Shown piece after piece: positions 1 through 64,000 of a stretch of DNA of 64,000 nucleotides. This DNA is from Candidatus Acidiferrales bacterium. Its GTDB lineage: Bacteria; Chloroflexota; Dormibacteria; Dormibacterales; Dormibacteraceae. The stretch spans positions 1,886-65,885 of the forward strand of contig DATKQJ010000027.1 in assembly GCA_035532785.1 (NCBI GenBank). Reading direction: 5' to 3'. How positions within the stretch are numbered: the first letter of the stretch is position 1; the number at the start of each line of letters is the position of its first letter. Both the position numbers and the translations under genes were made by a program. Below the pieces are notes generated by a model that was not told the origin of the DNA, did not search any database, and saw nothing but the letters and a program-made list of their open reading frames with translations.

Positions 1-797
1 AAGAGGTGGTACTTCTCGCAGAGCGAGCCCCAGAAGGCGGCCACCGCCTTCACCCGCGGGTCGTGGAGGGCCAGCCGCATCGCCCAGTAGGAGCCGAAAC
101 TGAGCCCATAGACGACCATTCCCTGGGGATCGATCTCAGGCCGCTTGAGCAGGTGGTCGATGGCGGCGCTGGCAGCCTCCTCGTAATTGGTGAGGGTCAG
201 CTTGGTGCCCCGCAGATTGCTCTCGCCCTGACCGGGACCATCAAACGAGAAGATGTGCATGCCTCGGGCGTGAGCCTGGTTGAAAAGTGGGCTGGGGTAC
301 ATCTCCTTGGTCTGATCGCAGCCGGGAATGTAGAACACGCAGGGGGCCAGCCCGCCTCCCGGGAGCAGGTGCAGGTTGCCGGAGACTGTGGTTCCGGCCC
401 ACTCGATGTCCAGATGCTCTATGCGATAGGGCGCCAGTTCGCGAACCTTGTCGTAGCAGCGGATCGACGAGCCGTGCAGATAGATCTTCTCGTCGGTGTT
501 CTTGAATATGGTGTGCTGGGCCTGGCCGAAAGCGGTGGCGGCGTCGAAGTATCGACTCAGCGCGGTCATTGCGTGACCCGCCGCCTCCTCCTCCCGCGCG
601 AGACGTTCCATGCGCAGGGCGCCGAGACCAACGTGCTTGCTGATCATCGCGTGACGGCGGACACTCTTGGGAAGCCGACCACGACCCTCGGTCTGGTAGT
701 GAAAGACCTTCCCCTGTTCCTGAATCATCCAGTCGAAGAACCACTGCTGACCGTCACGCGAAAGCTTTCCCGACCTCTCGGTCTCATCCGTCGACAT
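1..797 (-). CDS. alpha/beta-fold hydrolase, partial (3' end lies beyond the left edge)
   Basis: Absent from the ORF track because no stop lies in the window. Reverse-strand translation from ATG at 797 (GAGGAGA just upstream) reads MSTDETERSGKLSRDGQQWFFDW...GMHIFSFDGPGQGES...VVYGLSFGSYWAMRLA. G-L-S-F-G is a GxSxG nucleophile elbow. Confidence 0.7.
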   Translation of the reverse strand, partial: MSTDETERSGKLSRDGQQWFFDWMIQEQGKVFHYQTEGRGRLPKSVRRHAMISKHVGLGALRMERLAREEEAAGHAMTALSRYFDAATAFGQAQHTIFKNTDEKIYLHGSSIRCYDKVRELAPYRIEHLDIEWAGTTVSGNLHLLPGGGLAPCVFYIPGCDQTKEMYPSPLFNQAHARGMHIFSFDGPGQGESNLRGTKLTLTNYEEAASAAIDHLLKRPEIDPQGMVVYGLSFGSYWAMRLALHDPRVKAVAAFWGSLCEKYHL

Positions 798-1090
798 ATC
801 TCTCCTCGTCGCCACAGCGACCTCCGAAGTGAATCAAGCCGGAATCCCGCATGCCCGCCATGATGTGCCGTGAAGATCGTATGGCCTTGCCAAATCAGGA
901 GCAAGCCACGTCCGGAAATCGACCGGGCCGGGCCGCCTTCGTGGTCAGAGGCAGCGGTCGGACGCCCGAATCGGATGATCCCGATGCGCGGCAGCGACCG
1001 ATCCCATATAGTCGCGAGGTAAGCAAGCGCCCGGCGGCGGGTTCATCTCGCGGCCGAGGGCAGGACCGACGACGATTCCAGGAGGCAGCA

Positions 1091-1426
1091 ATGTCATTTC
1101 ATCGTTTCGACGACCTACCCAAAGAGGTCGTGACCCCCAAGCACTCAATGGCATTTGGAGAACTGCTCACGGGCGAGAAGATCGAGCTCGGCAGGCTCCA
1201 CTTCAACACGGGCGAGGGGGCGAATCCGCATCAGCATCCTCAGGAGCAGATCATGTTCATCGTCAAGGGGGCGCTCGAGGTGACCCTGGACGGAGAGACG
1301 GCCGTTCTGCGCCCGGGAGAGGCGTTCCACGCCACCCCGATGGTGCTGCACAACGTCACCGCCAAAGAAGACACGGACGTCCTCAGCTTCAAGTCGCTGG
1401 TCGACGGCGCCGGACACCGGATCTAG
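1091..1426 (+). CDS. cupin domain protein (111 aa)
   Basis: C-terminal part of track ORF 851..1426. ATG at 1091 is preceded by GGAGG (1081-1085). GEGANPHQHPQEQIMFIVKG...GEAFHATPMVLHNV resembles the two cupin motifs. The upstream Arg/Pro-rich extension looks non-coding. Confidence 0.8.
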   Translation: MSFHRFDDLPKEVVTPKHSMAFGELLTGEKIELGRLHFNTGEGANPHQHPQEQIMFIVKGALEVTLDGETAVLRPGEAFHATPMVLHNVTAKEDTDVLSFKSLVDGAGHRI

Positions 1427-1435
1427 CAACGTCAA

Positions 1436-1466
1436 GGGGCCGGCCGCTCAGGGAGCGGCTGGCCCC
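1436..1466. terminator. GC-rich hairpin between convergent genes (possible bidirectional terminator)
   Basis: ggggccggccgct-caggg-agcggctggcccc forms a 13-bp stem with one mismatch and a 5-nt loop. It starts 10 nt after the cupin stop. No clear U-tract. Confidence 0.35.
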
Positions 1467-1626
1467 TCCCGCGTCGAACCGCCCGGCTGCCGGTGCGCTC
1501 CCCCTCGGGACCCTCTGTTGCGTCCAATGCATTCCAATGAATGTTGACGCGCGCGCGCGAGGAAGCCCACAGCGGCCCGATCTCCGAGCGCAGCCGGCGA
1601 CCGACCATTACCGTCACTTCCCCGCC

Positions 1627-3375
1627 CTAGTCGCCCTCGGGGAGCCAACCCTTGGGATGGAATGCGGCAGGATCAGAGGCCACATCGATCAGGGTCGGAC
1701 GCCCGCTTGTCAAGGCTCGCTGCAGGGCCGGGGCGATGTCCGCCGGGCGTTCAACCCGAATTCCAAGACAGCCCATGTCGGTGGCACAGCGCGCGAAGTC
1801 GATGTTATCGAAGGTCCAGTTATGGATGGCGTGATCGGCACGCTCCGGGCCGTAGGCCTCCGGCCAGAAATGCTGCTCGCCGGCGTAGGCGCTGTTGTTG
1901 TTTACGACGAAGACGGCGTTGATCCCATTGCGGGCGGCGGTCTCCAGTTCGGCCAGATGATAGTAGGCGCCTCCGTCCCCCATGAATCCGATGACGGCTC
2001 GCTCGCCCAGGGCACACTTGGCGCCGATGGTGGCGGGCAGCGCCCATCCCAATGAGCCAGCGCAACGTGCATAGCGCTGGGCCGAGCTTTTGATGCCGAT
2101 CATGGTGGCGCCCCAGATCGCCGCCTGGAGGGTGTCCACGACGACCGCGCCGTCCGCCGGCAGCGCCTTCTCAATCTCCGCACAGATGCGCTCGGGTCGG
2201 ATCGGGACCGAGTCGGATTTCAGCGCTGGGGCCACCTCCTCTCGCCACGACCGCAGGTAGGCCTGCGCCTCGCCCACCCAGGCGCGGTGTTCGCGGGGCT
2301 GCACCTGCTGGATGAGGCGCAGGAGCGATGCCTTGGCGTCCCCTTGCAGGCCAACCGCGGTTTCGAGGTGCCGGCCGAGCTCCTCCGGGTTGATGTCGAG
2401 GTGAATGATTGCGGTGCCCGGCCGGGGCAGCTTCCAATTGGTGGTGACCATGCTGCCGGTGCGGCTTCCGACGTAGAAGATCAGATCGGCGGCCGCCACC
2501 ACCTGGTTGGCCGCCCGGCGCGAATAGAATCCCGTCACGCCAACGGCCAGGGGATGGTACTCGGCGATTGCCGCCTTGCCGCTCATCGAGGTGGCCACCG
2601 GCGCCGAGATCTTCTCGGCCAGGGCAACCACCTCGGCCTCCGCCCCGGAAGAGATCACCCCGCCGCCGGCGATGATGACGGGGCGCTCGGCGGCCTCCAG
2701 CATCCTGGCGGCGGCGGTGATGAGGTCGGCCTGGGCCTCTGGGCGAAAAGCGGGGATTCGACCGAAGCGGGGCTCGTAAGCACGTCCAGCCGCGGACTCC
2801 TCTTCAACGATCTGGCCGGAGTGGCCGCGCACCTCGAGGTGGACCGGTCCCGGTGATCCGCTGGTGGCGACTCGGAAGGCTTGCCGAGCAAGTTCGGGCA
2901 GACGGCTCGAGTGCTCCACGGAGGCCTGCCATTTCACAAGCGGGGCAAAACAACCGTAGTCCGCAATCTCCTGATATACGTGTCGAAACCGTGTCTCCTC
3001 GAACGGCCCTCCGGTGATCGCGATGACCGGGGAACACGCCATCTGGGCATCCTTCAAACCCGAGGCAAGGTTGGCGGCGCCCACGGTCTGGGCCAGGCAG
3101 ATCCCGGGCCGCCCGGAGACCCGGGCGTATCCATCCGCCATGTATGCCGCCGCTTTCTCACCGTGCGCCGAAACCGCCCGGATACCGAGGCGGTCAGCCT
3201 CGGCCAGGAGCGGCAGCATCATGGTGGGGACGAAGAACTGGTGGGTGACGCCGTAGGCGTGCAACATCTCGGCAAGCTGGCGCGATCCGGTCAGGCGGTC
3301 TCCTGGAGCCATTCCGGTCAGGGCCTCTTGGATGTGGAAGCGATTCGGTCGATCATGTGAGCCTCCGAATTTCAA
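1627..3375 (-). CDS. thiamine-diphosphate-dependent enzyme, acetolactate-synthase-like superfamily (paralog 1)
   Basis: HGEKAAAYMADGYARVSGRPGICLAQTVGAANLASGLKDAQMACSPVIAITGG is the N-terminal Pyr domain. GDGGAYYHLAELETAARNGINAVFVVNNN is the GDG...NN ThDP/Mg motif. TTG at 3375 overlaps the upstream stop; ATG at 3312 is an alternative start. Confidence 0.85.
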   Translation of the reverse strand: MKFGGSHDRPNRFHIQEALTGMAPGDRLTGSRQLAEMLHAYGVTHQFFVPTMMLPLLAEADRLGIRAVSAHGEKAAAYMADGYARVSGRPGICLAQTVGAANLASGLKDAQMACSPVIAITGGPFEETRFRHVYQEIADYGCFAPLVKWQASVEHSSRLPELARQAFRVATSGSPGPVHLEVRGHSGQIVEEESAAGRAYEPRFGRIPAFRPEAQADLITAAARMLEAAERPVIIAGGGVISSGAEAEVVALAEKISAPVATSMSGKAAIAEYHPLAVGVTGFYSRRAANQVVAAADLIFYVGSRTGSMVTTNWKLPRPGTAIIHLDINPEELGRHLETAVGLQGDAKASLLRLIQQVQPREHRAWVGEAQAYLRSWREEVAPALKSDSVPIRPERICAEIEKALPADGAVVVDTLQAAIWGATMIGIKSSAQRYARCAGSLGWALPATIGAKCALGERAVIGFMGDGGAYYHLAELETAARNGINAVFVVNNNSAYAGEQHFWPEAYGPERADHAIHNWTFDNIDFARCATDMGCLGIRVERPADIAPALQRALTSGRPTLIDVASDPAAFHPKGWLPEGD

Positions 3376-4307
3376 CGGATGACGAGGGGGTTGACGGGAG
3401 ATCCCACACCACCCTCAATGGGAAGCGTCGGGGCCGCGATCATGCTGCTGTAGCGCCCATCCTGGGCGCAGCTGGCGGCCAGCTGCTCCAGGTTGAACAT
3501 CTCCCCCACCATCAAACCGACATTGGCAATCGCCAGGCGATGCCAGGGTTGCACCATCTCAGCCACGGCGTTGGGCCGCACCTCAGCTCCCCAGGTGTCG
3601 GTGGCCACCGCAGCCAGCTCATGCTGCTTCAACCACAACGCCGTCTCCAGTGACAGACCGGGTGCGTCGCCGCCCGCAAAGGTCCCCCAACCCTGCTGGA
3701 AACAGCGCGCCATCTGGCCGGTTCGCACCAGCAAGAAGTCGGCGGATCTGAGGGTCACGCCCACGGATTCGAGGCAGGCGTCAAGATCTTGCGGAGTGAT
3801 CGATTCGCCGTCGGACAGCCAATCGACCTTCTTGAAGCGGGGCATGTCGAGCAGCACCGCCCGGCCCACCAGCTTGTCGTTGGTGGGCACGATACTGCAC
3901 TTCGAGGCTCCCCCCACCCCCACCAAACGCATGTCGTATCCATTCCACATGACGCCGTTATGGAACACGTGTCCCAGACAATCCCAGTGCGTAGCCCCAT
4001 GCACGGGCATTTCCAGCACGTCGTCGGCGTAGCCGTTGGCGCGACCGGCTACGGCGGAATCGGCCCCCGTGGCCAGCATCCAGTGCAGGGGATTGAAGCG
4101 CCCACCCTGACCCGTTATTTGCGGTCCGGATGGCCCGAACTTGATCGCGAGGGACAGAATCTGACCGGTCTTGACCTCGGCGGCGGCCGCCCGCGTCGTC
4201 TCCGGGTTCACGTAGTTCAAGGTTCCGATCTCGTCATCCGGGCCCCACCGCCCCCAGTTACGACAGGCGCGGGCCATCTCCTCCACCTCGGCCAAGGTCA
4301 CCATCAT
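3372..4307 (-). CDS. putative cyclase family hydrolase (kynurenine/aryl-formamidase-like)
   Basis: 311-aa ORF. HGATHWDCLGH fits the HxGTHxDxPxH metal motif of the 'putative cyclase' family. Overall length is typical. Confidence 0.85.
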   Translation of the reverse strand: MMVTLAEVEEMARACRNWGRWGPDDEIGTLNYVNPETTRAAAAEVKTGQILSLAIKFGPSGPQITGQGGRFNPLHWMLATGADSAVAGRANGYADDVLEMPVHGATHWDCLGHVFHNGVMWNGYDMRLVGVGGASKCSIVPTNDKLVGRAVLLDMPRFKKVDWLSDGESITPQDLDACLESVGVTLRSADFLLVRTGQMARCFQQGWGTFAGGDAPGLSLETALWLKQHELAAVATDTWGAEVRPNAVAEMVQPWHRLAIANVGLMVGEMFNLEQLAASCAQDGRYSSMIAAPTLPIEGGVGSPVNPLVIR

Positions 4308-4367
4308 CTCGCCACCTCCACCTTCACTCGCGGACCTGATCCAGCCGGTCGAATTCGCTCTTGCCGC

Positions 4368-5231
4368 TCAAACCAGGGAAGCCCGAAGCAAGCGTCCCCC
4401 GAGGGTCGTAACGTAGATGCTTCCCGGTGCGATGCAGCAGGACACCGGTGTCTCCGGCAAGGAGTTCGTGGTCACCAGCTGTCCTTCCGCCGAGAAGACG
4501 TAGATCATCGGGCCGGGGCCGGCCTCAATCGAACCTGCGCACAAATACAGCTCTCCCGCCGCTCCAAGACACATTCCCGATCCGCCCCGGTGGGGGCCGC
4601 GAGCGTCGGCACCGAATGTGTGCAGGACGATGGGACTACCCAGGCTCCCGTCCTCCGCTATCGGATATGAGCGCAGCTCCCGTCGGCCGGAGGGTGACGG
4701 ATCGTTGTCGGTCACGTACAGCCGGCTCGAATCAGGGGCAATCTGGACCGCCGCGGGATTGGTGGTATCCGACGTCATGCGCTCCAGCACCAGACTCCGA
4801 TTGGCCAGTGGCCTCAGTCGCAGAACGGACGCATGCTCCAGCCGGCCGTGCACCTGAGGACCGGGGGCCGGGATCGGGCTGTGGGGATCGCTGAACCAAA
4901 TCCGGGCGCTCGAATCGATGGTGAGATCGCGGGGGTGATTGTGAATTCGACCGCGCAGCCTGGACAGAAGCGGAGTGGTCGATCCGTCTGCGTTGAAGCG
5001 GACGATTCTCCGCGACCCACTCTGGGCACCGTACAGGTGGCCGTCAGGCCCATCGGAGAGCGCGCTGGTGCGGCTGGTGTAGCGGCGGAACTCGCCGACC
5101 GCGCCAGAGGAGGGATTGAAGGAGAGAATCCGGCTCTCGTCGACCGCGCAGAAGAGCACCAGATCCTCCCGCCAGATCAGGCCGGCCGCCTCCCCCTGGC
5201 AGGTGGCGACGGGCTCGAAGGCCAAGCTCAC
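4368..5231 (-). CDS. SMP-30/gluconolactonase/LRE-like beta-propeller protein (paralog B)
   Basis: Track ORF 4368..5291. GTG at 5231 forms a GTGA overlap with the upstream stop (5228-5230), so the shorter start is preferred. Repeated propeller-like blades: LYVTDND, GMCLGAAGELYLCAGS, IWFSDP. Confidence 0.75.
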   Translation of the reverse strand: MSLAFEPVATCQGEAAGLIWREDLVLFCAVDESRILSFNPSSGAVGEFRRYTSRTSALSDGPDGHLYGAQSGSRRIVRFNADGSTTPLLSRLRGRIHNHPRDLTIDSSARIWFSDPHSPIPAPGPQVHGRLEHASVLRLRPLANRSLVLERMTSDTTNPAAVQIAPDSSRLYVTDNDPSPSGRRELRSYPIAEDGSLGSPIVLHTFGADARGPHRGGSGMCLGAAGELYLCAGSIEAGPGPMIYVFSAEGQLVTTNSLPETPVSCCIAPGSIYVTTLGGRLLRASLV

Positions 5232-6136
5232 GGCACCACCGGGGGACCGACCGGGATGCCCGGAATGCCCAGGCGGAGGCGGTAGACGCATTCATAGGTG
5301 GTGATGTACAGGGTCCGCCAGTCATCATCGCCGAACGCCATATTGGTGGTGTGACCGGGCACCAGGATGCGACCCAGGAGGGCGCCGGCGGGATCGACGA
5401 CCTGAATGCCACCGGGCCCGGTGACGTACACGTTGCCGTCGCGGTCAACCTTCATGCCATCGGCCACGCCGGGCTCGTCGCCGACCAGGCTGTAGAAGAC
5501 CTCTCCCCCGCTCAGCTCCCCCGCCGGAGCGACCTTGAAGGCCCGAATGTGGGCGCGCCAGGTGTCGTTGACATAGAGCAGGGACTGATCGGGAGAAAAG
5601 CAGAGCCCGTTGGGATAGGAGACGTCGGCGATCGCCTCGGTCACCGTACCGTCTGGATCCAACCGGAATACGGGGTGGTTGTCCAGGTAGCGCTGTACGT
5701 CCGGGCCTTCCATCCCGGGAATGAAGAGGGCGCCGCTGGGATCGGTCCAATAGGTCACACCATCGGACCTGACGACGATGTCGTTGGGGGTGTTGATGCG
5801 CACTCCCCGATACTCCGAGGCCAGGGTCCGGACGAGGCCGTCTGGCTCGATTCGCCACACACTCCGCGATCCCCAACCGGCCACGACCAGTCGCCCTTGC
5901 CCGTCCAGGGTCATGCCGTTGGCCTTGCCGGACGGTCTCATGACCACCTGCTGGCCGACTCCCGGGATCCACCTCCAGATCGTGTCGCCGATGATGTCCA
6001 CCCAGTAGAAGGCGCGCTCCCGGGCGTTCCAGACCGGTCCCTCGCCAAAGGTCAGGCCGTGGGCCACCATCTCGAGATTGGAATCGGACGTCACGATACG
6101 GGCCAGTCCGCTGGTGGCCCGATCGGTGCCTACCAA
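5228..6136 (-). CDS. SMP-30/gluconolactonase/LRE-like beta-propeller protein (paralog A)
   Basis: MVAHGLTFGEGPVWNARERAFYWVDIIGDTIWRW...PNDIVVRSDGVTYWTDP...NGLCFSPDQSLLYVNDT...DGMKVDRDGNVYV. TTG at 6136 has GAGGA 7-8 nt upstream. The track start at 6181 would overlap the upstream ThDP gene. Confidence 0.8.
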   Translation of the reverse strand: MVGTDRATSGLARIVTSDSNLEMVAHGLTFGEGPVWNARERAFYWVDIIGDTIWRWIPGVGQQVVMRPSGKANGMTLDGQGRLVVAGWGSRSVWRIEPDGLVRTLASEYRGVRINTPNDIVVRSDGVTYWTDPSGALFIPGMEGPDVQRYLDNHPVFRLDPDGTVTEAIADVSYPNGLCFSPDQSLLYVNDTWRAHIRAFKVAPAGELSGGEVFYSLVGDEPGVADGMKVDRDGNVYVTGPGGIQVVDPAGALLGRILVPGHTTNMAFGDDDWRTLYITTYECVYRLRLGIPGIPVGPPVVP

Positions 6137-6146
6137 CGATCGATCC

Positions 6147-7832
6147 TCACGCCGCCGACCATCCCTTGGGATGGATGGCACTCGGATCGCTGACCACGTC
6201 GATCAGAACCGGCTTGTCCGCCGCCAGCCCGCGCCGGAGAGCATCAGCCAGAGTGTTGGCGCGGTCGACCCTGATTCCGATGCAGCCCATCTCCTCGGCG
6301 ATCTTGGCAAAGTTTATGTCTCCGAAATTCCAGCTCCGCAGGCCCTCTTCGGTCTGCTCACCGTGGTAGGGCTCATCCCAGATCACCCTCTCGCCGGCGT
6401 AGGCACCGTTGTTGTTGATCACGATGACGGCGTTGATTCCGTAACGCGCCGCCGTCTCCAGCTCGGCCAGATGGTAGTAGGCCCCTCCATCGCCGGTGAA
6501 GCCGACCACGGAGCGCCGGCCCAGCGCGCACTTGGCGCCGATCGCCGCCGGCAATCCCCAACCCAAGGAGCCGGCGCAGCGAATGAACCGCTGCTTGCCG
6601 CCGTTGAGCCCCATCATGCTTCCCGCCCAGATCGAGGCCTGGAGCGTGTCGACCACGACCGCCCCGTCGTCGGGTAGAACACGTGCGATCTCAGCGCAGA
6701 TCCGCTCTGGTCGAATCGGACTCTGCTCCGATTCCATCCTCGGCCGCACCTCGTCCCTCCAGCGCCTGACCAATTCCCGCGCATGTTCGATCCAGGAGGG
6801 GTTCGAGCGCGCTGCGGAGCGGGCGATGAGGCTGGTCAGGGTGACCTTCACATCCCCGTTGAGCGCAACCTTGGCGGGATAGTGGCGGCCCAACTCGGAT
6901 GGCTCGATGTCGAGGTGGATGACGGTCGTGCCGGGTCGGGGAATCTGCCAGTTGGTGGTCACCAGGCTACCCGCCCGGCTGCCGACGAAGAAGACCAAAT
7001 CGGCCGCATTCAGCACCTCGTTGGCACAGCGGCGGGAATAGAGCCCGCTGGAGCCGATGGAGAGAGGATGGGCATCAGGAATCGCGGATTTGGCGTTGAG
7101 CGAGGTGACGACCGGAATCGACAGCTTTTCGGCGATCTGAACCAATTCCGCCTCGGCGCCCGAATTGATCACGCCGCCCCCGGCCACGATCACCGGCCGG
7201 CTGGCCGCGGCCAGCTCCCTCAGCGCCTCGTCAATGGCGGCCGGTTCGGGCTGCGGTCGAAAGGCGGGGACGGCGGTGAAGCGCGGTTCCAAAATGAACT
7301 CCAGGTCCGCCTCGGAACTGATCGCCTGTCCCCAATGCCCTCGAACCTCCAGGTGAACCGGGCCCGGCGCCCCGGTCGTGGCCACCCGGAAGGCCTGCCG
7401 GACGAGGTCGGGAAGCCGCTCCACCGACTCGATGGAAGCGTGCCATTTGGTCACGTGGTCGAAGAAGGAGTAGTCCTTGATCTCCTGATAGACGTGCTTG
7501 AACCGGCTCTGGGTGTAGGGGCCGCCGGTGAGCGCGATCACTGGGGAGCCAGCCATGTAAGCGTCCTTCAATCCCGACGCCAGGTTGGCACCACCGACCG
7601 CCTGCGCCATGCACAGCCCGGGGCGGAGCGCAGCCCGGGCATAGCCGTCCGCCATGTAGGCGGCAGCCTTCTCACCATGTGCCGAGATGAGTCGAATCCC
7701 CAGGTGATCCATCTCGCTCAGGGCGGGCAGGAGCACAGTCGGGACGTGGAAGGAATGAGTCACGCCCGCGGCATGGATCACCCGAGCCAGGAAACGGTCG
7801 CCGGTGACCCGCTCGCTCCTGATCTCGCTCAT
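6147..7832 (-). CDS. thiamine-diphosphate-dependent enzyme, acetolactate-synthase-like superfamily (paralog 2)
   Basis: Collinear with the 1627..3375 product and roughly two-thirds identical by eye, with the same Pyr-domain and GDGGAYYHLAELETAARYGINAVIVINNN motifs. ATG at 7832 is preceded by a G-run; the track start is TTG at 7844. Confidence 0.85.
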   Translation of the reverse strand: MSEIRSERVTGDRFLARVIHAAGVTHSFHVPTVLLPALSEMDHLGIRLISAHGEKAAAYMADGYARAALRPGLCMAQAVGGANLASGLKDAYMAGSPVIALTGGPYTQSRFKHVYQEIKDYSFFDHVTKWHASIESVERLPDLVRQAFRVATTGAPGPVHLEVRGHWGQAISSEADLEFILEPRFTAVPAFRPQPEPAAIDEALRELAAASRPVIVAGGGVINSGAEAELVQIAEKLSIPVVTSLNAKSAIPDAHPLSIGSSGLYSRRCANEVLNAADLVFFVGSRAGSLVTTNWQIPRPGTTVIHLDIEPSELGRHYPAKVALNGDVKVTLTSLIARSAARSNPSWIEHARELVRRWRDEVRPRMESEQSPIRPERICAEIARVLPDDGAVVVDTLQASIWAGSMMGLNGGKQRFIRCAGSLGWGLPAAIGAKCALGRRSVVGFTGDGGAYYHLAELETAARYGINAVIVINNNGAYAGERVIWDEPYHGEQTEEGLRSWNFGDINFAKIAEEMGCIGIRVDRANTLADALRRGLAADKPVLIDVVSDPSAIHPKGWSAA

Positions 7833-7928
7833 GACCCCCCCCAACCTGAACTGGGACCAGGCCCGCCTGGCCGTCGGTGCGGCAGCGCCGCCCGGGTCAC
7901 GGGAGCCCTGCCTGCTAATCGGGCCGCG

Positions 7929-8906
7929 TCAGCCGTCGAAGCCAAACAACCCCGCCGGGTTAAGCTCCGCGACCTGCCTGGCGTCCTCCTCTCCGAGTGC
8001 GTCCAATACCTCTCGCATGGGCTCGGCGGGGGCCATGTCGAATGGGATGTCGGTACCCATGACGACGTTGGCCAGCCCCATCCGCTCCACCACGTAACGC
8101 AGCGCAGGCCCATCATGGGTGATGGTGTCGACCACCACCTGACCGCGATAGGCCCACGGATCCGCAGGCGATTCGGCCAGCTCGGAGCGCACCGTCGCGG
8201 CGTGCCGAAATCGTCCCGCCTGGAATGGAAAATAACCGCCGGCGTGGACCAACAGGATCTTGAGCCCGGGATGGTCGCGCAATACTCCGGCCCCGATCAG
8301 GCGCTCGATGGCAACCGTGGTCTCGAGAAGGTTTCCGATCACGTTGCGAAGGTAGAAGCGGTCGAAGCCCGGGTGCGGCTGACCGTAGGCGGGATGAATC
8401 ATGACCGGCAGCTTCAACTCCTCGGCCCGCGACCAGAAGGGCTCGAAGAAAGGATCGTCGAAATATCGACCCATTAGTGAGGTGGCTATCTCGACTCCAA
8501 CGCAGCCCTCCGCGAGCGACTGTTGGAGAATCGCCGCCGCCCGATCCGGGCTCTGCATGGGCACGCTCGCCATCCATCTCAGCCGATCCGGGGCGGTGGC
8601 ACACATCTGGGCGAGCCCGGCGTTCACCGCTGTGCTGAGTTGGTCGGCGAGAGTCTCATCGAGCTCGTAGCCAAAGATCATCGGCACTGCGGAGAGAACC
8701 GCCGCCTCCAGGCCGACGCGCTCCAGTTCGGCCAGCTTGACCGCGGGATCGCTGAACTTAGCGTCGAACCGAATCTTGAAGTAGGAGCTGGTGAGAACGT
8801 CACCGTTGATCTCCAGTCCAGACCCCGGGTTGGCACGGATGAGGTCTATGGCGGCGTCGGGCAGGGCGTGGTTGTGGGTGTCTATCTTCAAGCGCCTGGC
8901 CCCCAA
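7929..8906 (-). CDS. amidohydrolase-2 family protein (ACMSD/LigW-type decarboxylase or hydratase-like)
   Basis: N-terminal KIDTHNH (HxH metal motif). HAGGYFPFQAGR and a C-terminal MGTDIPFD (Asp ligand) are typical of the Amidohydro_2 TIM-barrel family. Confidence 0.85.
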   Translation of the reverse strand: MGARRLKIDTHNHALPDAAIDLIRANPGSGLEINGDVLTSSYFKIRFDAKFSDPAVKLAELERVGLEAAVLSAVPMIFGYELDETLADQLSTAVNAGLAQMCATAPDRLRWMASVPMQSPDRAAAILQQSLAEGCVGVEIATSLMGRYFDDPFFEPFWSRAEELKLPVMIHPAYGQPHPGFDRFYLRNVIGNLLETTVAIERLIGAGVLRDHPGLKILLVHAGGYFPFQAGRFRHAATVRSELAESPADPWAYRGQVVVDTITHDGPALRYVVERMGLANVVMGTDIPFDMAPAEPMREVLDALGEEDARQVAELNPAGLFGFDG

Positions 8907-8987
8907 GCCTTCATGGTCGGCTAGTATCCCACACCTCCGAGGGAACCCGGAGTCGCCGCGCCCACCGGGCCCGGCGACTCCCTGGCC

Positions 8988-11372
8988 CTAGGAGCGGCTC
9001 AAATTCCAGAGCCGCTCTAGGGTGAAGGGAAAGACGACTGTGTCGGAACCACGTCCGCCCAGGGCGTCATAGATGGCGCCGGCCAAGGCGGCGGGGGCGC
9101 CGATGGCCCCGGCCTCGCCAATACCCTTGGTCCCCAGTGGGCTGAATGGTGAGGGGGTCTCGAGGAGAGCGGTGCTGAACTCGGGCACCTCCAAAGCGGA
9201 CGGTATCAGGTAGTCCAGAAAGCTGGTCGTTGTGGGTTGGCCATCGGCGTCGTGGATGACCTCCTCCAGCAGCGCCTGCCCCAGGCCCTGAACGGCGCCG
9301 CCCACCACCTGACCCTCAGCCAACAGGGGGTTGATGATGCGCCCCGCGTCATCGACGGCGGTCACGCTGAGAACGTCGATGTGGCCGGTGCTACGGTCGA
9401 TGGCCACCACCGCCACGTACACCCCCAGGGAGACAACGAATCCGGGCAGGGTGAAGCGGCAGGTCGCCTCCAGCCCCGGCTCCTGATCCTCCGGCAGTGA
9501 CTCCGGACTGTGGGCGATCTCGGCCAGTTCCTCCAAGGTCAGCGAGCGCGCATCGCCCCCGACCGCGCTGACCCGTCCATCTGCCCACACCACCCGATCG
9601 GCCGACAGGGCATGGGCGGCAATCCGGTCCAGTTTCACCTTCACGGCCCGGGCCGCCTCCCACACCGCGGACCCGCCCACGGTGGTGGCCCGGCTCCCGA
9701 ACGTGCCCACCCCCATCGCCCCAAATCCGGAGTCTCCCTCCTCGATTCGAATCGCTTCCAGGGGCAGGGAGAGGGCGTCCGAGGCGATCTGCGCGAAGGT
9801 CGTCTCGTGACCCTGGCCGCTGGAGGTTGAGCCGGACTGGACCACGACCCGGCCATCGGCGGTGATTCGTACCGTGGCCGCCTCCCAGAGCCCTGTGCCC
9901 GACCTCTCCACAGTGGCCGAGATTCCGATACCGAGGCTCTGGTCGGGATTCCAGTCACGCTGCCGCTCCCGCCAGCGACCGTATTCGGACAGTTCCAGGG
10001 CTCGGTCCAGGACCTGCTCGTAATCGCCGGAGTCGTAGGTCATGCCGACCGGGGTCAAGTACGGAAAGGCGCCGGGGGGAATCAGGTTGCGACGGCGCAA
10101 TTCCGCCGGGTCCAGCCTCAATTCGCGCGCCGCCAGATCAACCAGTCCTTCCATGATCACTCCGGCCTCGGGTCGCCCCGCGCCCCTATAGGGTCCGGTG
10201 GGGACCTTGTTGGTAGCCATGCCGAGCACCTCCACGGAGGCGGCGGGAACCGAGTAGGGACCAGCCAGCAACCCCGAAGTGGTGAGGGAGATGGTGGCCG
10301 TGTTAAGGACCATGTAGGCGCCGAAATCGGCCCGCAGGCGGGCCCTGATCCCGAGCATGCGGCCTTGCCCATCCAGCGCCAGTTCCGCCTCCGAGATCAT
10401 GCCCCGACCCTGGTAGGCACCCAGGAAGTTGGACTGCCTGTCCTCCACCCACTTCACCGGCCTTCCGGTCCGCATCGAGAGCACGGCCGCCGCCACCGTC
10501 TCAGAGGGCACCGGGCCCTTGCTGCCGAACGCTCCGCCGACGTCCGGCACAATCACCCGGACCCGGTCCAGGGGCAGATCCAGGTATTCCGAGAGCTGGG
10601 CACGAGGTCGGTGCTGGTCCTGACTTGAAATCCAGACCGTCAGCGCACCACTTGCCTGGTCGTAGGACGCGATCGACCCTCGCACCTCCATTGGCGCCGC
10701 CACCAAGCGCGGCATCACGACCCGCTGCCGCACCACGTGGGTCGCGCTGCGGAAGGCCTGCTCGGGGTCCCCTCCCGAGACCCGCCATCGCATCAAGACG
10801 TTGTCGGGAACTAAATCGTGGACCGTCAAGCCGGGGTCAGCGGCGTGCTCGAAGTCCATGACCGGGCGCTGGGCGTCTATTTCCAGCACCACCGCCGCCG
10901 CACCGTCGGCCGCCGCGGCACGCGTCTCTGCCAGGACCGCCGCCACCGGCTCCCCCACGTATCGGACCGCGTTCAGAGCCAGCACCGGGTGGCCCGCCTC
11001 GGCGATTTCGGCCGAGGCCGGGTGAATGAAGCGCAGCGTTCGCTCCGGAAGCGGAAGGTCGGAGGCGGTGAGCACGGCTACGACACCGTCCATCGCCAGC
11101 GCCGAAGCCCCGTCAACGCTCCTCAGTACGCCCCTGGCCACGGGGCTTCGGACCACGGACATGAAAAGCATGTCGGGAAAGGTCAGGTCGTCGATGAAGT
11201 GCCCGGATCCGGTTACGAGGCGGGCGTCCTCGTAGCGCCGCAGCCCCGCCCCGATCGCTAACCCGGCGTCCGAGGCGGCCGCCTCAGGAGCCGGCGCGGG
11301 TACGGACATCAGCTGGTCACGCCCCTGCCGCCCCGCCGCCGGCGGGACGCCGCGGGCTTCGTCCGAATCCAC
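8988..11372 (-). CDS. xanthine dehydrogenase/aldehyde oxidase family molybdopterin-binding (large) subunit
   Basis: 794-aa ORF. N-terminal IGAGLRRYEDARLVTGSGHFIDD, central GGAFGSKG, TGPYRGAGRPEAG and C-terminal GIGEAGAIGAPAA are hallmarks of the Mo-hydroxylase large subunit. Start is uncertain (GTG 11372 or ATG 11309). Confidence 0.9.
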   Translation of the reverse strand: MDSDEARGVPPAAGRQGRDQLMSVPAPAPEAAASDAGLAIGAGLRRYEDARLVTGSGHFIDDLTFPDMLFMSVVRSPVARGVLRSVDGASALAMDGVVAVLTASDLPLPERTLRFIHPASAEIAEAGHPVLALNAVRYVGEPVAAVLAETRAAAADGAAAVVLEIDAQRPVMDFEHAADPGLTVHDLVPDNVLMRWRVSGGDPEQAFRSATHVVRQRVVMPRLVAAPMEVRGSIASYDQASGALTVWISSQDQHRPRAQLSEYLDLPLDRVRVIVPDVGGAFGSKGPVPSETVAAAVLSMRTGRPVKWVEDRQSNFLGAYQGRGMISEAELALDGQGRMLGIRARLRADFGAYMVLNTATISLTTSGLLAGPYSVPAASVEVLGMATNKVPTGPYRGAGRPEAGVIMEGLVDLAARELRLDPAELRRRNLIPPGAFPYLTPVGMTYDSGDYEQVLDRALELSEYGRWRERQRDWNPDQSLGIGISATVERSGTGLWEAATVRITADGRVVVQSGSTSSGQGHETTFAQIASDALSLPLEAIRIEEGDSGFGAMGVGTFGSRATTVGGSAVWEAARAVKVKLDRIAAHALSADRVVWADGRVSAVGGDARSLTLEELAEIAHSPESLPEDQEPGLEATCRFTLPGFVVSLGVYVAVVAIDRSTGHIDVLSVTAVDDAGRIINPLLAEGQVVGGAVQGLGQALLEEVIHDADGQPTTTSFLDYLIPSALEVPEFSTALLETPSPFSPLGTKGIGEAGAIGAPAALAGAIYDALGGRGSDTVVFPFTLERLWNLSRS

Positions 11373-11450
11373 TCACACAAGCTGGGCTCTAACTCCATCA
11401 CGCCTGACCGGCATCATAACGGAGCCGATTCACCGGACCGGGCCGAATCG

Positions 11451-11471
11451 CATCGCGGCTCGGCCGCGATG
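11451..11471. promoter_or_regulatory. perfect 9-bp-arm palindrome overlapping the gntR-like start codon
   Basis: catcgcggc-tcg-gccgcgatg. The right arm contains the ATG at 11469. It lies in the ~100-bp divergent region between the Mo-hydroxylase operon and the GntR gene. Confidence 0.25.
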
Positions 11472-12170
11472 TATGTTGATCTGGTGTCGACAAGCCCTGC
11501 GGCAGGACGTCCCGCGGAGTCGTTGCGACAGCGGGTTTACACCAGCCTCAAGGACGCGGTGCTGAGCGGAGAACTGAAGCCGGGCGAGATCGTGAGCGAA
11601 ATCGAGATCGCGCGGCGCTGGGAAATCAGCCGGGCCCCGATTCGTGAGGCCATTCGCCAACTCGAGCAGGAGAATCTGGTCCGGTCCAGCCCCCGGCGCA
11701 GCGCGACCGTGGTCGGGATCACCGCCGCCAGCGTTCGTGACCTGTACGAGGTGCGCATGTCACTGGAGGGTCTGAGCGCCAGGCTGGTCGCCGAGCGTTC
11801 CGTGACGCAGGAGATCGACCACCTCGACAGCCTCGCCGACTCGGTCGAACGAAGCCACAGCGATGGGGACTATCGGGCTGCCATTCGGGCCGATGACGAA
11901 CTCCACCGCAAGATGGCCTCCATGACTCGCAACCGGGTCCTGGAGACCCAGATCATGCGTGTCATGGACCGCCTGATGATGGCTCGGATGATGGTCCGGC
12001 AGATCCCGGGCCGGCTCGAAGACATAGTCGACGAGCATCGGGCGATCCTCGTCGCATTGCGCACCCACGACGGCGATGCCGCCGCCCAGGCGTGCACGAC
12101 CCACGTGCAGAACGCTGGCGAGCGCCTGACGGAAATGCTGATCAAATCGTCGGTCGACGATGAGGTCTAG
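11469..12170 (+). CDS. GntR family transcriptional regulator (FadR/FCD-type C-terminal domain)
   Basis: LRQRVYTSLKDAVLSGELKPGEIVSEIEIARRWEISRAPIREAIRQLEQENLV is the canonical GntR winged HTH. It is followed by an all-helical ~150-aa effector domain. Confidence 0.9.
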   Translation: MYVDLVSTSPAAGRPAESLRQRVYTSLKDAVLSGELKPGEIVSEIEIARRWEISRAPIREAIRQLEQENLVRSSPRRSATVVGITAASVRDLYEVRMSLEGLSARLVAERSVTQEIDHLDSLADSVERSHSDGDYRAAIRADDELHRKMASMTRNRVLETQIMRVMDRLMMARMMVRQIPGRLEDIVDEHRAILVALRTHDGDAAAQACTTHVQNAGERLTEMLIKSSVDDEV

Positions 12171-12200
12171 GCGATCCCACCCGGCTCGGTTGAGCGGCCG

Positions 12201-13283
12201 ATGACACCCGTGGTCGCCGCCAGATCAGGACCGCGAGAAGACGCGGAGCGCTTCCCGATTCCCCACCTGGAGGCGTTCGTCGCCACCATCCTGACCGCCG
12301 CCGAGCTACCGCCCGCGGACGCGCAGACGGTCGCCCGCCTGATGGTGTCGGCTGACGCCCGAGGAGCCGACGGCCACGGCGTCTTCAGACTCCCCCAATA
12401 CGTCCAGCGCATCCAGGCGGGTGGAATCAACCGGCATCCTCAGATGCGCCTGGTTCAGGACCATCCCGCCACCGCACTCCTCGACGGCGACAACGGGATG
12501 GGCCATCTGGTGATGAGCCGGGCGGCCGCAGTCGCCATGGAAAAGTCGGCCTCAACCGGGATCGGGTGGGTCGGGGTGCGCTACAGCAACCACGCCGGGC
12601 CGGCCGCCATGTACGCCGCCATGCCGCTCGAAAAGAACATGATCGGTCTCTATCTGGCCATCGGCAACGCCAATCACATGGCCCCCTGGGGCGGCACTGA
12701 GTTGCTCCTCAGCACCAACCCGATCGCGATCGCGGTTCCGGCTGGCACCCACCCGCCGGTGATTCTGGACATGGCCACCAGCGTCGCGGCCTTTGGCAAG
12801 GTCAAGCGCAAACTCCAGGATGGGGAGCCGCTTCCGCTGGGCTGGATGATCGACGGCATGGGTCAGCCCCTGACCGACCCCGCCCACGCTCACGACGGCT
12901 CACTGCTGCCCATCGGCGGCCCCAAGGGCTATGGCCTGGCGCTGATGATCGGATTGCTCGCGGGCACCCTCAACGGAGCGGCTTTCGGGCGCGAAGTCGT
13001 CGACTTCAACGCGGACTCCCATTCCATAACCAACACCGGGCACTGCGTCGTGGCCATCGACGTCGCTCGGTTCATGGACCTGGACGCCTTCAAGGCGGCG
13101 GTAGACGCGGTCTGCGAGCAGATTCACGGCTCACCCACCCTGCCGGGGGCCGAGATCAGGATTCCCGGCGAGCATTCCGCCGCGCTGGTGGCCGAGAGTC
13201 GCGAACTCGGCGTACCCCTGGCTCCGGCGGTGGTGCGCCAACTCGAACTGATGGCGGCCGAATTCGGGGTGAACCCGCTCTGA
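12201..13283 (+). CDS. Ldh_2 family (malate/L-lactate/ureidoglycolate dehydrogenase type 2) oxidoreductase
   Basis: DARGADGHGVFRLPQYVQRIQAGGIN, SNHAGPAAMYA, STNPIAIAVPA and GGPKGYGLALMIGLLAG match Ldh_2 family signatures. Confidence 0.85.
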   Translation: MTPVVAARSGPREDAERFPIPHLEAFVATILTAAELPPADAQTVARLMVSADARGADGHGVFRLPQYVQRIQAGGINRHPQMRLVQDHPATALLDGDNGMGHLVMSRAAAVAMEKSASTGIGWVGVRYSNHAGPAAMYAAMPLEKNMIGLYLAIGNANHMAPWGGTELLLSTNPIAIAVPAGTHPPVILDMATSVAAFGKVKRKLQDGEPLPLGWMIDGMGQPLTDPAHAHDGSLLPIGGPKGYGLALMIGLLAGTLNGAAFGREVVDFNADSHSITNTGHCVVAIDVARFMDLDAFKAAVDAVCEQIHGSPTLPGAEIRIPGEHSAALVAESRELGVPLAPAVVRQLELMAAEFGVNPL

Positions 13284-13302
13284 GGGCCCCCAGGGAGTCA
13301 CC

Positions 13303-13734
13303 TTGAGTCAGCACCCCAGCGCCCCCTCGCTCCTCATCCGTCCGGAGGCGGTCGAAGTATTCGATCGCGGCAACGGAGTCGTCACCACCCCCTATGTGGG
13401 GAAGTGGAATTCGCAGGTTAATTCCGTCACCACCGGCGTCACCGCGTTTGCTCCCGGCACCGCAATTCCGCTCCACACCCACAACGTGGAGGAGTCGGTG
13501 CTGGTGATCGAAGGGGAGGCGACCGCCGTCATCGGCGAGGAAGAGTTCGAGCTGAACCTTGGGGACGCCACCTGGGTGCCAGCGGACCTACCACATCGTT
13601 TCATCAACCGCGGTGCTGGCCGCATGCGAATCTACTGGGTCTACGGCGGACGCGACGTGACCCGCACAATGTGCGCGACCGGGAAAACCGTGGCCCACCT
13701 CTCGGACCAGGATCGGGGCGCGACCGGCGCCTGA
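13303..13734 (+). CDS. cupin domain protein (143 aa)
   Basis: TTG start 5 nt after AGGGAG. PGTAIPLHTHNVEESVLVIEGEA...GDATWVPADLPHRFINRG gives cupin motif 1 (HxH..E) and motif 2 (H). Confidence 0.75.
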   Translation: MSQHPSAPSLLIRPEAVEVFDRGNGVVTTPYVGKWNSQVNSVTTGVTAFAPGTAIPLHTHNVEESVLVIEGEATAVIGEEEFELNLGDATWVPADLPHRFINRGAGRMRIYWVYGGRDVTRTMCATGKTVAHLSDQDRGATGA

Positions 13735-13749
13735 CGCGCGAGCGTCACT

Positions 13750-15120
13750 TCAGACCGCGGGGCCCACCCACACCGTCTGCACATTGGTGAATTCCCTGAT
13801 TCCAAACTCGGACAGTTCGCGCCCGTAGCCCGACCTCTTGACGCCGCCGAAGGGTAGCCGCGGATCAGAGGCAACGAGGCCGTTCACGAACACCAATCCA
13901 GCCTCGATGCGACTCGAGATTCGTTCGCCGCGGTCGGCGCTGGTGAAGATGGCGGCACCCAAACCGTATTGGGAATCGTTGGCCACCGCGATCGCCTCCT
14001 CCTCGTCGCGTACACGCAGCAGCGCCGCCAGCGGTCCGAAGGTCTCCTCCCGCATGATGGGGAATTCACGAGTCGGCACGGCTGCTACCGTGGGCTGGAA
14101 GTAGAAGCCGGGCCCGGGCAGGGCCTCTCCCCCCACCAGGCCGGAGGCGCCGGTGGCGAGCGAGCGCCGGAGCTGATCCTGCAGGGTCTGAATCAGATCC
14201 CGGCGCGCCAACGGTCCCACCTCGGTGCTCTCATCCATCGGGTCGCCGACCTTGAGCGCGGCGACCTTGGCGCAGAGGAGGCGCTGGAACTCATCAGCCA
14301 CGGCGTCCACGACGATGAATCGTTTGGCGGCGATGCAGGACTGACCGTTGTTCTGATTGCGGGCCCGGCAGGCCACCGTGGCCGCGAGCTCCACGTCAGC
14401 GTCCTCGAGCACGATGAAGGGATCCGACCCGCCCAATTCGAGCACGCACTTCTTCAAAACGCTCCCCGCCGTGGCCGCCACCTTGGCGCCGGCCGCCTCC
14501 GAGCCGGTGAGCGTGATGGCGGTAACGCGCTCATCCAAGATCACCCTCTCCACGGCCGCCGAGCCGATCATGAGGGTTTGAAAAACCCCTTCCGGAAGGC
14601 CCGCTTCGACGAATACCCGCTCGATCGCAAGCGCGCACTGGGGCACGTTGGAGGCGTGTTTCAAGAGGCCGACGTTGCCCGCCATTAGGGCCGGAAGCGC
14701 AGCCCGCATGGCCTGCCAGAAGGGAAAATTCCAGGGCATGACCGCCAACACGACACCCAGCGGCAGGAACTGGACCAGGCTGCGGGTGGCGTTGCTCGGC
14801 AGGGCACTTGGGGTGAGCATCCGCTCCCCCTGCTCGGCGAAATAATCCGCCGCCAGGGCACACTTCTCAACCTCGCCCCGGGCCTCCCGGATCGGCTTGC
14901 CCATCTCATCGGTGGCCAGCTGGGCGAGACGGTCCCGATCCCGCCGCAGCTGCGCCGCGACCGCCGCTAGGTGGGCCGACCGAGTTCCAAAGGAGGTCCG
15001 GCGCCAACCAACGAACGCCTTCCGGGCAAGCTCCAACTTGCCCTCCAGGATCGACTCAGAATCCTCCTCGAAACGAGCCAACTCGCGCTCGGTGGCGGGG
15101 TTGACTGAGATTATGGTCAT
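13750..15120 (-). CDS. NAD(P)-dependent aldehyde dehydrogenase (succinate-semialdehyde dehydrogenase-like)
   Basis: MTIISVNPATERELARFEE, FPFWQ, ELGGSDPFIV (catalytic Glu region), NNGQSCIAAKRF (catalytic Cys) and EETFGP. ATG at 15120 has GGGAGG 7 nt upstream. Confidence 0.9.
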   Translation of the reverse strand: MTIISVNPATERELARFEEDSESILEGKLELARKAFVGWRRTSFGTRSAHLAAVAAQLRRDRDRLAQLATDEMGKPIREARGEVEKCALAADYFAEQGERMLTPSALPSNATRSLVQFLPLGVVLAVMPWNFPFWQAMRAALPALMAGNVGLLKHASNVPQCALAIERVFVEAGLPEGVFQTLMIGSAAVERVILDERVTAITLTGSEAAGAKVAATAGSVLKKCVLELGGSDPFIVLEDADVELAATVACRARNQNNGQSCIAAKRFIVVDAVADEFQRLLCAKVAALKVGDPMDESTEVGPLARRDLIQTLQDQLRRSLATGASGLVGGEALPGPGFYFQPTVAAVPTREFPIMREETFGPLAALLRVRDEEEAIAVANDSQYGLGAAIFTSADRGERISSRIEAGLVFVNGLVASDPRLPFGGVKRSGYGRELSEFGIREFTNVQTVWVGPAV

Positions 15121-15280
15121 GTTCGGACCTCCCAATTGTCGCGTCGAGTGGCGGTGGTGCGATGCGGCGTTGCGACCCTGATTCGGCCATCTTCGGCCAT
15201 TTGGACATCGCCTCGGCGGCGGCTGCGGGCGGCGCCCAGGGAGCGGACTCGGGCGGCCGCCGGGGTTGCCGAGGTGGAGC

Positions 15281-16252
15281 TCATCGGGGCGGCTGGCGCA
15301 GGCAAATCGGCAGCGAAGGCAGCTGCTGGAGGATCGACCGCGAGATCATGGCGTGCACCCCCTTCTGGATGTTTACGAGCTGCGTTATATGCAGGTCGAC
15401 GCAAAAGCTGGCCATGCGCAAGCCATCGTTGAAGGGCAGGTCGCACTCTCGCTCCAACACCTCCAACATCGATCCCAGCGCCAGCCGCGCGGCCTCGTCC
15501 AGATCTTCGTGGAAGGCCAGGGTGATGAAGTGTGTGGGAGTGACGACGAGGGGATAGACGGTGCTCAGGTCACGCCTTACGGTGACCCGGAACTCTCCCT
15601 CCAGTGGCGTTTCGACGGCGCTTAGGGAGACCTCACCGTCGCCCTGGAGCCCGTGCCCGTCACCGATACTGAGAAGGGCGCCGGCCACGTGGACGGGGAG
15701 GAAGAGGCTGGTCCCGCGACCCAGTTCCTTGAGGTCGATGTTGCCCCCGTGCACCCGGGGCTCCGCGCTGCCGATGCGCCCGAAACCGGGCGGAGGGGCA
15801 ACTCCGATGTTGCCGAAGAAGGGTGCCGAATCGGCCCAGACCCCGGGCAGCACCTCGATCCGGCCGCTCTCAAGGTCGATTGGAATCATCCAGCGCGTGG
15901 GGTGCTCGACGCGACGGGTGTAGATGCCCTTAAGGGGATCTAGATTCGAGTAGCCGAAGGGGCTGCGCAGGCGCACGTCCAGGACATCGATCTGTAATAC
16001 ATCGCCGGGAGTGGCCCCCACCACCGAAATCGGACCGGTCAGGATGTGGGCGCCGGGACCCTTGTCGGTCACCTGCCGATGAATGGCCACCGCCTCGGCG
16101 GATAGGTAGCGGCCGGGCTCGGGATCCCAGACCAGCCCGGATGTGCTCTGAAGTCGAAAGGTCTCGCCGCTTTGGACCTCCCCGATGGGGGGCTGCCGGG
16201 CATCATAAAAGCCCCACTGCACGTGCTCCGGACGGGGGCTAAATGTCTGCAT
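15281..16252 (-). CDS. acetamidase/formamidase (FmdA/AmdA) family protein
   Basis: GPISVVGATPGDVLQIDVLDV and HGGNIDLKELGRGTSLFLPVHVAGALLSIGDGHGLQGDGEVS are typical of the family. ATG at 16252 (MQTFSPRPEHVQWGF) has GGAGGAG upstream. The longer track ORF start (16360) is Arg/Pro-rich. Confidence 0.85.
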   Translation of the reverse strand: MQTFSPRPEHVQWGFYDARQPPIGEVQSGETFRLQSTSGLVWDPEPGRYLSAEAVAIHRQVTDKGPGAHILTGPISVVGATPGDVLQIDVLDVRLRSPFGYSNLDPLKGIYTRRVEHPTRWMIPIDLESGRIEVLPGVWADSAPFFGNIGVAPPPGFGRIGSAEPRVHGGNIDLKELGRGTSLFLPVHVAGALLSIGDGHGLQGDGEVSLSAVETPLEGEFRVTVRRDLSTVYPLVVTPTHFITLAFHEDLDEAARLALGSMLEVLERECDLPFNDGLRMASFCVDLHITQLVNIQKGVHAMISRSILQQLPSLPICLRQPPR

Positions 16253-16411
16253 CGCGCTTGCCACTCCTCCGTTCACCACTGGATCTGCACTCTCCGATTC
16301 GAGCGCCCGGGCGAGTCCGCACCGCGGAGCCGGGCGGGGACCACCTGGTCTCTGCCACAACCGCCGCCCGGCCCGACGGTAGCGCCGGCGGCGGAGGTGA
16401 CCAACCCCGCC

Positions 16412-17452
16412 TCACGCACCGTCGCCGGTCGGGGATGCCGGGGCCTTTGCCCGCCGCGCCGGTTTGCTCTTGGGAGGCTGCTCTGGAACCCGTTCAGCGA
16501 TCTGGTACTGCGGTGAACGAACCGTGAGCGTAAAAACGTCGGCCCGATTGTAGTGGCCGCTGTAATCGTGAACCACCTTTGCAGCCACACAATCCCCCAG
16601 CTCGATGTCGGCAATGAGAAGGCCTTCCTCGTCACCCGGCATCGGGCCGGCGATGATCGTGCTGCCGGCGCCGACGATGCTCGATCCGCCGCCGTTGAGG
16701 GCGTTGCCGAGAAAGGCGTGGTCGCCCTGGCTGTAGGGAAGCTGCTCCCGAAGATCCTTGGTAATGACGCCGCAGGCGTTGAGTACAAAGCAACTGGCCT
16801 GGTAGGAGAGCGAGAGGGTGTTGAAATGGATCGCCTCGGCCATGGGATGCTCATTGGTCGCGAAGTGGTTGGGCCAGCTGGCGACGTGGATCTGGGTTCC
16901 CTGGGCCGCGAGCGCGAACACCGCCAGCGAATTGGCGTTTTCGCCGCACAGAAGGCCGCTCAGGCGACCGATCGGAGTCGGAAAGACAGGCAACATGTCG
17001 CCCCGCCCGGGAGCGTGTACGATCCTCTCGCCCACCGTCGGCACCAGCTTCTGCCGCTTTCCCAACAGGCGGCCCCCGTCATCGATGAAGAGCTGGGTGT
17101 TGAAGAGCGTGCCGGTGGTCCCCGCCTCCCGCTCACAGACCCCGATCACGACGTAGGTACCCGCCTTCTTCGCCGCCGCCCGAATTGCATCGACCTCGGG
17201 GCCATCGACCTCCACCGCGTTCTCGAAAAGGCGTGCCGACCAGTCGAGGCTCTGCCGGCCGGTGACGGGATGGAAGTGGAACCAGACCGGATGGCCGGGG
17301 ATGAATCCCTCCGGGAAGGCCAACAGTTTCACCTTTTCCCGACCCGCCTGCGCGATCCAATCAAGAGCCCTGTCGAGACAACCGGCGCGATCCAGAAATG
17401 GCCCGCTCGATTGCACCACCGCCACCTTCAACTTGCCGCTCAGCACCTCCAT
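16412..17452 (-). CDS. carbon-nitrogen hydrolase (nitrilase superfamily, nitrilase/cyanide-hydratase-like branch)
   Basis: The Glu-Lys-Cys triad context is visible: LLAFPEGFIPGHP (Glu), KRQKLVPT (Lys), GLLCGENANSL (Cys). A Lys/Pro-rich C-terminal tail follows. Confidence 0.85.
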   Translation of the reverse strand: MEVLSGKLKVAVVQSSGPFLDRAGCLDRALDWIAQAGREKVKLLAFPEGFIPGHPVWFHFHPVTGRQSLDWSARLFENAVEVDGPEVDAIRAAAKKAGTYVVIGVCEREAGTTGTLFNTQLFIDDGGRLLGKRQKLVPTVGERIVHAPGRGDMLPVFPTPIGRLSGLLCGENANSLAVFALAAQGTQIHVASWPNHFATNEHPMAEAIHFNTLSLSYQASCFVLNACGVITKDLREQLPYSQGDHAFLGNALNGGGSSIVGAGSTIIAGPMPGDEEGLLIADIELGDCVAAKVVHDYSGHYNRADVFTLTVRSPQYQIAERVPEQPPKSKPARRAKAPASPTGDGA

Positions 17453-17501
17453 GGCAGCTCAAATCGTAACCGCCCCCGGCGGCCTCCGGAAAAAGTCCGG
17501 C

Positions 17502-18413
17502 CTAGGGCAAATTCAGTCCGGCAATGAGCCCTGCACAGATCGGCTCGAACCGTCGTCCCTCCTCCTCGGTGAAGTCGCGCAGCGGACGCCGAACCGATGC
17601 TCCGATGGGCACGCCGCGCAGCCCCAGGATTCGTTTCAGGGCGGGATGGAAGGGAAATTCCTGGATTCGTTCACGCACCCGTGCGCAGCGCCCGGAGTCG
17701 TCGGCCGAACCCGATGCGACCGCCTTCACGACCAGTTCGGGCAGCGCGGAGGCGAGAGCCGATACCGCACCGGCCGCCCCCTTCTCCATGGCTGCGGAGA
17801 TCAGCGCCTCGGAGCCCACGAAGACGTCGAGCCCCTCCACCAGGTAGGGCGCAAAGCGATCGAAGGGTGCATCCGACACCTTCAGTCCGACCAAGTTGTC
17901 GACCCGCGATCGGAGCCGATCGATCAACTCCGGCGCCACCGCATAGCCGCTCCGGGCGGCGAACTCGTAGAGGTAGAAGGGAACTGGAGCGCAAGCCCGA
18001 GCGGCGCTCGCAAAGTGCTCCACCAGGGAGCGGTCATCGAGCGCGAAGTAGGGCGGACCGATCACCGCCACTCCGCCTGCGCCCGATTGGGCGGCGTGCT
18101 CGGCGAGTTCGACGGTTTCCCGCGTCGTCTGGGCGCCGCAGTGGGCAATGATCGGAACCCGGCCGGCCGCGGCCGCCACAAACAGTTCTGTGACCCGACG
18201 TCGCTCGGCCGCCGACAAGAGGATGCCTTCGCCGGTGGTGCCCATGGCCAGAATCCCGTCCAGGCTGTGGCCGACGAGAAAGTCGACCAGAGCCAGAAAG
18301 GCGCCCTCGTCCAAGCTGTCGCCGCCCTCCTTCAAGGGCGTCACGGCGGCAGCCAGCGCGCCCTTCACAGGGCCCGTCGAGCGCCCTCCATGTTGGGTCG
18401 TCGGCCCGTTCAT
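17502..18413 (-). CDS. dihydrodipicolinate synthase/N-acetylneuraminate lyase family (class I aldolase)
   Basis: GTTGEGILLSAAERRRV, IGPPYFAL and a Schiff-base lysine context LVGLKVSD. Confidence 0.85.
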   Translation of the reverse strand: MNGPTTQHGGRSTGPVKGALAAAVTPLKEGGDSLDEGAFLALVDFLVGHSLDGILAMGTTGEGILLSAAERRRVTELFVAAAAGRVPIIAHCGAQTTRETVELAEHAAQSGAGGVAVIGPPYFALDDRSLVEHFASAARACAPVPFYLYEFAARSGYAVAPELIDRLRSRVDNLVGLKVSDAPFDRFAPYLVEGLDVFVGSEALISAAMEKGAAGAVSALASALPELVVKAVASGSADDSGRCARVRERIQEFPFHPALKRILGLRGVPIGASVRRPLRDFTEEEGRRFEPICAGLIAGLNLP

Positions 18414-18435
18414 TGATCCGCTCCGGCCGCGGGCC

Positions 18436-19044
18436 TCATCCGCCGGCCAGTTCCTGGGCGAGCTTGGCCTCAGCGTCTACCACCACCGCGCCGGCCTCGG
18501 CCAAGGGCACGATCACCACCCCGTCTGCGTCCGCCACCACGACGTCACCGGGCATCACCACCTGCCCCCCGATGGCGATCGCCACATTCAACCGGCCAGG
18601 ACCGTTCTTATACGGTCCAGCCGGGGTCACCGCCCGAGCGAACACCGGCATGCCCAGCTCTTCCAGTCCCTCGCGGTCACGGACCGCGCCGTCGATGACG
18701 AACCCCGCCACACCCAGCGACTTGGCCTTGGCGGCGACCAGCGATCCGATCAGAGCTCGCTTCTCATCGCCCAGGCCGTTGACCACCAGGACATCCCCGG
18801 GCCTGACCTGCTCCAGCGCCTTGTGGATGTAGAGGTTGTCTCCCGGCCGGGTCAGGACGGTGAAGGCGCTACCCACCACCGCGGCCTTGGACCACACCGG
18901 TCGGATCTGGGAATCGATCACGCCCAGCCTCTCCATGGCGTCACTGACGGTCGTCGCGGGCAGCTTCTCAAAACGCCGCAGCAGCGCGCCGTCCGCCCGC
19001 GGAAAGTCAAGTGGCGTGTCGCTCGGAGGGGCGGTTTGGCTCAT
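18436..19044 (-). CDS. RraA family protein / 4-hydroxy-4-methyl-2-oxoglutarate (HMG/CHA) aldolase-like
   Basis: ATTVSDAMERLGVIDSQIRPV, GDVLVVNGLGDEKRALIGSLVA, GFVIDGAVRD and GDVVVADADGVVIVP are RraA-like signatures. Confidence 0.85.
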   Translation of the reverse strand: MSQTAPPSDTPLDFPRADGALLRRFEKLPATTVSDAMERLGVIDSQIRPVWSKAAVVGSAFTVLTRPGDNLYIHKALEQVRPGDVLVVNGLGDEKRALIGSLVAAKAKSLGVAGFVIDGAVRDREGLEELGMPVFARAVTPAGPYKNGPGRLNVAIAIGGQVVMPGDVVVADADGVVIVPLAEAGAVVVDAEAKLAQELAGG

Positions 19045-19260
19045 CGGTGCGCTTCCTTTTCAATCAAGTTCGCCGGCGGTCGGATCGGGATTCCAATCTC
19101 CAAACGCAAACTATGACGCTGGGATGGGTGCGGCGGGGAGATGAAAACCACCCAGAACAGAGGGCGGTCTCGGTGCTCCCACGGTCGTCGGCTGAACAGC
19201 AGAGGAGTTTTGGCGGGAGGGCGGAGCCGGGCGTCGGCTCCCCTACGATGGGCTTGGAGC

Positions 19261-20382
19261 ATGACCGAACTTCGAATTGCGGCCCTCGCCTCAGCCCTTC
19301 TCCTGGTCGCCGGCTGCGGGGCGGCTGAACCATCCGCTCAGCGCTCACCCACGCCCCTGCCCTCCATCTCGCTGCCACCCTCACCGTCACCCTCAGCCGC
19401 TCCCTCGCCCACGCCGCTGCTTCTCCCCAACGCCCCTAACATCCACGTGCCCGCCGGGTTCCGCGCCCAGATCTACGCCAGCGGCCTGGCCGCGCCGACC
19501 GCCATAGCGGTTGGCCCCGACGGACGCCTCTACGTTGCCGAGCAGTCCGGCAACGTGGTGGCCATGACCCCCGGTGGCGTCGGCCAGGTGGTGACGCGCG
19601 GCCTGCGTATCCCACTCGGTCTGGCTTTCGACGGCAACGTCCTACTGATCGCCGTCCGCGGGGGGCTGGAATCACTCCAAGGAGGCACACTCCGCCCGCT
19701 CGTCAGCGGCTTGCCCTCTGGCGTTCACCAGCAGGATGGACTGGCCGTCGCCGCCGACGGGAGCATTTTCCTGGGCAGCGGATCGACCTGCGATGTGTGC
19801 CAGGAGTCGGATCCTCGGAGCGCCGCCATTTTGCACCTCAACGCCGACGGCAGCGGGCTTCAGGTGTACGCCAGCGGCACCCGCAACCCGTACGGGTTGG
19901 CCATCATGCCGTCCACAAATTCGCTCTACTCGACGGTCAACGGACAGGACAACCTGGGCGCCGGCGAGCCCGCCGACGCAGTGATCAAGGTGACCCAGGG
20001 AGCGTTCTACGGATGGCCGCGGTGCTGGCCCAACCTCAGCGCCCGGGCGCTGTCGGGAATCTGCCAGGGGGTCACCGCCCCGATCGCCTATCTGGCCGCC
20101 CACACCTCGGCCGATGGTTTCGCCATCTACTCCGCGGCCAGCTTCCCGGCCGCCTATCAGGACCATGCCTTCGTGGCTGAGTGGGGTGCCAACAGCGGTG
20201 GTTCAACCGGACGGGATCTGGTCGACGCCACGCTGGTTGGCACCGCGGCAGGTCGCGTCAACGAATTCGCTACCGGCTTTTCCCATCCCATCGGGGTGGC
20301 GGTCGACCCACTGGGGGCCCTGCTCGTGGCTGACTACGGCAGCGGCCGGGTGTACCGGATCCAAGCTGCGTCCGGTCCCTAG
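19261..20382 (+). CDS. secreted lipoprotein, PQQ-dependent sugar (glucose/sorbosone) dehydrogenase-like beta-propeller
   Basis: ATG at 19261 gives MTELRIAALASALLLVAGCGAAEPS (lipobox LVAGC) followed by a Pro/Ser linker. GTRNPYGLAIMP and GAFYGWPRCW resemble GSDH-family motifs. Confidence 0.8.
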   Translation: MTELRIAALASALLLVAGCGAAEPSAQRSPTPLPSISLPPSPSPSAAPSPTPLLLPNAPNIHVPAGFRAQIYASGLAAPTAIAVGPDGRLYVAEQSGNVVAMTPGGVGQVVTRGLRIPLGLAFDGNVLLIAVRGGLESLQGGTLRPLVSGLPSGVHQQDGLAVAADGSIFLGSGSTCDVCQESDPRSAAILHLNADGSGLQVYASGTRNPYGLAIMPSTNSLYSTVNGQDNLGAGEPADAVIKVTQGAFYGWPRCWPNLSARALSGICQGVTAPIAYLAAHTSADGFAIYSAASFPAAYQDHAFVAEWGANSGGSTGRDLVDATLVGTAAGRVNEFATGFSHPIGVAVDPLGALLVADYGSGRVYRIQAASGP

Positions 20383-20430
20383 CCGGGATCTCAGATCGGC
20401 ACTTCCCCCGGGGGTCGTGGCCTCAACCCG

Positions 20431-21312
20431 TCACACGAAGGCTGGCAGCACGTCCTTGGCTATCGCTTCAACCTGCCCAATATCGAGCACCGTGGGTAGG
20501 TAGAGGAGTAGGTCCAAGCCCGCCGCCGCGAACTGGCGAGCGTTTTCATTCAGAACGTCTGTGCTCCCTCGGACGACCATCTTGTCGAAGGGCAGGCTGG
20601 GGTTGCGATAGTAACGCAGGAGGTCGTGGCTGGCCTCGGCCAAGACCTGATCGGGCTCGCCCACCGCGAAGTATTGAATCTTGTAGAAGAGGTACTCCGG
20701 CTTGCCCGCGGCGAGCGCGCGGGCCTTGATGACGGGAAGTTGCTCCGCCACCGCGGTCGGTGACACACCGCCTCCGAAAATGAATCCGTCGCCGATCTCA
20801 ACCGCGCGCTTCACGGCCGCCTCGGCCGCCCCTCCGATCAGGATCGGGATTCCATCAGGTTGCTTGGGAGCAGGTCCGTTCACCCCCTCCTCCCGGGTCG
20901 ACTGCCGAGCAGCACTCCAGACCTCGCGCATGCGCTCCACCTGACGGCGCAGGCGCGGTCCCCGGGCCGCGTAGGGCGCCCCGGTGACCTCGAAATCATC
21001 CGGACGCGAACCAATTCCCAGGCCAAGCTCGACGCGGCCGTCCGACAGCTGATCGATCACTGCCGCCTGCTTGGCGACCTCAACCTCGTTTCGAATCGGC
21101 AACACGAGCACCGAGGTGAGCAGGCGAACGCGATCGGTCACCGCCGCCGCCGCCGCCAATGAGGTGAGCACGTCCCAGGAATCGTAGTTGGGCCGATCGA
21201 GCGTTCCGAGCGCGTGAAATCCGGCCTCGTCGGCAGTTTTGGCCCATGCGAGAAAGAGGCTGCGATCCAGCCCCCAGGGCATGGCCTGAGGTAGTCCGAG
21301 TCCAAGTTTCAT
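20431..21312 (-). CDS. luciferase-like monooxygenase (LLM) family oxidoreductase (flavin- or F420-dependent)
   Basis: MKLGLGLPQ...AEEAGFHALGTLDRPNYDSWDVLTSLAAAAAVTDRVRLLTSVLVLPIRN...DQLSDGRVELGLGIG is a typical LLM N-terminal TIM-barrel pattern. Confidence 0.85.
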   Translation of the reverse strand: MKLGLGLPQAMPWGLDRSLFLAWAKTADEAGFHALGTLDRPNYDSWDVLTSLAAAAAVTDRVRLLTSVLVLPIRNEVEVAKQAAVIDQLSDGRVELGLGIGSRPDDFEVTGAPYAARGPRLRRQVERMREVWSAARQSTREEGVNGPAPKQPDGIPILIGGAAEAAVKRAVEIGDGFIFGGGVSPTAVAEQLPVIKARALAAGKPEYLFYKIQYFAVGEPDQVLAEASHDLLRYYRNPSLPFDKMVVRGSTDVLNENARQFAAAGLDLLLYLPTVLDIGQVEAIAKDVLPAFV

Positions 21313-21458
21313 CGAGTGTCAACCTCCCACAAATCGGTTGCCGTCGGTGGTCTGCGAGTGCGGCCCAGCGACCGCGGGCCAGGCGCCTGAGTCGACACGC
21401 CGCTCGGTCGGTTCTGATCAGACCGGAGAGTCACCTGGCCACCCCCTAGGCAGAGTTC

Positions 21459-22370
21459 TCAGATCGCAAGACCGGCCATTTTGGCGAGGACGGAAAAGAG
21501 GATCGAAAAATCCTCCTCTTGCCATCCCAGGGCGGCCGCACCACTCAGCATCTGGCTGGTCATGGCTGCGGTGGGGAGCGGCACCGAGAGCCGCCGCGCC
21601 TCTTCCAGAATCAGGTCCAAGTCCTTCTCCATCATCCGCGCCGAGAACGGCGCCGGGTGCGGCATTTCCAGCGTGAAGGCGGCTCGGAATGCCAGCGCCG
21701 CCGACATCGTGGCGCTCTGGGTCAGGACGGCCAGGGCGACCGAGCGCGGAATGCCCCCCTTCTCGGCCAGCGCCAGGCCCTCGGCCAGGGCCATGAACGG
21801 AACGGCCACCTGGATGTTGGCAGCCAGCTTCATCAGCGCGCCCTGGCCCACCTCGCCGACGTGGGTCACGGCCCCGCCCAGGTCCAGCAGAATCGGCGCG
21901 ACCCGGGCGGCGGCGGCGGCCGATGCCCCCATCATGAACGAGGCGCTCCCCGACCCCACCGCCCGCGGCGAACCCGAGATTGGCGCGTCCACCAACTCGG
22001 CTCCGCGCGTCGCCACCAGCGGGGCAAGCTGTCGGATGGCGGCTGGACCAACCGTGCTCAGATCGACCAGCAAGGACCCAGGTCCGAGGCCCTCCAGCAG
22101 CCCCCCCGGACCCTCGCAGACGGCCCGAAGGGCGGTTGCGTCGCTGACCATGGTGAAGGTGATGTCGACCTGGGCGGCCACCGCGCAGGGGCTGTCGGCC
22201 CACATCATGCCGAGTGCCACCAAGGCCTGACCGCGGGCGGCGGTGCGATTGTGACCGAGGACCTGGTGGCCGGCCTCCATCAGCCGCTTGACGATGGGAA
22301 TTCCCATGGTGCCGAGCCCGACGAACCCCAGCCCCGACCTCCGAGCGTCGGCCTGGACTCGATCACCCAC
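21459..22370 (-). CDS. NAD(P)-dependent oxidoreductase, 3-hydroxyisobutyrate/6-phosphogluconate dehydrogenase family
   Basis: LGFVGLGTMGIPIVKRLMEAGHQVLGHNRT (Rossmann GxGxxG), DAPISGSP, and a C-terminal helical domain (KDLDLILEEA). Confidence 0.85.
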   Translation of the reverse strand: MGDRVQADARRSGLGFVGLGTMGIPIVKRLMEAGHQVLGHNRTAARGQALVALGMMWADSPCAVAAQVDITFTMVSDATALRAVCEGPGGLLEGLGPGSLLVDLSTVGPAAIRQLAPLVATRGAELVDAPISGSPRAVGSGSASFMMGASAAAAARVAPILLDLGGAVTHVGEVGQGALMKLAANIQVAVPFMALAEGLALAEKGGIPRSVALAVLTQSATMSAALAFRAAFTLEMPHPAPFSARMMEKDLDLILEEARRLSVPLPTAAMTSQMLSGAAALGWQEEDFSILFSVLAKMAGLAI

Positions 22371-22420
22371 CGCAGCGTCTCCGCCGGCCCGGGCGCTCGC
22401 CCGCGGGCGATGGCTGCAAA

Positions 22421-23395
22421 TTACGGAACATCAACCAAAGCCTTGCCCAGCAGACCCCGCTCGACGGCATCGTGGGCAGCGGCGATCTGATCGAGCGCGA
22501 AGCGCGTGACCGGAAGGGGCGTCAACACGCCCGCCGCGAGGGCGTCCTGGACCGCCCTTGCGGCGACGGCCTTGTCCGGCTCGGGAATGGAGTAGATGAG
22601 GATGAATCTGAGCGTGGCATTTTTGGCCATCAGGGCCTGGGTGCCCAACCGCAGTTCCTTTTGGTCGGCGGCATAGATGACGATGGTCCCATTCGGCCGG
22701 AGCACGGCCGCATCGAGCTGCGCGTTGGCGCTCGGGGCCAGTTCGATAATTCGATCCACCCCATCTGGTGCGCGCTCCCGGATGCGATCGGCCGCGTCCG
22801 GCTGGCGGTAGTAGAAAACCTCATCGGCGCCCGCCACGTGCGCCAGGGCGGCCTTCTCCGGGCTGCTGACCGTGGCCAGAACCTGAGCCCCGGCGCGCTT
22901 GGCGAGCTGGATCGCGAAGTGGCCCACCTGACCCGCCCCGCCAGCCACCAGGATCACTTCACCACCCGGGTCTCCCCCGGCAAAGAGCGTTCGATGGGCG
23001 GTCATGGCGGGGATGCCAACCGAGGCTCCAAAATCGAACGAGACGGATTCCGGCAGATCCACGGCTCGTTCCGCCGGGACGCATGAATACTCCGCCGCTG
23101 TCCCCTGGGAGCGCTTGTACGCGGCGTGGTAGACCCAGACCCTCTGACCGATACGGGAGCGATCAACCCCCTCGCCGACCGCGTCGATGACTCCGGCGCC
23201 ATCCTGATTGGGGATCACGAAAGGCAAGGTCATCGGTCCAGACCAGCCGCTGCGGGCCTTCCAGTCGGTCGGGTTAACGCCAGAAACCCGAATCCGAACC
23301 CGGACCTCTCCAGGCAGCGGCTCGGGACGCGGCATCTCTTCGATTCGCAGCACCTCTGGGGCGGGTCCGTGGCGGCGGTACACCGCCGCCCGCAT
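22421..23395 (-). CDS. NADPH:quinone oxidoreductase / zinc-type alcohol dehydrogenase superfamily (MDR)
   Basis: ATG at 23395 gives MRAAVYRRHGPAPEVLRIEEMPRPEPLPGEVRVRIRVSGVNPTDWKARSG. The nucleotide motif is LVAGGAGQVGHFAIQLAKRAGAQV. Confidence 0.85.
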   Translation of the reverse strand: MRAAVYRRHGPAPEVLRIEEMPRPEPLPGEVRVRIRVSGVNPTDWKARSGWSGPMTLPFVIPNQDGAGVIDAVGEGVDRSRIGQRVWVYHAAYKRSQGTAAEYSCVPAERAVDLPESVSFDFGASVGIPAMTAHRTLFAGGDPGGEVILVAGGAGQVGHFAIQLAKRAGAQVLATVSSPEKAALAHVAGADEVFYYRQPDAADRIRERAPDGVDRIIELAPSANAQLDAAVLRPNGTIVIYAADQKELRLGTQALMAKNATLRFILIYSIPEPDKAVAARAVQDALAAGVLTPLPVTRFALDQIAAAHDAVERGLLGKALVDVP

Positions 23396-23553
23396 CGGCT
23401 CAGCGCTCACCTGCGGAGTTGGGCAGAGTGTGGAGGCATGCCTGTCAGGGTATTCCCCAAGAGCCGCCTTGGCCATATCCCTGGTTCGATCCGTGGCGGA
23501 CTCTACCTTCGCGGAGGCTGAATAGGTGCGGCCCGAAAGCGGTTCCAGTCGGC

Positions 23554-24261
23554 ATGAAGGTTGATATCTGGTCCGACGTCGTCTGCCCCTGGTGCTATAT
23601 CGGCAAGCGACGCTTTGAGAGCGCGCTGGCTGATTTTGCCCACCGCGACCAGGTGCAGGTGCGATGGCGAAGCTTTGAGTTGGATGCCACCACCCGGGAT
23701 AGGGGGGAGGAGGATCTGACCGGACGGCTGGCCCGCAAATACGGAATCAGCCGCGAGCAAGCCGGGACAATGAATTCGCGGGTCACCACGGCGGCGGCCG
23801 CCGAGGGCCTCCAATACCGATTGGACATCGCCCGCCCGACCAACACCCTGGACGCGCACCAACTGCTTCATCTGGCTGCCGAACACGGTCTCCAAGACCA
23901 GCTGAAGGAGCGGCTGATGGCCGCCTACTTCACGCAGGGGGCCGCCCTCAATGATCGCGAGACGCTCCTGCAGCTGGCCGAGGAGGTCGGCCTCGATCGG
24001 GCCGCGGCGGCAGAGGCGTTGGATCAAGAGGCGTTCGTCAGCGCGGTTCGGGAGGATGAGACCGAGGCGGCGCAATTGGGAATATCGGGAGTTCCCTTCT
24101 TCGTGATAGACGGGCGCCTTGGCGTATCGGGAGCGCAGCCTCCCGAGCTCTTTCTGGAGGCCCTCGGCGCCGCCTGGAACGAGGCCCACCCGCCACCGGC
24201 GTTGAACACCATCGGCGGTCAGGGACCCAATTGCGAGGATGGTTCCTGCGAGATCGCCTGA
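23554..24261 (+). CDS. DsbA family oxidoreductase (FrnE/HCCA-isomerase-like thioredoxin fold)
   Basis: ATG at 23554 gives MKVDIWSDVVCPWCYIGKRRFE with a CPWC active site. GISGVPFFVIDGR near the C-terminus is typical. Confidence 0.85.
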   Translation: MKVDIWSDVVCPWCYIGKRRFESALADFAHRDQVQVRWRSFELDATTRDRGEEDLTGRLARKYGISREQAGTMNSRVTTAAAAEGLQYRLDIARPTNTLDAHQLLHLAAEHGLQDQLKERLMAAYFTQGAALNDRETLLQLAEEVGLDRAAAAEALDQEAFVSAVREDETEAAQLGISGVPFFVIDGRLGVSGAQPPELFLEALGAAWNEAHPPPALNTIGGQGPNCEDGSCEIA

Positions 24262-24419
24262 TCTGAAATGGTGGCGTCGCCTCCGCTCCGTGGCTGGGGT
24301 CGATGACGGTTGGCTCGCGGAAGCCGCCACGAAGCACGATCCGCGCAAGGCCAAAGACCAGGTCGCCACTCGATGAGGGTTGGCAAGGCGGGAGCGGCCT
24401 TGGTGCAATTGGGCCGGAG

Positions 24420-24785
24420 ATGACGTCCAGAGTCGGTATCCAGCGCGTCTACGGGCGGCAACCAACTCCGGGCACAGCGGTTCTGGTCGACCGGGTCTGG
24501 CCGCGAGGGATCAGGAAGGAGGACTTGGGCAGCGACCTCTGGATGCGAGATCTGGGACCCTCGACCGAGCTGCGGAAGTGGTTTGCGCACCGCCCCGATC
24601 GCTGGGATGAGTTTCGCCTCCGCTACCGAGCCGAACTCCAGCTGGCGCCTCAGCAGGCCTTGCTCGATCAGCTGGTCGAACTGGCTCGGAAGCAACCGCT
24701 GACTTTGCTCTATGGAGCCCGCGATACGGAGAGAAACCAGGCGCTGGTGATTCGAGAACTTCTTGACGAACGGCTGGGAGCCTGA
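24420..24785 (+). CDS. DUF488 family protein
   Basis: MTSRVGIQRVYGRQPTPGTAVLVDRVWPRGIRKEDLGSDLWMRDLGPSTELRKWFAHRPDRWDEFRLRY...LTLLYGARDTERNQALVIRELL is the classic DUF488 pattern. ATG at 24420 follows GGAG. Confidence 0.8.
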   Translation: MTSRVGIQRVYGRQPTPGTAVLVDRVWPRGIRKEDLGSDLWMRDLGPSTELRKWFAHRPDRWDEFRLRYRAELQLAPQQALLDQLVELARKQPLTLLYGARDTERNQALVIRELLDERLGA

Positions 24786-24850
24786 TCCCCACCGGGCGCA
24801 ATCAGCGGGTGCCAGCCCTGCTCTCCGAGGTTGGCGGCTTTGGATTCCCC

Positions 24851-25765
24851 TCAGATCAGCCGGAGGAGCGCGCCGCCCAGCTCGTCTTTGGCCCGCTCCG
24901 TGACCGGACCGGCCAGCACTCGGAAGGCGTCCAATTCTTCGGGCGGCGGGTCCACTACGCGGGTGCCGGCCGCCACCAGCTGAACGAGTAGCTCACGCTC
25001 ATCTCGGGCCGCCGTCATCCGCTGCTCCAGGATCGCCGCCCCCACGGCCGAGGCGAAGGCGTCACGCACGCCCGCCGGCCACGACTGGCTCTGGCGCGAG
25101 CTCAGGTACAGGCCCCGGGCGCCGTAGGCGTGAGCGGTGAGCGTCAGGTGATGATGAACCCGGTCCACGCCGTAGGCGACGAAGTTGGCCAGGGGGTTCT
25201 CCTGGGCATCCACAGCACCGCTCTTGATCATGGCCATTCCGTCCCGAAGGTCGGTCGGAACCGGGATTGCTCCGAGCGCCTCGAAAAAGTATTGATGTGC
25301 CCAATTGGGCTGCAGCCGAACGCGCAAACCTTGACAGTCAGACGGCCTGCGCACCTGCCGGTCGCGGGTGGTCAGGTGTCGAAAGCCGTTGTCCCAATAG
25401 CCCAGCGGGTCGAGCCCGGTGGTCGCGCGAGTGCGCTCGGAGAGGATCCGTCCGAGTTCGCCATCCAGACTCCGATGAGCGTGCTCGAGCGATGTGAAGA
25501 TGTAGGGGAGGTCGATGACTGCGAGCTCCGGAACCCGGGCCGCCAGATAGCTGGTGGAGAAATAGGCAGCCGTCACGCGGCCTGCCTCGACGTCGTCCAG
25601 CAATTCGTGGGCGGGTCGGCCGGAATCCAGGATGTTGTAGTCGATCTCGACCTGGACCGCATCTCCGAGATCGTGCCGCAGCCTCTCGGCGATGCTAAGC
25701 AGGGCCCGGCTGTGGCTGGTCTCGGAGGGACCATATCCGCCCAGTCGGATTTGAATCGGGCTCAT
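24851..25765 (-). CDS. DctP-family (TRAP-type) solute-binding-like protein lacking a signal peptide
   Basis: IKSGAVDAQENPLANF and DNGFRHLT are DctP/SBP_bac_7 hallmarks. The N-terminus MSPIQIRLGGYGPSE has no hydrophobic leader. Only 34 nt separate it from the upstream permease stop. Confidence 0.8.
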   Translation of the reverse strand: MSPIQIRLGGYGPSETSHSRALLSIAERLRHDLGDAVQVEIDYNILDSGRPAHELLDDVEAGRVTAAYFSTSYLAARVPELAVIDLPYIFTSLEHAHRSLDGELGRILSERTRATTGLDPLGYWDNGFRHLTTRDRQVRRPSDCQGLRVRLQPNWAHQYFFEALGAIPVPTDLRDGMAMIKSGAVDAQENPLANFVAYGVDRVHHHLTLTAHAYGARGLYLSSRQSQSWPAGVRDAFASAVGAAILEQRMTAARDERELLVQLVAAGTRVVDPPPEELDAFRVLAGPVTERAKDELGGALLRLI

Positions 25766-25799
25766 GCGCCGATCGGGTCGGCTCGGAACCGCACGGCGG

Positions 25800-26612
25800 T
25801 TAAGCCCGGGCCCGAGGTCGATACCAGGGAGCCAGTCGACCGCTCATCGACCTGACCCCGGTTCGCACCAGGATGGCGAAGGCGGCCAGGGCCACGACGT
25901 AAACGAAGGAGACGTCGTCGTGGAGGCTCTGGGCATCGGCGTAAAGCGTGTAGCCGAGGCCGGGCACGCTGGCCAGCACCTCCACCGCCACTGCGCTCGT
26001 GAAGGCTCGGCCCAGGGCGATGTCGATCCCGGCCAGAATGTGCGGCAACGAGGCCGGGAACGCGATCCCGAACCAGACCTGGTAGGGCTTGGCGCCAAAG
26101 GTGCGGCCGACATCGAGAAACGACTTTGATACCGCCCGGGCCCCATCGGCGGTGGTCATGGCGACGGGAAGAAAGGCTGACAGGATGATCACCACCATCC
26201 TGGTCTTGTCGTTGTATCCAACCACCAGCACAAGCACTGGAATGAGAGCGATCAGGGGCAGCGAATAGAGTCCGCGGATGTATGGGGTGAAGAACCACCC
26301 AACCTCCCGAACGCGGCCCATCAGCAAGCCCAGCACGGCTCCCGCGATGGAGCCGATGGCCACGCCCTCGACGATGGCGCCGCAGGTGGACAGCATGTCG
26401 GACCAGAAGCCGGCGGTCACAATCACCGACGGGATCGCCGCCGCGATGGTGGTGGGGCGCGCGACGTAGGCGGGAAGCTTGGACCTCACCCCCACCTCCC
26501 ACAGCAGCAGCAGAATGACTCCGGTAAAGACGGGCAGCGCGTTCCATGCGAATTCTCCCGCCCGCACCCCGGCCGGCCGTGCCAGCGTCAGCCGACGGTC
26601 TCGTAGCGCCAT
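25800..26612 (-). CDS. ABC transporter permease (NitT/TauT nitrate/sulfonate/bicarbonate-type)
   Basis: About six hydrophobic segments with a binding-protein-dependent transport (EAA-like) region. It overlaps the preceding permease by 25 nt. Confidence 0.85.
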   Translation of the reverse strand: MALRDRRLTLARPAGVRAGEFAWNALPVFTGVILLLLWEVGVRSKLPAYVARPTTIAAAIPSVIVTAGFWSDMLSTCGAIVEGVAIGSIAGAVLGLLMGRVREVGWFFTPYIRGLYSLPLIALIPVLVLVVGYNDKTRMVVIILSAFLPVAMTTADGARAVSKSFLDVGRTFGAKPYQVWFGIAFPASLPHILAGIDIALGRAFTSAVAVEVLASVPGLGYTLYADAQSLHDDVSFVYVVALAAFAILVRTGVRSMSGRLAPWYRPRARA

Positions 26613-27391
26613 CGCACCAGATATCGCTCGATCAGTTCTCCAACCCCAACCAGCACGATCGCGAACAGGGAGACGACGAGGGTGACCGCCAGCACCTGAG
26701 CCGGGTTCATCTCCGTGGCCCCCTCGGCCAGAAGGCCCACGATTCCGACCGTGTCCAAGAAGAACTCGGCCACCAGGGTGCCGACCAGCGCCAGAGCGAT
26801 GGTCTGACGAACCCCGGTCATGATGAACGGCGTCACGTAGGGCACGATCACGTCACGCCACAGTTGCGACTCCGACGATCCGAAGTTGTCGGCTACGTCC
26901 AAGAACTGGCTTGGGATGCTGAGTGTCCCCTCCATCACGCCAAACACTATGGGGAAGACCGAGATGACGACCGCAACCAGGATCTGGGGGCCGGTGCTGA
27001 ACCCGAACACGGAGAAGACCATGGGCACCAGGGCAACCGTGGGGGTTGTGTAAAGGAGGTAGACGTAGGGCTCAAAAGCGCCCCCAAACCATCTGATGCG
27101 GGCCAGGCACAAGCCGAGGCTGATGCCGACCACGATGTCGATCAGCAGGGTCAGGAGGTAAATCTTTCCCGATACGACGAGCGCCGCAGGAATGGTCCCG
27201 TCGGCCACCAAAGCGACCAGTGTCCGCATCGTCTTCGTGAAGGGTACGAATAGGATTCCGAAATCGTTGCCAACGACTTGCCAGACCGCCAAAAGCAGCC
27301 CCACACTGAGCCCGTAACAGGAGAGCCGGATCGGTCCGGCCCTCCGTAAGCGGAACCGCTCAAGGCGGCTGGCGAAGGTCTCGTTGGTCAA
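26588..27391 (-). CDS. ABC transporter permease (NitT/TauT-type), second subunit
   Basis: 267-aa polytopic protein, paralogous in layout to 25800..26612. Confidence 0.85.
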   Translation of the reverse strand: MTNETFASRLERFRLRRAGPIRLSCYGLSVGLLLAVWQVVGNDFGILFVPFTKTMRTLVALVADGTIPAALVVSGKIYLLTLLIDIVVGISLGLCLARIRWFGGAFEPYVYLLYTTPTVALVPMVFSVFGFSTGPQILVAVVISVFPIVFGVMEGTLSIPSQFLDVADNFGSSESQLWRDVIVPYVTPFIMTGVRQTIALALVGTLVAEFFLDTVGIVGLLAEGATEMNPAQVLAVTLVVSLFAIVLVGVGELIERYLVRWRYETVG

Positions 27392-27397
27392 TCCGCC

Positions 27398-28492
27398 CTA
27401 GCCCCCCACACTGTTGGCGAGCTTGAGGGCGTCTGGGTAGAGCGATAGGTCCGTGATCTGCTTGTAGGTCGGAGAGGCACCCTTGATGGCTCCAATTTGC
27501 TTCAGCAGACTGACCGTGCCCATGACCTGCGACTCCTCCAAGCCAGAACTGGCCTGACCCCAATAATCGATCTTCTGGAATCCCTGGATGGCCAGCTTGT
27601 CGGCCTTGAGGGGATCGCCCGTGGCTGCCGATGCGATCCGGGCGAACTCGTCCACGTTTTTGGACGACTGCATGAAGCGCATGGAGAGGATCCAGGCCGC
27701 CAGGAAGTGAACCATGGCGGTGCGATGTTGGCTGATGGTGCTCTTCGACGAAACCAACATTCCGTAGTGCTCGGCGCGTTCCAGTGAGGGCGGCGTGGGC
27801 AGCTTGGTCCAGGTCTTGCCGGTGTTGTTTTCGACCGAAGCCAGTTCGTTGATGTGGAACACTCCGGTGGTGACCTGACCGGCGATTGCCGCCTGGATCA
27901 GGGCCGCGTTCTGGCTCGATATCACGTGGATGTCCGAAAAGCTGAGGTTGCAAGTGGCGAGGTAGGACTTGAGGTAGAGGTAACGAGCGTTGTTGATGTT
28001 GTCCTGTGCGATGGTCTTGCCCTTCAGATCAGAGCACGACTTGACACCGGGCACGTTCGAGGCGATGAAGAAGTCCTGATTGTTGAGGCCCGTAATCGCG
28101 GACACAGGCGCGCCTCCGGCGACGGCTTCGATCACCGACTGCGAGGAGGTTGCTCCGACCCAGTCGGTCCCATTGATGACGTTGGCGGTGACCTGCGTAC
28201 CGTTTTGGAAATAGCGCGTCGTGGGGACCACTCCCAGCTTCTTGAAATATCCCTTCGATTCGGCCACGTTGAGGTAGAGGCTGATGAAAATCGGGGGTGG
28301 CCCAATGGCCACCACGGGAATGTCGTAGGTCGTCGCGCTACCCGTTTTAGCGGGTGCGTTCGACCCACCGCAGGCAGCCACGACGAGCGACAGCGCACTC
28401 CCGAACGCGATCAGCGCGATTGCGGCTCGGCCTCGTCGAGACCAACCTGACACTGCCGTCGGCCGGCTCGAACCCGTTGAGATATGTCTCAA
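27398..28492 (-). CDS. ABC transporter substrate-binding lipoprotein (NMT1/SsuA-like)
   Basis: Signal peptide with a lipobox-like ...ALSLVVAACGGS. Size and position between the ATPase and permeases fit an SsuA/NMT1-type SBP. The gene has visibly lower GC than its neighbours. Confidence 0.8.
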   Translation of the reverse strand: MRHISTGSSRPTAVSGWSRRGRAAIALIAFGSALSLVVAACGGSNAPAKTGSATTYDIPVVAIGPPPIFISLYLNVAESKGYFKKLGVVPTTRYFQNGTQVTANVINGTDWVGATSSQSVIEAVAGGAPVSAITGLNNQDFFIASNVPGVKSCSDLKGKTIAQDNINNARYLYLKSYLATCNLSFSDIHVISSQNAALIQAAIAGQVTTGVFHINELASVENNTGKTWTKLPTPPSLERAEHYGMLVSSKSTISQHRTAMVHFLAAWILSMRFMQSSKNVDEFARIASAATGDPLKADKLAIQGFQKIDYWGQASSGLEESQVMGTVSLLKQIGAIKGASPTYKQITDLSLYPDALKLANSVGG

Positions 28493-29343
28493 TCTGTCCC
28501 TCCCGATCCTTCGAATAACGCCCGCCAGACCTGATTCCTGAGCTGGACAAAGGCGTCGCTGCCGATGATTGCCCGGTCTCGCGGGCGGGCCAGGTCGACC
28601 TCAAAGACTTCCTTCACGTGAGATGGTCGGCCAGCCAAAATGACAACCCGATCTCCCATCAACACGGCCTCGTCGATGGCGTGGGTGACGAAGAGCATGG
28701 CCGTGGGTTTGGCATCCCAGATGCGCAGGAGCTCGAACTGCAGCAGTTCACGAGTCTGGGCGTCGATGGCACTGAAGGGCTCGTCCATCAGCAGCAGCCT
28801 CGGCTCCATGACCAGGGCACGGGCCAGTCCGGCGCGCTGCTGCATCCCGCCTGAAAGCTGATGGGGGTAGGACTTCTCAAAGCCCGCCAGGCCAACCAGT
28901 TTCAACGCCTCGGTAACGCGACGCTCCGTCTCCGCCTTGGGAAAACGAGCCAGCTTCAGGCCATAGGCGATGTTGTTCCACAGGTTTTTCCAGGGAAAGA
29001 GGCCGAAGTGCTGGAAGACCATGCAGACGCCGGGCAGGCTCTTGCGCACCTTTTCCCCGTCGATTTCGATCGAACCCGAGGTGAGAGATCCAAGGCCGGC
29101 GGCGGCCCGTAACAGGGTCGTCTTACCGCATCCAGAAGGACCGACAATGCTCACTATCTCGCGCCGTCCAACCGTGAGGCTGACGTCGCGCAAAACCTCC
29201 AGCTGGCCGAAGCTGACACAGGCTCCTCGGATAACCATGCGGGAAGCTTCCCGATCGGTCACCGCCCGCTGGTTTTCATCCGCCGGCACAGATGGCACCG
29301 TGAACTCGAGAGGGGCGCCGACATTTTCGGGAAAATCTTCCAA
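28489..29343 (-). CDS. ABC transporter ATP-binding protein (NitT/TauT-type)
   Basis: Walker A GPSGCGKTTLLR, signature LSGGMQQR, Walker B LLLMDEPFSAID. It has a 4-nt overlap with the SBP gene. Start is uncertain (TTG 29343 or ATG 29238). Confidence 0.9.
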   Translation of the reverse strand: MEDFPENVGAPLEFTVPSVPADENQRAVTDREASRMVIRGACVSFGQLEVLRDVSLTVGRREIVSIVGPSGCGKTTLLRAAAGLGSLTSGSIEIDGEKVRKSLPGVCMVFQHFGLFPWKNLWNNIAYGLKLARFPKAETERRVTEALKLVGLAGFEKSYPHQLSGGMQQRAGLARALVMEPRLLLMDEPFSAIDAQTRELLQFELLRIWDAKPTAMLFVTHAIDEAVLMGDRVVILAGRPSHVKEVFEVDLARPRDRAIIGSDAFVQLRNQVWRALFEGSGGTD

Positions 29344-29826
29344 GCGGTCAATCTGCTCCCTTCAGTTGCCTCGGCTCATCGCCGACGAGGGGGCCACGGC
29401 CAGGGCGCCATCGGCACCCAAGTGAAGAGCACCTTGCGGGGCCATTCCCCTGTCGCTGGGATAGTAGCGCACCATTCCGAATTCGGGAAGGGCTATCACC
29501 CTTGCATCCACGTACCGCCGCCAGATTTGATCCGGAGCCGCCCCTGAGGACTGATCGCGGGCTGAGGCGGCCATGGCCTCAACGTCGAGGGCGGTGGCGA
29601 GTCAACCGACGCTGAGTTCCGTCGGGCCCCGCCCACCCCGCTGGATGGGCGCTATTCTTCTCGTGCGTTGGGTTCGGAGCCGTCCACTCGGGCCGCTCGG
29701 ACGCCCGGGCGGGGCGGGGTTGCCTCGACTGGGGGCGGGCTTTGCCAGGGGCCAAGGCGTCCCCCTCGACGAGTTTGAGGTCGGCTATTCGCATCATGGC
29801 TCGGCTAATCCCGGGGAGGTTTGACA

Positions 29827-30126
29827 GTGGCAGGTCCTCAGCTTCACGTAATCACCCATGTTGACGTCGTACCCCCTCGAGCCGAGGAGGGAACCGTGCT
29901 CATCCGGCGGTACTTCGTCGCCCTCCGGAACAGCCCCGGGCTGGTTCGCTCTCATCTCTTACAGCAGGTGGTCAAGAAGAATCACTTTGAATTCATCACC
30001 GTCTGGGAATCCAACGAATGCTATGAACAGCACTTAATGGCGGCGCCGACGCTGGAGTTCCGCCGATTGCTCTATCCAATGATCGGGTCGCCGATCGACG
30101 ACCGTCTGCACCACCAACTGGACTGA
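29827..30126 (+). CDS. antibiotic biosynthesis monooxygenase (ABM) domain protein
   Basis: LHVITHVDVVPPRAEEG...LLQQVVKKNHFEFITVWESNECYEQHLMAAPTLEFR is a ferredoxin-like ABM pattern. GTG at 29827 lies 7 nt after GGGGAGG; the track start TTG 29821 is too close to the RBS. Confidence 0.75.
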   Translation: MAGPQLHVITHVDVVPPRAEEGTVLIRRYFVALRNSPGLVRSHLLQQVVKKNHFEFITVWESNECYEQHLMAAPTLEFRRLLYPMIGSPIDDRLHHQLD

Positions 30127-30179
30127 AGCCGGCCAGACGCCTGGGTTACCAGGTTAGCCCCGACCATTGCCCGAGGTCG

Positions 30180-32882
30180 TCAGCCCGTGTTTTGGAGACC
30201 CGCGGCAACCCCGTTGACCGTGAGGAGGACCAGATGCTCCAGGCGGGTGGTGTCCGCACCGGCGGATCTGCGGCTCCTGAGCTCCCGCAAAAAGCGGATT
30301 TGAAGCAGGGAGAGGGCATCGACATAGGGGTTGCGCAGGTCGACCGCCTGGCGCAGCACCGGGTGCTGCTCCAGCAGCCGCCCACTTCCCAGAACCTCGA
30401 GTAGCAGGCGCCGTGTGCGGCTGTATTCAAGTCGGACCATCGCCACCAGGTCGGGGCGCCCGCCCAACGACAGGTAGAGCCCAGCGATCATGGGATCCGA
30501 TTTGGCCAGGCTCATCTCGGCGTTGCCCAGGAGCGAGGCGAAAAACGGCCAATCGGACCTCATCTCGTTCAGCCGCGTGCGTCCATAGGCCGAGGCCACA
30601 GCCTCCATTCCGGCCCCCAGGCCGTACCAACCGGGCAGGTTGCAGCGATTTTGGGCCCACGCGAAGCCCCAAGGAATCGCGCGCAGATCGGCCAGATCTT
30701 GGCCCCCCGGGCGCCGGACGGGCCGGGACCCTATCGGCAGAGACGCGATCTCCTCGAGCGGGCTGACCAGTTCGAAGAAGCTGGCGAATCCCTCCGACCC
30801 GACCAGGGCATGGTAGGCGCGGGCGGAGGCGGCGCACATGAGCTGAGCCTCGGCCTCGAACCGGCGCTCGGCTGTGACCAGGGAGGCCGCCGTTCCCGGA
30901 GTCGACGCCTCGAGCACGGCGCTGGTGACCTGCTCCAGGTGGCGCAGTCCGATCGAGGCGTCGGCGTAGCGGGAGAAAATCACCTCGCCTTGCTCGGTCA
31001 CCTTGAAACGCCCGTTCACCGATCCTGCCGCCTGGCTACGAATGCCGCGTCCGGCCGGACCCCCGCCCCGACCCACCGCGCCACCGCGGCCATGGAAGAG
31101 GGTGAGGGCGATGTCGTGGTCCAGAGCCCAGGCGGAAAGGGCGGCCTGGGCTCTGTTGAGCGCAACGTTGGCGGCCAGGAAACCGGCGTCCTTGGTCGCA
31201 TCCGAATATCCCAGCATCACCTCCAAGCACCTGCCGCCTGCGTCCAGCCAGGCGCGCCAACCTGGGAGTTGGAGCAGTTCATCCAGAACCGCAGGAGCAC
31301 GCTCCAGATCCTCAGCCGTCTCAAATAGAGGGACGACATCCAGTTCCATGCGTCGATCGCCGCAGGCTAGGCGGGCCAGGGCGCGGACAGCCACGATGTC
31401 GGCGGCGCCGATTGTGAAACTGACCACGTAGCGGCGGCAGGATTCGGTTCCGTACCGGCTCTGCAGTTCCGCCACCGTGCGTAAGGTGTCGAGCAGTTCG
31501 AGGGTTGGTCCGGAGAGCTCCGACGGGACGGCCGCTCCACCTTCGCGGGCGATCGCATCAAGCCCTTGGGCGTCCGCGGGCAGACCCAGCTCAGCCAACG
31601 CGGCGCGGTGGACCGAGGAGTGTTGCCGAACCTCCAGGGAGGCGAGGTGAAATCCAAAACTCTCGGCCTGCCAGACCAGGTGCTGCAATTCGCCATAGGC
31701 AAGCCGCGAGGCGCCCGCATCCGCCAGCGATTCCTGCAGGAGTACCAGATCTCCCAGGAATTCCTGGGCACCCGCATAGCTTCCAGGGCCGCGAAGCCGG
31801 GTCGCCGACAGCCGCTCCGAGACGAGAAGAAGGAACTCGCGATGCGGCTCTCCGGGTGCCCGCTGCTGGATTTGGGCCGCGGCCGACCCAACCCGGGCCG
31901 CCGCTTGGCTGAGGCCCGCCAGCAGGCCCGCACTGGGTGGGGTTGTTTCTTGGCTCGCCGTCAGCGAGCGGCCGATGCGTCGAGAAGCCGCTTCCAGCGC
32001 CAGCAGGACGTGCTGAAAATTGATCTCCGCGACCTGGCCGGTGACCTCATGATCTACGAAGGGGTTGCCGTCCCGGTCGGCACCCACCCAGCTAGCCCAG
32101 CGCAGAAATGGCCGCCAAGCAGGGGCCTGGGTTCCGTTCTCGTCGTCCCCCGCCAGCGATCGCTCCAGCTCTCGACAAAAGCACGGCACCAGGCGAAAGA
32201 GGGATTCGTCGAAGATGGCCGCTACTGCCAGCGCCTCGTCGATCGGAGTCGGACGCTGGCGCCGGATCTGAGCGGTGCGCCAAAGGATCGTCACCTGTTC
32301 ACGCAGCCGGAGCGCGGCGGAGCGCTCTTCCCCTGTTCCCGAACGAGGGTCGGCCAGCGCGTCGAGGCTGACGCTAATGCCTCGCAACGCTTCCACCACC
32401 GCCCGACGTCGTGCCTCGGTCGGATGCGCGGTCAGCACCAGCGTGATCTGAAGCCGGGCCAGCAGGGTTTCCAATGGCTCCGGGCCCGGCTCCGCTCTCA
32501 GCTTCGCCACCGTCGCTGCGAGCGACTCGCGTACCGGCCCACCCTCTCGACTCTGCCGACGCAGCATCCGAACCCGCTGCCGTTCTTCGGCCAGGTTCAC
32601 CAGCTGAAAGTAAAGGGTGAAGGCTCGCGCGACTTCTTCCGCCCGTTCCGGCGCCAACCCCTCGACCAGTTTCACCACCTCGCGAAGGCCATCCTCCGCG
32701 GCCGCCCCGCGGCGCCCGCGGAGGTCGATGGTTGCCCGCCTCAGCCGCTCAACATCCTCCAGCAGGCTCCGGCCGTGGGCCTCAACCAGGACCTCGCCGA
32801 GGACGCTGGCCAGCATCCTGACCTCGGCGCGCAGGGGCGCCGAGAGCTCGCGCAGGGTTGGAGATGAACGATCGCTGGGCAC
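30180..32882 (-). CDS. ppc: phosphoenolpyruvate carboxylase
   Basis: 900-aa ORF with VLTAHPTEARRR, GYSDATKDAGFLAAN, FHGRGGAVGRGGGP and the C-terminal ...NGVAAGLQNTG characteristic of PEPC. Confidence 0.95.
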   Translation of the reverse strand: MPSDRSSPTLRELSAPLRAEVRMLASVLGEVLVEAHGRSLLEDVERLRRATIDLRGRRGAAAEDGLREVVKLVEGLAPERAEEVARAFTLYFQLVNLAEERQRVRMLRRQSREGGPVRESLAATVAKLRAEPGPEPLETLLARLQITLVLTAHPTEARRRAVVEALRGISVSLDALADPRSGTGEERSAALRLREQVTILWRTAQIRRQRPTPIDEALAVAAIFDESLFRLVPCFCRELERSLAGDDENGTQAPAWRPFLRWASWVGADRDGNPFVDHEVTGQVAEINFQHVLLALEAASRRIGRSLTASQETTPPSAGLLAGLSQAAARVGSAAAQIQQRAPGEPHREFLLLVSERLSATRLRGPGSYAGAQEFLGDLVLLQESLADAGASRLAYGELQHLVWQAESFGFHLASLEVRQHSSVHRAALAELGLPADAQGLDAIAREGGAAVPSELSGPTLELLDTLRTVAELQSRYGTESCRRYVVSFTIGAADIVAVRALARLACGDRRMELDVVPLFETAEDLERAPAVLDELLQLPGWRAWLDAGGRCLEVMLGYSDATKDAGFLAANVALNRAQAALSAWALDHDIALTLFHGRGGAVGRGGGPAGRGIRSQAAGSVNGRFKVTEQGEVIFSRYADASIGLRHLEQVTSAVLEASTPGTAASLVTAERRFEAEAQLMCAASARAYHALVGSEGFASFFELVSPLEEIASLPIGSRPVRRPGGQDLADLRAIPWGFAWAQNRCNLPGWYGLGAGMEAVASAYGRTRLNEMRSDWPFFASLLGNAEMSLAKSDPMIAGLYLSLGGRPDLVAMVRLEYSRTRRLLLEVLGSGRLLEQHPVLRQAVDLRNPYVDALSLLQIRFLRELRSRRSAGADTTRLEHLVLLTVNGVAAGLQNTG

Positions 32883-32947
32883 CTTGAGAAATGCTAGTGG
32901 CGAATTACCATGGATTGCGCATTCGCGCCTCCTGCGGCGGCGGTGCC

Positions 32948-33314
32948 CTAGCAGCCCGTCCGAGTAAGACTTTGCGATAGGGATGGGCCGGGCCTGAGCT
33001 GCAGGCGAGGGCGTGTTATTGCTGTGTATTCGTGTCGCGCGCCGGGTGCGAGGCCGGTTTTCGGGCCTGGGAGTCGGTTGGAGTAGGCAATCTCGGTGCC
33101 GCCGGTCATCTCCAGGCGGCCTGCAGCTTGCAGAGGTTGTGGCCGGTGCAGTGGAGGAGCCATTCCGCCCGGCAGTTCTCCTCGCCTCGCAGTAACAACC
33201 GGACGTTGGTCTTGGTCGTAGGGCAGGTAGGTCTTCTGCATTGCCACATTGCCCCAGCCCTCGCGCGCGCGGGCGCGAACTCCCCGGCCTAGTCTTACTC
33301 GGACGGGCTGCTAG
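32948..33314. mobile_element. MITE-like, internally deleted IS remnant bounded by perfect 24-bp inverted repeats
   Basis: ctagcagcccgtccgagtaagact (32948-32971) is the exact reverse complement of agtcttactcggacgggctgctag (33291-33314). The outermost CTAG on each side could be a 4-bp target duplication. The interior holds a transposase C-terminal remnant. Confidence 0.6.
33106..33288 (-). pseudogene. transposase C-terminal remnant (IS1182/IS5-superfamily-like)
   Basis: The minus-strand frame reads ...TTKTNVRLLLRGEENCRAEWLLHCTGHNLCKLQAAWR*. This matches the conserved C-terminal pattern RF-LRG-xKV-xEW-L-C-xHNL-KL of IS1182-type DDE transposases. No N-terminal or catalytic part is present. Confidence 0.5.
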
Positions 33315-34306
33315 CCCGCGCCGCCCCTGAATGAGGCCGCCACCAGCAGCCGTGAACTCTCGCCCCGAAAGTCCAAGCAGGCTGTGATCAAGCGCTCGAA
33401 ATCGGTTCCCAGCGCGGGTTGGACCAGCGCCCGCGCCCGGTCTAGCATAGCCGCTTGACGATCCGCTGGTTCGGCTCCTGGCTGGCCGCCGGAGGCGGCA
33501 CCGGCCAAGGGCTCGGTCCGGACCTGTTCCACCTCCCAGCGTTCCCCGAGGCCATCCAGCGTCGCCTCATAGTCGGGCGCCGTTGAGGTCAGGGCCGCCA
33601 GGCCTCGACGGCCTTCGATAGAGATAGGCGTGGTCGTGAGTCCGGTGGCCGCGAAAAGCGCCGATTCGACGCCATTGGAGGCCGCCTTTCCCATCTGAAA
33701 GGCTGCGGTCATGGTCCCTGCCGCCGCCCGAAGTCCGGCGGCCTGCGTCGCCGACAGTCCGACGGCCATCAGCATCGCCGGCGTGTCCAGGCCGAGCATG
33801 CGTCCGGCCGCCACCGCCGCCCCAATGACGCCGCAGGTGCTGGACACCTCCCAGCCCCGGTCGCGGTGACTGGGTCCAAGGCCAATCCCAACCCTGATAC
33901 CGACTTCGGCGCCGATCACTATGGCCGCGACCAGCTCGCCGACGCTGCGATCTCGCCATTCGGCCACCGCCAGGGCGGCGGGCACGACCGAAGCGCCCAC
34001 ACGCATCTGGGAGCGGTCGTGGATGTCGTCCCCACCCCCGCTCGCGGCCGCGATCCCGTTTACTAGTGCAGCCCAAATCGGACTCAGTCGTTCCGGCCGG
34101 CCGAGGATGCCGGCCAGCTCCGGGGTGCCCAGCGCCCGCACCCCCGCCCAGGCGCTCTCGGCAGCCTGTCCGCGGCTGCCCGCCACCGCCAGCGCGACCG
34201 TGTTGATCAACAAACCTCGCCCCGCGGCCATCGCCGACTCGGGGATGTCGATGGGGCTGCTCGCGAAGTGGGCCAGCCCCTGGCTCACCGCGGGTGAACC
34301 CGTCAC
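33311..34306 (-). CDS. MmgE/PrpD family protein, short paralog lacking most of the C-terminal domain
   Basis: GTG at 34306 makes a GTGA overlap with the upstream stop. GRGLLINTVALAVAGSRG...GDDIHDRSQMRVGASVVPAALAVAEW is the N-domain pattern. After GLGERWEVEQV the sequence jumps to tail-like sequence (331 aa versus 452 aa in the neighbour). The TAG stop lies in the CTAG edge of the MITE. Confidence 0.75.
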   Translation of the reverse strand: MTGSPAVSQGLAHFASSPIDIPESAMAAGRGLLINTVALAVAGSRGQAAESAWAGVRALGTPELAGILGRPERLSPIWAALVNGIAAASGGGDDIHDRSQMRVGASVVPAALAVAEWRDRSVGELVAAIVIGAEVGIRVGIGLGPSHRDRGWEVSSTCGVIGAAVAAGRMLGLDTPAMLMAVGLSATQAAGLRAAAGTMTAAFQMGKAASNGVESALFAATGLTTTPISIEGRRGLAALTSTAPDYEATLDGLGERWEVEQVRTEPLAGAASGGQPGAEPADRQAAMLDRARALVQPALGTDFERLITACLDFRGESSRLLVAASFRGGAG

Positions 34307-35661
34307 GTAGGCTCCGGCGCAGGGGCCGGGACGATGGCCGACACGAGATCGTGCAGATCGCCGGCCTGCTCGAGAGCGGCTACCGAGGCGGCGATCCGCC
34401 CGGCCGCGCCGGGGAGTGCCACCCGGCACAGATCATCCAACTTGCTGAAGAGCTCGGCATCGCTGAGTGGCCTGGCCAGGCCGCCCTTGGCGTTGACGAC
34501 GTGGGCTCGGAGACGGGATCCATCCTCCATGACGACCTCGAGGGCCGCCTCTTCTCGACCGAATTCCGGCTTGGGTCGCAATTCGATCCGGGCTCTCACG
34601 CGGCGGACGTCCTCCGATCGCACGCGCTCATCTGAATACTGGGACAGACCGGCGCTGCCATCCACCAGTCCAACGGCGACGCCATGCTGGGCCGAAAAGC
34701 GGGCTTCGAGCTCTCCCGAGGGGTCGGGCCGGTCCACCAGTTCCAGGAGGATGGGGTGGCAATCATAGAGAACCTGGGTCACCCTGGACGGATCCGAAAG
34801 CGATCCCGAGAGTTCTATCGCGGCGTCGATGCCAGGGTGGCAGACAACGCCGCACGGATAGGGCTTGTAGGTGTTCTGCAGCAGCTCCCATTCCCGGCCC
34901 AGCCCGGCGACCAAACGGTCGGGACTGTTTTCACGTGCCAGCACGGCGCAGAACCCGACCGGATCCTCGAACAGACCCCGGGGGGCGGTGAATCCGCTCG
35001 CGGCGAGGGTGGCGGCCAGGATTCCGTTGGCGGCCGACTTGCCGGGATGAAACGCCTTGGTGGGGGTTCCAAAAGCCTCCCGGTGCCCGAGCAGTTGGAC
35101 GGCTCCCAGCCCCATCGCAGAGGCCAATTGGGTTTGGTCCAAGCCGAGCACCAGGCCCGCACCGACCGCGCCGCCTATCGGGCCACAGGTGCTGCTCGGC
35201 TGCCATCCCTCCTCGTGATGGGCCGGGGCTATGGCCATGGCCACTCGAAGCACGGTTTCGCAAGCGAGCGCAAACGCGGTCAGGAATTGACTTCCGGTTG
35301 AGCGCCGCTGCATGGCCATGCCCAGCGTGGCCGCTAGCGCGACCGATCCGGCGTGAACATTGCCCGATGCGAGGTGTGTGTCGTCGAAATCATCGAGGTG
35401 CGCCGCCAAACCCGTGCAAATGGCCGCAAAGTGGAGGTCCGCATTATCGATTCGGCCGGGGATGGGCGCGAATGGCAAGCCGCCAACGCTCTCTGATACG
35501 CGCAGCACCTGGTCCACCGCCGGGTGTCCGCTGGAGCAGACGGCCGTGGCGATGGTGTTCAAGAGCGTGCGCTCGGCCTCGTGGCGCACCGGCGGCGGCA
35601 ATGGTTGGCGGGACAGCTCTTCAACGCCAAGGGCGAACTGGTCAGCCAGTGCCATCGTCAC
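34303..35661 (-). CDS. MmgE/PrpD family protein (2-methylcitrate dehydratase-like), full length
   Basis: 452 aa. HEAERTLLNTIATAVCSSGHP, LDDFDDTHLASGNVHAGSVALAATL and TYKPYPCGVVCHPGIDAA are typical N- and C-domain motifs. Confidence 0.85.
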   Translation of the reverse strand: MTMALADQFALGVEELSRQPLPPPVRHEAERTLLNTIATAVCSSGHPAVDQVLRVSESVGGLPFAPIPGRIDNADLHFAAICTGLAAHLDDFDDTHLASGNVHAGSVALAATLGMAMQRRSTGSQFLTAFALACETVLRVAMAIAPAHHEEGWQPSSTCGPIGGAVGAGLVLGLDQTQLASAMGLGAVQLLGHREAFGTPTKAFHPGKSAANGILAATLAASGFTAPRGLFEDPVGFCAVLARENSPDRLVAGLGREWELLQNTYKPYPCGVVCHPGIDAAIELSGSLSDPSRVTQVLYDCHPILLELVDRPDPSGELEARFSAQHGVAVGLVDGSAGLSQYSDERVRSEDVRRVRARIELRPKPEFGREEAALEVVMEDGSRLRAHVVNAKGGLARPLSDAELFSKLDDLCRVALPGAAGRIAASVAALEQAGDLHDLVSAIVPAPAPEPT

Positions 35662-36019
35662 TCCCGCTCCGATCTGGCCCGGACCGCTGACTCATCAGAA
35701 CCTCGCCTCCATTTCGCGTCCGGCGACTGAATCCATCCGTATCCATGCGGCGCCACGGACCGGCATGCCCACGGTGCCCCCCATCTGGCTTGTGACCAAT
35801 CCTGGATCTTGTGCCCAGGAATATAACTCGGTCGACCCGTGGGGATGCATCGAGGCGACGGCTTCGGCGGCACCTCTCGCTCAGCCATACGCTCTCCGAG
35901 TGACGGCCAGAACCGTGAAACGGCCCCCGCCGCCAGCGCCTAAGAGGGGAGTCTGGACTGCGATCTGGAATGTCCAAACCCGTGGGCTGGCGCTCTACCC
36001 GCTGCCTATCGCGCTCGGC

Positions 36020-36718
36020 TCACGCTGACTTCCGAGCGATCCTCACCCTCCATTCCCTTGGCCCCTCCTGCACGTATTCCCAACTGAATTGACCAGGCTG
36101 GGTCGCCTCCAGCTGGTAATAGAGCGGCTTGGGATCGTGGTCGTTGACCAGGGTCAGGGCCCCGCCGGACGCCATCTCGCCCAGTGTCTCGAAGATGAGT
36201 TCGTGACGGCGCGCCGGTGCCAGGGATCGGACGTCGAGGATCTCCGCGTTCTCACCCGTGCCACCGGTCGGCAACTCGGTCGGCTCAAAGTCGACAGCAC
36301 CCACCCGGTAGTTCACGTGCGAGGCCAGTTGGCCGCCGATGAAACATCGCTCGCGCGCCCGCTCGGCCGCGCCCCCATATTCGGTGGCTCGGGCGGCGTC
36401 GATCCCGCTGAAATTGGGATTGACCACAATGGCGCTGACCCGAGCGCTCGCGCCGGGATGGTCGGAGACGGTCCCTTCGACCTTGACGCCAATGCGGGAG
36501 GCGGGCAGCCGGGCCGCTTCCAGGATGGCGGCCAGGGTGGCCGTATAGCAGGAACCAACGGCACTGAGAAGCAGCTCTTCAGGATTGGTACCAGCCCCAA
36601 GCCCGCCCATGGAGGCCGGAGCCGAGACCTGAACGATCTCGCCGCCAGCATTGACACGGGCCCGACCGAGCCGGCCTCCAGACCAACTTATGTCACTGTG
36701 GAAGTTGAGCTCAGCCAT
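36020..36718 (-). CDS. OsmC-family domain fused to a C-terminal DUF2249 domain
   Basis: The N-terminal ~145 aa are OsmC-like: GTNPEELLLSAVGSCYTATLAAILEAA...RARERCFIGGQL, with two conserved Cys. The C-terminal 80 aa read ILDVRSLAPARRHELIFETLGEMASGGALTLVNDHDPKPLYYQLEATQPGQFSWEYVQEGPREWRVRIARK, the DUF2249 consensus. Confidence 0.85.
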   Translation of the reverse strand: MAELNFHSDISWSGGRLGRARVNAGGEIVQVSAPASMGGLGAGTNPEELLLSAVGSCYTATLAAILEAARLPASRIGVKVEGTVSDHPGASARVSAIVVNPNFSGIDAARATEYGGAAERARERCFIGGQLASHVNYRVGAVDFEPTELPTGGTGENAEILDVRSLAPARRHELIFETLGEMASGGALTLVNDHDPKPLYYQLEATQPGQFSWEYVQEGPREWRVRIARKSA

Positions 36719-36721
36719 GGA

Positions 36722-36973
36722 TTAGGAGCCCGACGTCTTGAAGTAGTCGGCGTTGATCTTGATGAAGTTCGTCCATTCTGCTGGAACCTCGTCCTCCGGA
36801 AAGATCGCGTCGACCGGGCAGGGGTCGACGCAGGCGCCACAGTCGATGCATTCATCCGGATCGATGTAGTACTGGTTGGCGGCATCATCGGTGTGGATGC
36901 AGTCGACCGGACACACCTCAACGCAGGAGGCGTCCTTGACGTCTATGCAGGGTTGGGTGATCACGTAGGCCAT
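36722..36973 (-). CDS. fdxA: 7Fe ferredoxin (3Fe-4S + 4Fe-4S, FdxA-type)
   Basis: MAYVITQPCIDVKDASCVEVCPVDCIH (C-x7-C-x3-CP) plus ECIDCGACVDPCPVDAI (CxxCxxCxxxCP). Only the last 83 codons of track ORF 36722..37615 are credible. Confidence 0.9.
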   Translation of the reverse strand: MAYVITQPCIDVKDASCVEVCPVDCIHTDDAANQYYIDPDECIDCGACVDPCPVDAIFPEDEVPAEWTNFIKINADYFKTSGS

Positions 36974-36977
36974 GGGC

Positions 36978-37853
36978 TTAGGACTCCTTGTGGGAATGGC
37001 CGCTCTCGTCTCCCGAGAGTCGGTGGTAGAGCTGGGTACGCTCCGACGCCGAAAGGCGCGCCAGGAGCGGAACGTAGACCTCGTTCTCCTTGGTGAAATG
37101 GACTTCAAGCAGAGCCTGCAGCCCATAGAGAAGACGGCGAAGCCGCTCTCGGTCGGACTCTGATAGTGTCCCCTGACCGACCTGGCCGAGCTCATCCACC
37201 ATCCGCCCCACGAAACGATGATCGACCGACATGGTTCGGGTCGCGCCGCCCACCGCTCGCAGCACGCTCTCGGCTGCCGGGTAGACCGACTTCTCCTCCT
37301 CCGCGGCGTGCGGGAGCAGGCCGTCGCGTAGAAAGCCCAGTACCTCCGCCAGGCCGGCGCGCAGATCGTCCGCCTCCAGCGAGGTGGCTTTGGCAGCCAG
37401 GTCTCCCAACTCCTCCAGCCGCGGGAAGAGCGCGCCGTGCTCGGAAAGGATGAGCGCCGCCGGGTCGGGGGCCGATGTTTCGTCCGGCCAGGTCCTGTCC
37501 TCGTGGGCGTGGTCGCCGGCCGCCGGCGGTGGGCTGACCACGTTGACCGCCACCAGCCGCCCACCCACGGCCCGCAGGCCGCGCGTCTGACCGGCGCCGA
37601 CCACGGCCACGTCACCGGCTCGAACCGACCGCACCTCGTCTCCGACCATGACCTGTCCGGTGCCTTCGACGATTGTCATCACCAGCCCGAGCGGCGGCGC
37701 GTGGGGTGGGATTTGCTGGCCGTCTTCGAGGGCGGCGACCACGACCCGGAATTGTTGGGTCTCGGCCAGGGTGCGGCGGCCGAAACCCTGGGTTGAGAAT
37801 TCGGCCAGGTCGACGACGCGTCCAACCAGGGCCAGCGCTGGGTCTGACGGCAT
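36978..37853 (-). CDS. cupin domain fused to hemerythrin-like (HHE cation-binding) domain
   Basis: The N-terminal ~110 aa have a cupin-like beta-barrel pattern (VVAALEDGQQIPPHAPPLGLVMTIVEGTGQVMVGDE...AGDVAVVGAG). The C-terminal ~165 aa carry SEH...PHAAEEE...VDH...VHFTKENE, a di-iron hemerythrin H/HxxxE pattern. Confidence 0.85.
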   Translation of the reverse strand: MPSDPALALVGRVVDLAEFSTQGFGRRTLAETQQFRVVVAALEDGQQIPPHAPPLGLVMTIVEGTGQVMVGDEVRSVRAGDVAVVGAGQTRGLRAVGGRLVAVNVVSPPPAAGDHAHEDRTWPDETSAPDPAALILSEHGALFPRLEELGDLAAKATSLEADDLRAGLAEVLGFLRDGLLPHAAEEEKSVYPAAESVLRAVGGATRTMSVDHRFVGRMVDELGQVGQGTLSESDRERLRRLLYGLQALLEVHFTKENEVYVPLLARLSASERTQLYHRLSGDESGHSHKES

Positions 37854-37854
37854 T

Positions 37855-38097
37855 TCAACCTCCCTCGCGGTGGAACACGACTCGAAAATCTCCGCCGCCC
37901 AGCGCGTCGGTCACGTGACCAAAACCCTTCGATTCCAACACCTGATAGAGCGGGATCGGGTCCAGGGGCGCGAGCAGTTCGAAGTCATCGTCCGCTCCCA
38001 ATCCGGCGACGGCCTTCATGATCGCGTCGAAGGGTTCCTCACCAGCAGCCATGATCGGCCTGACGTCCAGCGTTGTCATCGTCCTCTCCGCCTCCAT
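37855..38097 (-). CDS. DUF2249 domain protein (stand-alone)
   Basis: TLDVRPIMAAGEEPFDAIMKAVAGLGADDDFELLAPLDPIPLYQVLESKGFGHV... is a DUF2249-like pattern. Its start abuts the upstream stop and its stop lies 1 nt before the next gene. Confidence 0.75.
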   Translation of the reverse strand: MEAERTMTTLDVRPIMAAGEEPFDAIMKAVAGLGADDDFELLAPLDPIPLYQVLESKGFGHVTDALGGGDFRVVFHREGG

Positions 38098-38427
38098 TCA
38101 AATCCAGCCGATCGCCTCTTTGGCGCGATCACTCATCATCTCCGGTTCCCAGCGTGGCTCCCAGACCAGGTCGACCAGCACCTTATGGACTCCCGGGATC
38201 ATCATCAGGGATCGCTCCACAGCCTCTGGCATGCTGTCGCTCATGGGGCAGCCGGGCGTTGTCAAAGTCATCTCAACCTGAACCTCTCCCGAGTCTGCCT
38301 CGAGTTTGTAGACCAGCCCCAGGTCGACCAGGTTGACCCCCAATTCCGGATCGAGAACCCCTTCGAGCTGTTGCCAGGCCTCGGTCAGGATCAGGTCGTC
38401 GGGTATCCGCAGGCGGGCTTCGGTCAC
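38098..38427 (-). CDS. DUF59 / metal-sulfur cluster assembly factor (SufT/PaaD-like)
   Basis: VLDPELGVNLVDLGLVYKLE...VEMTLTTPGCPMSDSM is the DUF59 signature with the conserved Cys. It has a 4-nt overlap with the upstream membrane-protein gene. Confidence 0.85.
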   Translation of the reverse strand: MTEARLRIPDDLILTEAWQQLEGVLDPELGVNLVDLGLVYKLEADSGEVQVEMTLTTPGCPMSDSMPEAVERSLMMIPGVHKVLVDLVWEPRWEPEMMSDRAKEAIGWI

Positions 38428-39719
38428 GCCGTCGGCTCCAGGGAATCGGCCACGGCACGACCGCTAAGAGCCAGGGGCAGGGCCAAGCGGAAGACGTTCG
38501 CGACCAGGAGTAGAACGCCGCCCGCATAGACCGCGCCAGCGCCGCGCACCAAGGCCGCGTTGACCACCAGGAGGCCACTCAGAACGCCCACAAAACCGGT
38601 CAGGAGCAGTGCGAATGAGGACCAAGCCAGGCGCTCGTCGACCAGCTCCCGGAGCAGCGGCACGGGCCGATCGCCTGCCACGCCGCCGAAGCGATGCAGC
38701 CAGTTCAGGAAGGGCAGAATCTTATACGACTTGCCCGCGACCGCAAAGCCGAACCAACCCGCCAGGGCCGCGAAACCATAGGCCACCACCCAGCTTCGGC
38801 CAGGCTCGCGGCCGGCGGCCAACACCAGGCCCAACGACGCGGCCACCAGCAGCGCCGCCAGCGAGACGAAGGTATGCCACTGCTCAATCGAGAACTGCCT
38901 CCGACGCCGGGTTCGCAGCAGCAATCCCATGTCCAGAACGTGGAGGGCGGCAGAGATGGTGAGAACGGCCGCGAAAGCGCTCACGGCCAAACTTCCGGGA
39001 GCCGCCAGCAGACTCACGACCAGCCCTAGTAGGCCCACATTCCAGAGGCCGAGATTGGCCAGCGTCAAACCTTGGCCATGACCGCGAGCGAGCGCGAAAA
39101 GCTCGGTCAACTTGTAGGAGACGCCCATCAGGGTCAGACCCAACCAGCCCGCCAGACCCAAATGGACGTGGGCGGCCAGCATGGAATTGCTGACGTCAAA
39201 CCACTGGAAGCGCCAGTTGAGGGCGTAGACGAAGCCGAAGGCGATGGTCGCGACCAGCCAGACCAGCCCGGCGATCACGTAGAGCACGGTCGGGTGCCAG
39301 CGTGGAATGGTGGGGACGCTGCGGAACATCTGAACGCAGAAGTGCAGGATTGCCCCGACGGTGAGAGACCCGAAGATGGCGACTCCGCTCGTCCAGTTGA
39401 AGTAGAAACTGGGGATGAAGCCGACGACGCCGGCGCTCAGCACCCAGTAGTTCCAGCGGCCCAGGCGCGGCGAGTGCACGGTTCCGCCGAGGGCGACCGG
39501 AAACAGCTGGTAGAGCGCACCGAACATGGTCATGGTGATCCAGCCCAGCACGGCCAGATGGGTCAGAGCGAAGACCTGGGGATCGTCATTGGTGATGACC
39601 AAGACCGGGGCCAGCCAGACCACACCCAGAGCGAAGAGGGCAAAGGCCACCAGACCGGTGGCCAGATAGCGGCCGGGGAGGTCGGCCCCGGGCGATCGAG
39701 TCGCTTGGACGCCGATCAT
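38424..39719 (-). CDS. 12-TM integral membrane protein, distantly heme-copper-oxidase subunit I-like (function unknown)
   Basis: 431 aa with about 12 hydrophobic helices. The motif GW-x6-G-x2-Y-(Q/K)-(L/I) occurs three times at ~135-aa spacing (helices 2, 6, 10). An AAHVHLG H-x-H occurs in helix 6, with further intramembrane His residues. Confidence 0.7.
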   Translation of the reverse strand: MIGVQATRSPGADLPGRYLATGLVAFALFALGVVWLAPVLVITNDDPQVFALTHLAVLGWITMTMFGALYQLFPVALGGTVHSPRLGRWNYWVLSAGVVGFIPSFYFNWTSGVAIFGSLTVGAILHFCVQMFRSVPTIPRWHPTVLYVIAGLVWLVATIAFGFVYALNWRFQWFDVSNSMLAAHVHLGLAGWLGLTLMGVSYKLTELFALARGHGQGLTLANLGLWNVGLLGLVVSLLAAPGSLAVSAFAAVLTISAALHVLDMGLLLRTRRRRQFSIEQWHTFVSLAALLVAASLGLVLAAGREPGRSWVVAYGFAALAGWFGFAVAGKSYKILPFLNWLHRFGGVAGDRPVPLLRELVDERLAWSSFALLLTGFVGVLSGLLVVNAALVRGAGAVYAGGVLLLVANVFRLALPLALSGRAVADSLEPTA

Positions 39720-39789
39720 GCCAACTGAGTTCGACCGCGAATAATCACTGCCGTTCTAGTATGCATGTTTTTCATCGTACAATTGCTCA
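39720..39789. promoter_or_regulatory. AT-rich divergent promoter/operator region; candidate leaderless start for the ArsR-like gene
   Basis: ttctagtatgcatgtttttcatcgtacaattgctcaATG is strikingly AT-rich for this genome. TACAAT (39778-39783) ends 6 nt before the ATG at 39790, consistent with a leaderless transcript. It contains short palindromes ATGCAT and CAATTG. Confidence 0.35.
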
Positions 39790-40533
39790 ATGCCCGGTGA
39801 CCCCGCCCTCCTGACCCACAAGGCACTTTCCGACGTCAGCCGGTTCCGAATTCTGGAGGACCTGCGCGCGGCGGGGCCGATGGATTCCCGAGAACTCGGC
39901 CGCCGCATCGGTCTACATCCCAACACCGTCCGCTTCCACGTGGAGCAGCTCATCGAGGCCCACCTGGTGCACACCGTCACCGCCCCCATATCGGGACGCG
40001 GGCGCCCACGCGTCCTCTATCAGGCCGAGTCCGATCCCACCGATGAAGAGGAAGGCGGCTATCGACTTCTGGCCCAGATATTGGCCAGCTATCTCGCCAC
40101 CGTCGAGCAACCCAAGGCGGTGGCGGAGAGCGCTGGGCGAGCCTGGGGCGGTTACCTGGCCGCCAAGCCGCAACCCTACTCTGGAATCACTGGTGCCGAG
40201 GCGACGACCAAGATTGTTGAACTGTTCGGAGGGTTGGGCTTCATGCCCGAGGCCGTCGCCGCAGGATCGGATACCCGCGTCTTGCTCCACCGCTGCCCTT
40301 TCCGCGAGGTGGCCCAGTCACACCAGGACGTGGTTTGCGCCGTTCACCTGGGCATGCTGCGGGGCGCGCTGGCGGAGATGGGAGCGCCGCTTGATGCCAC
40401 CGACCTGGAGTCGTTCGTGGAGCCCAATTTATGCATCGCCCACCTATCTGGTCTGGATACCGATGGGCCTGGCTCGGGCGGCGCCAAGCGAACCCCGCCG
40501 ATGCGGTCGCGTTCGTCAGGGTCCGAATTCTAA
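39790..40533 (+). CDS. ArsR/SmtB-like winged-helix transcriptional regulator with C-terminal Cys/His-containing domain
   Basis: LSDVSRFRILEDLRAAGPMDSRELGRRIGLHPNTVRFHVEQLIEAHLV is the ArsR-type HTH. The C-terminal domain contains HRCPFREVAQSHQDVVCAVHLGML. Confidence 0.85.
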   Translation: MPGDPALLTHKALSDVSRFRILEDLRAAGPMDSRELGRRIGLHPNTVRFHVEQLIEAHLVHTVTAPISGRGRPRVLYQAESDPTDEEEGGYRLLAQILASYLATVEQPKAVAESAGRAWGGYLAAKPQPYSGITGAEATTKIVELFGGLGFMPEAVAAGSDTRVLLHRCPFREVAQSHQDVVCAVHLGMLRGALAEMGAPLDATDLESFVEPNLCIAHLSGLDTDGPGSGGAKRTPPMRSRSSGSEF

Positions 40534-40992
40534 CCCGGCCCTAGGACGGCGAAGGCGGCCACGATTTTCCGCCACCACTCCGCCGGGAGCAGTCTCGGCT
40601 GATGGATGTGAGATCCGCCGGGGGTAATCCTCCGATCGCAATTCGCCCTGAGGGCAGCGTCGACAATCGATGTGAGATCGCTTCTACGGCCCATCGCGGA
40701 CCGGCGGCGTGCGCTCTTCAATCGGCAGCAGCCGCCTGCGAACGTTGGGTTCGGGGTCATCCTCGGCAATGCCTCCCGGCACGGTGGGCCGTGGCGGCCG
40801 AGGTGCTGAGCGAGGATGTCGAGAGCAGCTGGGAACTCCACCGGAAGCAAGCCTGGAATCGGAGTTGATCGTCTGCGCTACACCCCGGCCGGTGCCGTAG
40901 GGGGTGGGGGCCGTTTGACAGCCTCGCGGCGGCCTGATAGGTTACTCGGGCAAACGGCTCCGCGATTTGTTGCGCGGGCCGGGGAGGAAAGC

Positions 40993-41905
40993 GTGGCGAG
41001 AGTCGGATTCGTCGGACTCGGGACGATGGGCGGACGGATCGCGAGACGCTTTCTGGATTCAGGGCACGAGGTCCGCGGCTACAACCGGACCCGTGAGCGG
41101 GCGGCCCGGCTTGTGGCCGACGGACTGATCCTTTGCGATTCGCCGCGGCAGGTGGCAGAGGGCAGAGGGCAGAGGGCAGAGGGCAGAGGGCAGCGAGATC
41201 GTCCTGTCGATGGTCACCAACACCAGCGCCCTAGAGGCCGTCACCCTTGGTGAGGAAGGCATCCTCCAAGGCCTCCGAGAGGACCAGATCTACGTCGACA
41301 TGAGCACCGTCTCGCCTGAGGCGAGCGTCAAGATGGCCCTAGCGGTCAGGGAGCTGGGGGCGCACATGCTCGACGCCCCGGTTTCGGGCAGTGTTGAGAC
41401 CCTGGAAGCAGGCAAGCTGTCGATCATGGTGGGGGGCGATCCGGCCGTCTTCAATCGGGCGCGGCCCATCCTCCTCGACGTCGGCCCAGTGGTCAACTAC
41501 GTTGGACCCAACGGTCAGGCGGTGCTGATGAAGGTCGCGGTCAACCTTGGACTTGCCGTGCAGATGCTGGCATTGAGCGAGGCGCTCCTGCTCGCCGAGC
41601 GGGGCGGCATCGACCGCAAGACCGCCTTCCAAGTCCTTTGCGACAGCGTCATCGCCTCACCCATGATCAAGTACCGCGGTCCGTTTGTTTTTGGGCTCCC
41701 CGAGGAGCCCTGGTTCGACGTCCACATGATGCAGAAGGACATGTTGTTGGCCCTGGAGGCGGCGCGCAGGCTCGAAGTTCCGATGCCGACCACCGCGGTC
41801 ACCAACGAGATGCTGACCGCGGCCAGCGGCATGGGCTATGGCGACGAGGACTTCGCCGCCCTATTCCACACCCTGGCCCGCATGTCGGGGGTGCAGGATG
41901 TCTAG
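40993..41905 (+). pseudogene. 3-hydroxyisobutyrate dehydrogenase-family oxidoreductase, frameshifted within a heptanucleotide repeat
   Basis: GTG 40993 (GGGGAGGA upstream) gives VARVGFVGLGTMGGRIARRFLDSGHEVRGYNRT...SPRQVAEG in frame 1. The conserved continuation SEIVLSMVTNTSALEAV...DAPVSGS... is in frame 2 (track ORF 41210..41905). The switch point is the repeat at 41154-41193. Confidence 0.75.
41154..41193. repeat. tandem heptanucleotide repeat (GGCAGAG) x 5.7 inside a coding region
   Basis: ggcagag ggcagag ggcagag ggcagag ggcagag ggcag, counted directly. Removing one unit (7 nt) or four units (28 nt) restores the reading frame. Confidence 0.95.
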
Positions 41906-41973
41906 ATCTCACCACCCCAAACGCCGAGGACGGCGCGCGCGGCTCACGCCGCCATCTCGGAGGGGGTGACCCA

Positions 41974-43278
41974 ATGGGGATGAAGACCAAGACGTTCGGC
42001 ATCAACGGAACCGACTGGGAACAACGGGTTGACTACGACCGGCTCCGCACTCAGCGGCTGGGGAGGGTCAAGCGGCTGCTCCTCGAGTCGGAGATGGGCG
42101 CCCTGCTCTGCTTCGACATGAACAACATCCGCTACATCACCGCCACCCACATCGGTACTTGGGCGACGGACAAGCTGGCGCGGTTCACGCTCCTCCCCCA
42201 GCATGACGAGCCGATCATGTGGGACTTCGGCTCCGCGGCCCGCCACCACAAGCTGTACTGCCCGTGGCTGGGCGACGAGAGGTCGCGGGCGGGGATCTCG
42301 ACCATGCGGGGCGCATTTGCGCCCGGCGCAGGCCGGGCTGAGGACGTCGCCCGCAAGGTGCGCATTGAGCTCGAGCAGCGCGGGCTCCTGGGTGAGCCGC
42401 TCGGGGTAGACGTGGTCGAGCCGCCCGTCCTGTTCGCCCTCCAGGCGGAGGGGATCAAGATCGTCGACGCCCAGCAACTCATGCAGCAGGCACGGATCAT
42501 CAAGACTGAGGACGAGATCACCCTCCTCAGCACCGCCTGCATGATGGTGGACGCTGCTTACGACCATCTTTACGAAGCGCTCCGACCTGGTATTCGCGAG
42601 AACGAGTGCGTGGGTCTTGTCGCCAAGGTGCTCTACGACCTCGGCTCTGAAAACGTGGAGGGCGTCAACGCCATCTCCGGGGAGCGCTGCAGCCCGCACC
42701 CGCACGTCTATACCGACCGGGCGCTGCGGCCTGGCGATCCGGCGTACTTCGACATTCTCCACAGCTTCAACGGCTACCGGACCTGCTACTACCGGACCTT
42801 CGCCGTGGGCAGCGCGTCGCCGGCCTTGGTCGACGCCTACAAACGCTGCCGGTTCCTGCTCGACAACGCCATCAGTCGGATCCGGCCGGGCGTGACGACG
42901 TCCGAGGTGGCCGGAATCTGGCCGGCGGCACCGGAATTCGGCTTCCCCGACGAGGAGGCCGCGTTCGCGCTGCAGTTCGGTCACGGCGTCGGCCTCTCGA
43001 TATGGGAGAAGCCGATCTTCAGCCGACTGGTCTCCCTCGAACACCCGGAGGTGATCGAGGAGGGTATGGTCTTTGCGCTGGAGACCTTCTGGCCGGCCAC
43101 CGATGGCTGGTCTGCGGCGCGGATCGAGGAGCAGCTGGTCGTCACCGCCGACGGCTGCGAGTTGATCACTCGCTTTCCGGCCGAGCAACTGCTCATCTCC
43201 GGCCAGAGCTACCGCACCGCAACCGGTCCGCTTGACACCCTGCGCGAGGTCGAATCGCACCGCAACCGGAAAGACTGA
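41974..43278 (+). CDS. M24 family 'pita-bread' fold protein (Xaa-Pro peptidase/creatinase-like), atypical metal site
   Basis: ATG 41974 (GGAGGGGG upstream). GDPAYFDILHSFNGYRTCYYRTF aligns with the PepP motif ...D.G....GY..D.TRTF. FGHGVGLSIWE, VFALETF and ARIEEQLVVT supply the His, Glu and Glu ligand positions. Confidence 0.85.
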   Translation: MGMKTKTFGINGTDWEQRVDYDRLRTQRLGRVKRLLLESEMGALLCFDMNNIRYITATHIGTWATDKLARFTLLPQHDEPIMWDFGSAARHHKLYCPWLGDERSRAGISTMRGAFAPGAGRAEDVARKVRIELEQRGLLGEPLGVDVVEPPVLFALQAEGIKIVDAQQLMQQARIIKTEDEITLLSTACMMVDAAYDHLYEALRPGIRENECVGLVAKVLYDLGSENVEGVNAISGERCSPHPHVYTDRALRPGDPAYFDILHSFNGYRTCYYRTFAVGSASPALVDAYKRCRFLLDNAISRIRPGVTTSEVAGIWPAAPEFGFPDEEAAFALQFGHGVGLSIWEKPIFSRLVSLEHPEVIEEGMVFALETFWPATDGWSAARIEEQLVVTADGCELITRFPAEQLLISGQSYRTATGPLDTLREVESHRNRKD

Positions 43279-43340
43279 GCGGTGGAGCTTGAGGCGATCA
43301 TGCCCGCCGACCCCGGACATCAGTCTGCCAGGAGCGGGCG

Positions 43341-44507
43341 GTGAGTTTAGCCGAGGCCGGGGAGCGGGTGTATCCGCGCTTTACGGCGTTGGAGTTCGAA
43401 CGCCGACACGGTGTCGTCCGCGCGGAGATGGCCTCTGCCGGCCTGTCCGTGCTGGTCGCTTTCGGTAACCGGGCTTCGTCCCACGAGGTCCAGTACCTCT
43501 CCAATTTCCCGGTCACCTTCGACGGGGCGCTGGTCTTCCCACTCGAAGCGGACCCCGTCCTCTTGGTCCGCTACCCCAACCACGTCGCCAATGCCCGCCG
43601 AGTCGGAATCGTGGCCGACGTGCGCCGACTGAGCGATGACGTCTGCTCGAGCGTCGCCTCCACCCTCGTCGAGAGACACCTGGGGGGGCGGATCGGGCTC
43701 GCCGGACCGGTCTCCTACCAGCTCCGCGACGCACTCGCCAGGGAACTGACCGGGGTCGAGTTGGTCGATTTCGGCCCCCGCCTGACCGCGATGCGGCGAG
43801 TCAAGAGCGAGGAAGAGATGGGTTTCATCCGCCGCGGGGCGGCGCTCACCGACCTCGCGCTGGCGGCCCTGGTCAGCGAGGCCCGGGTGGGGATGACCGA
43901 GCACGACCTGGTGGCGATCGTCGAATCCGCCTACCTCTCCCTCGGCGGCACCACCCATATCCATTTCATCGGCTCCACCTCGATGGCCGATCCAGACCTT
44001 TGCGCTCCCGCCCAGACCCCGTCCGGCCGGCGGCTCCGGGCCGGCGACGTGGTCCTGACCGAGATCAGTGCCCAATATCACGGTTACTGGGGGCAGGTGC
44101 TGCGCACCCTGTCGGTGGCCGCCGACCCGATTCCCCGATACCAGCGGATGCACGATCTCGCGGTGGAGGCATTCGAGCGCATCATCGCTCTGATCCAGGC
44201 GGGCACGCGCAGCGAGGTCGTGCTGGACGCCGCCGAGCTCATCCACGACGCCGGCTTCACCATCTACGACGACCTCGTCCACTGTGCGGTGGGCGGTGTC
44301 TACGCGCCCTACCTGCGGACCCGTCGCACGGCGCTCGGGCCAGGATCTTCCTTCACCTTTGACGAGGGGATGGTGATCGTAGTCCAGCCGAACGTGATCA
44401 CCCCGGACGAGCGGAGCGGGGTCCAGTGCGGAGAGATGTTCCGGGTCACCGCGAGCGGAGTAGAACCGCTCCATCGGGCCCCACGCGGTTTCCTGCGACT
44501 GGGCTGA
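43341..44507 (+). CDS. M24 family 'pita-bread' fold protein (creatinase/prolidase-like), degenerate metal site
   Basis: The N-terminal creatinase/prolidase-type domain is followed by GDVVLTEISAQYHGYWGQVLRTL, MVIVVQPNV and QCGEMFRVT. This is the M24 layout with several ligand positions substituted. Confidence 0.8.
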   Translation: MSLAEAGERVYPRFTALEFERRHGVVRAEMASAGLSVLVAFGNRASSHEVQYLSNFPVTFDGALVFPLEADPVLLVRYPNHVANARRVGIVADVRRLSDDVCSSVASTLVERHLGGRIGLAGPVSYQLRDALARELTGVELVDFGPRLTAMRRVKSEEEMGFIRRGAALTDLALAALVSEARVGMTEHDLVAIVESAYLSLGGTTHIHFIGSTSMADPDLCAPAQTPSGRRLRAGDVVLTEISAQYHGYWGQVLRTLSVAADPIPRYQRMHDLAVEAFERIIALIQAGTRSEVVLDAAELIHDAGFTIYDDLVHCAVGGVYAPYLRTRRTALGPGSSFTFDEGMVIVVQPNVITPDERSGVQCGEMFRVTASGVEPLHRAPRGFLRLG

Positions 44508-45085
44508 GCCTTCGCTCGGCGCCGGCTCCCCGAGTGCTCGCTCGCGGTCCTCTGACCAGCGCCCGAGCCTATATAGATCGGATCTGCCCTCCTGGCTACG
44601 GGCGGAACGCGACCCAATTGATGTGAAGCATCCATATGAGGTGCTATTGAAGCAGCTGTCGTCGCGATGCCAGGAGCTTCGGAGCCAGGCGACGCGTCTG
44701 TGAACAAGAATCGAGCGGGCCTGGGGCTTCCCAACAATCTGGAGATTGTTCAGCTGGATCTGGACGGCCCCACGGCGACCGCCCAAATGCCGTGCCCTCG
44801 GCTCCCGCTCCTATAAACGCGCCTCCGCCATCTTCGCGGCAAGCCAGCGCTCCGGCTCGAGGACGGACACGCCACCGCCGATCCGGTCGGTGGCCCATCC
44901 TGCCCCAACACTCGGGAGATACATAACCCTGGTGGGGTTCGGCAATTCCTATTCTTCAGCCGCAGGCTGCGGTTGACCCGATGAGTGTGCGCCCGATCGA
45001 CACTTGAGTTGGTCCGGCCGCCGAGCAGAGAAATTGCCATCTGGCCGGGCACCCCGACCCCATGGACTGCTGCCAGTGGGGCCAG

Positions 45086-45565
45086 TCAGGGTATTGCCCG
45101 AGGCGCCTGACCGCCGTGATCGAGCAACCCCGTCACGCGGTCCAGGAACCCGCCCACCGAGGATTCCGCCAGTTTATGTAGAACGGCCTGATCGATGGAG
45201 GCGCCCAGCCTGCCCCCCGGGGGTGAGTACCGAGCGTCGAGGCGGAGACTGCATCCCGCCGGCTGGCGGCGTTCCAGGCGAAGGTGCCCCTCAAGCTCGG
45301 GATACAACTCAGCATGTCGGGCTGCCCGCCATTGAATGCGCACCGTCACCCCGTAGGCGTACCGCTCGACATTGCCGGTGGTGACCACGATGCGCCGCCG
45401 AATTCGGCGCCCGGCCTGCTCGACTGAAATTTCAGCCGTGTTTGCCTGGCCCTGACGCGTGAACCCGGGCAACCATTCTTGCGGCCCCGCCCGAAGCACG
45501 CTCTCCAGAGTTTCATAGGGCCCGCTCAGGACCCGAAGCAGATGAAGTTCAAACCCCTCCCGCAC
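45086..45565 (-). CDS. hypothetical protein (159 aa; possibly SRPBCC-like)
   Basis: The ORF has balanced amino-acid composition, unlike surrounding shadow ORFs, and a GTG start. No motif recognised with certainty. Confidence 0.45.
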   Translation of the reverse strand: MREGFELHLLRVLSGPYETLESVLRAGPQEWLPGFTRQGQANTAEISVEQAGRRIRRRIVVTTGNVERYAYGVTVRIQWRAARHAELYPELEGHLRLERRQPAGCSLRLDARYSPPGGRLGASIDQAVLHKLAESSVGGFLDRVTGLLDHGGQAPRAIP

Positions 45566-45730
45566 AATCTCAGCCTACCCCGTCGCGCATGCTCCAAATG
45601 CCAGCCCAGTTGCAAGCGCACGCTGGGCCCGGACACTCCCCGGGGGCTTGGGACGCCGAGAGTCGGGGGGAGATTGGAAGCCGACCCGGGAAATCGGGAA
45701 GCCCCCGCTGCGGCCCGAGGCAGCGCCGCC

Positions 45731-46915
45731 TCAACTCATCCCGCCGGGGCCCCGGCGGGGTCGCCGGGAGGATGGCCACAGCGGTGAGAACCAGGAGATG
45801 GCCATCCAGATGGCAACGGCGACCCAGGCCGCCGCGGCCAGCCAGATCTCGATCCGAGCAATATCGCCCAAGAGCAGGAGCCGTGCCGCGCGGCCGTAAT
45901 CATCGGTTGCCACTGCGTACATGCCGAGGGGAAACACCATGCTCCAGAGGGTCTCCTCGAATTTTGGAGCGGACAGCTTCGCGTATCGCCAGATCGTGAG
46001 CAGGATCAGGAAGGGGAACCACCAGGTTCCAAAGGCCCACAGGAAGAGGGTCATGCCCTCGACGGTTGAGCGCGCGGCGAGCAGCGAGGGGAGGTACTGC
46101 GGCAGTCGAAGCAGTGTTGAGCCGGCCACCACGGTGATTGCGGTTGCTCCCATGGTGATCCAGTAGGGAGGCGTCGCATGGACCGGATCAAGGGGCGCCA
46201 GGACCAGTCGAGCCAGGATGATGCCCATCAGGAGCAGGTAGAGGAGGGCGCCAAAGGCCCACAGTGAGACCGCCACCAGAGCCACCAGTCGGGCCTCCAG
46301 ACCCAGGCTCAGGCCGAGGGTCGAGACGGCAACGGACACCGATTGGGTGCCGACCACCCAGATCAGCCAGGTCCCGTTCACCGCCGCTGGGGGAGCCGGC
46401 TTGACCGCGGCCAGCACCACCCGGGCCAGGATGCCGTAGGCCAGCAGCAGCCAGGCCGCTGCTGCCACCACCGCCAGGCCCGCGGCGAGATCTTTGAGCC
46501 CGGCCGAATCGAGCCTCAAAGCGAGCACATTCGAGCCGGCCACGAAAGTGAAGAAGGCGAAGGCGCGCTCGGGCCGGGCGGTGTCGGCCCACATCTGGCG
46601 GGGGAACCACACTCCGCGCAGCACAAAGAGCACGCAGAGGACCAGGTAGCCCAGCCCGGCGATGGCCAGCAGCCCCAACGACAACGGCTGCTGACCGAAC
46701 CGAGCCAGCGCGATGGACATGATTCCGGTCGCCATGACGAAGGCGAACGAGCCGGGGGCCAGGTCGGACAGGCGGCGGCCAAGTCGCTCTCGCGAAAGCA
46801 GCCGGGCGGAAGCTGGTAAAGCTTCCGCGGGGGCGGGCGCTCCCGGCTTGGATTGGGGCTCCCGCGGGCTCAAGCCAGCCTCGTCAACGGCGCCGCCGAC
46901 GACGGCGAGCACCAC
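45731..46915 (-). CDS. TDT family transporter (tellurite-resistance/C4-dicarboxylate, TehA/SLAC1-like)
   Basis: About 10 TM helices. LAPGSFAFVMATGIMSIA near the first helix is characteristic of TehA/Mae1-type proteins. An N-terminal ~45-aa hydrophilic extension makes the start uncertain. Confidence 0.75.
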   Translation of the reverse strand: MVLAVVGGAVDEAGLSPREPQSKPGAPAPAEALPASARLLSRERLGRRLSDLAPGSFAFVMATGIMSIALARFGQQPLSLGLLAIAGLGYLVLCVLFVLRGVWFPRQMWADTARPERAFAFFTFVAGSNVLALRLDSAGLKDLAAGLAVVAAAAWLLLAYGILARVVLAAVKPAPPAAVNGTWLIWVVGTQSVSVAVSTLGLSLGLEARLVALVAVSLWAFGALLYLLLMGIILARLVLAPLDPVHATPPYWITMGATAITVVAGSTLLRLPQYLPSLLAARSTVEGMTLFLWAFGTWWFPFLILLTIWRYAKLSAPKFEETLWSMVFPLGMYAVATDDYGRAARLLLLGDIARIEIWLAAAAWVAVAIWMAISWFSPLWPSSRRPRRGPGGMS

Positions 46916-47275
46916 TCACAATCCGGCGCCGGGAGTAACGCCACGCCCGGACCCCAGATAACCAGAGGCCGCTGCCAGCAGTCGACCCCGCCCGTCAGGA
47001 TCGTCGCTCCAGCCAATCCCGGCCTCGTCCAACTTCAGATCGACCAGGCTGGCGGCAACTCCTCACCTCGCCAAATGTTAGTTTGTCGTCTTTTGGAAAG
47101 TGGGATGGGGCGGGAGCCAAGCCCAGGGATCCAATCGGTGGTCGGTTTTCGTTCGAGGTGACGGTGCGGGCGGGGGCCACTCGGAAGCTGGCCACCTGAC
47201 CGCCTCGTGAAGGGGAAGGCGCATGCTGGAGAGGGACCAAAGAATGGGTCAACGAAACCGCCCAGGAGGTGCGTG

Positions 47276-47761
47276 ATGAGAATCAACTACGGCACGGAGA
47301 TGCCCGAGGCGCAGGAGGCGATGATCCACCTGCAGCATGTGGTTGAGGGCAGCGGACTGGAGCCAGGGCTGCTGGAACTGGTGAAGATTCGCGCCTCTCA
47401 GATCAATGGCTGCGCCTTCTGCCTCGACATGCACACCAAGGACGCCCTCGCCATCGGCGAAGAGCCTCAGCGTTTGCATTTGCTCGCTGCCTGGAGGGAG
47501 GCGCCCGGCTTCACGGTTCGAGAGAGGGCCGCGCTGGCGTGGTGTGAGAGCCTGACCCTCATAGCCGATACGGGGGCTCCGGACGCCACCTACGAGGAGG
47601 TCGCCGCGCGGTTCTCGCCGCGCGAGATGGTCGCCCTGACGACCGCCATCATCGTCATCAACGGTTGGAACCGGCTTGCGGTCGGTTTCCGTTCCCCGGT
47701 CGGGTCTTATCGCTCCAAGCGCCAACCGGCCCACCTGACTGAAGTTCCCACACACCAATGA
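47276..47761 (+). CDS. carboxymuconolactone decarboxylase family protein (AhpD-like alkylhydroperoxidase core)
   Basis: ATG 47276 follows AGGAGG. ELVKIRASQINGCAFCLDMHTKDA contains the AhpD-type CxxC...H motif. Confidence 0.85.
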   Translation: MRINYGTEMPEAQEAMIHLQHVVEGSGLEPGLLELVKIRASQINGCAFCLDMHTKDALAIGEEPQRLHLLAAWREAPGFTVRERAALAWCESLTLIADTGAPDATYEEVAARFSPREMVALTTAIIVINGWNRLAVGFRSPVGSYRSKRQPAHLTEVPTHQ

Positions 47762-48453
47762 GAGTGGTTCATCCAGCATCGATGGCCTCCTGGATCTACG
47801 CTGGCGCCCTCAGCCGATGGACGGCGGCTAGCTCGTCGCCCTGCGCGAAGAGGGGCTGATGACCGCAAGCCCTCGGGCGAGAGCTTGAGCTCGGACCTGG
47901 AGATGCGCTCCGGCAGCCTCGGGCCGGAGATCTCGCAGCGGTTCTTGAGGCGAGGAGTTTGTTGGACTACCGGCTGGTGCAACCGGTGCCTCATCCCCCG
48001 CCGGTGGGGACAGAGTTCCGGGTAGACCTCGGTGTAGGTCGCTCGAGAAGGTGACCTACGTTTCGGGATCCGGCGCCATCGCGGAGGCTGACCCTGGGCC
48101 ATCGCTCCCCCGTGGCCACCCTGGCCCGGGTCGTCACCCCGCCCACCGCGCTCCCAACGCCCTGGCGCTGAGGGGAATCGGACACACGGGGACCCCGGCC
48201 GTTCGCTGGCCCCCAGCGTGAGCGACGCTCCCGATTGGTTCTGTGAGTCCTCCGGGTTAAGGCCTGAGCGGAGGGCGCTGTGGATGCCTGGCCCCAGCCG
48301 CGGGCGTGGCCATCCGGACGTTCGGGGGCGCGTTGAAAAAAAGGCCTGAAATGGCAACCGCCGCCGCCGACTCGGATGCGGATAATGGAGTGGGCCCGAA
48401 CGTACGCAGGCGGCGGGCCCTCCGCTGTCGTCAGATGGAAGTCGAGTGGAGGG

Positions 48454-51400
48454 ATGGTGCCGGATCTGAAAAACTCGTTGCTCAAGGCCCACCAATTCTT
48501 CCGCCAGGGACCCGTATCGGCCGAGGGCTGGAGCGAGCTGGTGGCCAAGGACCGGGATTGGGAGTCGTTCTACCGGGACCGATGGCAGCACGACAAGGTG
48601 GTGCGCTCCACGCATGGCGTCAACTGCACCGGCTCCTGCTCCTGGAACGTCTACGTCAAGGACGGCCTTATCACCTGGGAGTCACAGGCGGTTGACTACC
48701 CCTCGGTGGGACCCGACATGCCCGAGTACGAGCCGCGCGGCTGCCCCCGAGGAGCCTCCTTCTCCTGGTACACCTACTCGCCCCTGAGGGTCAAGTACCC
48801 CTACGTACGGGGCAGCCTGCTGAAGATGTACCGGGAGGCTCTGATCCAGCATCCGGATCCTGTCGACGCCTGGGCCTCGATCGTCGAGGATCCCGAGCGC
48901 TCGGCACTTTACAAGTCGCAGCGCGGCAAGGGTGGTTTCGTGCGGGCGAGCTGGCAGGAGGCGCGGGAGATGGTCGCCGCCGCCCACGTTCATACGATCA
49001 AGAAGTACGGCCCCGATCGGGTCGCCGGGTTCTCCCCGATACCCGCCATGTCGCAGGTCTCTTACGCGGCCGGGACCCGATTCTTGTCGCTTATCGGTGG
49101 GGTCATCCTCAGCTTCTACGACTGGTATGCGGACTTGCCACCGGCTTCACCACAGGTCTTCGGCGACCAGACCGACGTGCCCGAATCGGGCGATTGGTGG
49201 AACGCCGGCTACCTGATCATCTGGGGTACCAACCTGCCCATCACGCGCACCCCCGACGCCCACTTCATGACCGAGGCCCGCTACCGAGGACAGAAGGTGG
49301 TCGTGGTGTCGCCCGACTACTCCGACCACACCAAGTTTGCGGACGATTGGCTGCCCGCCCAACCCGGCACCGACGGTGCCTTGGCCATGGCCATGGGGCA
49401 CGTGATCCTGAAGGAGTTCTACGTCGAGCGCGAGGTGCCCTACTTCCAGGATTACGCGCGCCGCTTCACCGACCTGCCCCTCCTCGTCACACTGCGCGAG
49501 CGAGAGGGGGCGTACGTGCCAGACCGATTCCTGCGCGCCTCCGACATTGGATCAGCGGAGGAGCACGCCGACTGGAAGACGGTCGTGTTCGACGAGGTGA
49601 CGCAGGCTCCGGCGGTGCTCAACGGTTCGGTCGGGCACCGCTACGGGCAGGAGGCGGGAAGGTGGAACCTCAAACTGGGGGCGGTGCGGCCGACGCTGAG
49701 CCTGTACGGCCAGGGCGGAGATGCGGCGCTGGTTGAGCTCCCGCGCTTCGACGTCGGCGACACCGAGGGGGGCGCTTCATTGTCACGGGGGGTGCCGACC
49801 CTGAGCATCGGTGGCCAACTCGTCACCACCGTCTTCGATCTCCTTCTGGCCAACTACGGGGTGAGCCGCGCCGGATTGCCCGGCCAGTGGCCCTCCGGAT
49901 ACGAGGACTCGGCTCCCTACACACCCGCCTGGCAGGAGGAGGTGACGTCGGTCGATGCCCGGCTCGCGACCAAGATCGCGCGCGAGTTCGCTCGCAACGC
50001 CGAGCTCACCGGCGGCAGATCGATGATCTGCATGGGGGCGGGAACCAATCATTGGTTTCACTCCGACCTCATCTACCGCAGCTTCCTGTCGCTGCTGACG
50101 CTGTGCGGGTGTCAGGGCGTGAACGGCGGAGGTTGGGCCCACTACGTCGGACAGGAGAAGGTTCGGCCCCTGACCGGCTGGCAGACGATGGCCTTCGCGC
50201 TCGACTGGGTCCGCCCCCCCCGCCACCAGGAGAGCACGCCCTGGTTCTATCTGATGACCGATCAATGGCGGTACGAGGCCTTCAGCGCCGAGGATCTGTC
50301 CTCCCCCCTGGGGCGTGGGCTCTTTCGGGGACGCCAGTTCGCCGATTGCAACGCGCTGGCGGTTCGCCTGGGATGGATGCCGTTCTACCCGAGCTTCGAT
50401 CGCAGCCCCCTGAGCGTGGTCGAGGAGGCGGAGAAATCCGGCACCGAGGTCGAAGAGTTCGTGGTCGAGGAGTTGAAGCAGGGTCGGCTCCACTTCGCGG
50501 CCGAAGACCCCGATGCGCCTCAGAACTGGCCGCGCGTTCTAACCGTGTGGCGCTCCAACCTGCTCGGATCATCCGGCAAGGGCCACGAATACTTCTTGAA
50601 ACACCTCCTGGGTACCACCGACCCCGCCGTGCGGGCGCCGGAGACGCCCCCCGAGCTCAGGCCTGAGGAGGTGGTCTGGCGGCAAGAGGCGCCGGTCGGG
50701 AAGCTCGATCTGCTGACCTCGATCGATTTTCGAATGACCTCCAACTGCCTCTTCTCGGACGTGGTGCTTCCGGCCGCCACCTGGTACGAGAAGTACGACA
50801 TCTCCTCGACCGACATGCACCCCTTTGTGCACTCCTTCAACCAGGCCATCCCGCCTCCCTGGGAGGCGAAGAGTGACTGGGATGCATTCAACCTGATCGC
50901 CGAGGACTTTTCGCGGCTGGCTGCAGGCCACCTGGGGGTCAGGAGGGACCTGATCGCCGCGCCTCTACTCCATGACACGCCGGATGAGATCGCACAGCCG
51001 ATGGGACGGGTTCTGGACTGGAAGGCGGGCGAGGTGGAGCCGATTCCGGGCCGGACCATGCCCAAGCTGGTGGTGGTTGAGCGCGACTACGCCGCCATCG
51101 CCGAAAAGATGAAGGCGGTGGGTCCGCTCTTGGACGAGCAGGGGAGCAGGATCAAGGGAGCCAGCTGGAAACCGACCGAGGAGATCGACTACCTCGCCCG
51201 CAAGCACGGGGTCGTCCGGGGAGGCGCGGCCGATGGCCGACCCCGCCTGGACCGGGCCGAGCAGGTCGCCGAAGCAATCCTGGTCCTTTCCGGAACCACC
51301 AACGGCCGCCTGGCGGTGGAGGGTTTCCGCTCCCTCGAGAAGCTGACCGGCCTGGAGCTGGCCGATCTGGCGCAGCCGAGGGAGGGAGACCGGATCAGCT

Positions 51401-52116
51401 TTGAGGACACCCAGGTCCAGCCCCGGACTGTGATCACGTCCCCGGAATGGTCTGGAATTGAGTCCCACGAGCGACGCTACTCGCCCTTCACCATCAATGT
51501 CGAGCGCGACAAGCCCTGGCACACCCTCAGTGGGCGCCAGCACTTTTACCTCGATCACGAGTGGATGCTGGAGCTTGGGGAAGGGCTACCGATCTTCAAA
51601 CCGCCGTTGCATTACGGTCGAGCCTATGGCGACCAGACCACCGGCGAGGCGGGGCGGCTGGAGATCACGCTCCGCTACCTGACTCCGCACTCCAAGTGGT
51701 CGATCCACTCCGAATACCAGGACAACATCCACATGCTGACCCTGTTTCGGGGCGGACCGGTGATCTGGCTCAGCCAGGAGGACGCGGCCACCATCGAAGT
51801 CAAGGACAACGATTGGGTGGAGGCGTTCAACCGCAACGGCGTCATATCCTGCCGGGCGGTGGTGACGCACCGCGTGCCCAAGGGGGTTTGCCTCATGTAC
51901 CACGCCAAAGACCGGCACCTGAACGTGCCCCTGACCGAGCTCCTCGGGAACCGGGGTGGCACAGACAATTCGCTGACTCGAATCGTCTGGAAGCCGACCC
52001 ATCTCATCGGCGGCTACGCACAACTCTCCTTCGGCTTCAACTACTACGGCCCCACCGGGTCCCAGCGCGATGAGTTGACGGTGATCCGCAAGCGCCAGTC
52101 GAAGGTGGTGTTCTAG
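48454..52116 (+). CDS. narG: respiratory nitrate reductase alpha subunit
   Basis: RDWESFYRDRWQHDKVVRSTHGVNCTGSCSWNVYVKDGLITWESQ is the H-x3-C-x3-C FS0 motif and the conserved NarG N-terminus. About 1220 aa of Mo-bisPGD enzyme follow. ATG 48454 was chosen because the upstream part of the track ORF has no NarG-like sequence. Confidence 0.97.
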   Translation: MVPDLKNSLLKAHQFFRQGPVSAEGWSELVAKDRDWESFYRDRWQHDKVVRSTHGVNCTGSCSWNVYVKDGLITWESQAVDYPSVGPDMPEYEPRGCPRGASFSWYTYSPLRVKYPYVRGSLLKMYREALIQHPDPVDAWASIVEDPERSALYKSQRGKGGFVRASWQEAREMVAAAHVHTIKKYGPDRVAGFSPIPAMSQVSYAAGTRFLSLIGGVILSFYDWYADLPPASPQVFGDQTDVPESGDWWNAGYLIIWGTNLPITRTPDAHFMTEARYRGQKVVVVSPDYSDHTKFADDWLPAQPGTDGALAMAMGHVILKEFYVEREVPYFQDYARRFTDLPLLVTLREREGAYVPDRFLRASDIGSAEEHADWKTVVFDEVTQAPAVLNGSVGHRYGQEAGRWNLKLGAVRPTLSLYGQGGDAALVELPRFDVGDTEGGASLSRGVPTLSIGGQLVTTVFDLLLANYGVSRAGLPGQWPSGYEDSAPYTPAWQEEVTSVDARLATKIAREFARNAELTGGRSMICMGAGTNHWFHSDLIYRSFLSLLTLCGCQGVNGGGWAHYVGQEKVRPLTGWQTMAFALDWVRPPRHQESTPWFYLMTDQWRYEAFSAEDLSSPLGRGLFRGRQFADCNALAVRLGWMPFYPSFDRSPLSVVEEAEKSGTEVEEFVVEELKQGRLHFAAEDPDAPQNWPRVLTVWRSNLLGSSGKGHEYFLKHLLGTTDPAVRAPETPPELRPEEVVWRQEAPVGKLDLLTSIDFRMTSNCLFSDVVLPAATWYEKYDISSTDMHPFVHSFNQAIPPPWEAKSDWDAFNLIAEDFSRLAAGHLGVRRDLIAAPLLHDTPDEIAQPMGRVLDWKAGEVEPIPGRTMPKLVVVERDYAAIAEKMKAVGPLLDEQGSRIKGASWKPTEEIDYLARKHGVVRGGAADGRPRLDRAEQVAEAILVLSGTTNGRLAVEGFRSLEKLTGLELADLAQPREGDRISFEDTQVQPRTVITSPEWSGIESHERRYSPFTINVERDKPWHTLSGRQHFYLDHEWMLELGEGLPIFKPPLHYGRAYGDQTTGEAGRLEITLRYLTPHSKWSIHSEYQDNIHMLTLFRGGPVIWLSQEDAATIEVKDNDWVEAFNRNGVISCRAVVTHRVPKGVCLMYHAKDRHLNVPLTELLGNRGGTDNSLTRIVWKPTHLIGGYAQLSFGFNYYGPTGSQRDELTVIRKRQSKVVF

Positions 52117-53670
52117 ATGCGAGTCAAAGCCCAGGTCGGCATGGTCATGAACCTCGACAAGTGCATCGGCTGCCACACCTGCAGCGTCACCTGCAAGCAG
52201 GTCTGGACCAATCGGCCGGGGACCGAATACGTCTGGTTCAACAACGTCGAGACCAAGCCCGGACTCGGCTACCCGCGCCTCTGGGAGGACAACGAGCGCT
52301 GGCGCGGGGGCTGGGAACTCGACAAGAAGGGCCGGCTGCGGCTCCGGGCCGGTGGCCAGCTGCACAAGCTTCTCAAGATCTTCTGGAATCCAGAGCTGCC
52401 CGGCCTCGACGATTACTACGAACCGTGGACCTACGACTACGAGAATCTGATCACAGCGCCGCTCTCCGAGCGAGACCCGGTCGTCCGCCCCCATTCCCAA
52501 CTGACCGGCAGGCAAATGGACCTGAAGCAGGGGCCGAACTGGGACGACGACCTGGCCGGGGCACCCGAGACGGCCGGGCAGGACCCCGATCTGATCGGCA
52601 TCCAAGAACACGTGAAACTCGCCTACGAGCAGGCTTTCATGTTCTACCTGCCCCGCATCTGCGAGCACTGCCTGAACCCCTCCTGTGTGGCTTCCTGCCC
52701 CTCGGGGGCCATGTACAAGCGCGAAGAAGATGGGATAGTGCTGGTCGATCAGGACAAGTGCCGAGGCTGGCGATTCTGCGTCAGCGGCTGTCCCTACAAG
52801 AAGGTCTACTTCAACCACAAGACGGGCAAGGCCGAGAAATGCACCCTCTGCTACCCGCGCATCGAGGCCGGGCTGCCCACCATCTGCTCGGAGACGTGCG
52901 TGGGCCGGATCCGCTACCTGGGCCTGGTCCTCTACGACGCCGACCGGGTGCTGGAGGCGGCCTCCACCCCCAACGAGAAGGACCTGCTGGATGCCCAGCG
53001 GAGCGTGTTCTTGGACCCCGAGGACCCGGACGTGAGGGCCCAGGCCAGTCGCGACGGCATTCCCGATGACTGGATCGAGCACGCGCGACGCTCACCGGTC
53101 TACGCACTGGCCATGCGCTATCGCGTTGCCCTGCCCCTGCACCCCGAATACCGGACCCTACCCATGGTTTGGTACGTGCCGCCGCTCTCGCCGGTGGTGA
53201 ACATGCTGGAGGGGGACGGCTATGAGGCCGATCCGGACGAGGTCTTTCCCGCCATCGACATGATGCGAATCCCGGTCGGGTATCTGGCCAACCTGCTCGC
53301 AGCCGGCGACGGCAAGGTCGTCACCTCCGTGCTCCGCCGGCTGGCGGCGATGCGCTCGTACATGCGCAAGCGGCAGGTTCTGGACGTCTCGGACTTCGAG
53401 GTCGCCCACGCCGTCGACATGGCCCCGTCCGAGCTCGAGGACATGTACCGCCTGCTGGCCATCGCCAAGTACGAGGACCGCTACGTGATCCCCAAGGCGC
53501 ACACCGAATTGGCTCAGCGGCTCTCCGAGTTGCAGGGCGCCTGCGGTCTCGACTTCGAGGGCGGTCCGGGCAATTGCGGCGCCCTACCGCGACCAGCCAA
53601 GTCTCTGAACGAAAACTTCATGCTGACTCGTCGGCTCCCGGTCGTCCGGCCAGACGGGGTCGGCGAATGA
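52117..53670 (+). CDS. narH: respiratory nitrate reductase beta subunit
   Basis: Four Cys clusters (CIGCHTCSVTCK, CEHCLNPSCVASCPSGA, CRGWRFCVSGCPY, CTLCYPRIEAG). It starts immediately after the narG stop. Confidence 0.97.
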   Translation: MRVKAQVGMVMNLDKCIGCHTCSVTCKQVWTNRPGTEYVWFNNVETKPGLGYPRLWEDNERWRGGWELDKKGRLRLRAGGQLHKLLKIFWNPELPGLDDYYEPWTYDYENLITAPLSERDPVVRPHSQLTGRQMDLKQGPNWDDDLAGAPETAGQDPDLIGIQEHVKLAYEQAFMFYLPRICEHCLNPSCVASCPSGAMYKREEDGIVLVDQDKCRGWRFCVSGCPYKKVYFNHKTGKAEKCTLCYPRIEAGLPTICSETCVGRIRYLGLVLYDADRVLEAASTPNEKDLLDAQRSVFLDPEDPDVRAQASRDGIPDDWIEHARRSPVYALAMRYRVALPLHPEYRTLPMVWYVPPLSPVVNMLEGDGYEADPDEVFPAIDMMRIPVGYLANLLAAGDGKVVTSVLRRLAAMRSYMRKRQVLDVSDFEVAHAVDMAPSELEDMYRLLAIAKYEDRYVIPKAHTELAQRLSELQGACGLDFEGGPGNCGALPRPAKSLNENFMLTRRLPVVRPDGVGE

Positions 53671-54308
53671 GGTGGCCGAGGGGCCGCCCCAAGCCGCCGT
53701 ACAAGCTGCTCTCGCTGCTGCTGCAATACCCTAGCGAGGAGATTCTGGAAGAGCGCACGGAGCTGGCGGAAGCCATCGCTGAGCTGCCGGCCTCGCCCGC
53801 TCGCGCGGCGCTGGAGCGCTTCTTCGCCCACTTTGGGGCGCTCCCGGCAGTGGAACTGCAGCAGGAATATGTGGCCACCTTCGACCTCCAGAAGCGCTCC
53901 AGCCTTTACCTTTCCTTCTACACCGAGGGGGATACCCGCAAGCGCGGCATGGCCCTGCTCCGGCTCAAGCACATCTATGGCGCTGCCGGCCTCCGCCTCG
54001 GCGGACGCGAGCTCCCCGACTACCTACCGGTGATGCTGGAGTTCGCGGAAATGGCGCCTGAGGGCCTAGGCGGCCGCATCCTGGCCGAGCATCGAACCGG
54101 GCTGGAGGTGCTGAGGTTGCACCTTCGGGAGTCCGAGAGCGCGTATGTGCACCTGCTGGAGGCGATCTGCATGGGACTGCCTCGGCTCCGCCTGGCCGAG
54201 CTGGAAAAGGCCAGGTCACTGCTCCAAGAAGGACCGCCGGACGAGCAGGTGGGTCTGCAGCCGTTCGCGCCGCCGGAGGTGATGCCGGCCATGGAAGCCC
54301 GGCGGTGA
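53667..54308 (+). CDS. narJ: nitrate reductase molybdenum cofactor assembly chaperone
   Basis: ATGA overlap with the narH stop. LLSLLLQYPSEE...QQEYVATFDLQKRSSLYLSFYTEGDTRKRG...LPDYLPVMLEF is the NarJ/TorD-like pattern. Confidence 0.9.
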   Translation: MRWPRGRPKPPYKLLSLLLQYPSEEILEERTELAEAIAELPASPARAALERFFAHFGALPAVELQQEYVATFDLQKRSSLYLSFYTEGDTRKRGMALLRLKHIYGAAGLRLGGRELPDYLPVMLEFAEMAPEGLGGRILAEHRTGLEVLRLHLRESESAYVHLLEAICMGLPRLRLAELEKARSLLQEGPPDEQVGLQPFAPPEVMPAMEARR

Positions 54309-55000
54309 GACTCGGCAGCACCTTCCTGTGGGTGGTCCTGCCCTACGCGGCGATGGTGCTCTTCGTGGCCGGCCACATTTGGCGATACCGACACGACAAA
54401 TTCGGTTGGACCTCGCGCTCGACCCAGATCCTGGAGAGCAGATGGCTGGCTTGGGGCAGCAATCTCTTCCACTATGGGGCGCTGGCGGCGATCGGCGGGC
54501 ACATCCTCGGCATGCTGGTTCCCAATTGGCTCACCGCGGCCGTCGGCGTCACCGAGTCGGACTACCACCTCGTCTCCGCCGGCGCGGGCACCGTGGCGGG
54601 GATCGCGTGCGTGGCCGGCTTGGTCATCCTGGCCCTCCGCCGGGCCTACTTCCCCCGCGTCCGCCGGACCACCTCCCCGACCGACCTGGCGGTCTACGTC
54701 CTGCTCGCCCTGGTGATCGGACTGGGCATGGGCGAGACGCTGATCGTCAACACCCTCGGCGGCGGCTATGACTACCGCTCCTCGGTGGCGATCTGGTTTC
54801 GTGGACTCCTGCTGCTTGACCCCAGAGCCGACCTGATGGCCTCAGCCCCGCTCGTCTATCAGGTCCACGCAACGGCCGCCTGGCTCCTCTACGCGCTCTG
54901 GCCGTTCAGCCGCCTCGTTCACGTCTGGAGCCTGCCCTGGCAATACGTGGGGCGACCCTACATCCTCTATCGCCGCCGCTACGCCAGCTCCCCGCGATGA
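54305..55000 (+). CDS. narI: respiratory nitrate reductase gamma subunit (di-heme b)
   Basis: GTGA overlap with narJ. Five TM helices with conserved His residues (VAGHIWRY, FHYGALAAIGGHILG, VYQVHATAAWLLYALWPFSRLVHVWS). Confidence 0.95.
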   Translation: MRLGSTFLWVVLPYAAMVLFVAGHIWRYRHDKFGWTSRSTQILESRWLAWGSNLFHYGALAAIGGHILGMLVPNWLTAAVGVTESDYHLVSAGAGTVAGIACVAGLVILALRRAYFPRVRRTTSPTDLAVYVLLALVIGLGMGETLIVNTLGGGYDYRSSVAIWFRGLLLLDPRADLMASAPLVYQVHATAAWLLYALWPFSRLVHVWSLPWQYVGRPYILYRRRYASSPR

Positions 55001-55230
55001 GCGGCCCACCCATCCATCCGGGCCTGGAGTTGGTCTTGGAGCTGGTCCGGGGCGCGGCTCAGGACCAGCCCTGCCCCAGCTGCCAGCAGAGCCTGGTCGG
55101 GTGTCAACTGAGCCTTGGCGAGGCCGACCTCGATCACGTGCGTGCGGAGGTGACCTGCCCCGCTTGTCAGGCCACCTTCACGCTCGACGTCAGCCCTTCC
55201 ACCGACGGAGGGGTCGCCAGGCTGGGTTGA
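54997..55230 (+). CDS. small zinc-ribbon-like protein (77 aa) translationally coupled to narI
   Basis: ATGA overlap with the narI stop. Two CPxCQ motifs (CPSCQQ ... CPACQA) lie 26 residues apart. Third codon positions are G/C-rich like neighbouring genes. No family recognised. Confidence 0.45.
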   Translation: MSGPPIHPGLELVLELVRGAAQDQPCPSCQQSLVGCQLSLGEADLDHVRAEVTCPACQATFTLDVSPSTDGGVARLG

Positions 55231-55297
55231 GGGTCGCCGCCGGCGTGCGCGGGCGGTCGAGGTGTCAGCAGGTGTCAAAACTCCGGCCTCGCCAACC

Positions 55298-56695
55298 CTA
55301 TCCGTCGTCGGTTGGGGGTGCGCGCTCGGCCGACGCCGAGCCCCCGGCGCCCAGGATGAAGCGGACCGGGCGGTCGTAGAAGAAGTAGTCCCAGGACCAG
55401 TTGACCAGCACCAGGAACTTGCTCCTGAGGCTCAGGATGAGCAGCAGGTGGACCCCCAACCAGGCCAGCCAGCCCACGAATCCGCGCAGATGGAGACCCC
55501 CTATTTGCGCCACCCCGGCGTTGCGGCCGATCGTCGCCATGATGCCCTTGTCGCGGTATCGAAAGGGCGTCGGCTGGCCCCCTCGGACCAGGGCCCGGAT
55601 GGACCTGGCTGCACTTTCGGCTTCCTGCATGGCCACCGCCGCCAGCATCGGAAGGTGGCCGCCGCCGGCCTCCACGTCGGCCATATCGCCAATCACGAAG
55701 GCCTCCGGATGCCCCGCCAGTTGAAGAGTCGGCAGCACCTTCACCGTCCCGCCTGGTCCGGCCGGCCCGAGACCCCGGCTCAGCCGCCCAGCCCTCACCC
55801 CAGCCGACCAAACGATGGTCCTGCTCTCGATCCTCCGCCCGTCCGACAAGTCCAGGCCGTGCTCATCGGCCGACTTGGCCAGGGTCCCCAGCCACACTTC
55901 AATCGCACGCTTCTCAAGCGTACGCAGGGCGTATTTGCTGAGATCGGCGGGGAAGGTTGCGAGCAGCCGGTCGCCACCTTCCACCAGGACTATGCGAGCG
56001 TCGCCCGGATCGAGATCCCGACAGTCACGCCGCAGGACCAGGCGGACCAACTCGGAGAGGGCACCGGCGTACTCCACTCCGGTCGGCCCCCCGCCGACGA
56101 TGACGAAGGTCAAGAGCTCGGCGCGCCGGGCGGGATCGCGTTCCCACTGGGCTTGTTCAAATCTTCCGAGCACCCGGTCGCGGATCTCCAGCGCCTGGTC
56201 CAGTTCCTTGAGCGGATAGGATTGGCGCTCCAGCGATAGGCTCCCAAAGAAGTTGCTGACGCTACCCGCGGCCAAGATCAGGTAGTCGTAATCGAGCCGA
56301 CCACGATCGGTCATAACCACCTTGGCGGCGAGGTCGACGCCGGTGGCCGTGGCCAGTCGAAAACCGACGTTGGGAAGGCCTCGCAGCAACGAGCGCACCG
56401 GCTGGGCTATCTCCGAGGGGTCCAGCAAAGCCGACGCCACCTGGTAGAGGAGGGGCGTGAAGAGGTGGTAGTTGTGGCGGTCGAGGACCAGGATGTCGAT
56501 GTCCGACCGAGCCAGTTTGCGCACCGCCGTAAGGCCTGCGAACCCGGCTCCCACCACGACAACCCGGGTCCGACGATCCTCGCTACTCACCCCTGGGCGG
56601 GGGCTGGTCGGCAGCGCCCGCCCCGGGCTGCACGGGGGTTCAAATGGAGGGGGCGAAAACCGCCGCCGCGGCCAGCGGTCATGGCTGGTGCCCAT
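55298..56695 (-). CDS. ndh: type II NADH dehydrogenase (NDH-2), FAD-dependent pyridine nucleotide-disulfide oxidoreductase
   Basis: RVVVVGAGFAGLTAVRKL and FVIVGGGPTGVEYAGAL are dinucleotide folds. The C-terminal amphipathic/membrane segment is WLAWLGVHLLLIL. Start is uncertain: ATG 56695 overlaps the ftsH end and GTG 56590 is the alternative. The track start 56860 is unlikely. Confidence 0.85.
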   Translation of the reverse strand: MGTSHDRWPRRRFSPPPFEPPCSPGRALPTSPRPGVSSEDRRTRVVVVGAGFAGLTAVRKLARSDIDILVLDRHNYHLFTPLLYQVASALLDPSEIAQPVRSLLRGLPNVGFRLATATGVDLAAKVVMTDRGRLDYDYLILAAGSVSNFFGSLSLERQSYPLKELDQALEIRDRVLGRFEQAQWERDPARRAELLTFVIVGGGPTGVEYAGALSELVRLVLRRDCRDLDPGDARIVLVEGGDRLLATFPADLSKYALRTLEKRAIEVWLGTLAKSADEHGLDLSDGRRIESRTIVWSAGVRAGRLSRGLGPAGPGGTVKVLPTLQLAGHPEAFVIGDMADVEAGGGHLPMLAAVAMQEAESAARSIRALVRGGQPTPFRYRDKGIMATIGRNAGVAQIGGLHLRGFVGWLAWLGVHLLLILSLRSKFLVLVNWSWDYFFYDRPVRFILGAGGSASAERAPPTDDG

Positions 56696-58613
56696 CGCCA
56701 GAGCCACCGGCCAGGTGCACGCGGGATGCTCGAGAACCGGCCGCTTCGATCCTCGTCGGATCCGGCAGGCCGGTGACCTCCCGGATCTCCTGTTCACCGA
56801 GTGAATCGTGTTCAAGCAGCGCTCGCACCAGGGCGTCGAGCTTGTCTCGATGCTTTTCAAGCAATCCCCTGGCGCTCGCCGCGCACTCCTCCGCGATCCG
56901 CTTCACCTCGTCGTCGATCAGCTTGGCGGTCGCCTCGCTGTAGGGACGGCGCATGGCGTAGGGCCCGCTCGGACCCTCTTCCCCATAGCTGAGCGGTCCG
57001 ATCTTGGGGCTCATACCCCAGCGCACCACCATCTCGTGGGCAATCTGGGTGACCTGCTGGAGGTCGTTCTCCGCTCCCGTGGTGACGACGCCATAAACCA
57101 GCGACTCCGCCGCTCGCCCCCCCAGCGCGCCCGTGATTCGCGCTCTCAGATAATCCTCGCCGTAGTTGAAGCGGTCGTTGACCGGGCTTTGAAAGGTGAC
57201 GCCGAGGGCCATGCCGCGGGGCACGATGGTGACCTTGCGGACCGGATCGGCACCGGGCACCAGCAGGCCCAGGAGGGCATGTCCCGACTCGTGGTAGGCG
57301 ATCCGCTCCCGGTCCCCCGGGCCCAGCATCACTTTTCGCTCACTGCCCAGGAGGGTCTTCTCGATGGCATCCGAAAAGTCCACCATGGAGACCGAGGTCT
57401 CGCCCTTGCGAGCGGCCGCGAGTGCCGCCTCGTTGACCAGATTGCGGAGATCCGCTCCGACCAGGCCCGGGGTCTGACCGGCCACCGCGTCGAGGTCGAC
57501 ACCGCTCGCCAGGGGCACGCCTCGGGTGTGAATCCCCAGGATCGCGGCCCGACCGCGCCGGTCAGGTGGCAGCACCGTGACCCGACGGTCGAAGCGACCG
57601 GGGCGGAGCAGCGCCGAGTCGAGCACGTCGACGCGGTTGGTCGCTGCCAGCACGATGACGCCCTCGCGCGAATCGAAGCCGTCCATCTCGGTCAGCACCT
57701 GATTCAGGGTCTGTTCCTGCTCATCGTGACCGCCGATCCGCACGTTGCCGCCCCGGCTGCGACCGATGGCGTCAAGCTCGTCGATGAAGACGATGGCTGG
57801 CGCCGCCTGCCGTGCCTTGACAAAGAGATCGCGCACGCGCGAAGCTCCGACGCCGACGATGGCCTCGATGAATTCCGAAGCCGAGATGCTGAAGAAGGGA
57901 ACGCCCGCCTCCCCCGCGACCGCCCGCGAGAGCAGCGTTTTGCCGGTCCCTGGCGGCCCGATAAGCAGCACCCCCTTGGGCACCCGGCCGCCCAGCCGCT
58001 GATATTTCTGGGGCTCTTTGAGGAAATCGACCACCTCCTGCAATTCCTGCTTGACCTCGTCGATGCCGGCCACGTCGGCAAAGGTGGTCCCCGGTTGCTC
58101 GGCGTCGTAGAGTCGAGCCTTGCTCTGTCCGAAGCCCCCCAACAGGCCTCCGGCCCCGCCGGCCATGCGGCGACTGAAGTAAAGGAATGCGCCCACGATC
58201 AGGAGAGCGGGCCCGAGACTGAAGAGCACGGTTTCCCAAAACGGCTGGGGCGGATTGGGGGGATTGGCGTTGATGGTCACGCGATGCTTCTCCAGCAGCG
58301 CTTCCAGTCCTGCATCGGCAAAAGACGGGCGCTGCGTGGAGAAGTGGGTGGCCGTGTCTTTGCTTCCCGATGAAGCACCGACCGCCTTCCGGGTGGTCCC
58401 GATGATCGACTCCCCCGTGCTGGTGATACTGGTCACGTTGTCCGCGGACACCTGCTGTTTGAAGACGTTGTAGGGGATGACGACGGACTTCGTTTGACGG
58501 CTGGACGAGAGCGCGTTGCTGATGATGACGTTGCCCACGACGAGAACCACGAGAACGATCCAGAACCGCGGCGAACTCATCTGCCACAGCGACCCGCCCG
58601 GTCCCTTCGGCAT
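56679..58613 (-). CDS. ftsH: ATP-dependent zinc metalloprotease FtsH
   Basis: TM1 [19 protein letters not shown], Walker [14 protein letters not shown], Walker [15 protein letters not shown] region, and zinc motif AYHESGHAL (HExxH). Start is uncertain (TTG 58667, ATG 58613 or 58580). Confidence 0.95.
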
Positions 58614-58804
58614 CCCGTTGCCGCGTTTCGGTGAGTTGGTCGCTATTGCTCCCCTCCCCGCGTGCAACCCTCCTGGCGCTGCCTCGGCAACCCGCCTACC
58701 CTCCGATCGATGCCGGAGCGGACAACCTCCCCCACCGCTTCCAATGCGCTGATCATGGCCTACTCGATCGAGCGACGACGACTGCCGATGGTGGCTGCCG
58801 CGCG

Positions 58805-58831
58805 GCCCGGTACAGCCCGGTACAGCCCGGT
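58805..58831. repeat. short tandem decamer repeat (CCCGGTACAG) x ~2.7
   Basis: cccggtacag cccggtacag cccggtc, read directly. It lies in the intergenic region upstream of ftsH. Confidence 0.8.
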
Positions 58832-58857
58832 CTGGTGCTCACGCACTGCGAGCATGA

Positions 58858-59265
58858 TCATTCAGAGCTGCGTCCACCCGTGCCCCCGATGACCAGGAGA
58901 AGGGCGCTCTCTTCGATCGCCTCGACGTCGTGCGGAAGACCGGCATCGATCGCCATCAGGCCTCCACGCCGAAGCTCGAGCGTGCGTTCGCCGACTCCCA
59001 GGCGCAAGCTCCCCTCCAGAGCTTGCAGCACAATGGGGCCGTGAGCCCGATGTTGGTGCATGTGCCCTTGGGCCCTTAGGGCGATGAGCACCACGCGCAG
59101 GTCCTCTTCGTTGACAAGCGTCATGGCGGCGTGGTCGGCTCCGCCATAGGCCGCGCCAGCCCGGATCTCGGCCAACTCTTTGAAGAGGTCAAGTTCGATG
59201 ATTGGGGCTGAAAACTTGGTGGCGTATCGCTCTGGGGATGGCTGGGCTGGTTCCATGAGTGCCAT
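58858..59265 (-). CDS. cupin domain protein (135 aa)
   Basis: VVLIALRAQGHMHQHRAHGPIVLQALEGSLRLGVGERTLELRRGGLMAIDAGLPHDVEA shows cupin motifs with His ligands. Confidence 0.7.
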   Translation of the reverse strand: MALMEPAQPSPERYATKFSAPIIELDLFKELAEIRAGAAYGGADHAAMTLVNEEDLRVVLIALRAQGHMHQHRAHGPIVLQALEGSLRLGVGERTLELRRGGLMAIDAGLPHDVEAIEESALLLVIGGTGGRSSE

Positions 59266-59733
59266 GTTATCCGGAAAGCTACCAGGACTAGCGGGTGGTT
59301 CGATCTGCCCTGGTCAGCCGACGGCGGCCAGACGGTCCGCCCACGCTCTTCCCTGGCGTAACCAACGGGCGCGCCCCGAACCGCTCAACACCAGGACTTC
59401 CGTTGATCGCGTACGTTCCTTCGGCCTTTAACTCAGCCAGCGGATTGATCGCGCTCTACGAACTCATGCACGGCCGGCTCGGTCCCGCGCTTCCGGGCTG
59501 CCTGTGAAAGCGCCCACACGGTTCCGCCCGCAGCCCACTTTTTAGCCTGCGCCTGATCACGCCTCGACCAACGCCGGATTCTCTGCTCCCGGGCGGTATG
59601 GCTCAACGTACCCCGGCCGAGCACGGACAGGGACGCGGGTGAAGATCGCCGGCTGGGGATTGGCGAGCGCCCGCAACCGGCCGATGCGCCCGGATTCGGC
59701 GAGCACCACCGGGGCGCGATTAGGGCACCGCGG

Positions 59734-60030
59734 TCAGCCGCCGGCCATAGCCCCCACGATCATGAACGGCTCAGAGCCCATGGCGACCGCGTCAGGAAGT
59801 GGGGCGTCCGGCGGCTCATCGGACAAGTCCTGCTCGCAGGCGAAGAATCTCAACAGCGGCCGGCGCCGGAGGGTGACGCGATCGCGAATCGTTCCTTGTA
59901 GCACCGGGTAGGTGGCCTCCAGGGCGTCGAGAATGGCCCGCTGCGTGACGGGACCCTCAACTTGGACCTCCACCTCCTTACCGACCTTGGCCAGCGTCCG
60001 CAGGTGAGGCGGAAAGACGACGCGAATCAC
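59734..60030 (-). CDS. MoaD/ThiS family ubiquitin-like protein (C-terminal Gly-Gly)
   Basis: 98 aa ending ...[11 protein letters not shown] beta-grasp-like pattern. GTG start in a GTGA overlap with the upstream propeller gene. Confidence 0.75.
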
Positions 60031-61142
60031 GGCAGTGTTTGCACCTCCACCGATAGGACCGCGGGGAGGTCGCGAACGATCGGGGCCCAGCTGTCACCCG
60101 AGTCGGCCGAACCGTACACCTGCCCGCCGGTGGTCCCGAAGTAGACGCCGCACGAGTCGAGAGAATCTATTGCCATCGCATCGCGCAGCACGTTGACGTA
60201 ACAGTCGTGCTGGGGCAGACCGTTGGTCAGCGCCTCCCATTCAATGCCACCGGTTCGGCTGCGGTAGACGATGAGTTTGCCATCCAGCGGAAAATGTTGG
60301 GAATCGCTCTTGATTGGAACCACGTAAATCGTGTCCGGTTCGTGAGCGTGGACGTCGATCACGAAACCAAAGTCGGTCGGAAGATTGCCGCTGACCTCCT
60401 GCCAGGAATCGCCCGAGTCGTCGCTGCGCATGACGTCCCAATGCTTCTGCATGAAGAGCACGTTCGGACGCGACGGGTGCATCGAGATGCGGTGAACGCA
60501 ATGCCCCACCTCGGCGTCGGGGTCGGGAATCCCCTCCGAGCGCAGCCCGCGATTGATGGCTCGCCAGTTCTGACCCGCATCATCGCTCCGGAATACTCCC
60601 GCCGCCGATATGGCGACAAACATCCGACCCGCGTTGCTCGGGTCCAGCACAAGGGTGTGCAGGCACAGGCCGCCCGCACCCGGTTGCCAGGATGGCGCCG
60701 TTGAATGGGTTCGGAGCCCGGCCAACTCCTGCCAGGAGTTTGCGCCGTCAGTGGAGCGGAAGAGGGCGGCGTCCTCGACCCCGGCGTAGACCGTGTCCAG
60801 ATCGGTCAGCGACGGTTCAAGGTGCCAGACACGCGCAAATTCCCATGGATGCGGGGAGCCGTCATACCACTTGTGCTGCCCGGGCACACCGTCATACTGA
60901 AACTCGTTACCCACCGCCGCCCAACTCGCTCCGCCATCGTCCGAGCGCTGCAAGATCTGTCCGAACCAGTTGGTGGTCTGCGAGGCATAGAGCCGATTCG
61001 GGTCAATCGGCGAACCCTTGAGATGGTAGACCTCCCAGCCCGGGAAGTGTGGCCCGGTGACTTCCCAACGAGCCCGCCTCTCGTCCGACGTCAACACAAA
61101 CGCACCCTTCCGTGTGCCCACCAGGACCCGGACTTGGCTCAT
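60027..61142 (-). CDS. BNR/Asp-box repeat beta-propeller protein (Ycf48/sialidase-like fold)
   Basis: ATG 61142 gives [28 protein letters not shown]. Repeated S-x-D-x-G-x-x-W Asp-boxes: [44 protein letters not shown]. Confidence 0.75.
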
Positions 61143-61639
61143 TTTTTCAATCCCCTTCCGACTGCTATGAGGGAGGCCTAGCCTCCGCTCCAAGGCCGCG
61201 AATGATGCATTCTAAGCGGCCAAGCGCCGTCTGTACCAGCCATTTGGCCGTGGCCGGCACTCGTTGTAAGGCCGCCGCAGCCTCCCCCGTTCGGGATCGG
61301 GATCGGGGATGGGCAGAGCAGCATATCGAGACTCGGATCAGTCCGGCCGCATCGATCGGGGTCCGACTCCTGGTCCCCGAAATCGCCCCTCAACGGGGCG
61401 TCCCAAAGCCCCCAAGGGGAGCTCCAAAAGCACCCATCGGCCCAGGGGCGCGGGGATCACCGCCAGGCTGGGCGTCACCCGGGCCAGCGCCAGGCACGCG
61501 GCTCGGTAGTGAATTCCAGTCCCCAGGCTGGCCCAGTGTGCCTCGAGCTGGTAGTCATTCTTTGATGACGTCATGGTGGGCGGCCCAAACTCGGGGTGCC
61601 ACCGCAGGTGTCTAAGGACGCGCGCGTAGGTCCGAGGTT

Positions 61640-62683
61640 TTGGCGGCTCCATATAATCGAGCGGTGCCTGGACTCGGCGCATCATCCGAGGACGCTCAGC
61701 GGGTGAGCGAAGAGCTTTGCCTGGAGCCGGACCTGGAGGTCGTGCGCCGGGTTACCGAGGCCATCCTGGCCAACGTGGGTCGCGCCATCGTCGGCAAGCA
61801 GGAGGAGATCAAGCTCTGCCTGATCGCCCTGCTCTGTCACGGACATCTTCTGATCGAGGACGTGCCCGGAGTGGGCAAGACCATGCTCGCCAAGTCCCTG
61901 GCCCGCTCCTTTGACTGCACCTTCCGCCGCATCCAGTTCACCCCTGACCTCCTGCCCTCGGACGTCACCGGCGTTCGTGTCTTTAACCAGAAGTCGGGGG
62001 AGTTCGAGTTTCGGCCCGGTCCCGTGTTTGCCCAGGTTCTGCTGGCCGACGAGATCAACCGGGCCACGCCAAAGACCCAGTCGGCCCTTTTGGAGGCGAT
62101 GGAGGAGCGTCAGGCCACCATCGACGGCGAGACCTACGAGTTACCTCGGCCCTTCCTGGTCATGGCCACCCAGAACCCGATCGAATACGCGGGCACCTTC
62201 CCTCTCCCCGAGGCCCAGCTCGACCGCTTCATGATGAAGGTGCGCCTCGGATACCTGGACGTGAAGCAGGAGGCGGCACTGCTCGGGCAGCAGAAGGTGG
62301 AGTCCCCCATGAACGAACTCAAGCCGGTGGTGTCGCCCAGCGAACTGGCCGCCGCCCAGCGCGCTGTTGCGCGGACGTTCGTCAAGGAGGAGCTCAAGGA
62401 ATACACCGCCCGACTGGTCCAGCGGACGCGGAGCCACGCCGATGTTGCCCTCGGAGCAAGCACCCGCGGCACCCTCAACCTCTTCCGGGCGGCCCAGGCA
62501 CGAGCCGCCATCGAGGGCCGAGGATATGTGGTCCCCGATGACATCAAGGGTCTGGCCGCCTGCATCCTCGCCCATCGGCTCATCCTCCGCCCCAACTCCG
62601 AGGTCCTGGGACAGACGTCGACCAAACTCATCGCGCAGCTGCTGGAACGAGAGCGCGTGCCCCAGATCGCCTACGATGGCTGA
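61640..62683 (+). CDS. MoxR-family AAA+ ATPase
   Basis: [23 protein letters not shown] (Walker A), [24 protein letters not shown] (Walker B/sensor), [11 protein letters not shown]. Start is uncertain (TTG 61640). Confidence 0.9.
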
Positions 62684-62723
62684 CCGCATCCCTCCCCACC
62701 CCAGCGCCGATCGCTGAACGCCA

Positions 62724-63923
62724 ATGGGAGCCCTGGCCAAGGTCCTAACTGCGGTCGGCCTGGCGACACTGCTCCTGCTCTCCTACCTGACCGGCATCCG
62801 GGCTGCCTTCATCCTCGCCTACGCTCTGATTCTGCTCGTCGCCTGGGCCTGGGCCTGGCCGCACTTGGCCGCGCGCGGGATCGGTTTGGAGCGCCGCATC
62901 CAGTCCGGAACAGCTTCGGTCGGCGAGTCCTTCACGGAGACGCTCGAGGTTTGGAAGGCCGGTTGGGTTCCGACGCCGTGGCTGGAGGTCGTCGACATGA
63001 GCGACATTCCCGGCTACCAGGCGGGTCGGATTGTCAGCCTCAATCGCGGTCCAGTCCGCTGGACGGCCCGGGGCACATACCGCCTCCGCGGCTGGCAAAC
63101 GTTCGGACCCACGCTGCTACGGGTGGCCGAACCCTTCGGCATGTTCACCCGGGAGGTGCGTAACGACGAGCAGAATCGGATCCTGGTTCATCCGCGCGTT
63201 CACCCCCTGCCCCAGGTCGTGCTGCCCTCGACCCAGCACGCGGGCGAGACCACGCGCCACGGCGCCTGGGCGGACTACCCGCCCGAAACCGGTGGGGTCC
63301 GCGACTACACCCCAGGCGACGCCTACGGCCGGATCCACTGGCCACTTTCGGTCAAGCACGACCATCTCATGAGCAAGACCTTCGAGCAGCCCCTTACCAC
63401 CGACCTCTGGATCGCCCTCGACCTGGCCCGCAACGCCCACTGGGGCAACGGAGAAGGCTCCACCCTTGAGCTGGCGATCAGCCTCGCCGCCTCGCTCGTG
63501 GTTCAGGTCGGCCAGCTTGGACGGCTGGTCGGCCTGATGGCCAACGACCGGCGGGGTACAGCTCTTGAGCCCCATCGCGCCGAACGCGACGGACGCGCGG
63601 TTATGGACTACCTGTCGGTCGCCGGCGCCGACGGCGAGGTGCCTCTCGCTCAGGCCCTGGCCTGGGATCGAATCAGACGAGTGCCGCACCGAGGGCTGGC
63701 CGTGATCACAGCCAGTCCCGACCCGTCCTGGGTGCACGCGGTGCAGGCCGCGCGCCAGCGGGGGAGTTCCCTCATCGTCTTCTACATTGACGCCGCCAGC
63801 TTCGGAGCTCCCGCTCGCGCGGCCAGCCTCGATCTCGGCTCGGAGGTGGACCTCTACGTGATCAGGCGGGGTGACGATCTCTCTCGACTGAGGAGGACCC
63901 GCGATGTTGCGACCCTGGCCTGA
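62724..63923 (+). CDS. DUF58 domain protein (vWA-like partner of MoxR)
   Basis: Two N-terminal TM helices, then GVRDYTPGDAYGRIHWPLSVKHDHLMSKTFEQP, the DUF58 signature. Confidence 0.85.
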   Translation: MGALAKVLTAVGLATLLLLSYLTGIRAAFILAYALILLVAWAWAWPHLAARGIGLERRIQSGTASVGESFTETLEVWKAGWVPTPWLEVVDMSDIPGYQAGRIVSLNRGPVRWTARGTYRLRGWQTFGPTLLRVAEPFGMFTREVRNDEQNRILVHPRVHPLPQVVLPSTQHAGETTRHGAWADYPPETGGVRDYTPGDAYGRIHWPLSVKHDHLMSKTFEQPLTTDLWIALDLARNAHWGNGEGSTLELAISLAASLVVQVGQLGRLVGLMANDRRGTALEPHRAERDGRAVMDYLSVAGADGEVPLAQALAWDRIRRVPHRGLAVITASPDPSWVHAVQAARQRGSSLIVFYIDAASFGAPARAASLDLGSEVDLYVIRRGDDLSRLRRTRDVATLA

Positions 63924-64000
63924 GCGGGCGGCGGGAAGGCTGGGGCGACTCCACCTCCCCTCGGGGTGGGCACCTTCGCTCCTACTGGCCCTACTCCTGG
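63904..64000 (+). CDS. start of a membrane protein (possibly transglutaminase-like, as usual after MoxR-DUF58); truncated by window end
   Basis: ATG 63904 overlaps the DUF58 3' end and reads MLRPWPERAAGRLGRLHLPSGWAPSLLLALLL... Only 32 codons are visible, so the identity is inferred from context only. Confidence 0.3.
   Translation, partial: MLRPWPERAAGRLGRLHLPSGWAPSLLLALLL

Follow-up and report, generated by a model that had tools for sequence, protein, structure and literature searches.

Proteins with DUF2249 domains have been tied to nitrate respiration in two systems. In Thermus, DrpA, a single DUF2249 domain, and DrpB, which combines a DUF1858 domain with two DUF2249 domains, are both encoded downstream of nar, and upon their loss expression of nar and dnr no longer depends on nitrate. 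DrpB is membrane-associated, NarG from the drpAB double mutant shows only about one tenth of its activity, and the published model for these proteins is one of signalling, not repair (PMC6282519). In Haloferax the nar operon encodes a DUF2249 domain fused to an Fe-S carrier NTPase, and denitrification induces all four DUF2249 genes (PMC11218638). COG4309 has been predicted together with norB in NnrR/NsrR regulons (PMC1274295). Two further families matter here. "HCO-homology" proteins were flagged by Pei et al. 2014, as far as that work is cited in PMC11218638, and DUF59 is an Fe-S assembly domain, of which PMC9045647 offers Mtb SufT as one example. On the regulatory side, the [4Fe-4S] protein ArnR senses NO and represses narKGHJI as well as hmp (PMC12343034).

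Organization and conservation of the operon

The window, that is the whole stretch of DNA analysed, comprises 64,000 nucleotides; the host, a bacterium from soil, belongs to Dormibacterota, an uncultured phylum. A sequence-only reading had proposed a six-gene minus-strand unit with tight junctions, and direct reading of the sequence confirms it. The six genes run from 39719 to 36020, and they and the regulator, seven ORFs in all, are present where they had been placed. HCOH and the DUF59 gene share a 4-nt overlap (GTGA, 38427-38424), the DUF59 and stand-alone DUF2249 genes abut with a 0-nt gap (TGA followed directly by ATG at 38098/38097), and the remaining junctions are gaps of 1 nt (DUF2249/cupin-hemerythrin), 4 nt (cupin-hemerythrin/ferredoxin) and 3 nt (ferredoxin/OsmC-DUF2249). 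HMM searches bear out the proposed domains (DUF59, two DUF2249, cupin-hemerythrin, 7Fe ferredoxin, OsmC); every domain call of the operon and the regulator passes Pfam, the exceptions in strength being a weak COX1 match and a Cupin_2 match under its cut-off.

The gene set is likewise kept in related genomes. The arrangement is not due to chance: the same genes recur in orthologous loci whose proteins are 50-75 % identical. We compared 53 informative related loci, 30 of them distant and 23 Dormibacterota-type. Among the distant loci DUF59 lies directly 3' of HCOH in 29 of 30 and a DUF2249 gene within 1.5 kb of HCOH in 28 of 30, while hemerythrin and ferredoxin are absent beside these genes in most phyla. 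In the 23 Dormibacterota-type loci we find DUF59 (22), DUF2249 (22), hemerythrin (19), OsmC (17), the regulator (20) and the cupin (18), and this linkage survives rearrangement: HCOH may belong to the operon, be divergently oriented to it, or lie at a distance of 3-6 kb. Judged from gene neighbourhoods, HCOH, DUF59 and DUF2249, only three of the six operon genes, thus form the cross-phylum core; the cupin-hemerythrin, 7Fe ferredoxin, OsmC-DUF2249 and regulator genes are a Dormibacterota-wide extension of it.

The membrane protein HCOH

HCOH (38424..39719, minus strand; 431 aa, 12 TM) had been described as HCO-like, a view that the structural search upholds. Its Pfam match to COX1 is weak (E=1.3e-9) and covers residues 36-110 only. 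The AF2 model (pLDDT 85.7, pTM 0.87) aligns by Foldseek with cbb3 CcoN and cNOR NorB at TM 0.75 and 12-16 % identity, so that the modelled protein has the fold of heme-copper-oxidase/NOR subunit I. Of the histidines, only H54 (TM2) and H184 (TM6) are invariant across 128 divergent representatives of the family, which counts 1769 clusters at 50 % identity; among these representatives the CuB/FeB site is absent, and so are two features of all catalytic HCOs and NORs, a His pair in TM7 and a His-x-His in TM10. The predicted cofactor of HCOH is one b-type heme. An internal triplication is detectable, at E=3e-4 for each pair. Because its invariant histidines number just two and a CuB/FeB site is lacking, assignment as an oxidase, NOR or NnrS was rejected: HCOH is an "HCO-homology" protein, a stripped-down relative of the respiratory oxidases.

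The cytoplasmic proteins

The DUF59 protein (FeS_assembly_P, SufT-PaaD-like; 38098..38427, minus strand; 109 aa, Pfam E=1.8e-19) carries C60 within a TTPGCP motif, and this cysteine is 100 % conserved; matches to SUF_assoc and SufT stay under the equivalog cut-offs. The stand-alone DUF2249 (37855..38097, minus strand; 80 aa, or 74 aa from an alternative ATG at 38079; Pfam E=3.1e-14) is of the non-His subtype (GEEPF / PLDP), and subtype analysis finds HCOH accompanied by a non-His DUF2249 wherever a locus has DUF2249. A His-type DUF2249 (Pfam 8.6e-30) is fused to an OsmC/Ohr-type thiol peroxidase domain (Pfam OsmC 2.5e-13) in the last gene (36020..36718, minus strand). It bears the motifs R171-H172 and N192-D-H194-D-P with conserved His residues, and is modelled with a TusA/YeeD fold (pLDDT 92); the OsmC Cys pair C57 and C125 is conserved, with Ohr/OsmC matches in the PDB.

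The 291-aa cupin-hemerythrin protein (36978..37853, minus strand) joins a cupin (residues ~25-110; AraC_binding 1.4e-6, Cupin_2 1.1e-5 and slightly under its cut-off, cupin relatives in the PDB) to a hemerythrin-like di-iron domain (~131-264; Pfam Hemerythrin E=2.5e-18) with the invariant di-iron ligands H139, H182-x3-E186, H212 and H252-x3-E256. The 83-aa ferredoxin (36722..36973, minus strand) matches NCBIfam FdxA_Actino (E=6.5e-31) and Fer4 families in Pfam, and its cysteines, C9-x7-C17-x3-C21P and C42-x2-C45-x2-C48-x3-C52P, follow the pattern of 7Fe ([3Fe-4S][4Fe-4S]) FdxA-type ferredoxins.

The divergent regulator and its spacer

The regulator (39790..40533, plus strand; 247 aa, COG2345-type, Pfam HTH_20 1.1e-8) does diverge from the operon across 70 bp, as had been noted. 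Its description as ArsR-like did not hold: a classical ArsR metalloregulator was rejected in view of the SufR-family matches, the C-x13-C-x2-H...C motif and the AT-hook. With motif definitions taken from bioRxiv 10.64898/2025.12.26.696629 and PMC12343034, we find a wHTH with R48-x-H50 and an AT-hook (G71-R72-P73), and predict C169, C183, H186 and C215 to be the cluster ligands. The protein of the window matches SufR_cyano weakly, over residues 21-195, and 8 of 12 members of its family match it as well (best E=8.6e-22). By these signatures it is a member of the SufR/ArnR-type [4Fe-4S] family. SufR-family regulators also answer Fe-S demand and oxidants, so that induction need not be specific to NO.

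The 70-bp spacer (39720..39789), a putative divergent promoter/operator region, is the sole AT-rich stretch of the region. It holds one promoter-like match (39718-39745, plus strand) and an imperfect palindrome at 39773-39792, CATCGTACAATTGCTCAATG, which overlaps the regulator start codon. The block ATTnTACGAT...GTGAaTAaT is conserved in the spacers of seven orthologous loci. The spacer motif is unique within the window, and a search of the window returned no copy of the operator-like element upstream of narG.

N-oxide respiration context

The respiratory nitrate reductase genes narGHJI (48376..55000, plus strand; Pfam of called genes) lie about 8 kb from the regulator, as had been reported, with unrelated genes in between. 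Upstream of narG is a gene (47276..47761, plus strand) whose CMD/AhpD-like product has the motif C-A-F-C. This gene type recurs near the system, beside HCOH in L023 and beside DUF2249-Nfu_N/DUF59 in Alphaproteobacteria, where the DUF2249 is His-type and where neither a regulator nor an N-oxide gene is in view of the cluster. HCOH directly adjoins narGHI in eight Dormibacterota loci (L017, L019, L020, L023, L025, L033, L035, L067), and in nine Chloroflexota loci a NarGH-like pair lies ~1 kb from the core. Enriched neighbours in other phyla are the NosZ propeller (7), cupredoxins (12+5), molybdopterin enzymes (8) and CRP/FNR regulators (8). One locus reads nosZLDFY, DUF2249-HCOH-DUF59, CRP/FNR, NarG-like (L045); another has YgbA_NO, NirK-cytochrome c and SCO1 (L055), and a third an Rrf2 regulator and a DUF2249-ScdA_N-hemerythrin (RIC) fusion (L064). 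N-oxide genes are absent near the core in some loci (Alicyclobacillus L076, Bacilli L081), and in Alicyclobacillus a VIT1 iron transporter adjoins it. Comparative genomics points to a functional link between the operon and narGHJI, despite their non-adjacency in the window.

Proposed function

What, then, does the operon do? We give about even odds to a stress-inducible accessory of nitrate respiration and denitrification whose targets, for protection, repair or re-metallation, would be iron centres, be they Fe-S, heme or non-heme Fe, that suffer damage from NO, a by-product of nitrate and nitrite reduction. The sequence-only reading had suggested a module, anchored in the membrane, for electron transfer or repair in response to NO or O2 during nitrate respiration, and this idea is now considerably stronger because the core, across six phyla, adjoins narGHI, nosZ, nirK, YgbA_NO, NsrR-type and CRP/FNR regulators, and RIC. 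The Alphaproteobacterial cluster with Nfu_N/DUF59 and the Haloferax fusion (PMC11218638) tie DUF2249 to Fe-S; the poorly active NarG of the Thermus double mutant (PMC6282519), the COG4309 prediction (PMC1274295) and the intact ligands of hemerythrin, OsmC and DUF59 also speak for this reading.

Under such a mechanism the regulator, with a [4Fe-4S] cluster on its four predicted ligands, would bind the spacer via the wHTH and the GRP AT-hook and repress both divergent promoters. The inducing signal would be NO or another cluster-destroying stress that nitrosylates or degrades the cluster and releases the repressor, whereupon the six genes would be made in fixed ratios through translational coupling. 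The core would work at the membrane, where we infer for HCOH a cofactor content of one bis-His b-heme near the outer face, without a catalytic binuclear site; its chemical substrate may be NO, or iron/NO-derived species, as proposed for NnrS. On the cytoplasmic side, the TusA-fold DUF2249 proteins and the DUF59 protein with its cysteine could help in docking, as carriers or in Fe-S delivery, whichever way any transfer may run. The RIC-like di-iron hemerythrin may contribute iron-centre repair or NO chemistry, the 7Fe ferredoxin may supply electrons, and the OsmC/Ohr-type peroxidase may clear hydroperoxides or peroxynitrite. Against protection and repair stand the invariant HCOH histidines near the outer face while all partners are cytoplasmic, with no simple electron path from ferredoxin to heme evident in HCOH, as well as the 8 kb to nar in the window, the N-oxide-free loci and the Thermus signalling model.

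A maturation system dedicated to cofactor insertion into N-oxide reductases is possible though unlikely. While NarGHI or Nos-associated proteins are assembled, Fe-S clusters or iron would come from DUF59, DUF2249 and the ferredoxin and HCOH would handle heme, constitutively with respiration and not in answer to stress. In L017 and L020 the core and narG share a strand, with the core immediately 5', and the Fe-S assembly role of DUF59, the Haloferax fusion (PMC11218638) and the largely inactive NarG of the Thermus mutant (PMC6282519) all suit it. However, the core lies equally beside nosZ and nirK, which encode copper enzymes, beside NsrR/RIC stress genes, or beside no reductase; NarJ, the known Nar chaperone, is already present; and an own SufR/ArnR-type repressor, a peroxidase and a RIC-like protein fit a damage response better than housekeeping assembly.

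We also doubt a signalling module in which DUF2249 and a heme sensor, HCOH, would perceive nitrate, nitrite, NO or O2 so as to tune the expression of N-oxide respiration genes, with no part in repair. It has the precedent of DrpA and membrane-associated DrpB, with their control of nar and dnr (PMC6282519); CRP/FNR, Rrf2 and SufR-like regulators very often adjoin the core, and a single heme without catalytic partner suits a sensor. Yet the window has neither a DUF1858 protein nor an output domain, the DUF59, ferredoxin, OsmC peroxidase and complete di-iron site are parts of enzymes or carriers, the Alphaproteobacterial cluster lacks a regulator in view, and the loss of NarG activity per protein in Thermus suggests more than regulation (PMC6282519).

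It is improbable that the operon serves general oxidative stress or iron homeostasis, with its closeness to nar incidental. OsmC, hemerythrin, DUF59 and a SufR-like regulator are also at work in oxidative or Fe-S stress, unrelated metabolic genes flank the operon in the window, and VIT1 adjoins the core in Alicyclobacillus. Against this, N-oxide neighbours recur in Dormibacterota, Chloroflexota, Gemmatimonadota/Myxococcota-type loci, Verrucomicrobiota and Bacteroidota, and because this adjacency is repeated and independent across phyla, chance can hardly explain it. Finally, that HCOH is a new catalytic NO or O2 reductase, with the hemerythrin di-iron site or a DUF2249-bound metal replacing FeB/CuB and ferredoxin as donor, is very improbable: the HCO/NOR fold, the denitrification neighbourhoods and the ferredoxin and di-iron protein within the operon favour it, but the catalytic histidines are missing, most phyla have the core without hemerythrin and ferredoxin, and the putative heme sits toward the outer face, away from the cytoplasmic partners.

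Comparison with known systems

NO-sensing ArnR has the same C-x13-C-x2-H...C ligand motif and GRP AT-hook as the regulator of the window. NnrS, a distant relative of HCOH, has been proposed to handle NO or iron/NO-derived species. The DUF2249 proteins share the fold of TusA and YeeD but lack their catalytic Cys. For the hemerythrin, which the sequence-only reading had compared with the RIC/ScdA type, RIC, DnrN and YtfE are the nearest curated families, all far under cut-off; true RIC proteins carry ScdA_N, which the cupin-hemerythrin protein lacks. That no pathway is assigned to this combination is correct experimentally, whereas parts of it had been flagged in silico or genetically (HCO-homology, COG4309, DrpA/DrpB). 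The core genes are widespread beside denitrification genes, and this kind of system was known computationally beforehand.

The operon and its surroundings

The six minus-strand genes form a closely packed operon, and all seven open reading frames, the divergent regulator gene included, were found at the positions at which the sequence-only reading had placed them. The first gene encodes a 431-aa membrane protein with 12 TM helices and homology to heme-copper oxidases (HCO), here called HCOH (39719-38424), and is followed by genes for DUF59 (38427-38098), a stand-alone DUF2249 (38097-37855), a cupin-hemerythrin fusion (37853-36978), a ferredoxin (36973-36722) and an OsmC-DUF2249 fusion (36718-36020). 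The regulator gene lies on the plus strand (39790-40533), separated from the operon by a 70-bp spacer. Read from the sequence, the junctions are in order a GTGA overlap and gaps of 0, 1, 4 and 3 nt. The domain calls were all borne out by Pfam and, for the ferredoxin, NCBIfam profiles, and the narGHJI genes announced nearby were located at 48376-55000 on the plus strand. GC content of the region is 64-68 %, the spacer being its only AT-rich stretch; a promoter scan of the spacer found a single weak promoter-like site, and a terminator scan found one terminator-like site within a gene, below shuffled expectation. The stand-alone DUF2249 may start at ATG 38097 (80 aa), which gives the 0-nt junction with DUF59, or at ATG 38079 (74 aa); public calls on identical contigs use either. 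The best homologues bear the names Candidatus Dormibacteraceae/Dormibacterota, which places the window in that uncultured phylum.

Several neighbours deserve mention. Between the operon and narG lies a gene for a SLAC1/TehA-family anion channel (45731-46915, minus strand), homologues of which adjoin narGHI in five related loci from other genomes (L010, L023, L025, L035, L069); with no gene of the NarK type in sight around the window's nar genes, nitrate/nitrite transport in Dormibacterota may be the task of this channel. Just upstream of narG is a gene for a CMD/AhpD-like protein with a C-A-F-C motif (47276-47761, plus strand); the family also adjoins HCOH in L023 and DUF2249-Nfu_N/DUF59 in Alphaproteobacteria (L085, L086), and seems to be another protein that recurs as a partner of the system. 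A type II NADH dehydrogenase gene (Pyr_redox_2/NDH2_C, about 55260-56520, minus strand) directly follows narGHJI on the opposite strand and a 77-aa unannotated ORF overlaps the end of narI, both being visible in L084 (12881-14441). Downstream of the operon, at a distance of 358 bp, are two tandem MmgE/PrpD-family genes (33311-35661, minus strand) and then PEP carboxylase; the pair is kept in same-strain contigs only and shows no sign of belonging to the operon.

Linkage across related loci

Scanning one genome per GTDB species yielded 79 loci, onto which the operon domains were mapped by iterated profile searches. For the statistics, domain positions were taken from stop-to-stop ORFs, linkage was counted only in loci with at least 1.5 kb on either side of HCOH, and neighbourhoods were drawn from at most 80 of 231 confirmed genome hits. 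Heuristic gene calling was noisy in the very GC-rich loci (Gemmatimonadota, Myxococcota), and the "regulator" of one locus (L075), a wrong-frame ORF, was left out of the regulator set.

We find that three genes of the operon stay together over large distances. In 30 distant loci at 27-40 % identity, from Dehalococcoidia, Anaerolineae, Gemmatimonadota, Myxococcota, Verrucomicrobiota, Bacillota and Bacteroidota, DUF59 lies directly downstream of HCOH in 29 and DUF2249 within 1.5 kb of it in 28; few of them have hemerythrin (5), OsmC (1) or the regulator (6). The 23 Dormibacterota-type loci have DUF59 (22), DUF2249 (22), the regulator (20), hemerythrin (19), cupin (18) and OsmC (17). We therefore regard HCOH, DUF59 and DUF2249 as the core and the rest as a phylum-level extension; small cupin genes accompany the core in other phyla too. 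Dormibacterota-type loci come in two layouts, that of the window or one with the regulator first, followed by DUF59, DUF2249, cupin/hemerythrin and OsmC/DUF2249, with or without ferredoxin, and with HCOH divergent or 3-6 kb off. Linkage kept through such rearrangement argues for a shared function.

The HCOH membrane protein

HCOH matches the Pfam COX1 profile weakly, residues 36-110 aligning with profile positions 330-403, which pairs its TM2-3 with the TM9-12 part of oxidases, and a PDB sequence search with the HCOH profile gave no match even at E<=1. An AlphaFold (AF2) model made with 29 homologues (pLDDT 85.7, pTM 0.87) contains 12 long helices, and Foldseek aligns it with cbb3 CcoN (3mk7_A) and cNOR NorB (3o0r_B) at TM 0.75 and 12-16 % identity. 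As modelled, HCOH has the fold of HCO/NOR subunit I, a 12-TM core of three pseudo-symmetric 4-helix units. The three 4-helix thirds are mutually homologous (E=3e-4 per pair), and the motif GW-x6-G-x2-Y-(K/Q) aligns across TM2, TM6 and TM10.

The family comprises 1769 clusters at 50 % identity (E<=1e-3). Among 128 divergent representatives exactly two His are invariant, H54 in TM2 and H184 in TM6, each 6-7 residues into an even-numbered helix; HCO topology puts the start of these helices near the outer face. Conservation extends to Q71, R271, K333 and W340, and partially to H186 (57 %), H282 (23 %) and H342 (45 %), H342 being the only TM10 His and sitting at the cytoplasmic end of the helix. 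In catalytic HCO and NOR, six His (one each in TM2 and TM6, two each in TM7 and TM10) ligate the low-spin heme, the high-spin heme and CuB/FeB. This set is incomplete in HCOH: the TM7 His pair and the TM10 His-x-His are absent among the 128 representatives, therefore HCOH cannot form a binuclear site and is rejected as a catalytic NOR or oxidase. From the conserved residues it is natural to infer that HCOH would hold one bis-His heme. HCOH is likewise rejected as NnrS, since none of 29 aligned family sequences matches Pfam NnrS (PF05940) at E<=1; all 29 match COX1 weakly.

Short ORFs of about 130-200 aa resembling parts of HCOH adjoin the full-length gene in several loci (L015 6680-7282; L017 4477-5730; L039 3759-4364; L053 6286-7182; L060 10825-11223; L061 11771-13722; several in L069 and L074). 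They may be single-unit (4-TM) HCO-homology proteins, the existence of which Pei et al. reportedly predicted, or gene fragments.

DUF2249 and DUF59

Both DUF2249 copies of the window match PF10006, with 53.0 and 102.8 bits (cut-off 29.5). The copy fused to OsmC is 60-70 % identical to stand-alone proteins of about 80 aa from Alphaproteobacteria and Actinobacteria, which makes the conservation of this His-type DUF2249 unusually strong. Its model (pLDDT 92) takes the TusA/SirA/YeeD fold (TM about 0.7, RMSD 2.4-2.6 A); the top structural match is YeeD in complex with YeeE, a membrane transporter, at Foldseek E-values that are weak (1e-2) for this small domain. The His-type carries R-R-H in place of the catalytic C-P of TusA and N-D-H-D-P in place of the DDP loop, in the window's stand-alone copy these sites read G-E-E-P and P-L-D-P, and a third subtype from other phyla has G-L-E-P-P-E-P. 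Wherever the locus has DUF2249, HCOH is accompanied by a non-His subtype. Because the CPxP catalytic Cys of TusA is absent from both window copies and from all subtypes inspected, a sulfur relay of persulfide or thiosulfate by DUF2249 is excluded. In Aquamicrobium and Mesorhizobium the His-type is found in a CMD(AhpD-like)-DUF2249-Nfu_N/DUF59 cluster without HCOH; thus the pairing of DUF2249 with DUF59, together with a thiol-peroxidase-fold partner, recurs independently.

The DUF59 protein scores 70.2 bits with FeS_assembly_P (cut-off 23.5), and its C60 is invariant. It remains below the SufT/SUF_assoc equivalogs (TIGR02945, 107.1 vs 143.4; TIGR03406, 100.9 vs 202.6), and no suf genes were found in the annotated surroundings of the operon.

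Hemerythrin, ferredoxin and OsmC proteins

The hemerythrin domain has the full di-iron set H, HxxxE, H, HxxxE, all invariant. Its nearest curated families are RIC, DnrN and YtfE, with a score far below cut-off (TIGR03652, 26.6 vs 204.7 bits); ScdA_N is absent and in its place stands a cupin, the sequence of which is without the usual HxH...E metal motif. With no ScdA_N and a score so far under the equivalog, the protein is not taken as a member of RIC/YtfE/ScdA. A Bacteroidota locus (L064, 2557-3501, plus strand) encodes a DUF2249-ScdA_N-hemerythrin triple fusion, in other words a RIC/ScdA protein that begins with a DUF2249 of the His-type, and has an Rrf2 (NsrR-like) regulator gene next to it; as a fusion of domains it is direct evidence for DUF2249 working with RIC.

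The ferredoxin has the exact 7Fe FdxA pattern Cx7Cx3CP...Cx2Cx2Cx3CP; its match to FdxA_Actino (E=6.5e-31, 106.8 bits) stays under the cut-off of 125 because the protein has 83 aa against a model of 107 positions. The OsmC domain (Pfam, 50.7 bits vs 27.5) has Ohr/OsmC matches in the PDB and an invariant peroxidatic/resolving pair, C57 and C125, with subfamily models below cut-off, and is a predicted thiol peroxidase of the OsmC/Ohr kind. Ohr and OsmC proteins reduce peroxynitrite.

The regulator and its spacer

The divergent regulator had been taken for ArsR-like. Its position was confirmed and its class was not: 8 of the 12 family members match the SufR_cyano model (best E=8.6e-22), and with these SufR-type matches and motifs a classical ArsR/SmtB metal sensor is rejected. 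[quoted passage not shown] The window regulator carries R48-F-H50, G71-R72-P73, C169-x13-C183-x2-H186 and C215. R48, H50, G71-R72-P73, C169 and C183 are invariant in its family and C215 is conserved in at least 90 %; at the position of H186 stands His in Dormibacterota members and Glu in Gemmatimonadota members. Its motifs thus place the regulator in the SufR-like COG2345 family, ArnR included, with the Cys and His residues as predicted cluster ligands. It is not SufR proper, given a score of 22 bits against an equivalog cut-off of 178.8 and no suf operon nearby. A protein search with the regulator profile gave 2483 matches, and those listed are close relatives with no Corynebacterium among them; the link to ArnR therefore rests on the family (the SufR_cyano matches) and the motifs.

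Within the spacer are a block that is conserved among the spacers of seven orthologous loci and an imperfect palindrome that overlaps the ATG of the regulator. No second operator-like copy was found beyond chance in the window, the region upstream of narG being GC-rich and free of one, and the regulon in the window, as far as operator-like sites can indicate, seems to comprise only the operon and the regulator's own gene.

Gene context and proposed function

The gene neighbourhoods of the core point to N-oxide respiration and NO. In eight Dormibacterota loci narGHI directly adjoins HCOH, and in L017 and L020 it comes after the module in the same orientation; a NarGH-like pair lies about 1 kb downstream in nine Chloroflexota loci. 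Among 117 neighbour genes of non-Dormibacterota loci, the top families are cupredoxins (12+5), molybdopterin oxidoreductases (8), CRP/FNR (8) and the NosZ propeller (7). An Anaerolineae locus (L045) carries nosZ-nosL-nosD-nosF-nosY, DUF2249-HCOH-DUF59, CRP/FNR, NarG-like, NarH-like and EB_dh genes; a Verrucomicrobiales locus (L055) has MFS, cupin, two DUF2249, HCOH, DUF59, YgbA_NO, NirK-cytochrome c and SCO1; and in L064 the Rrf2 gene and the triple fusion are followed by a CopD-like membrane protein, hemerythrin, two DUF2249, HCOH and DUF59. A small CopD/UPF0093-like membrane protein is thus encoded within the system in two unrelated phyla (L023 11383-12120, minus strand; L064 3503-3979, plus strand), and in L023 the stretch between HCOH and the soluble module additionally encodes a Rieske [2Fe-2S] protein and a second stand-alone OsmC.

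Work in other organisms ties DUF2249 to the same processes. In Thermus, anoxia plus nitrate induces the DUF2249 proteins DrpA (a single DUF2249) and DrpB (DUF1858 with two DUF2249), the genes of which lie downstream of nar, and in a drpAB double mutant nar expression is nitrate-independent and NarG has about one tenth of its activity (PMC6282519). All four DUF2249 genes of Haloferax are induced under denitrification, and one DUF2249, in the nar operon, is fused to an Fe-S carrier NTPase (PMC11218638). COG4309 was predicted in NnrR/NsrR regulons and to be co-transcribed with norB (PMC1274295).

What does the operon do? On balance of gene structure, folds, ligand conservation, linkage, context and regulator family, we give an even chance to a role in protection against NO damage and its repair. 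The holo-[4Fe-4S] regulator would repress from the AT-rich spacer, and NO or loss of the cluster would derepress. HCOH, with one heme, would act at the membrane on NO or on an iron or NO-derived species, a role also proposed for NnrS; the DUF2249 proteins would dock and carry, DUF59 would deliver or receive Fe-S or iron, and the di-iron protein, ferredoxin and OsmC peroxidase would repair and detoxify. That NarG makes NO from nitrite is well established in enterobacteria and corynebacteria (PMC12343034), which supplies a physiological reason to keep such a module with nar.

A bolder proposal, doubtful as it stands, is that HCOH, DUF59 and DUF2249 make up an unrecognised, widespread membrane-coupled machine beside N-oxide respiration, with HCOH as a single-heme conduit or sensor. 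Cys-less TusA-fold DUF2249 carriers, in His-bearing and acidic subtypes, would dock on HCOH as YeeD does on YeeE, and would hand iron, a dinitrosyl-iron species or an Fe-S fragment over to the Fe-S carrier DUF59, or receive it from DUF59.

Other explanations have to be weighed against protection and repair. Constitutive cofactor maturation for N-oxide reductases is consistent with the Fe-S assembly domain of DUF59 and the adjoining nar genes; an operon with its own putative Fe-S-sensing repressor makes it a rather unlikely one. A signalling role like that of DrpAB would account for small DUF2249 proteins near nar, and we consider it unlikely: Pfam finds neither DUF1858 nor a DrpB equivalent in the window operon. 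The likeness to DrpA/DrpB is confined to the DUF2249 domain, and the Thermus drp operon as described is without an HCOH or DUF59 gene. General oxidative or iron stress, with the nar linkage incidental, would suit the OsmC peroxidase and two loci with no visible N-oxide genes, L081 and the Alicyclobacillus locus L076, which has VIT1 and LysR; set against the context of the other loci it is improbable. That HCOH is a new catalytic NO or O2 reductase, as its fold could suggest, is disfavoured by the missing metal ligands and most improbable.

As a separate observation, the VIT1-family iron transporter of L076 (Alicyclobacillus tolerans, 10149-11372, plus strand), which has an N-terminal extension of about 190 aa, is encoded 0.6 kb downstream of DUF2249x2-HCOH-DUF59 and connects the core with iron handling in a carrier that can be cultivated.

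Significance

NO is a self-made poison of nitrate-respiring and denitrifying microbes, and the accessory genes for coping with it, nnrS, dnrN/ytfE and COG4309/DUF2249, have been regulon predictions since 2005, their mechanism still obscure; COG4309 we take to be the COG of DUF2249. The locus described here is a clean, translationally coupled version of such an NO-accessory system with its own predicted ArnR-type Fe-S sensor, and comparison reduces the system to a three-gene core, HCOH, DUF59 and DUF2249, in at least six phyla. It offers testable handles: the two invariant His of HCOH, the one invariant Cys of DUF59, the R-H / H-D-P site on a TusA fold and a putative 70-bp operator region. The SufR/ArnR regulator family is extended to Dormibacterota and Gemmatimonadota. 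Dormibacterota are an uncultured, globally abundant soil phylum, and the locus bears on how they handle anaerobic nitrate respiration. If the membrane-coupled machine exists, it would clear away or recycle iron damaged by NO along a biochemical route that is new, and would give a function to DUF2249, the HCOH family and, by analogy, NnrS.

We know of no characterised HCOH-DUF59-DUF2249 system, no characterised member of the HCOH class and no characterised ArnR-like regulator from outside Actinobacteria. Computational work (Rodionov 2005; reportedly Pei 2014) and, for DUF2249, Thermus genetics had foreseen some of the components and of their tie to NO and denitrification. The six-gene version with an ArnR-type regulator appears to be new, within a kind that was anticipated but is unsolved.

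Comparison with known systems

DUF2249 shares with TusA and YeeD(TsuB)-YeeE(TsuA) the two-layer beta-alpha-beta-alpha-beta-beta fold, and YeeD on YeeE shows that a protein of this fold can dock on a partner in the membrane. With RIC/YtfE/ScdA/DnrN, which repair iron centres, the cupin-hemerythrin shares the four-helix di-iron domain with complete ligands. DrpA/DrpB of Thermus thermophilus and COG4309 beside norB are a further parallel, as small DUF2249 proteins encoded beside nar or nor.

NnrS is a heme/copper membrane protein of NO regulons that protects Vibrio cholerae from NO stress. Both it and HCOH are HCO-related, have 12 TM helices and are without a full catalytic site; to our knowledge, however, no pairing of NnrS with DUF59 or DUF2249 has been described. 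NnrS genes lie in NO-responsive regulons beside denitrification and NO-detoxification genes (PMC1274295; PMC3345576), and the context of HCOH is alike.

HCOH is closest to the three-unit "HCO homology" (HCOH) proteins reportedly described by Pei, Li, Kinch & Grishin 2014 (Protein Sci 23:1220). It fits that class in its 12 TM helices, HCO/NOR subunit I fold, three repeat units, best similarity to the TM9-12 part of COX1, two conserved His, enough for one heme, and denitrification/NO gene context. Association with DUF2249 is also common to both, a citing paper stating that Pei et al. tied DUF2249 to the HCO superfamily (PMC11218638).

The regulator finds its counterpart in ArnR of Corynebacterium glutamicum, a [4Fe-4S] protein that represses narKGHJI and hmp until NO releases it (PMC12343034). 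The ArnR gene lies downstream of narKGHJI, whereas the window regulator is divergent from the HCOH/DUF59 operon and in other loci heads it, and ArnR homologues have been reported almost only from Actinobacteria. The spacing of the cluster Cys is near-identical (C179-x13-C193-x29-C223 in ArnR, C169-x13-C183-x31-C215 in the window regulator), and the two have in common the wHTH R-x-H, the GRP AT-hook, a fourth-ligand position (two residues behind the second Cys) that holds His and not Glu, a target region rich in AT and a tie to nitrate respiration and NO defence.

Follow-up and report, generated by a model that had tools for sequence, protein, structure and literature searches.

An apparently young, length-variable heptanucleotide repeat frameshifts a HIBADH-family dehydrogenase gene in a clone of uncultured Dormibacterota

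Tandem repeat tracts that turn genes ON and OFF by replication slippage are textbook features of host-adapted pathogens; to our knowledge, they have rarely been documented in free-living, uncultured, high-GC bacteria of the soil type, or in plain metabolic genes. In one high-GC bacterium, Mycobacterium tuberculosis, a metabolic gene, glpK, reportedly undergoes frameshifts in a mutation-prone homopolymer. The status of this homopolymer-frameshift class as phase variation is debated, with both reversibility and rate uncertain (PMC11868660). The same review, by Bayliss, Clark and van der Woude (2025), sets three criteria for phase-variable loci, namely a genetic change at one locus, reversibility and a minimum rate of switching, and warns against applying the label where reversibility has not been shown; a contingency locus is defined there by localised hypermutation, without a requirement for reversibility (PMC11868660). 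The LSSRs of prokaryotic genomes (Mrazek et al.) are known to us as summarised in that review. Among heptanucleotide systems, neuO, the capsule O-acetyltransferase gene of prophage CUS-3 in Escherichia coli K1, carries an AAGACTC tract within its ORF, and a full-length product requires a copy number that is a multiple of three; copy numbers range from 3 to 53 among genomes, with 65.6% of 64 genomes in the OFF state (PMC13001214). Haemophilus influenzae has heptanucleotide SSRs in a TonB-dependent receptor gene (AACAACC) and upstream of hmw1A/hmw2A (TGAAAGA), which vary by strain from 1 to 13 or more copies and yield frameshifted as well as intact ORFs (PMC2651432).

The tract described here has its closest analogue in neuO. 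Both consist of a 7-nt unit in the 5' part of a coding sequence, permit a full-length protein at every third copy number, generate in-frame alleles with a variable number of 7-aa inserts and differ widely in copy number. The neuO tract, however, is long (3–53 units), old and widespread, resides in a prophage gene for a surface structure, and has measured switching and phenotypes for both states, whereas the present tract is short (3.7–11.7 units), restricted to one clone and located on the chromosome, in a metabolic gene of an uncultured, free-living bacterium. The H. influenzae SSRs share the 7-nt unit, the variable copy number and the coexistence of intact and frameshifted ORFs, but belong to surface and iron-uptake loci of a host-adapted pathogen with many SSR loci per genome, in contrast to a single locus in a soil-type genome of 66% GC. 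With the glpK class the tract has in common a high-GC genome and a metabolic gene toggled by indels in a slippage-prone sequence; that class, however, involves mononucleotide runs in organisms without MutS/MutL, as opposed to a 7-nt unit in a genome that encodes both proteins. Like the LSSRs, as far as the summary describes them, the tract is an SSR in a non-pathogen with a total length far above random expectation; the LSSR surveys appear there as single-genome catalogues, whereas in the present case a population allele series and an unexpanded sister lineage are seen directly. The kind of locus is thus already known, and what is new is the phylum, Dormibacterota, and the class of gene.

The locus was found in a 64,000-nt stretch of DNA, hereafter the window, from a genome assembly of 2.11 Mb (46 contigs, 66% GC, 95% complete, 0.25% contamination) that is evidently a metagenome-assembled genome (MAG). 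The features relevant to the analysis, all in window coordinates, are the following.

21468..22331, minus strand: paralogous HIBADH-family gene, about 45% identical to the dehydrogenase (tblastn on the genome; C27:23353-24216)
39790..40533, plus strand: upstream regulator of the ArsR/HTH_20 type (Pfam, NCBIfam)
40993..41253, plus strand: N-terminal dehydrogenase piece, with GTG start, GxGxxG Rossmann motif, repeat, 20 out-of-frame codons and TGA stop, giving an 86-aa stub
41154..41193, plus strand: heptanucleotide microsatellite (GGCAGAG) x5.7, from Tandem Repeats Finder, sequence and allele counts
41192..41905, plus strand: C-terminal dehydrogenase piece of 237 codons, in the +1 frame relative to the start, with PF03446 positions 57–161 and PF14833
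41974..43278, plus strand: M24 "pita-bread" protein, 434 aa (Pfam PF00557)
43341..44507, plus strand: creatinase/prolidase-like M24 protein, 388 aa (Pfam PF01321 and PF00557)

The array is perfect (100% matches, Tandem Repeats Finder score 80) and reads GGT, five units of GGCAGAG, GGCAG and then CGAG. Translation of the dehydrogenase from its GTG start at 40993, which has GGAGG 4–12 nt upstream, gives MARVGFVGLGTMGG...SPRQVAEG and then enters the repeat; frame 1 continues through it as ...SPRQVAEGRGQRAEGRGQRDRPV... to the stop at 41253, while the conserved continuation SEIVLSMVTNTSALEAV... is open in the +1 frame up to 41905. The NAD_binding_2 profile (PF03446) is divided between the two pieces, with positions 1–55 in the stub and 57–161 in the C-terminal piece, followed in the latter by NAD_binding_11 (PF14833); this sharing out of one profile indicates a single beta-hydroxyacid (HIBADH-family) dehydrogenase gene that is split exactly at the repeat. 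Tandem Repeats Finder, translation and Pfam therefore agree with the preliminary description, made from the sequence of the window, in which the repeat was said to frameshift a HIBADH-family gene with a frame-1 stop at 41253. Residues 1–57 of the stub are identical to those of an intact 294-aa allele, P0003, and the C-terminal 237 residues have 100% protein identity to the intact alleles, P0003 included. The window carries an OFF allele, with 5.7 copies.

Membership of the HIBADH family is indicated by PF03446, PF14833 and the GxGxxG motif, and the closest solved structures are the Geobacter enzymes 3PEF/3PDU (E about 1e-48). A specific enzyme assignment, such as tartronate semialdehyde reductase or 3-hydroxyisobutyrate dehydrogenase, failed on the NCBIfam equivalogs, every one of which has a curated cut-off above the score of the dehydrogenase (best 227 bits against 340.75). 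The 45% paralogue in the same window is a possible functional back-up.

The dehydrogenase and the two M24 genes lie on the same strand with gaps of 68 and 62 nt, a terminator-like site was not found in this region, and a non-coding gap of 459 nt separates the dehydrogenase start from the ArsR/HTH_20 regulator; from this layout a three-gene operon is plausible. The 434-aa M24 protein is 72–92% identical across many phyla and occurs in a conserved cluster with the dehydrogenase (tblastn; 59 of 84 related loci), the usual order in relatives from several phyla being dehydrogenase, E1 alpha, E1 beta, M24. In this genome the E1 orthologues are on a separate contig (C6:1101-3025), rather than between the dehydrogenase and the M24 gene as in most relatives, so that the three-gene row is a derived arrangement.

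Since the C-terminal piece retrieved a 100%-identical 294-aa protein, the 90%-identity cluster of the latter, with members of 294, 294, 301, 255, 252 and 231 aa, was traced to the encoding DNA and the repeat units were counted. Five copy numbers are known, as follows (increments relative to the shortest allele, then protein product).

1.7 copies (GGCAGAGGGCAG), in L023 (JGI), L026 and L028 (ENA) and L027 (Logan): +0 nt, 294 aa, intact
3.7 copies, in L029 (Logan; contig found in three samples): +14 nt, 75 aa
4.7 copies, in L024 and L112 (two ENA assemblies, two samples): +21 nt, 301 aa with RGQRAEG inserted
5.7 copies, in the window: +28 nt, 86 aa
11.7 copies, in L025, which is the same as L113: +70 nt, 100 aa

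The alleles with 1.7 and 4.7 copies are in frame and those with 3.7, 5.7 and 11.7 copies are out of frame. Four of the five (3.7, 4.7, 5.7 and 11.7) stand on otherwise almost identical backgrounds, where repeat number alone decides between an ORF of full length (294 or 301 aa for the in-frame numbers) and a stub of 75–100 aa; this is genetic variation at a single locus in the sense of the phase-variation definition. The expectation that the frame would be restored by removing one or four units is borne out by natural intact alleles of 301 aa (4.7 copies) and 294 aa (1.7 copies), and the coexistence of in-frame and out-of-frame alleles in nature is the genotype pattern that had been proposed for a slipped-strand ON/OFF tract. 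Among the expanded alleles, the in-frame share is one of four, or two of seven samples, which corresponds to the chance value of one third. Each copy number is the consensus of one assembler, and some of the assemblies may stem from related samples of one study, as suggested by neighbouring ERZ numbers. The 86-aa stub, used as a query against the protein collection, returned only unrelated fragments of 60–78% identity and no further alleles, and a literature search found no papers citing the sample accessions. Exact-pattern scans of metagenome contigs with the left flank, or with the right flank plus two units, gave no match; since that collection may omit records closest to this genome, the result does not bear on rarity.

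Among the public gene calls, P0123 (255 aa, window 41138-41905) begins at a non-standard ATT start immediately upstream of the repeat, which it then translates in the second frame. None of the calls of 255, 252 and 231 aa includes the GxGxxG motif, and they are apparently annotation artefacts from a frameshifted gene; in practical terms, the public record lists these N-terminally truncated proteins of broken alleles as ordinary genes.

Short tandem repeats are a known source of misassembly in MAGs, and the 5.7 copies of the window could be an error introduced by consensus calling or assembly of a mixed population whose actual members are in frame. We regard such a miscount as improbable. The tract is only 40 nt long, below the usual final k-mers and reads, and independent assemblies give 3.7, 4.7 (twice), 5.7 and 11.7 copies on the same background; the longest tract, of 82 nt, comes from what its contig name suggests is a k141 assembly, in which the k-mer would span the whole tract. 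Assemblies of the Logan collection use k = 31, and the 3.7-copy allele (26 nt) is shorter than this, so reads of exactly that length should exist. A one-unit error in the window's count would still leave the locus polymorphic. The coexistence of in-frame and out-of-frame alleles argues against a single assembly error and equally against a fixed, old pseudogene.

The contigs with expanded tracts are all nearly identical to the window and form a clone of about 99.99% identity. The window was compared with L112 (4.7 copies) over 18.8 kb and with L113 (11.7 copies) over 20.7 kb. Both differ from it in repeat length, in a shared synonymous SNP at 41747, for which the window is the odd one out, and in a 20-nt indel at 33283; L113 has one private SNP, at 49320, and between L112 and L113 there are no differences beyond seven repeat units and one SNP. 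At least three changes of tract length thus stand against two SNPs in a common background of about 19 kb, in which the repeat is the fastest-changing site. Taken at face value, these counts imply a rate of length change that would exceed the per-base substitution rate by orders of magnitude. The 33283 indel, where L112 and L113 have 20 extra bases (CCGGCCTAGTCTTACTCGGA) inside 32948-33314, is the sole length difference besides the repeat in these 19 kb.

The same comparison bears on the reading of the locus as an ordinary fixed pseudogene, in which a one-time expansion inactivated a gene that is now decaying. The window allele is indeed out of frame, with the protein cut before most of the Rossmann fold, and the E1 alpha and beta genes that adjoin the dehydrogenase in most relatives sit elsewhere in this genome. 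The copy number, however, is not fixed, and the allele series by itself largely refutes this reading; the same background also has an in-frame allele of 301 aa, and the 237 codons downstream of the tract encode exactly the residues of the intact alleles (100% identity), with synonymous differences only. A fixed pseudogene is therefore very improbable.

The unexpanded state is preserved in close relatives. A sister lineage, represented by four contigs from four samples and 99.3–99.4% identical to the window, has 1.7 copies and an intact 294-aa gene throughout, and is marked by GAC in place of GAT 15 nt upstream of the tract. Between the window and this lineage, the dehydrogenase shows 4 synonymous and 0 non-synonymous differences, and the presence of only synonymous differences means that the gene has not decayed; the first M24 gene shows 5 synonymous and 1 non-synonymous. 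For the second M24 gene (43341-44507) the counts, which are small, are 1 synonymous and 4 non-synonymous, and this gene may be under relaxed or changed constraint. A third lineage (P0009, 98% aa identity) reads ...QVAEGSEIV and is thus unexpanded. The fourteen orthologues at 62–84% identity have neither repeat nor proto-repeat, the closest of them having GCG GAG GGG AGC at the site; in named genomes the best dehydrogenase orthologue belongs to a Candidatus Dormibacteraceae MAG (84% aa) and the next to a Dormibacterales MAG (71%). These comparisons place the 1.7-copy state, previously suggested to be ancestral, in the sister lineage and show that distant orthologues lack even the proto-repeat. 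A 21-mer of three units was absent from 60 other genomes of the same family, and a microsatellite class shared by the family was accordingly ruled out (0 of 60 with the motif). Persistence across diverged strains, as in neuO, was not found either, the tract being present only in the one clone of about 99.99% identity.

On the basis of these data, the tract is probably best described as a young, locally hypermutable microsatellite, and a simple path for its origin can be proposed. In the ancestor, the codons GCA-GAG-GGC-AGC (Ala-Glu-Gly-Ser) would by chance have formed a 12-nt proto-repeat (GGCAGAG GGCAG), as a result of synonymous codon choice in this species; the tract of the window equals this proto-repeat, GGCAGAGGGCAG, plus 28 nt. 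In one clone the proto-repeat would then have expanded, and gone on changing in length, by replication slippage (slipped-strand mispairing), with 7-nt units gained and lost far faster than point mutations accrue. Each unit would shift the frame by one base, leaving the gene readable at 1.7, 4.7, 7.7 and so on copies only; each step of three units would put RGQRAEG into a surface loop, and other lengths would give a stub of 75–100 aa.

Chance is a poor explanation for the tract as it stands, since about 8e-13 occurrences of 33 consecutive lag-7 matches are expected in a genome of 2.11 Mb and 66% GC. In the whole genome it is also the sole perfect repeat with at least 3.5 copies and a period above 4 that is not divisible by three. 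Two adjacent, intact open frames on C20, of 841 and 561 codons, encode MutS and MutL, and a search for NucS in this 95%-complete genome was negative. Because MutS and MutL are intact, a mutator genome was rejected as the explanation; together with the lack of a comparable tract elsewhere, these genes point to localised hypermutation and not to a genome-wide mutator. In E. coli, MutS recognises loops larger than about 4 nt poorly, which would let 7-nt slippage evade repair, and the 7-nt loops formed here may in the same way escape an intact MutS/MutL system.

A further candidate for a destabilising element is a G-quadruplex, which may form at 4.7 or more copies. Read as (GGGCAGA)n, the tract provides a canonical G3N4 quadruplex motif on the sense strand from 4.7 copies up, and ViennaRNA, run with G-quadruplexes enabled, places a three-tetrad quadruplex in the minimum-energy fold for 4.7, 5.7 and 11.7 copies and none for 1.7 and 3.7. 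As a lead, and not a finding, the predicted quadruplex could promote instability or impede translation.

In an AlphaFold2 model of the 301-aa allele (mean pLDDT 90.7) the fold is maintained, and the RGQRAEG insert (residues 58–64) falls in coil between the helix at 51–56 and the strand at 67–70, a position that, by standard Rossmann topology, we take to be the sheet edge lying opposite the cofactor site. Because the modelled fold is kept and the insert falls in coil, the protein would presumably tolerate the 7-aa insert and the in-frame 301-aa allele is plausibly active.

The two halves of the gene abut without loss of sequence, as would also be the case if, on the repeat, programmed ribosomal frameshifting or transcriptional slippage allowed the out-of-frame alleles to be expressed. 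This abutment is all that speaks for recoding. The tract contains neither a homopolymer nor a known slippery motif, an RNA family match is lacking (no Rfam match within 39500-45500), and the alleles would need unlike shifts, +1 for 5.7 and 11.7 copies and -1 for 3.7, which makes recoding barely credible.

The explanation that we favour, with moderate confidence, is that a slippage tract arose recently, and essentially by accident, in a dispensable gene; it resembles a contingency locus without being, or yet being, a selected switch. The main alternative is a selected phase-variation (bet-hedging) switch, in which the tract is kept because stochastic ON/OFF expression benefits a free-living soil bacterium in a fluctuating environment, the switched unit being the dehydrogenase and perhaps, via lost translational coupling, the two downstream M24 genes as well. 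Such a switch is compatible with the presence of ON (4.7) and OFF (3.7, 5.7, 11.7) alleles on one near-clonal background, in proportions similar to those of neuO, a proven heptanucleotide switch. The perfect purity of the tract, the otherwise undamaged coding sequence with 0 non-synonymous changes and the position of the dehydrogenase at the head of a same-strand row without a terminator-like site fit it too. Against it, the tract is very young, found neither in the 99.3% sister lineage nor in any relative; it is the single such tract in the genome, so that there is no "phasome"; a metabolic gene with a 45% paralogue is an atypical contingency target; and the in-frame share does not depart from the one third expected by chance. 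Polarity of the Rho type on the downstream genes is likewise unsupported. The Rho RNA-binding domain (PF07497) was not found in the 95%-complete genome, and silencing of the M24 genes in OFF alleles by Rho-dependent polarity was dropped as a candidate for this reason. We consider a selected switch possible, though on the unlikely side. Still, perfect repeat purity and the coexistence of ON and OFF alleles are equally the picture given by selected phase-variable loci such as neuO, and neutrality is therefore no more than probable.

The idea of a contingency or phase-variable switch, as first put forward, therefore stands in part: the ON and OFF alleles on a near-clonal background uphold it at the level of the genotype, while the restriction of the tract to one clone, its uniqueness in the genome and an in-frame share no higher than by chance make a selected role less likely. 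Membership in the phase-variable class cannot be claimed, whereas the looser description as a contingency locus, defined by localised hypermutation, appears to fit the genotype data. A more elaborate version, in which a selected, G-quadruplex-forming contingency switch allows free-living Dormibacterota to hedge between expressing and silencing a catabolic gene row, is doubtful in our estimation; if true, it would be the first phase-variable locus in the phylum, and would allow the origin of a contingency locus in a 12-nt proto-repeat to be dated against the unexpanded sister lineage.

Returning to the accidental tract that we favour, the public allele series and the ancestor-like, unexpanded sister lineage together amount to a natural snapshot of the birth of a hypermutable tract from a chance 12-nt proto-repeat. 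The locus could serve as a strain-level VNTR marker, and could also help to test whether contingency loci take their raw material from accidents of this sort.

Some further observations concern the gene cluster and other repeats of the genome. The dehydrogenase-E1 alpha-E1 beta-M24 cluster (L030, L031 and 57 further loci) extends over Chloroflexota, Actinomycetota, Armatimonadota and Dormibacterota. The identity of its M24 protein (72–92%) is unusually high; scores for DddP/DoeA-like proteins are weak only, and none of the NCBIfam equivalogs passes its cut-off for the 434-aa protein. Near-perfect tandem duplications with periods indivisible by three also occur at C30:4809-4854, C12:6247-6296, C10:42549-42598 and C12:8670-8719, their units being 14 nt (x3.3), 16 nt (x3.1) and, in two cases, 22 nt (x2.3). 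The 14-nt duplication lies between two minus-strand open frames and, on that strand, repeats a GGA-rich segment followed by ATG. No tandem array in the genome is stronger than the one at C18:31193-31494, whose 18-nt unit, TCAGCCACCGGAGCCGCA, is present in 16.8 copies with 96% identity; as its period is a multiple of three, any reading frame through it would be kept.
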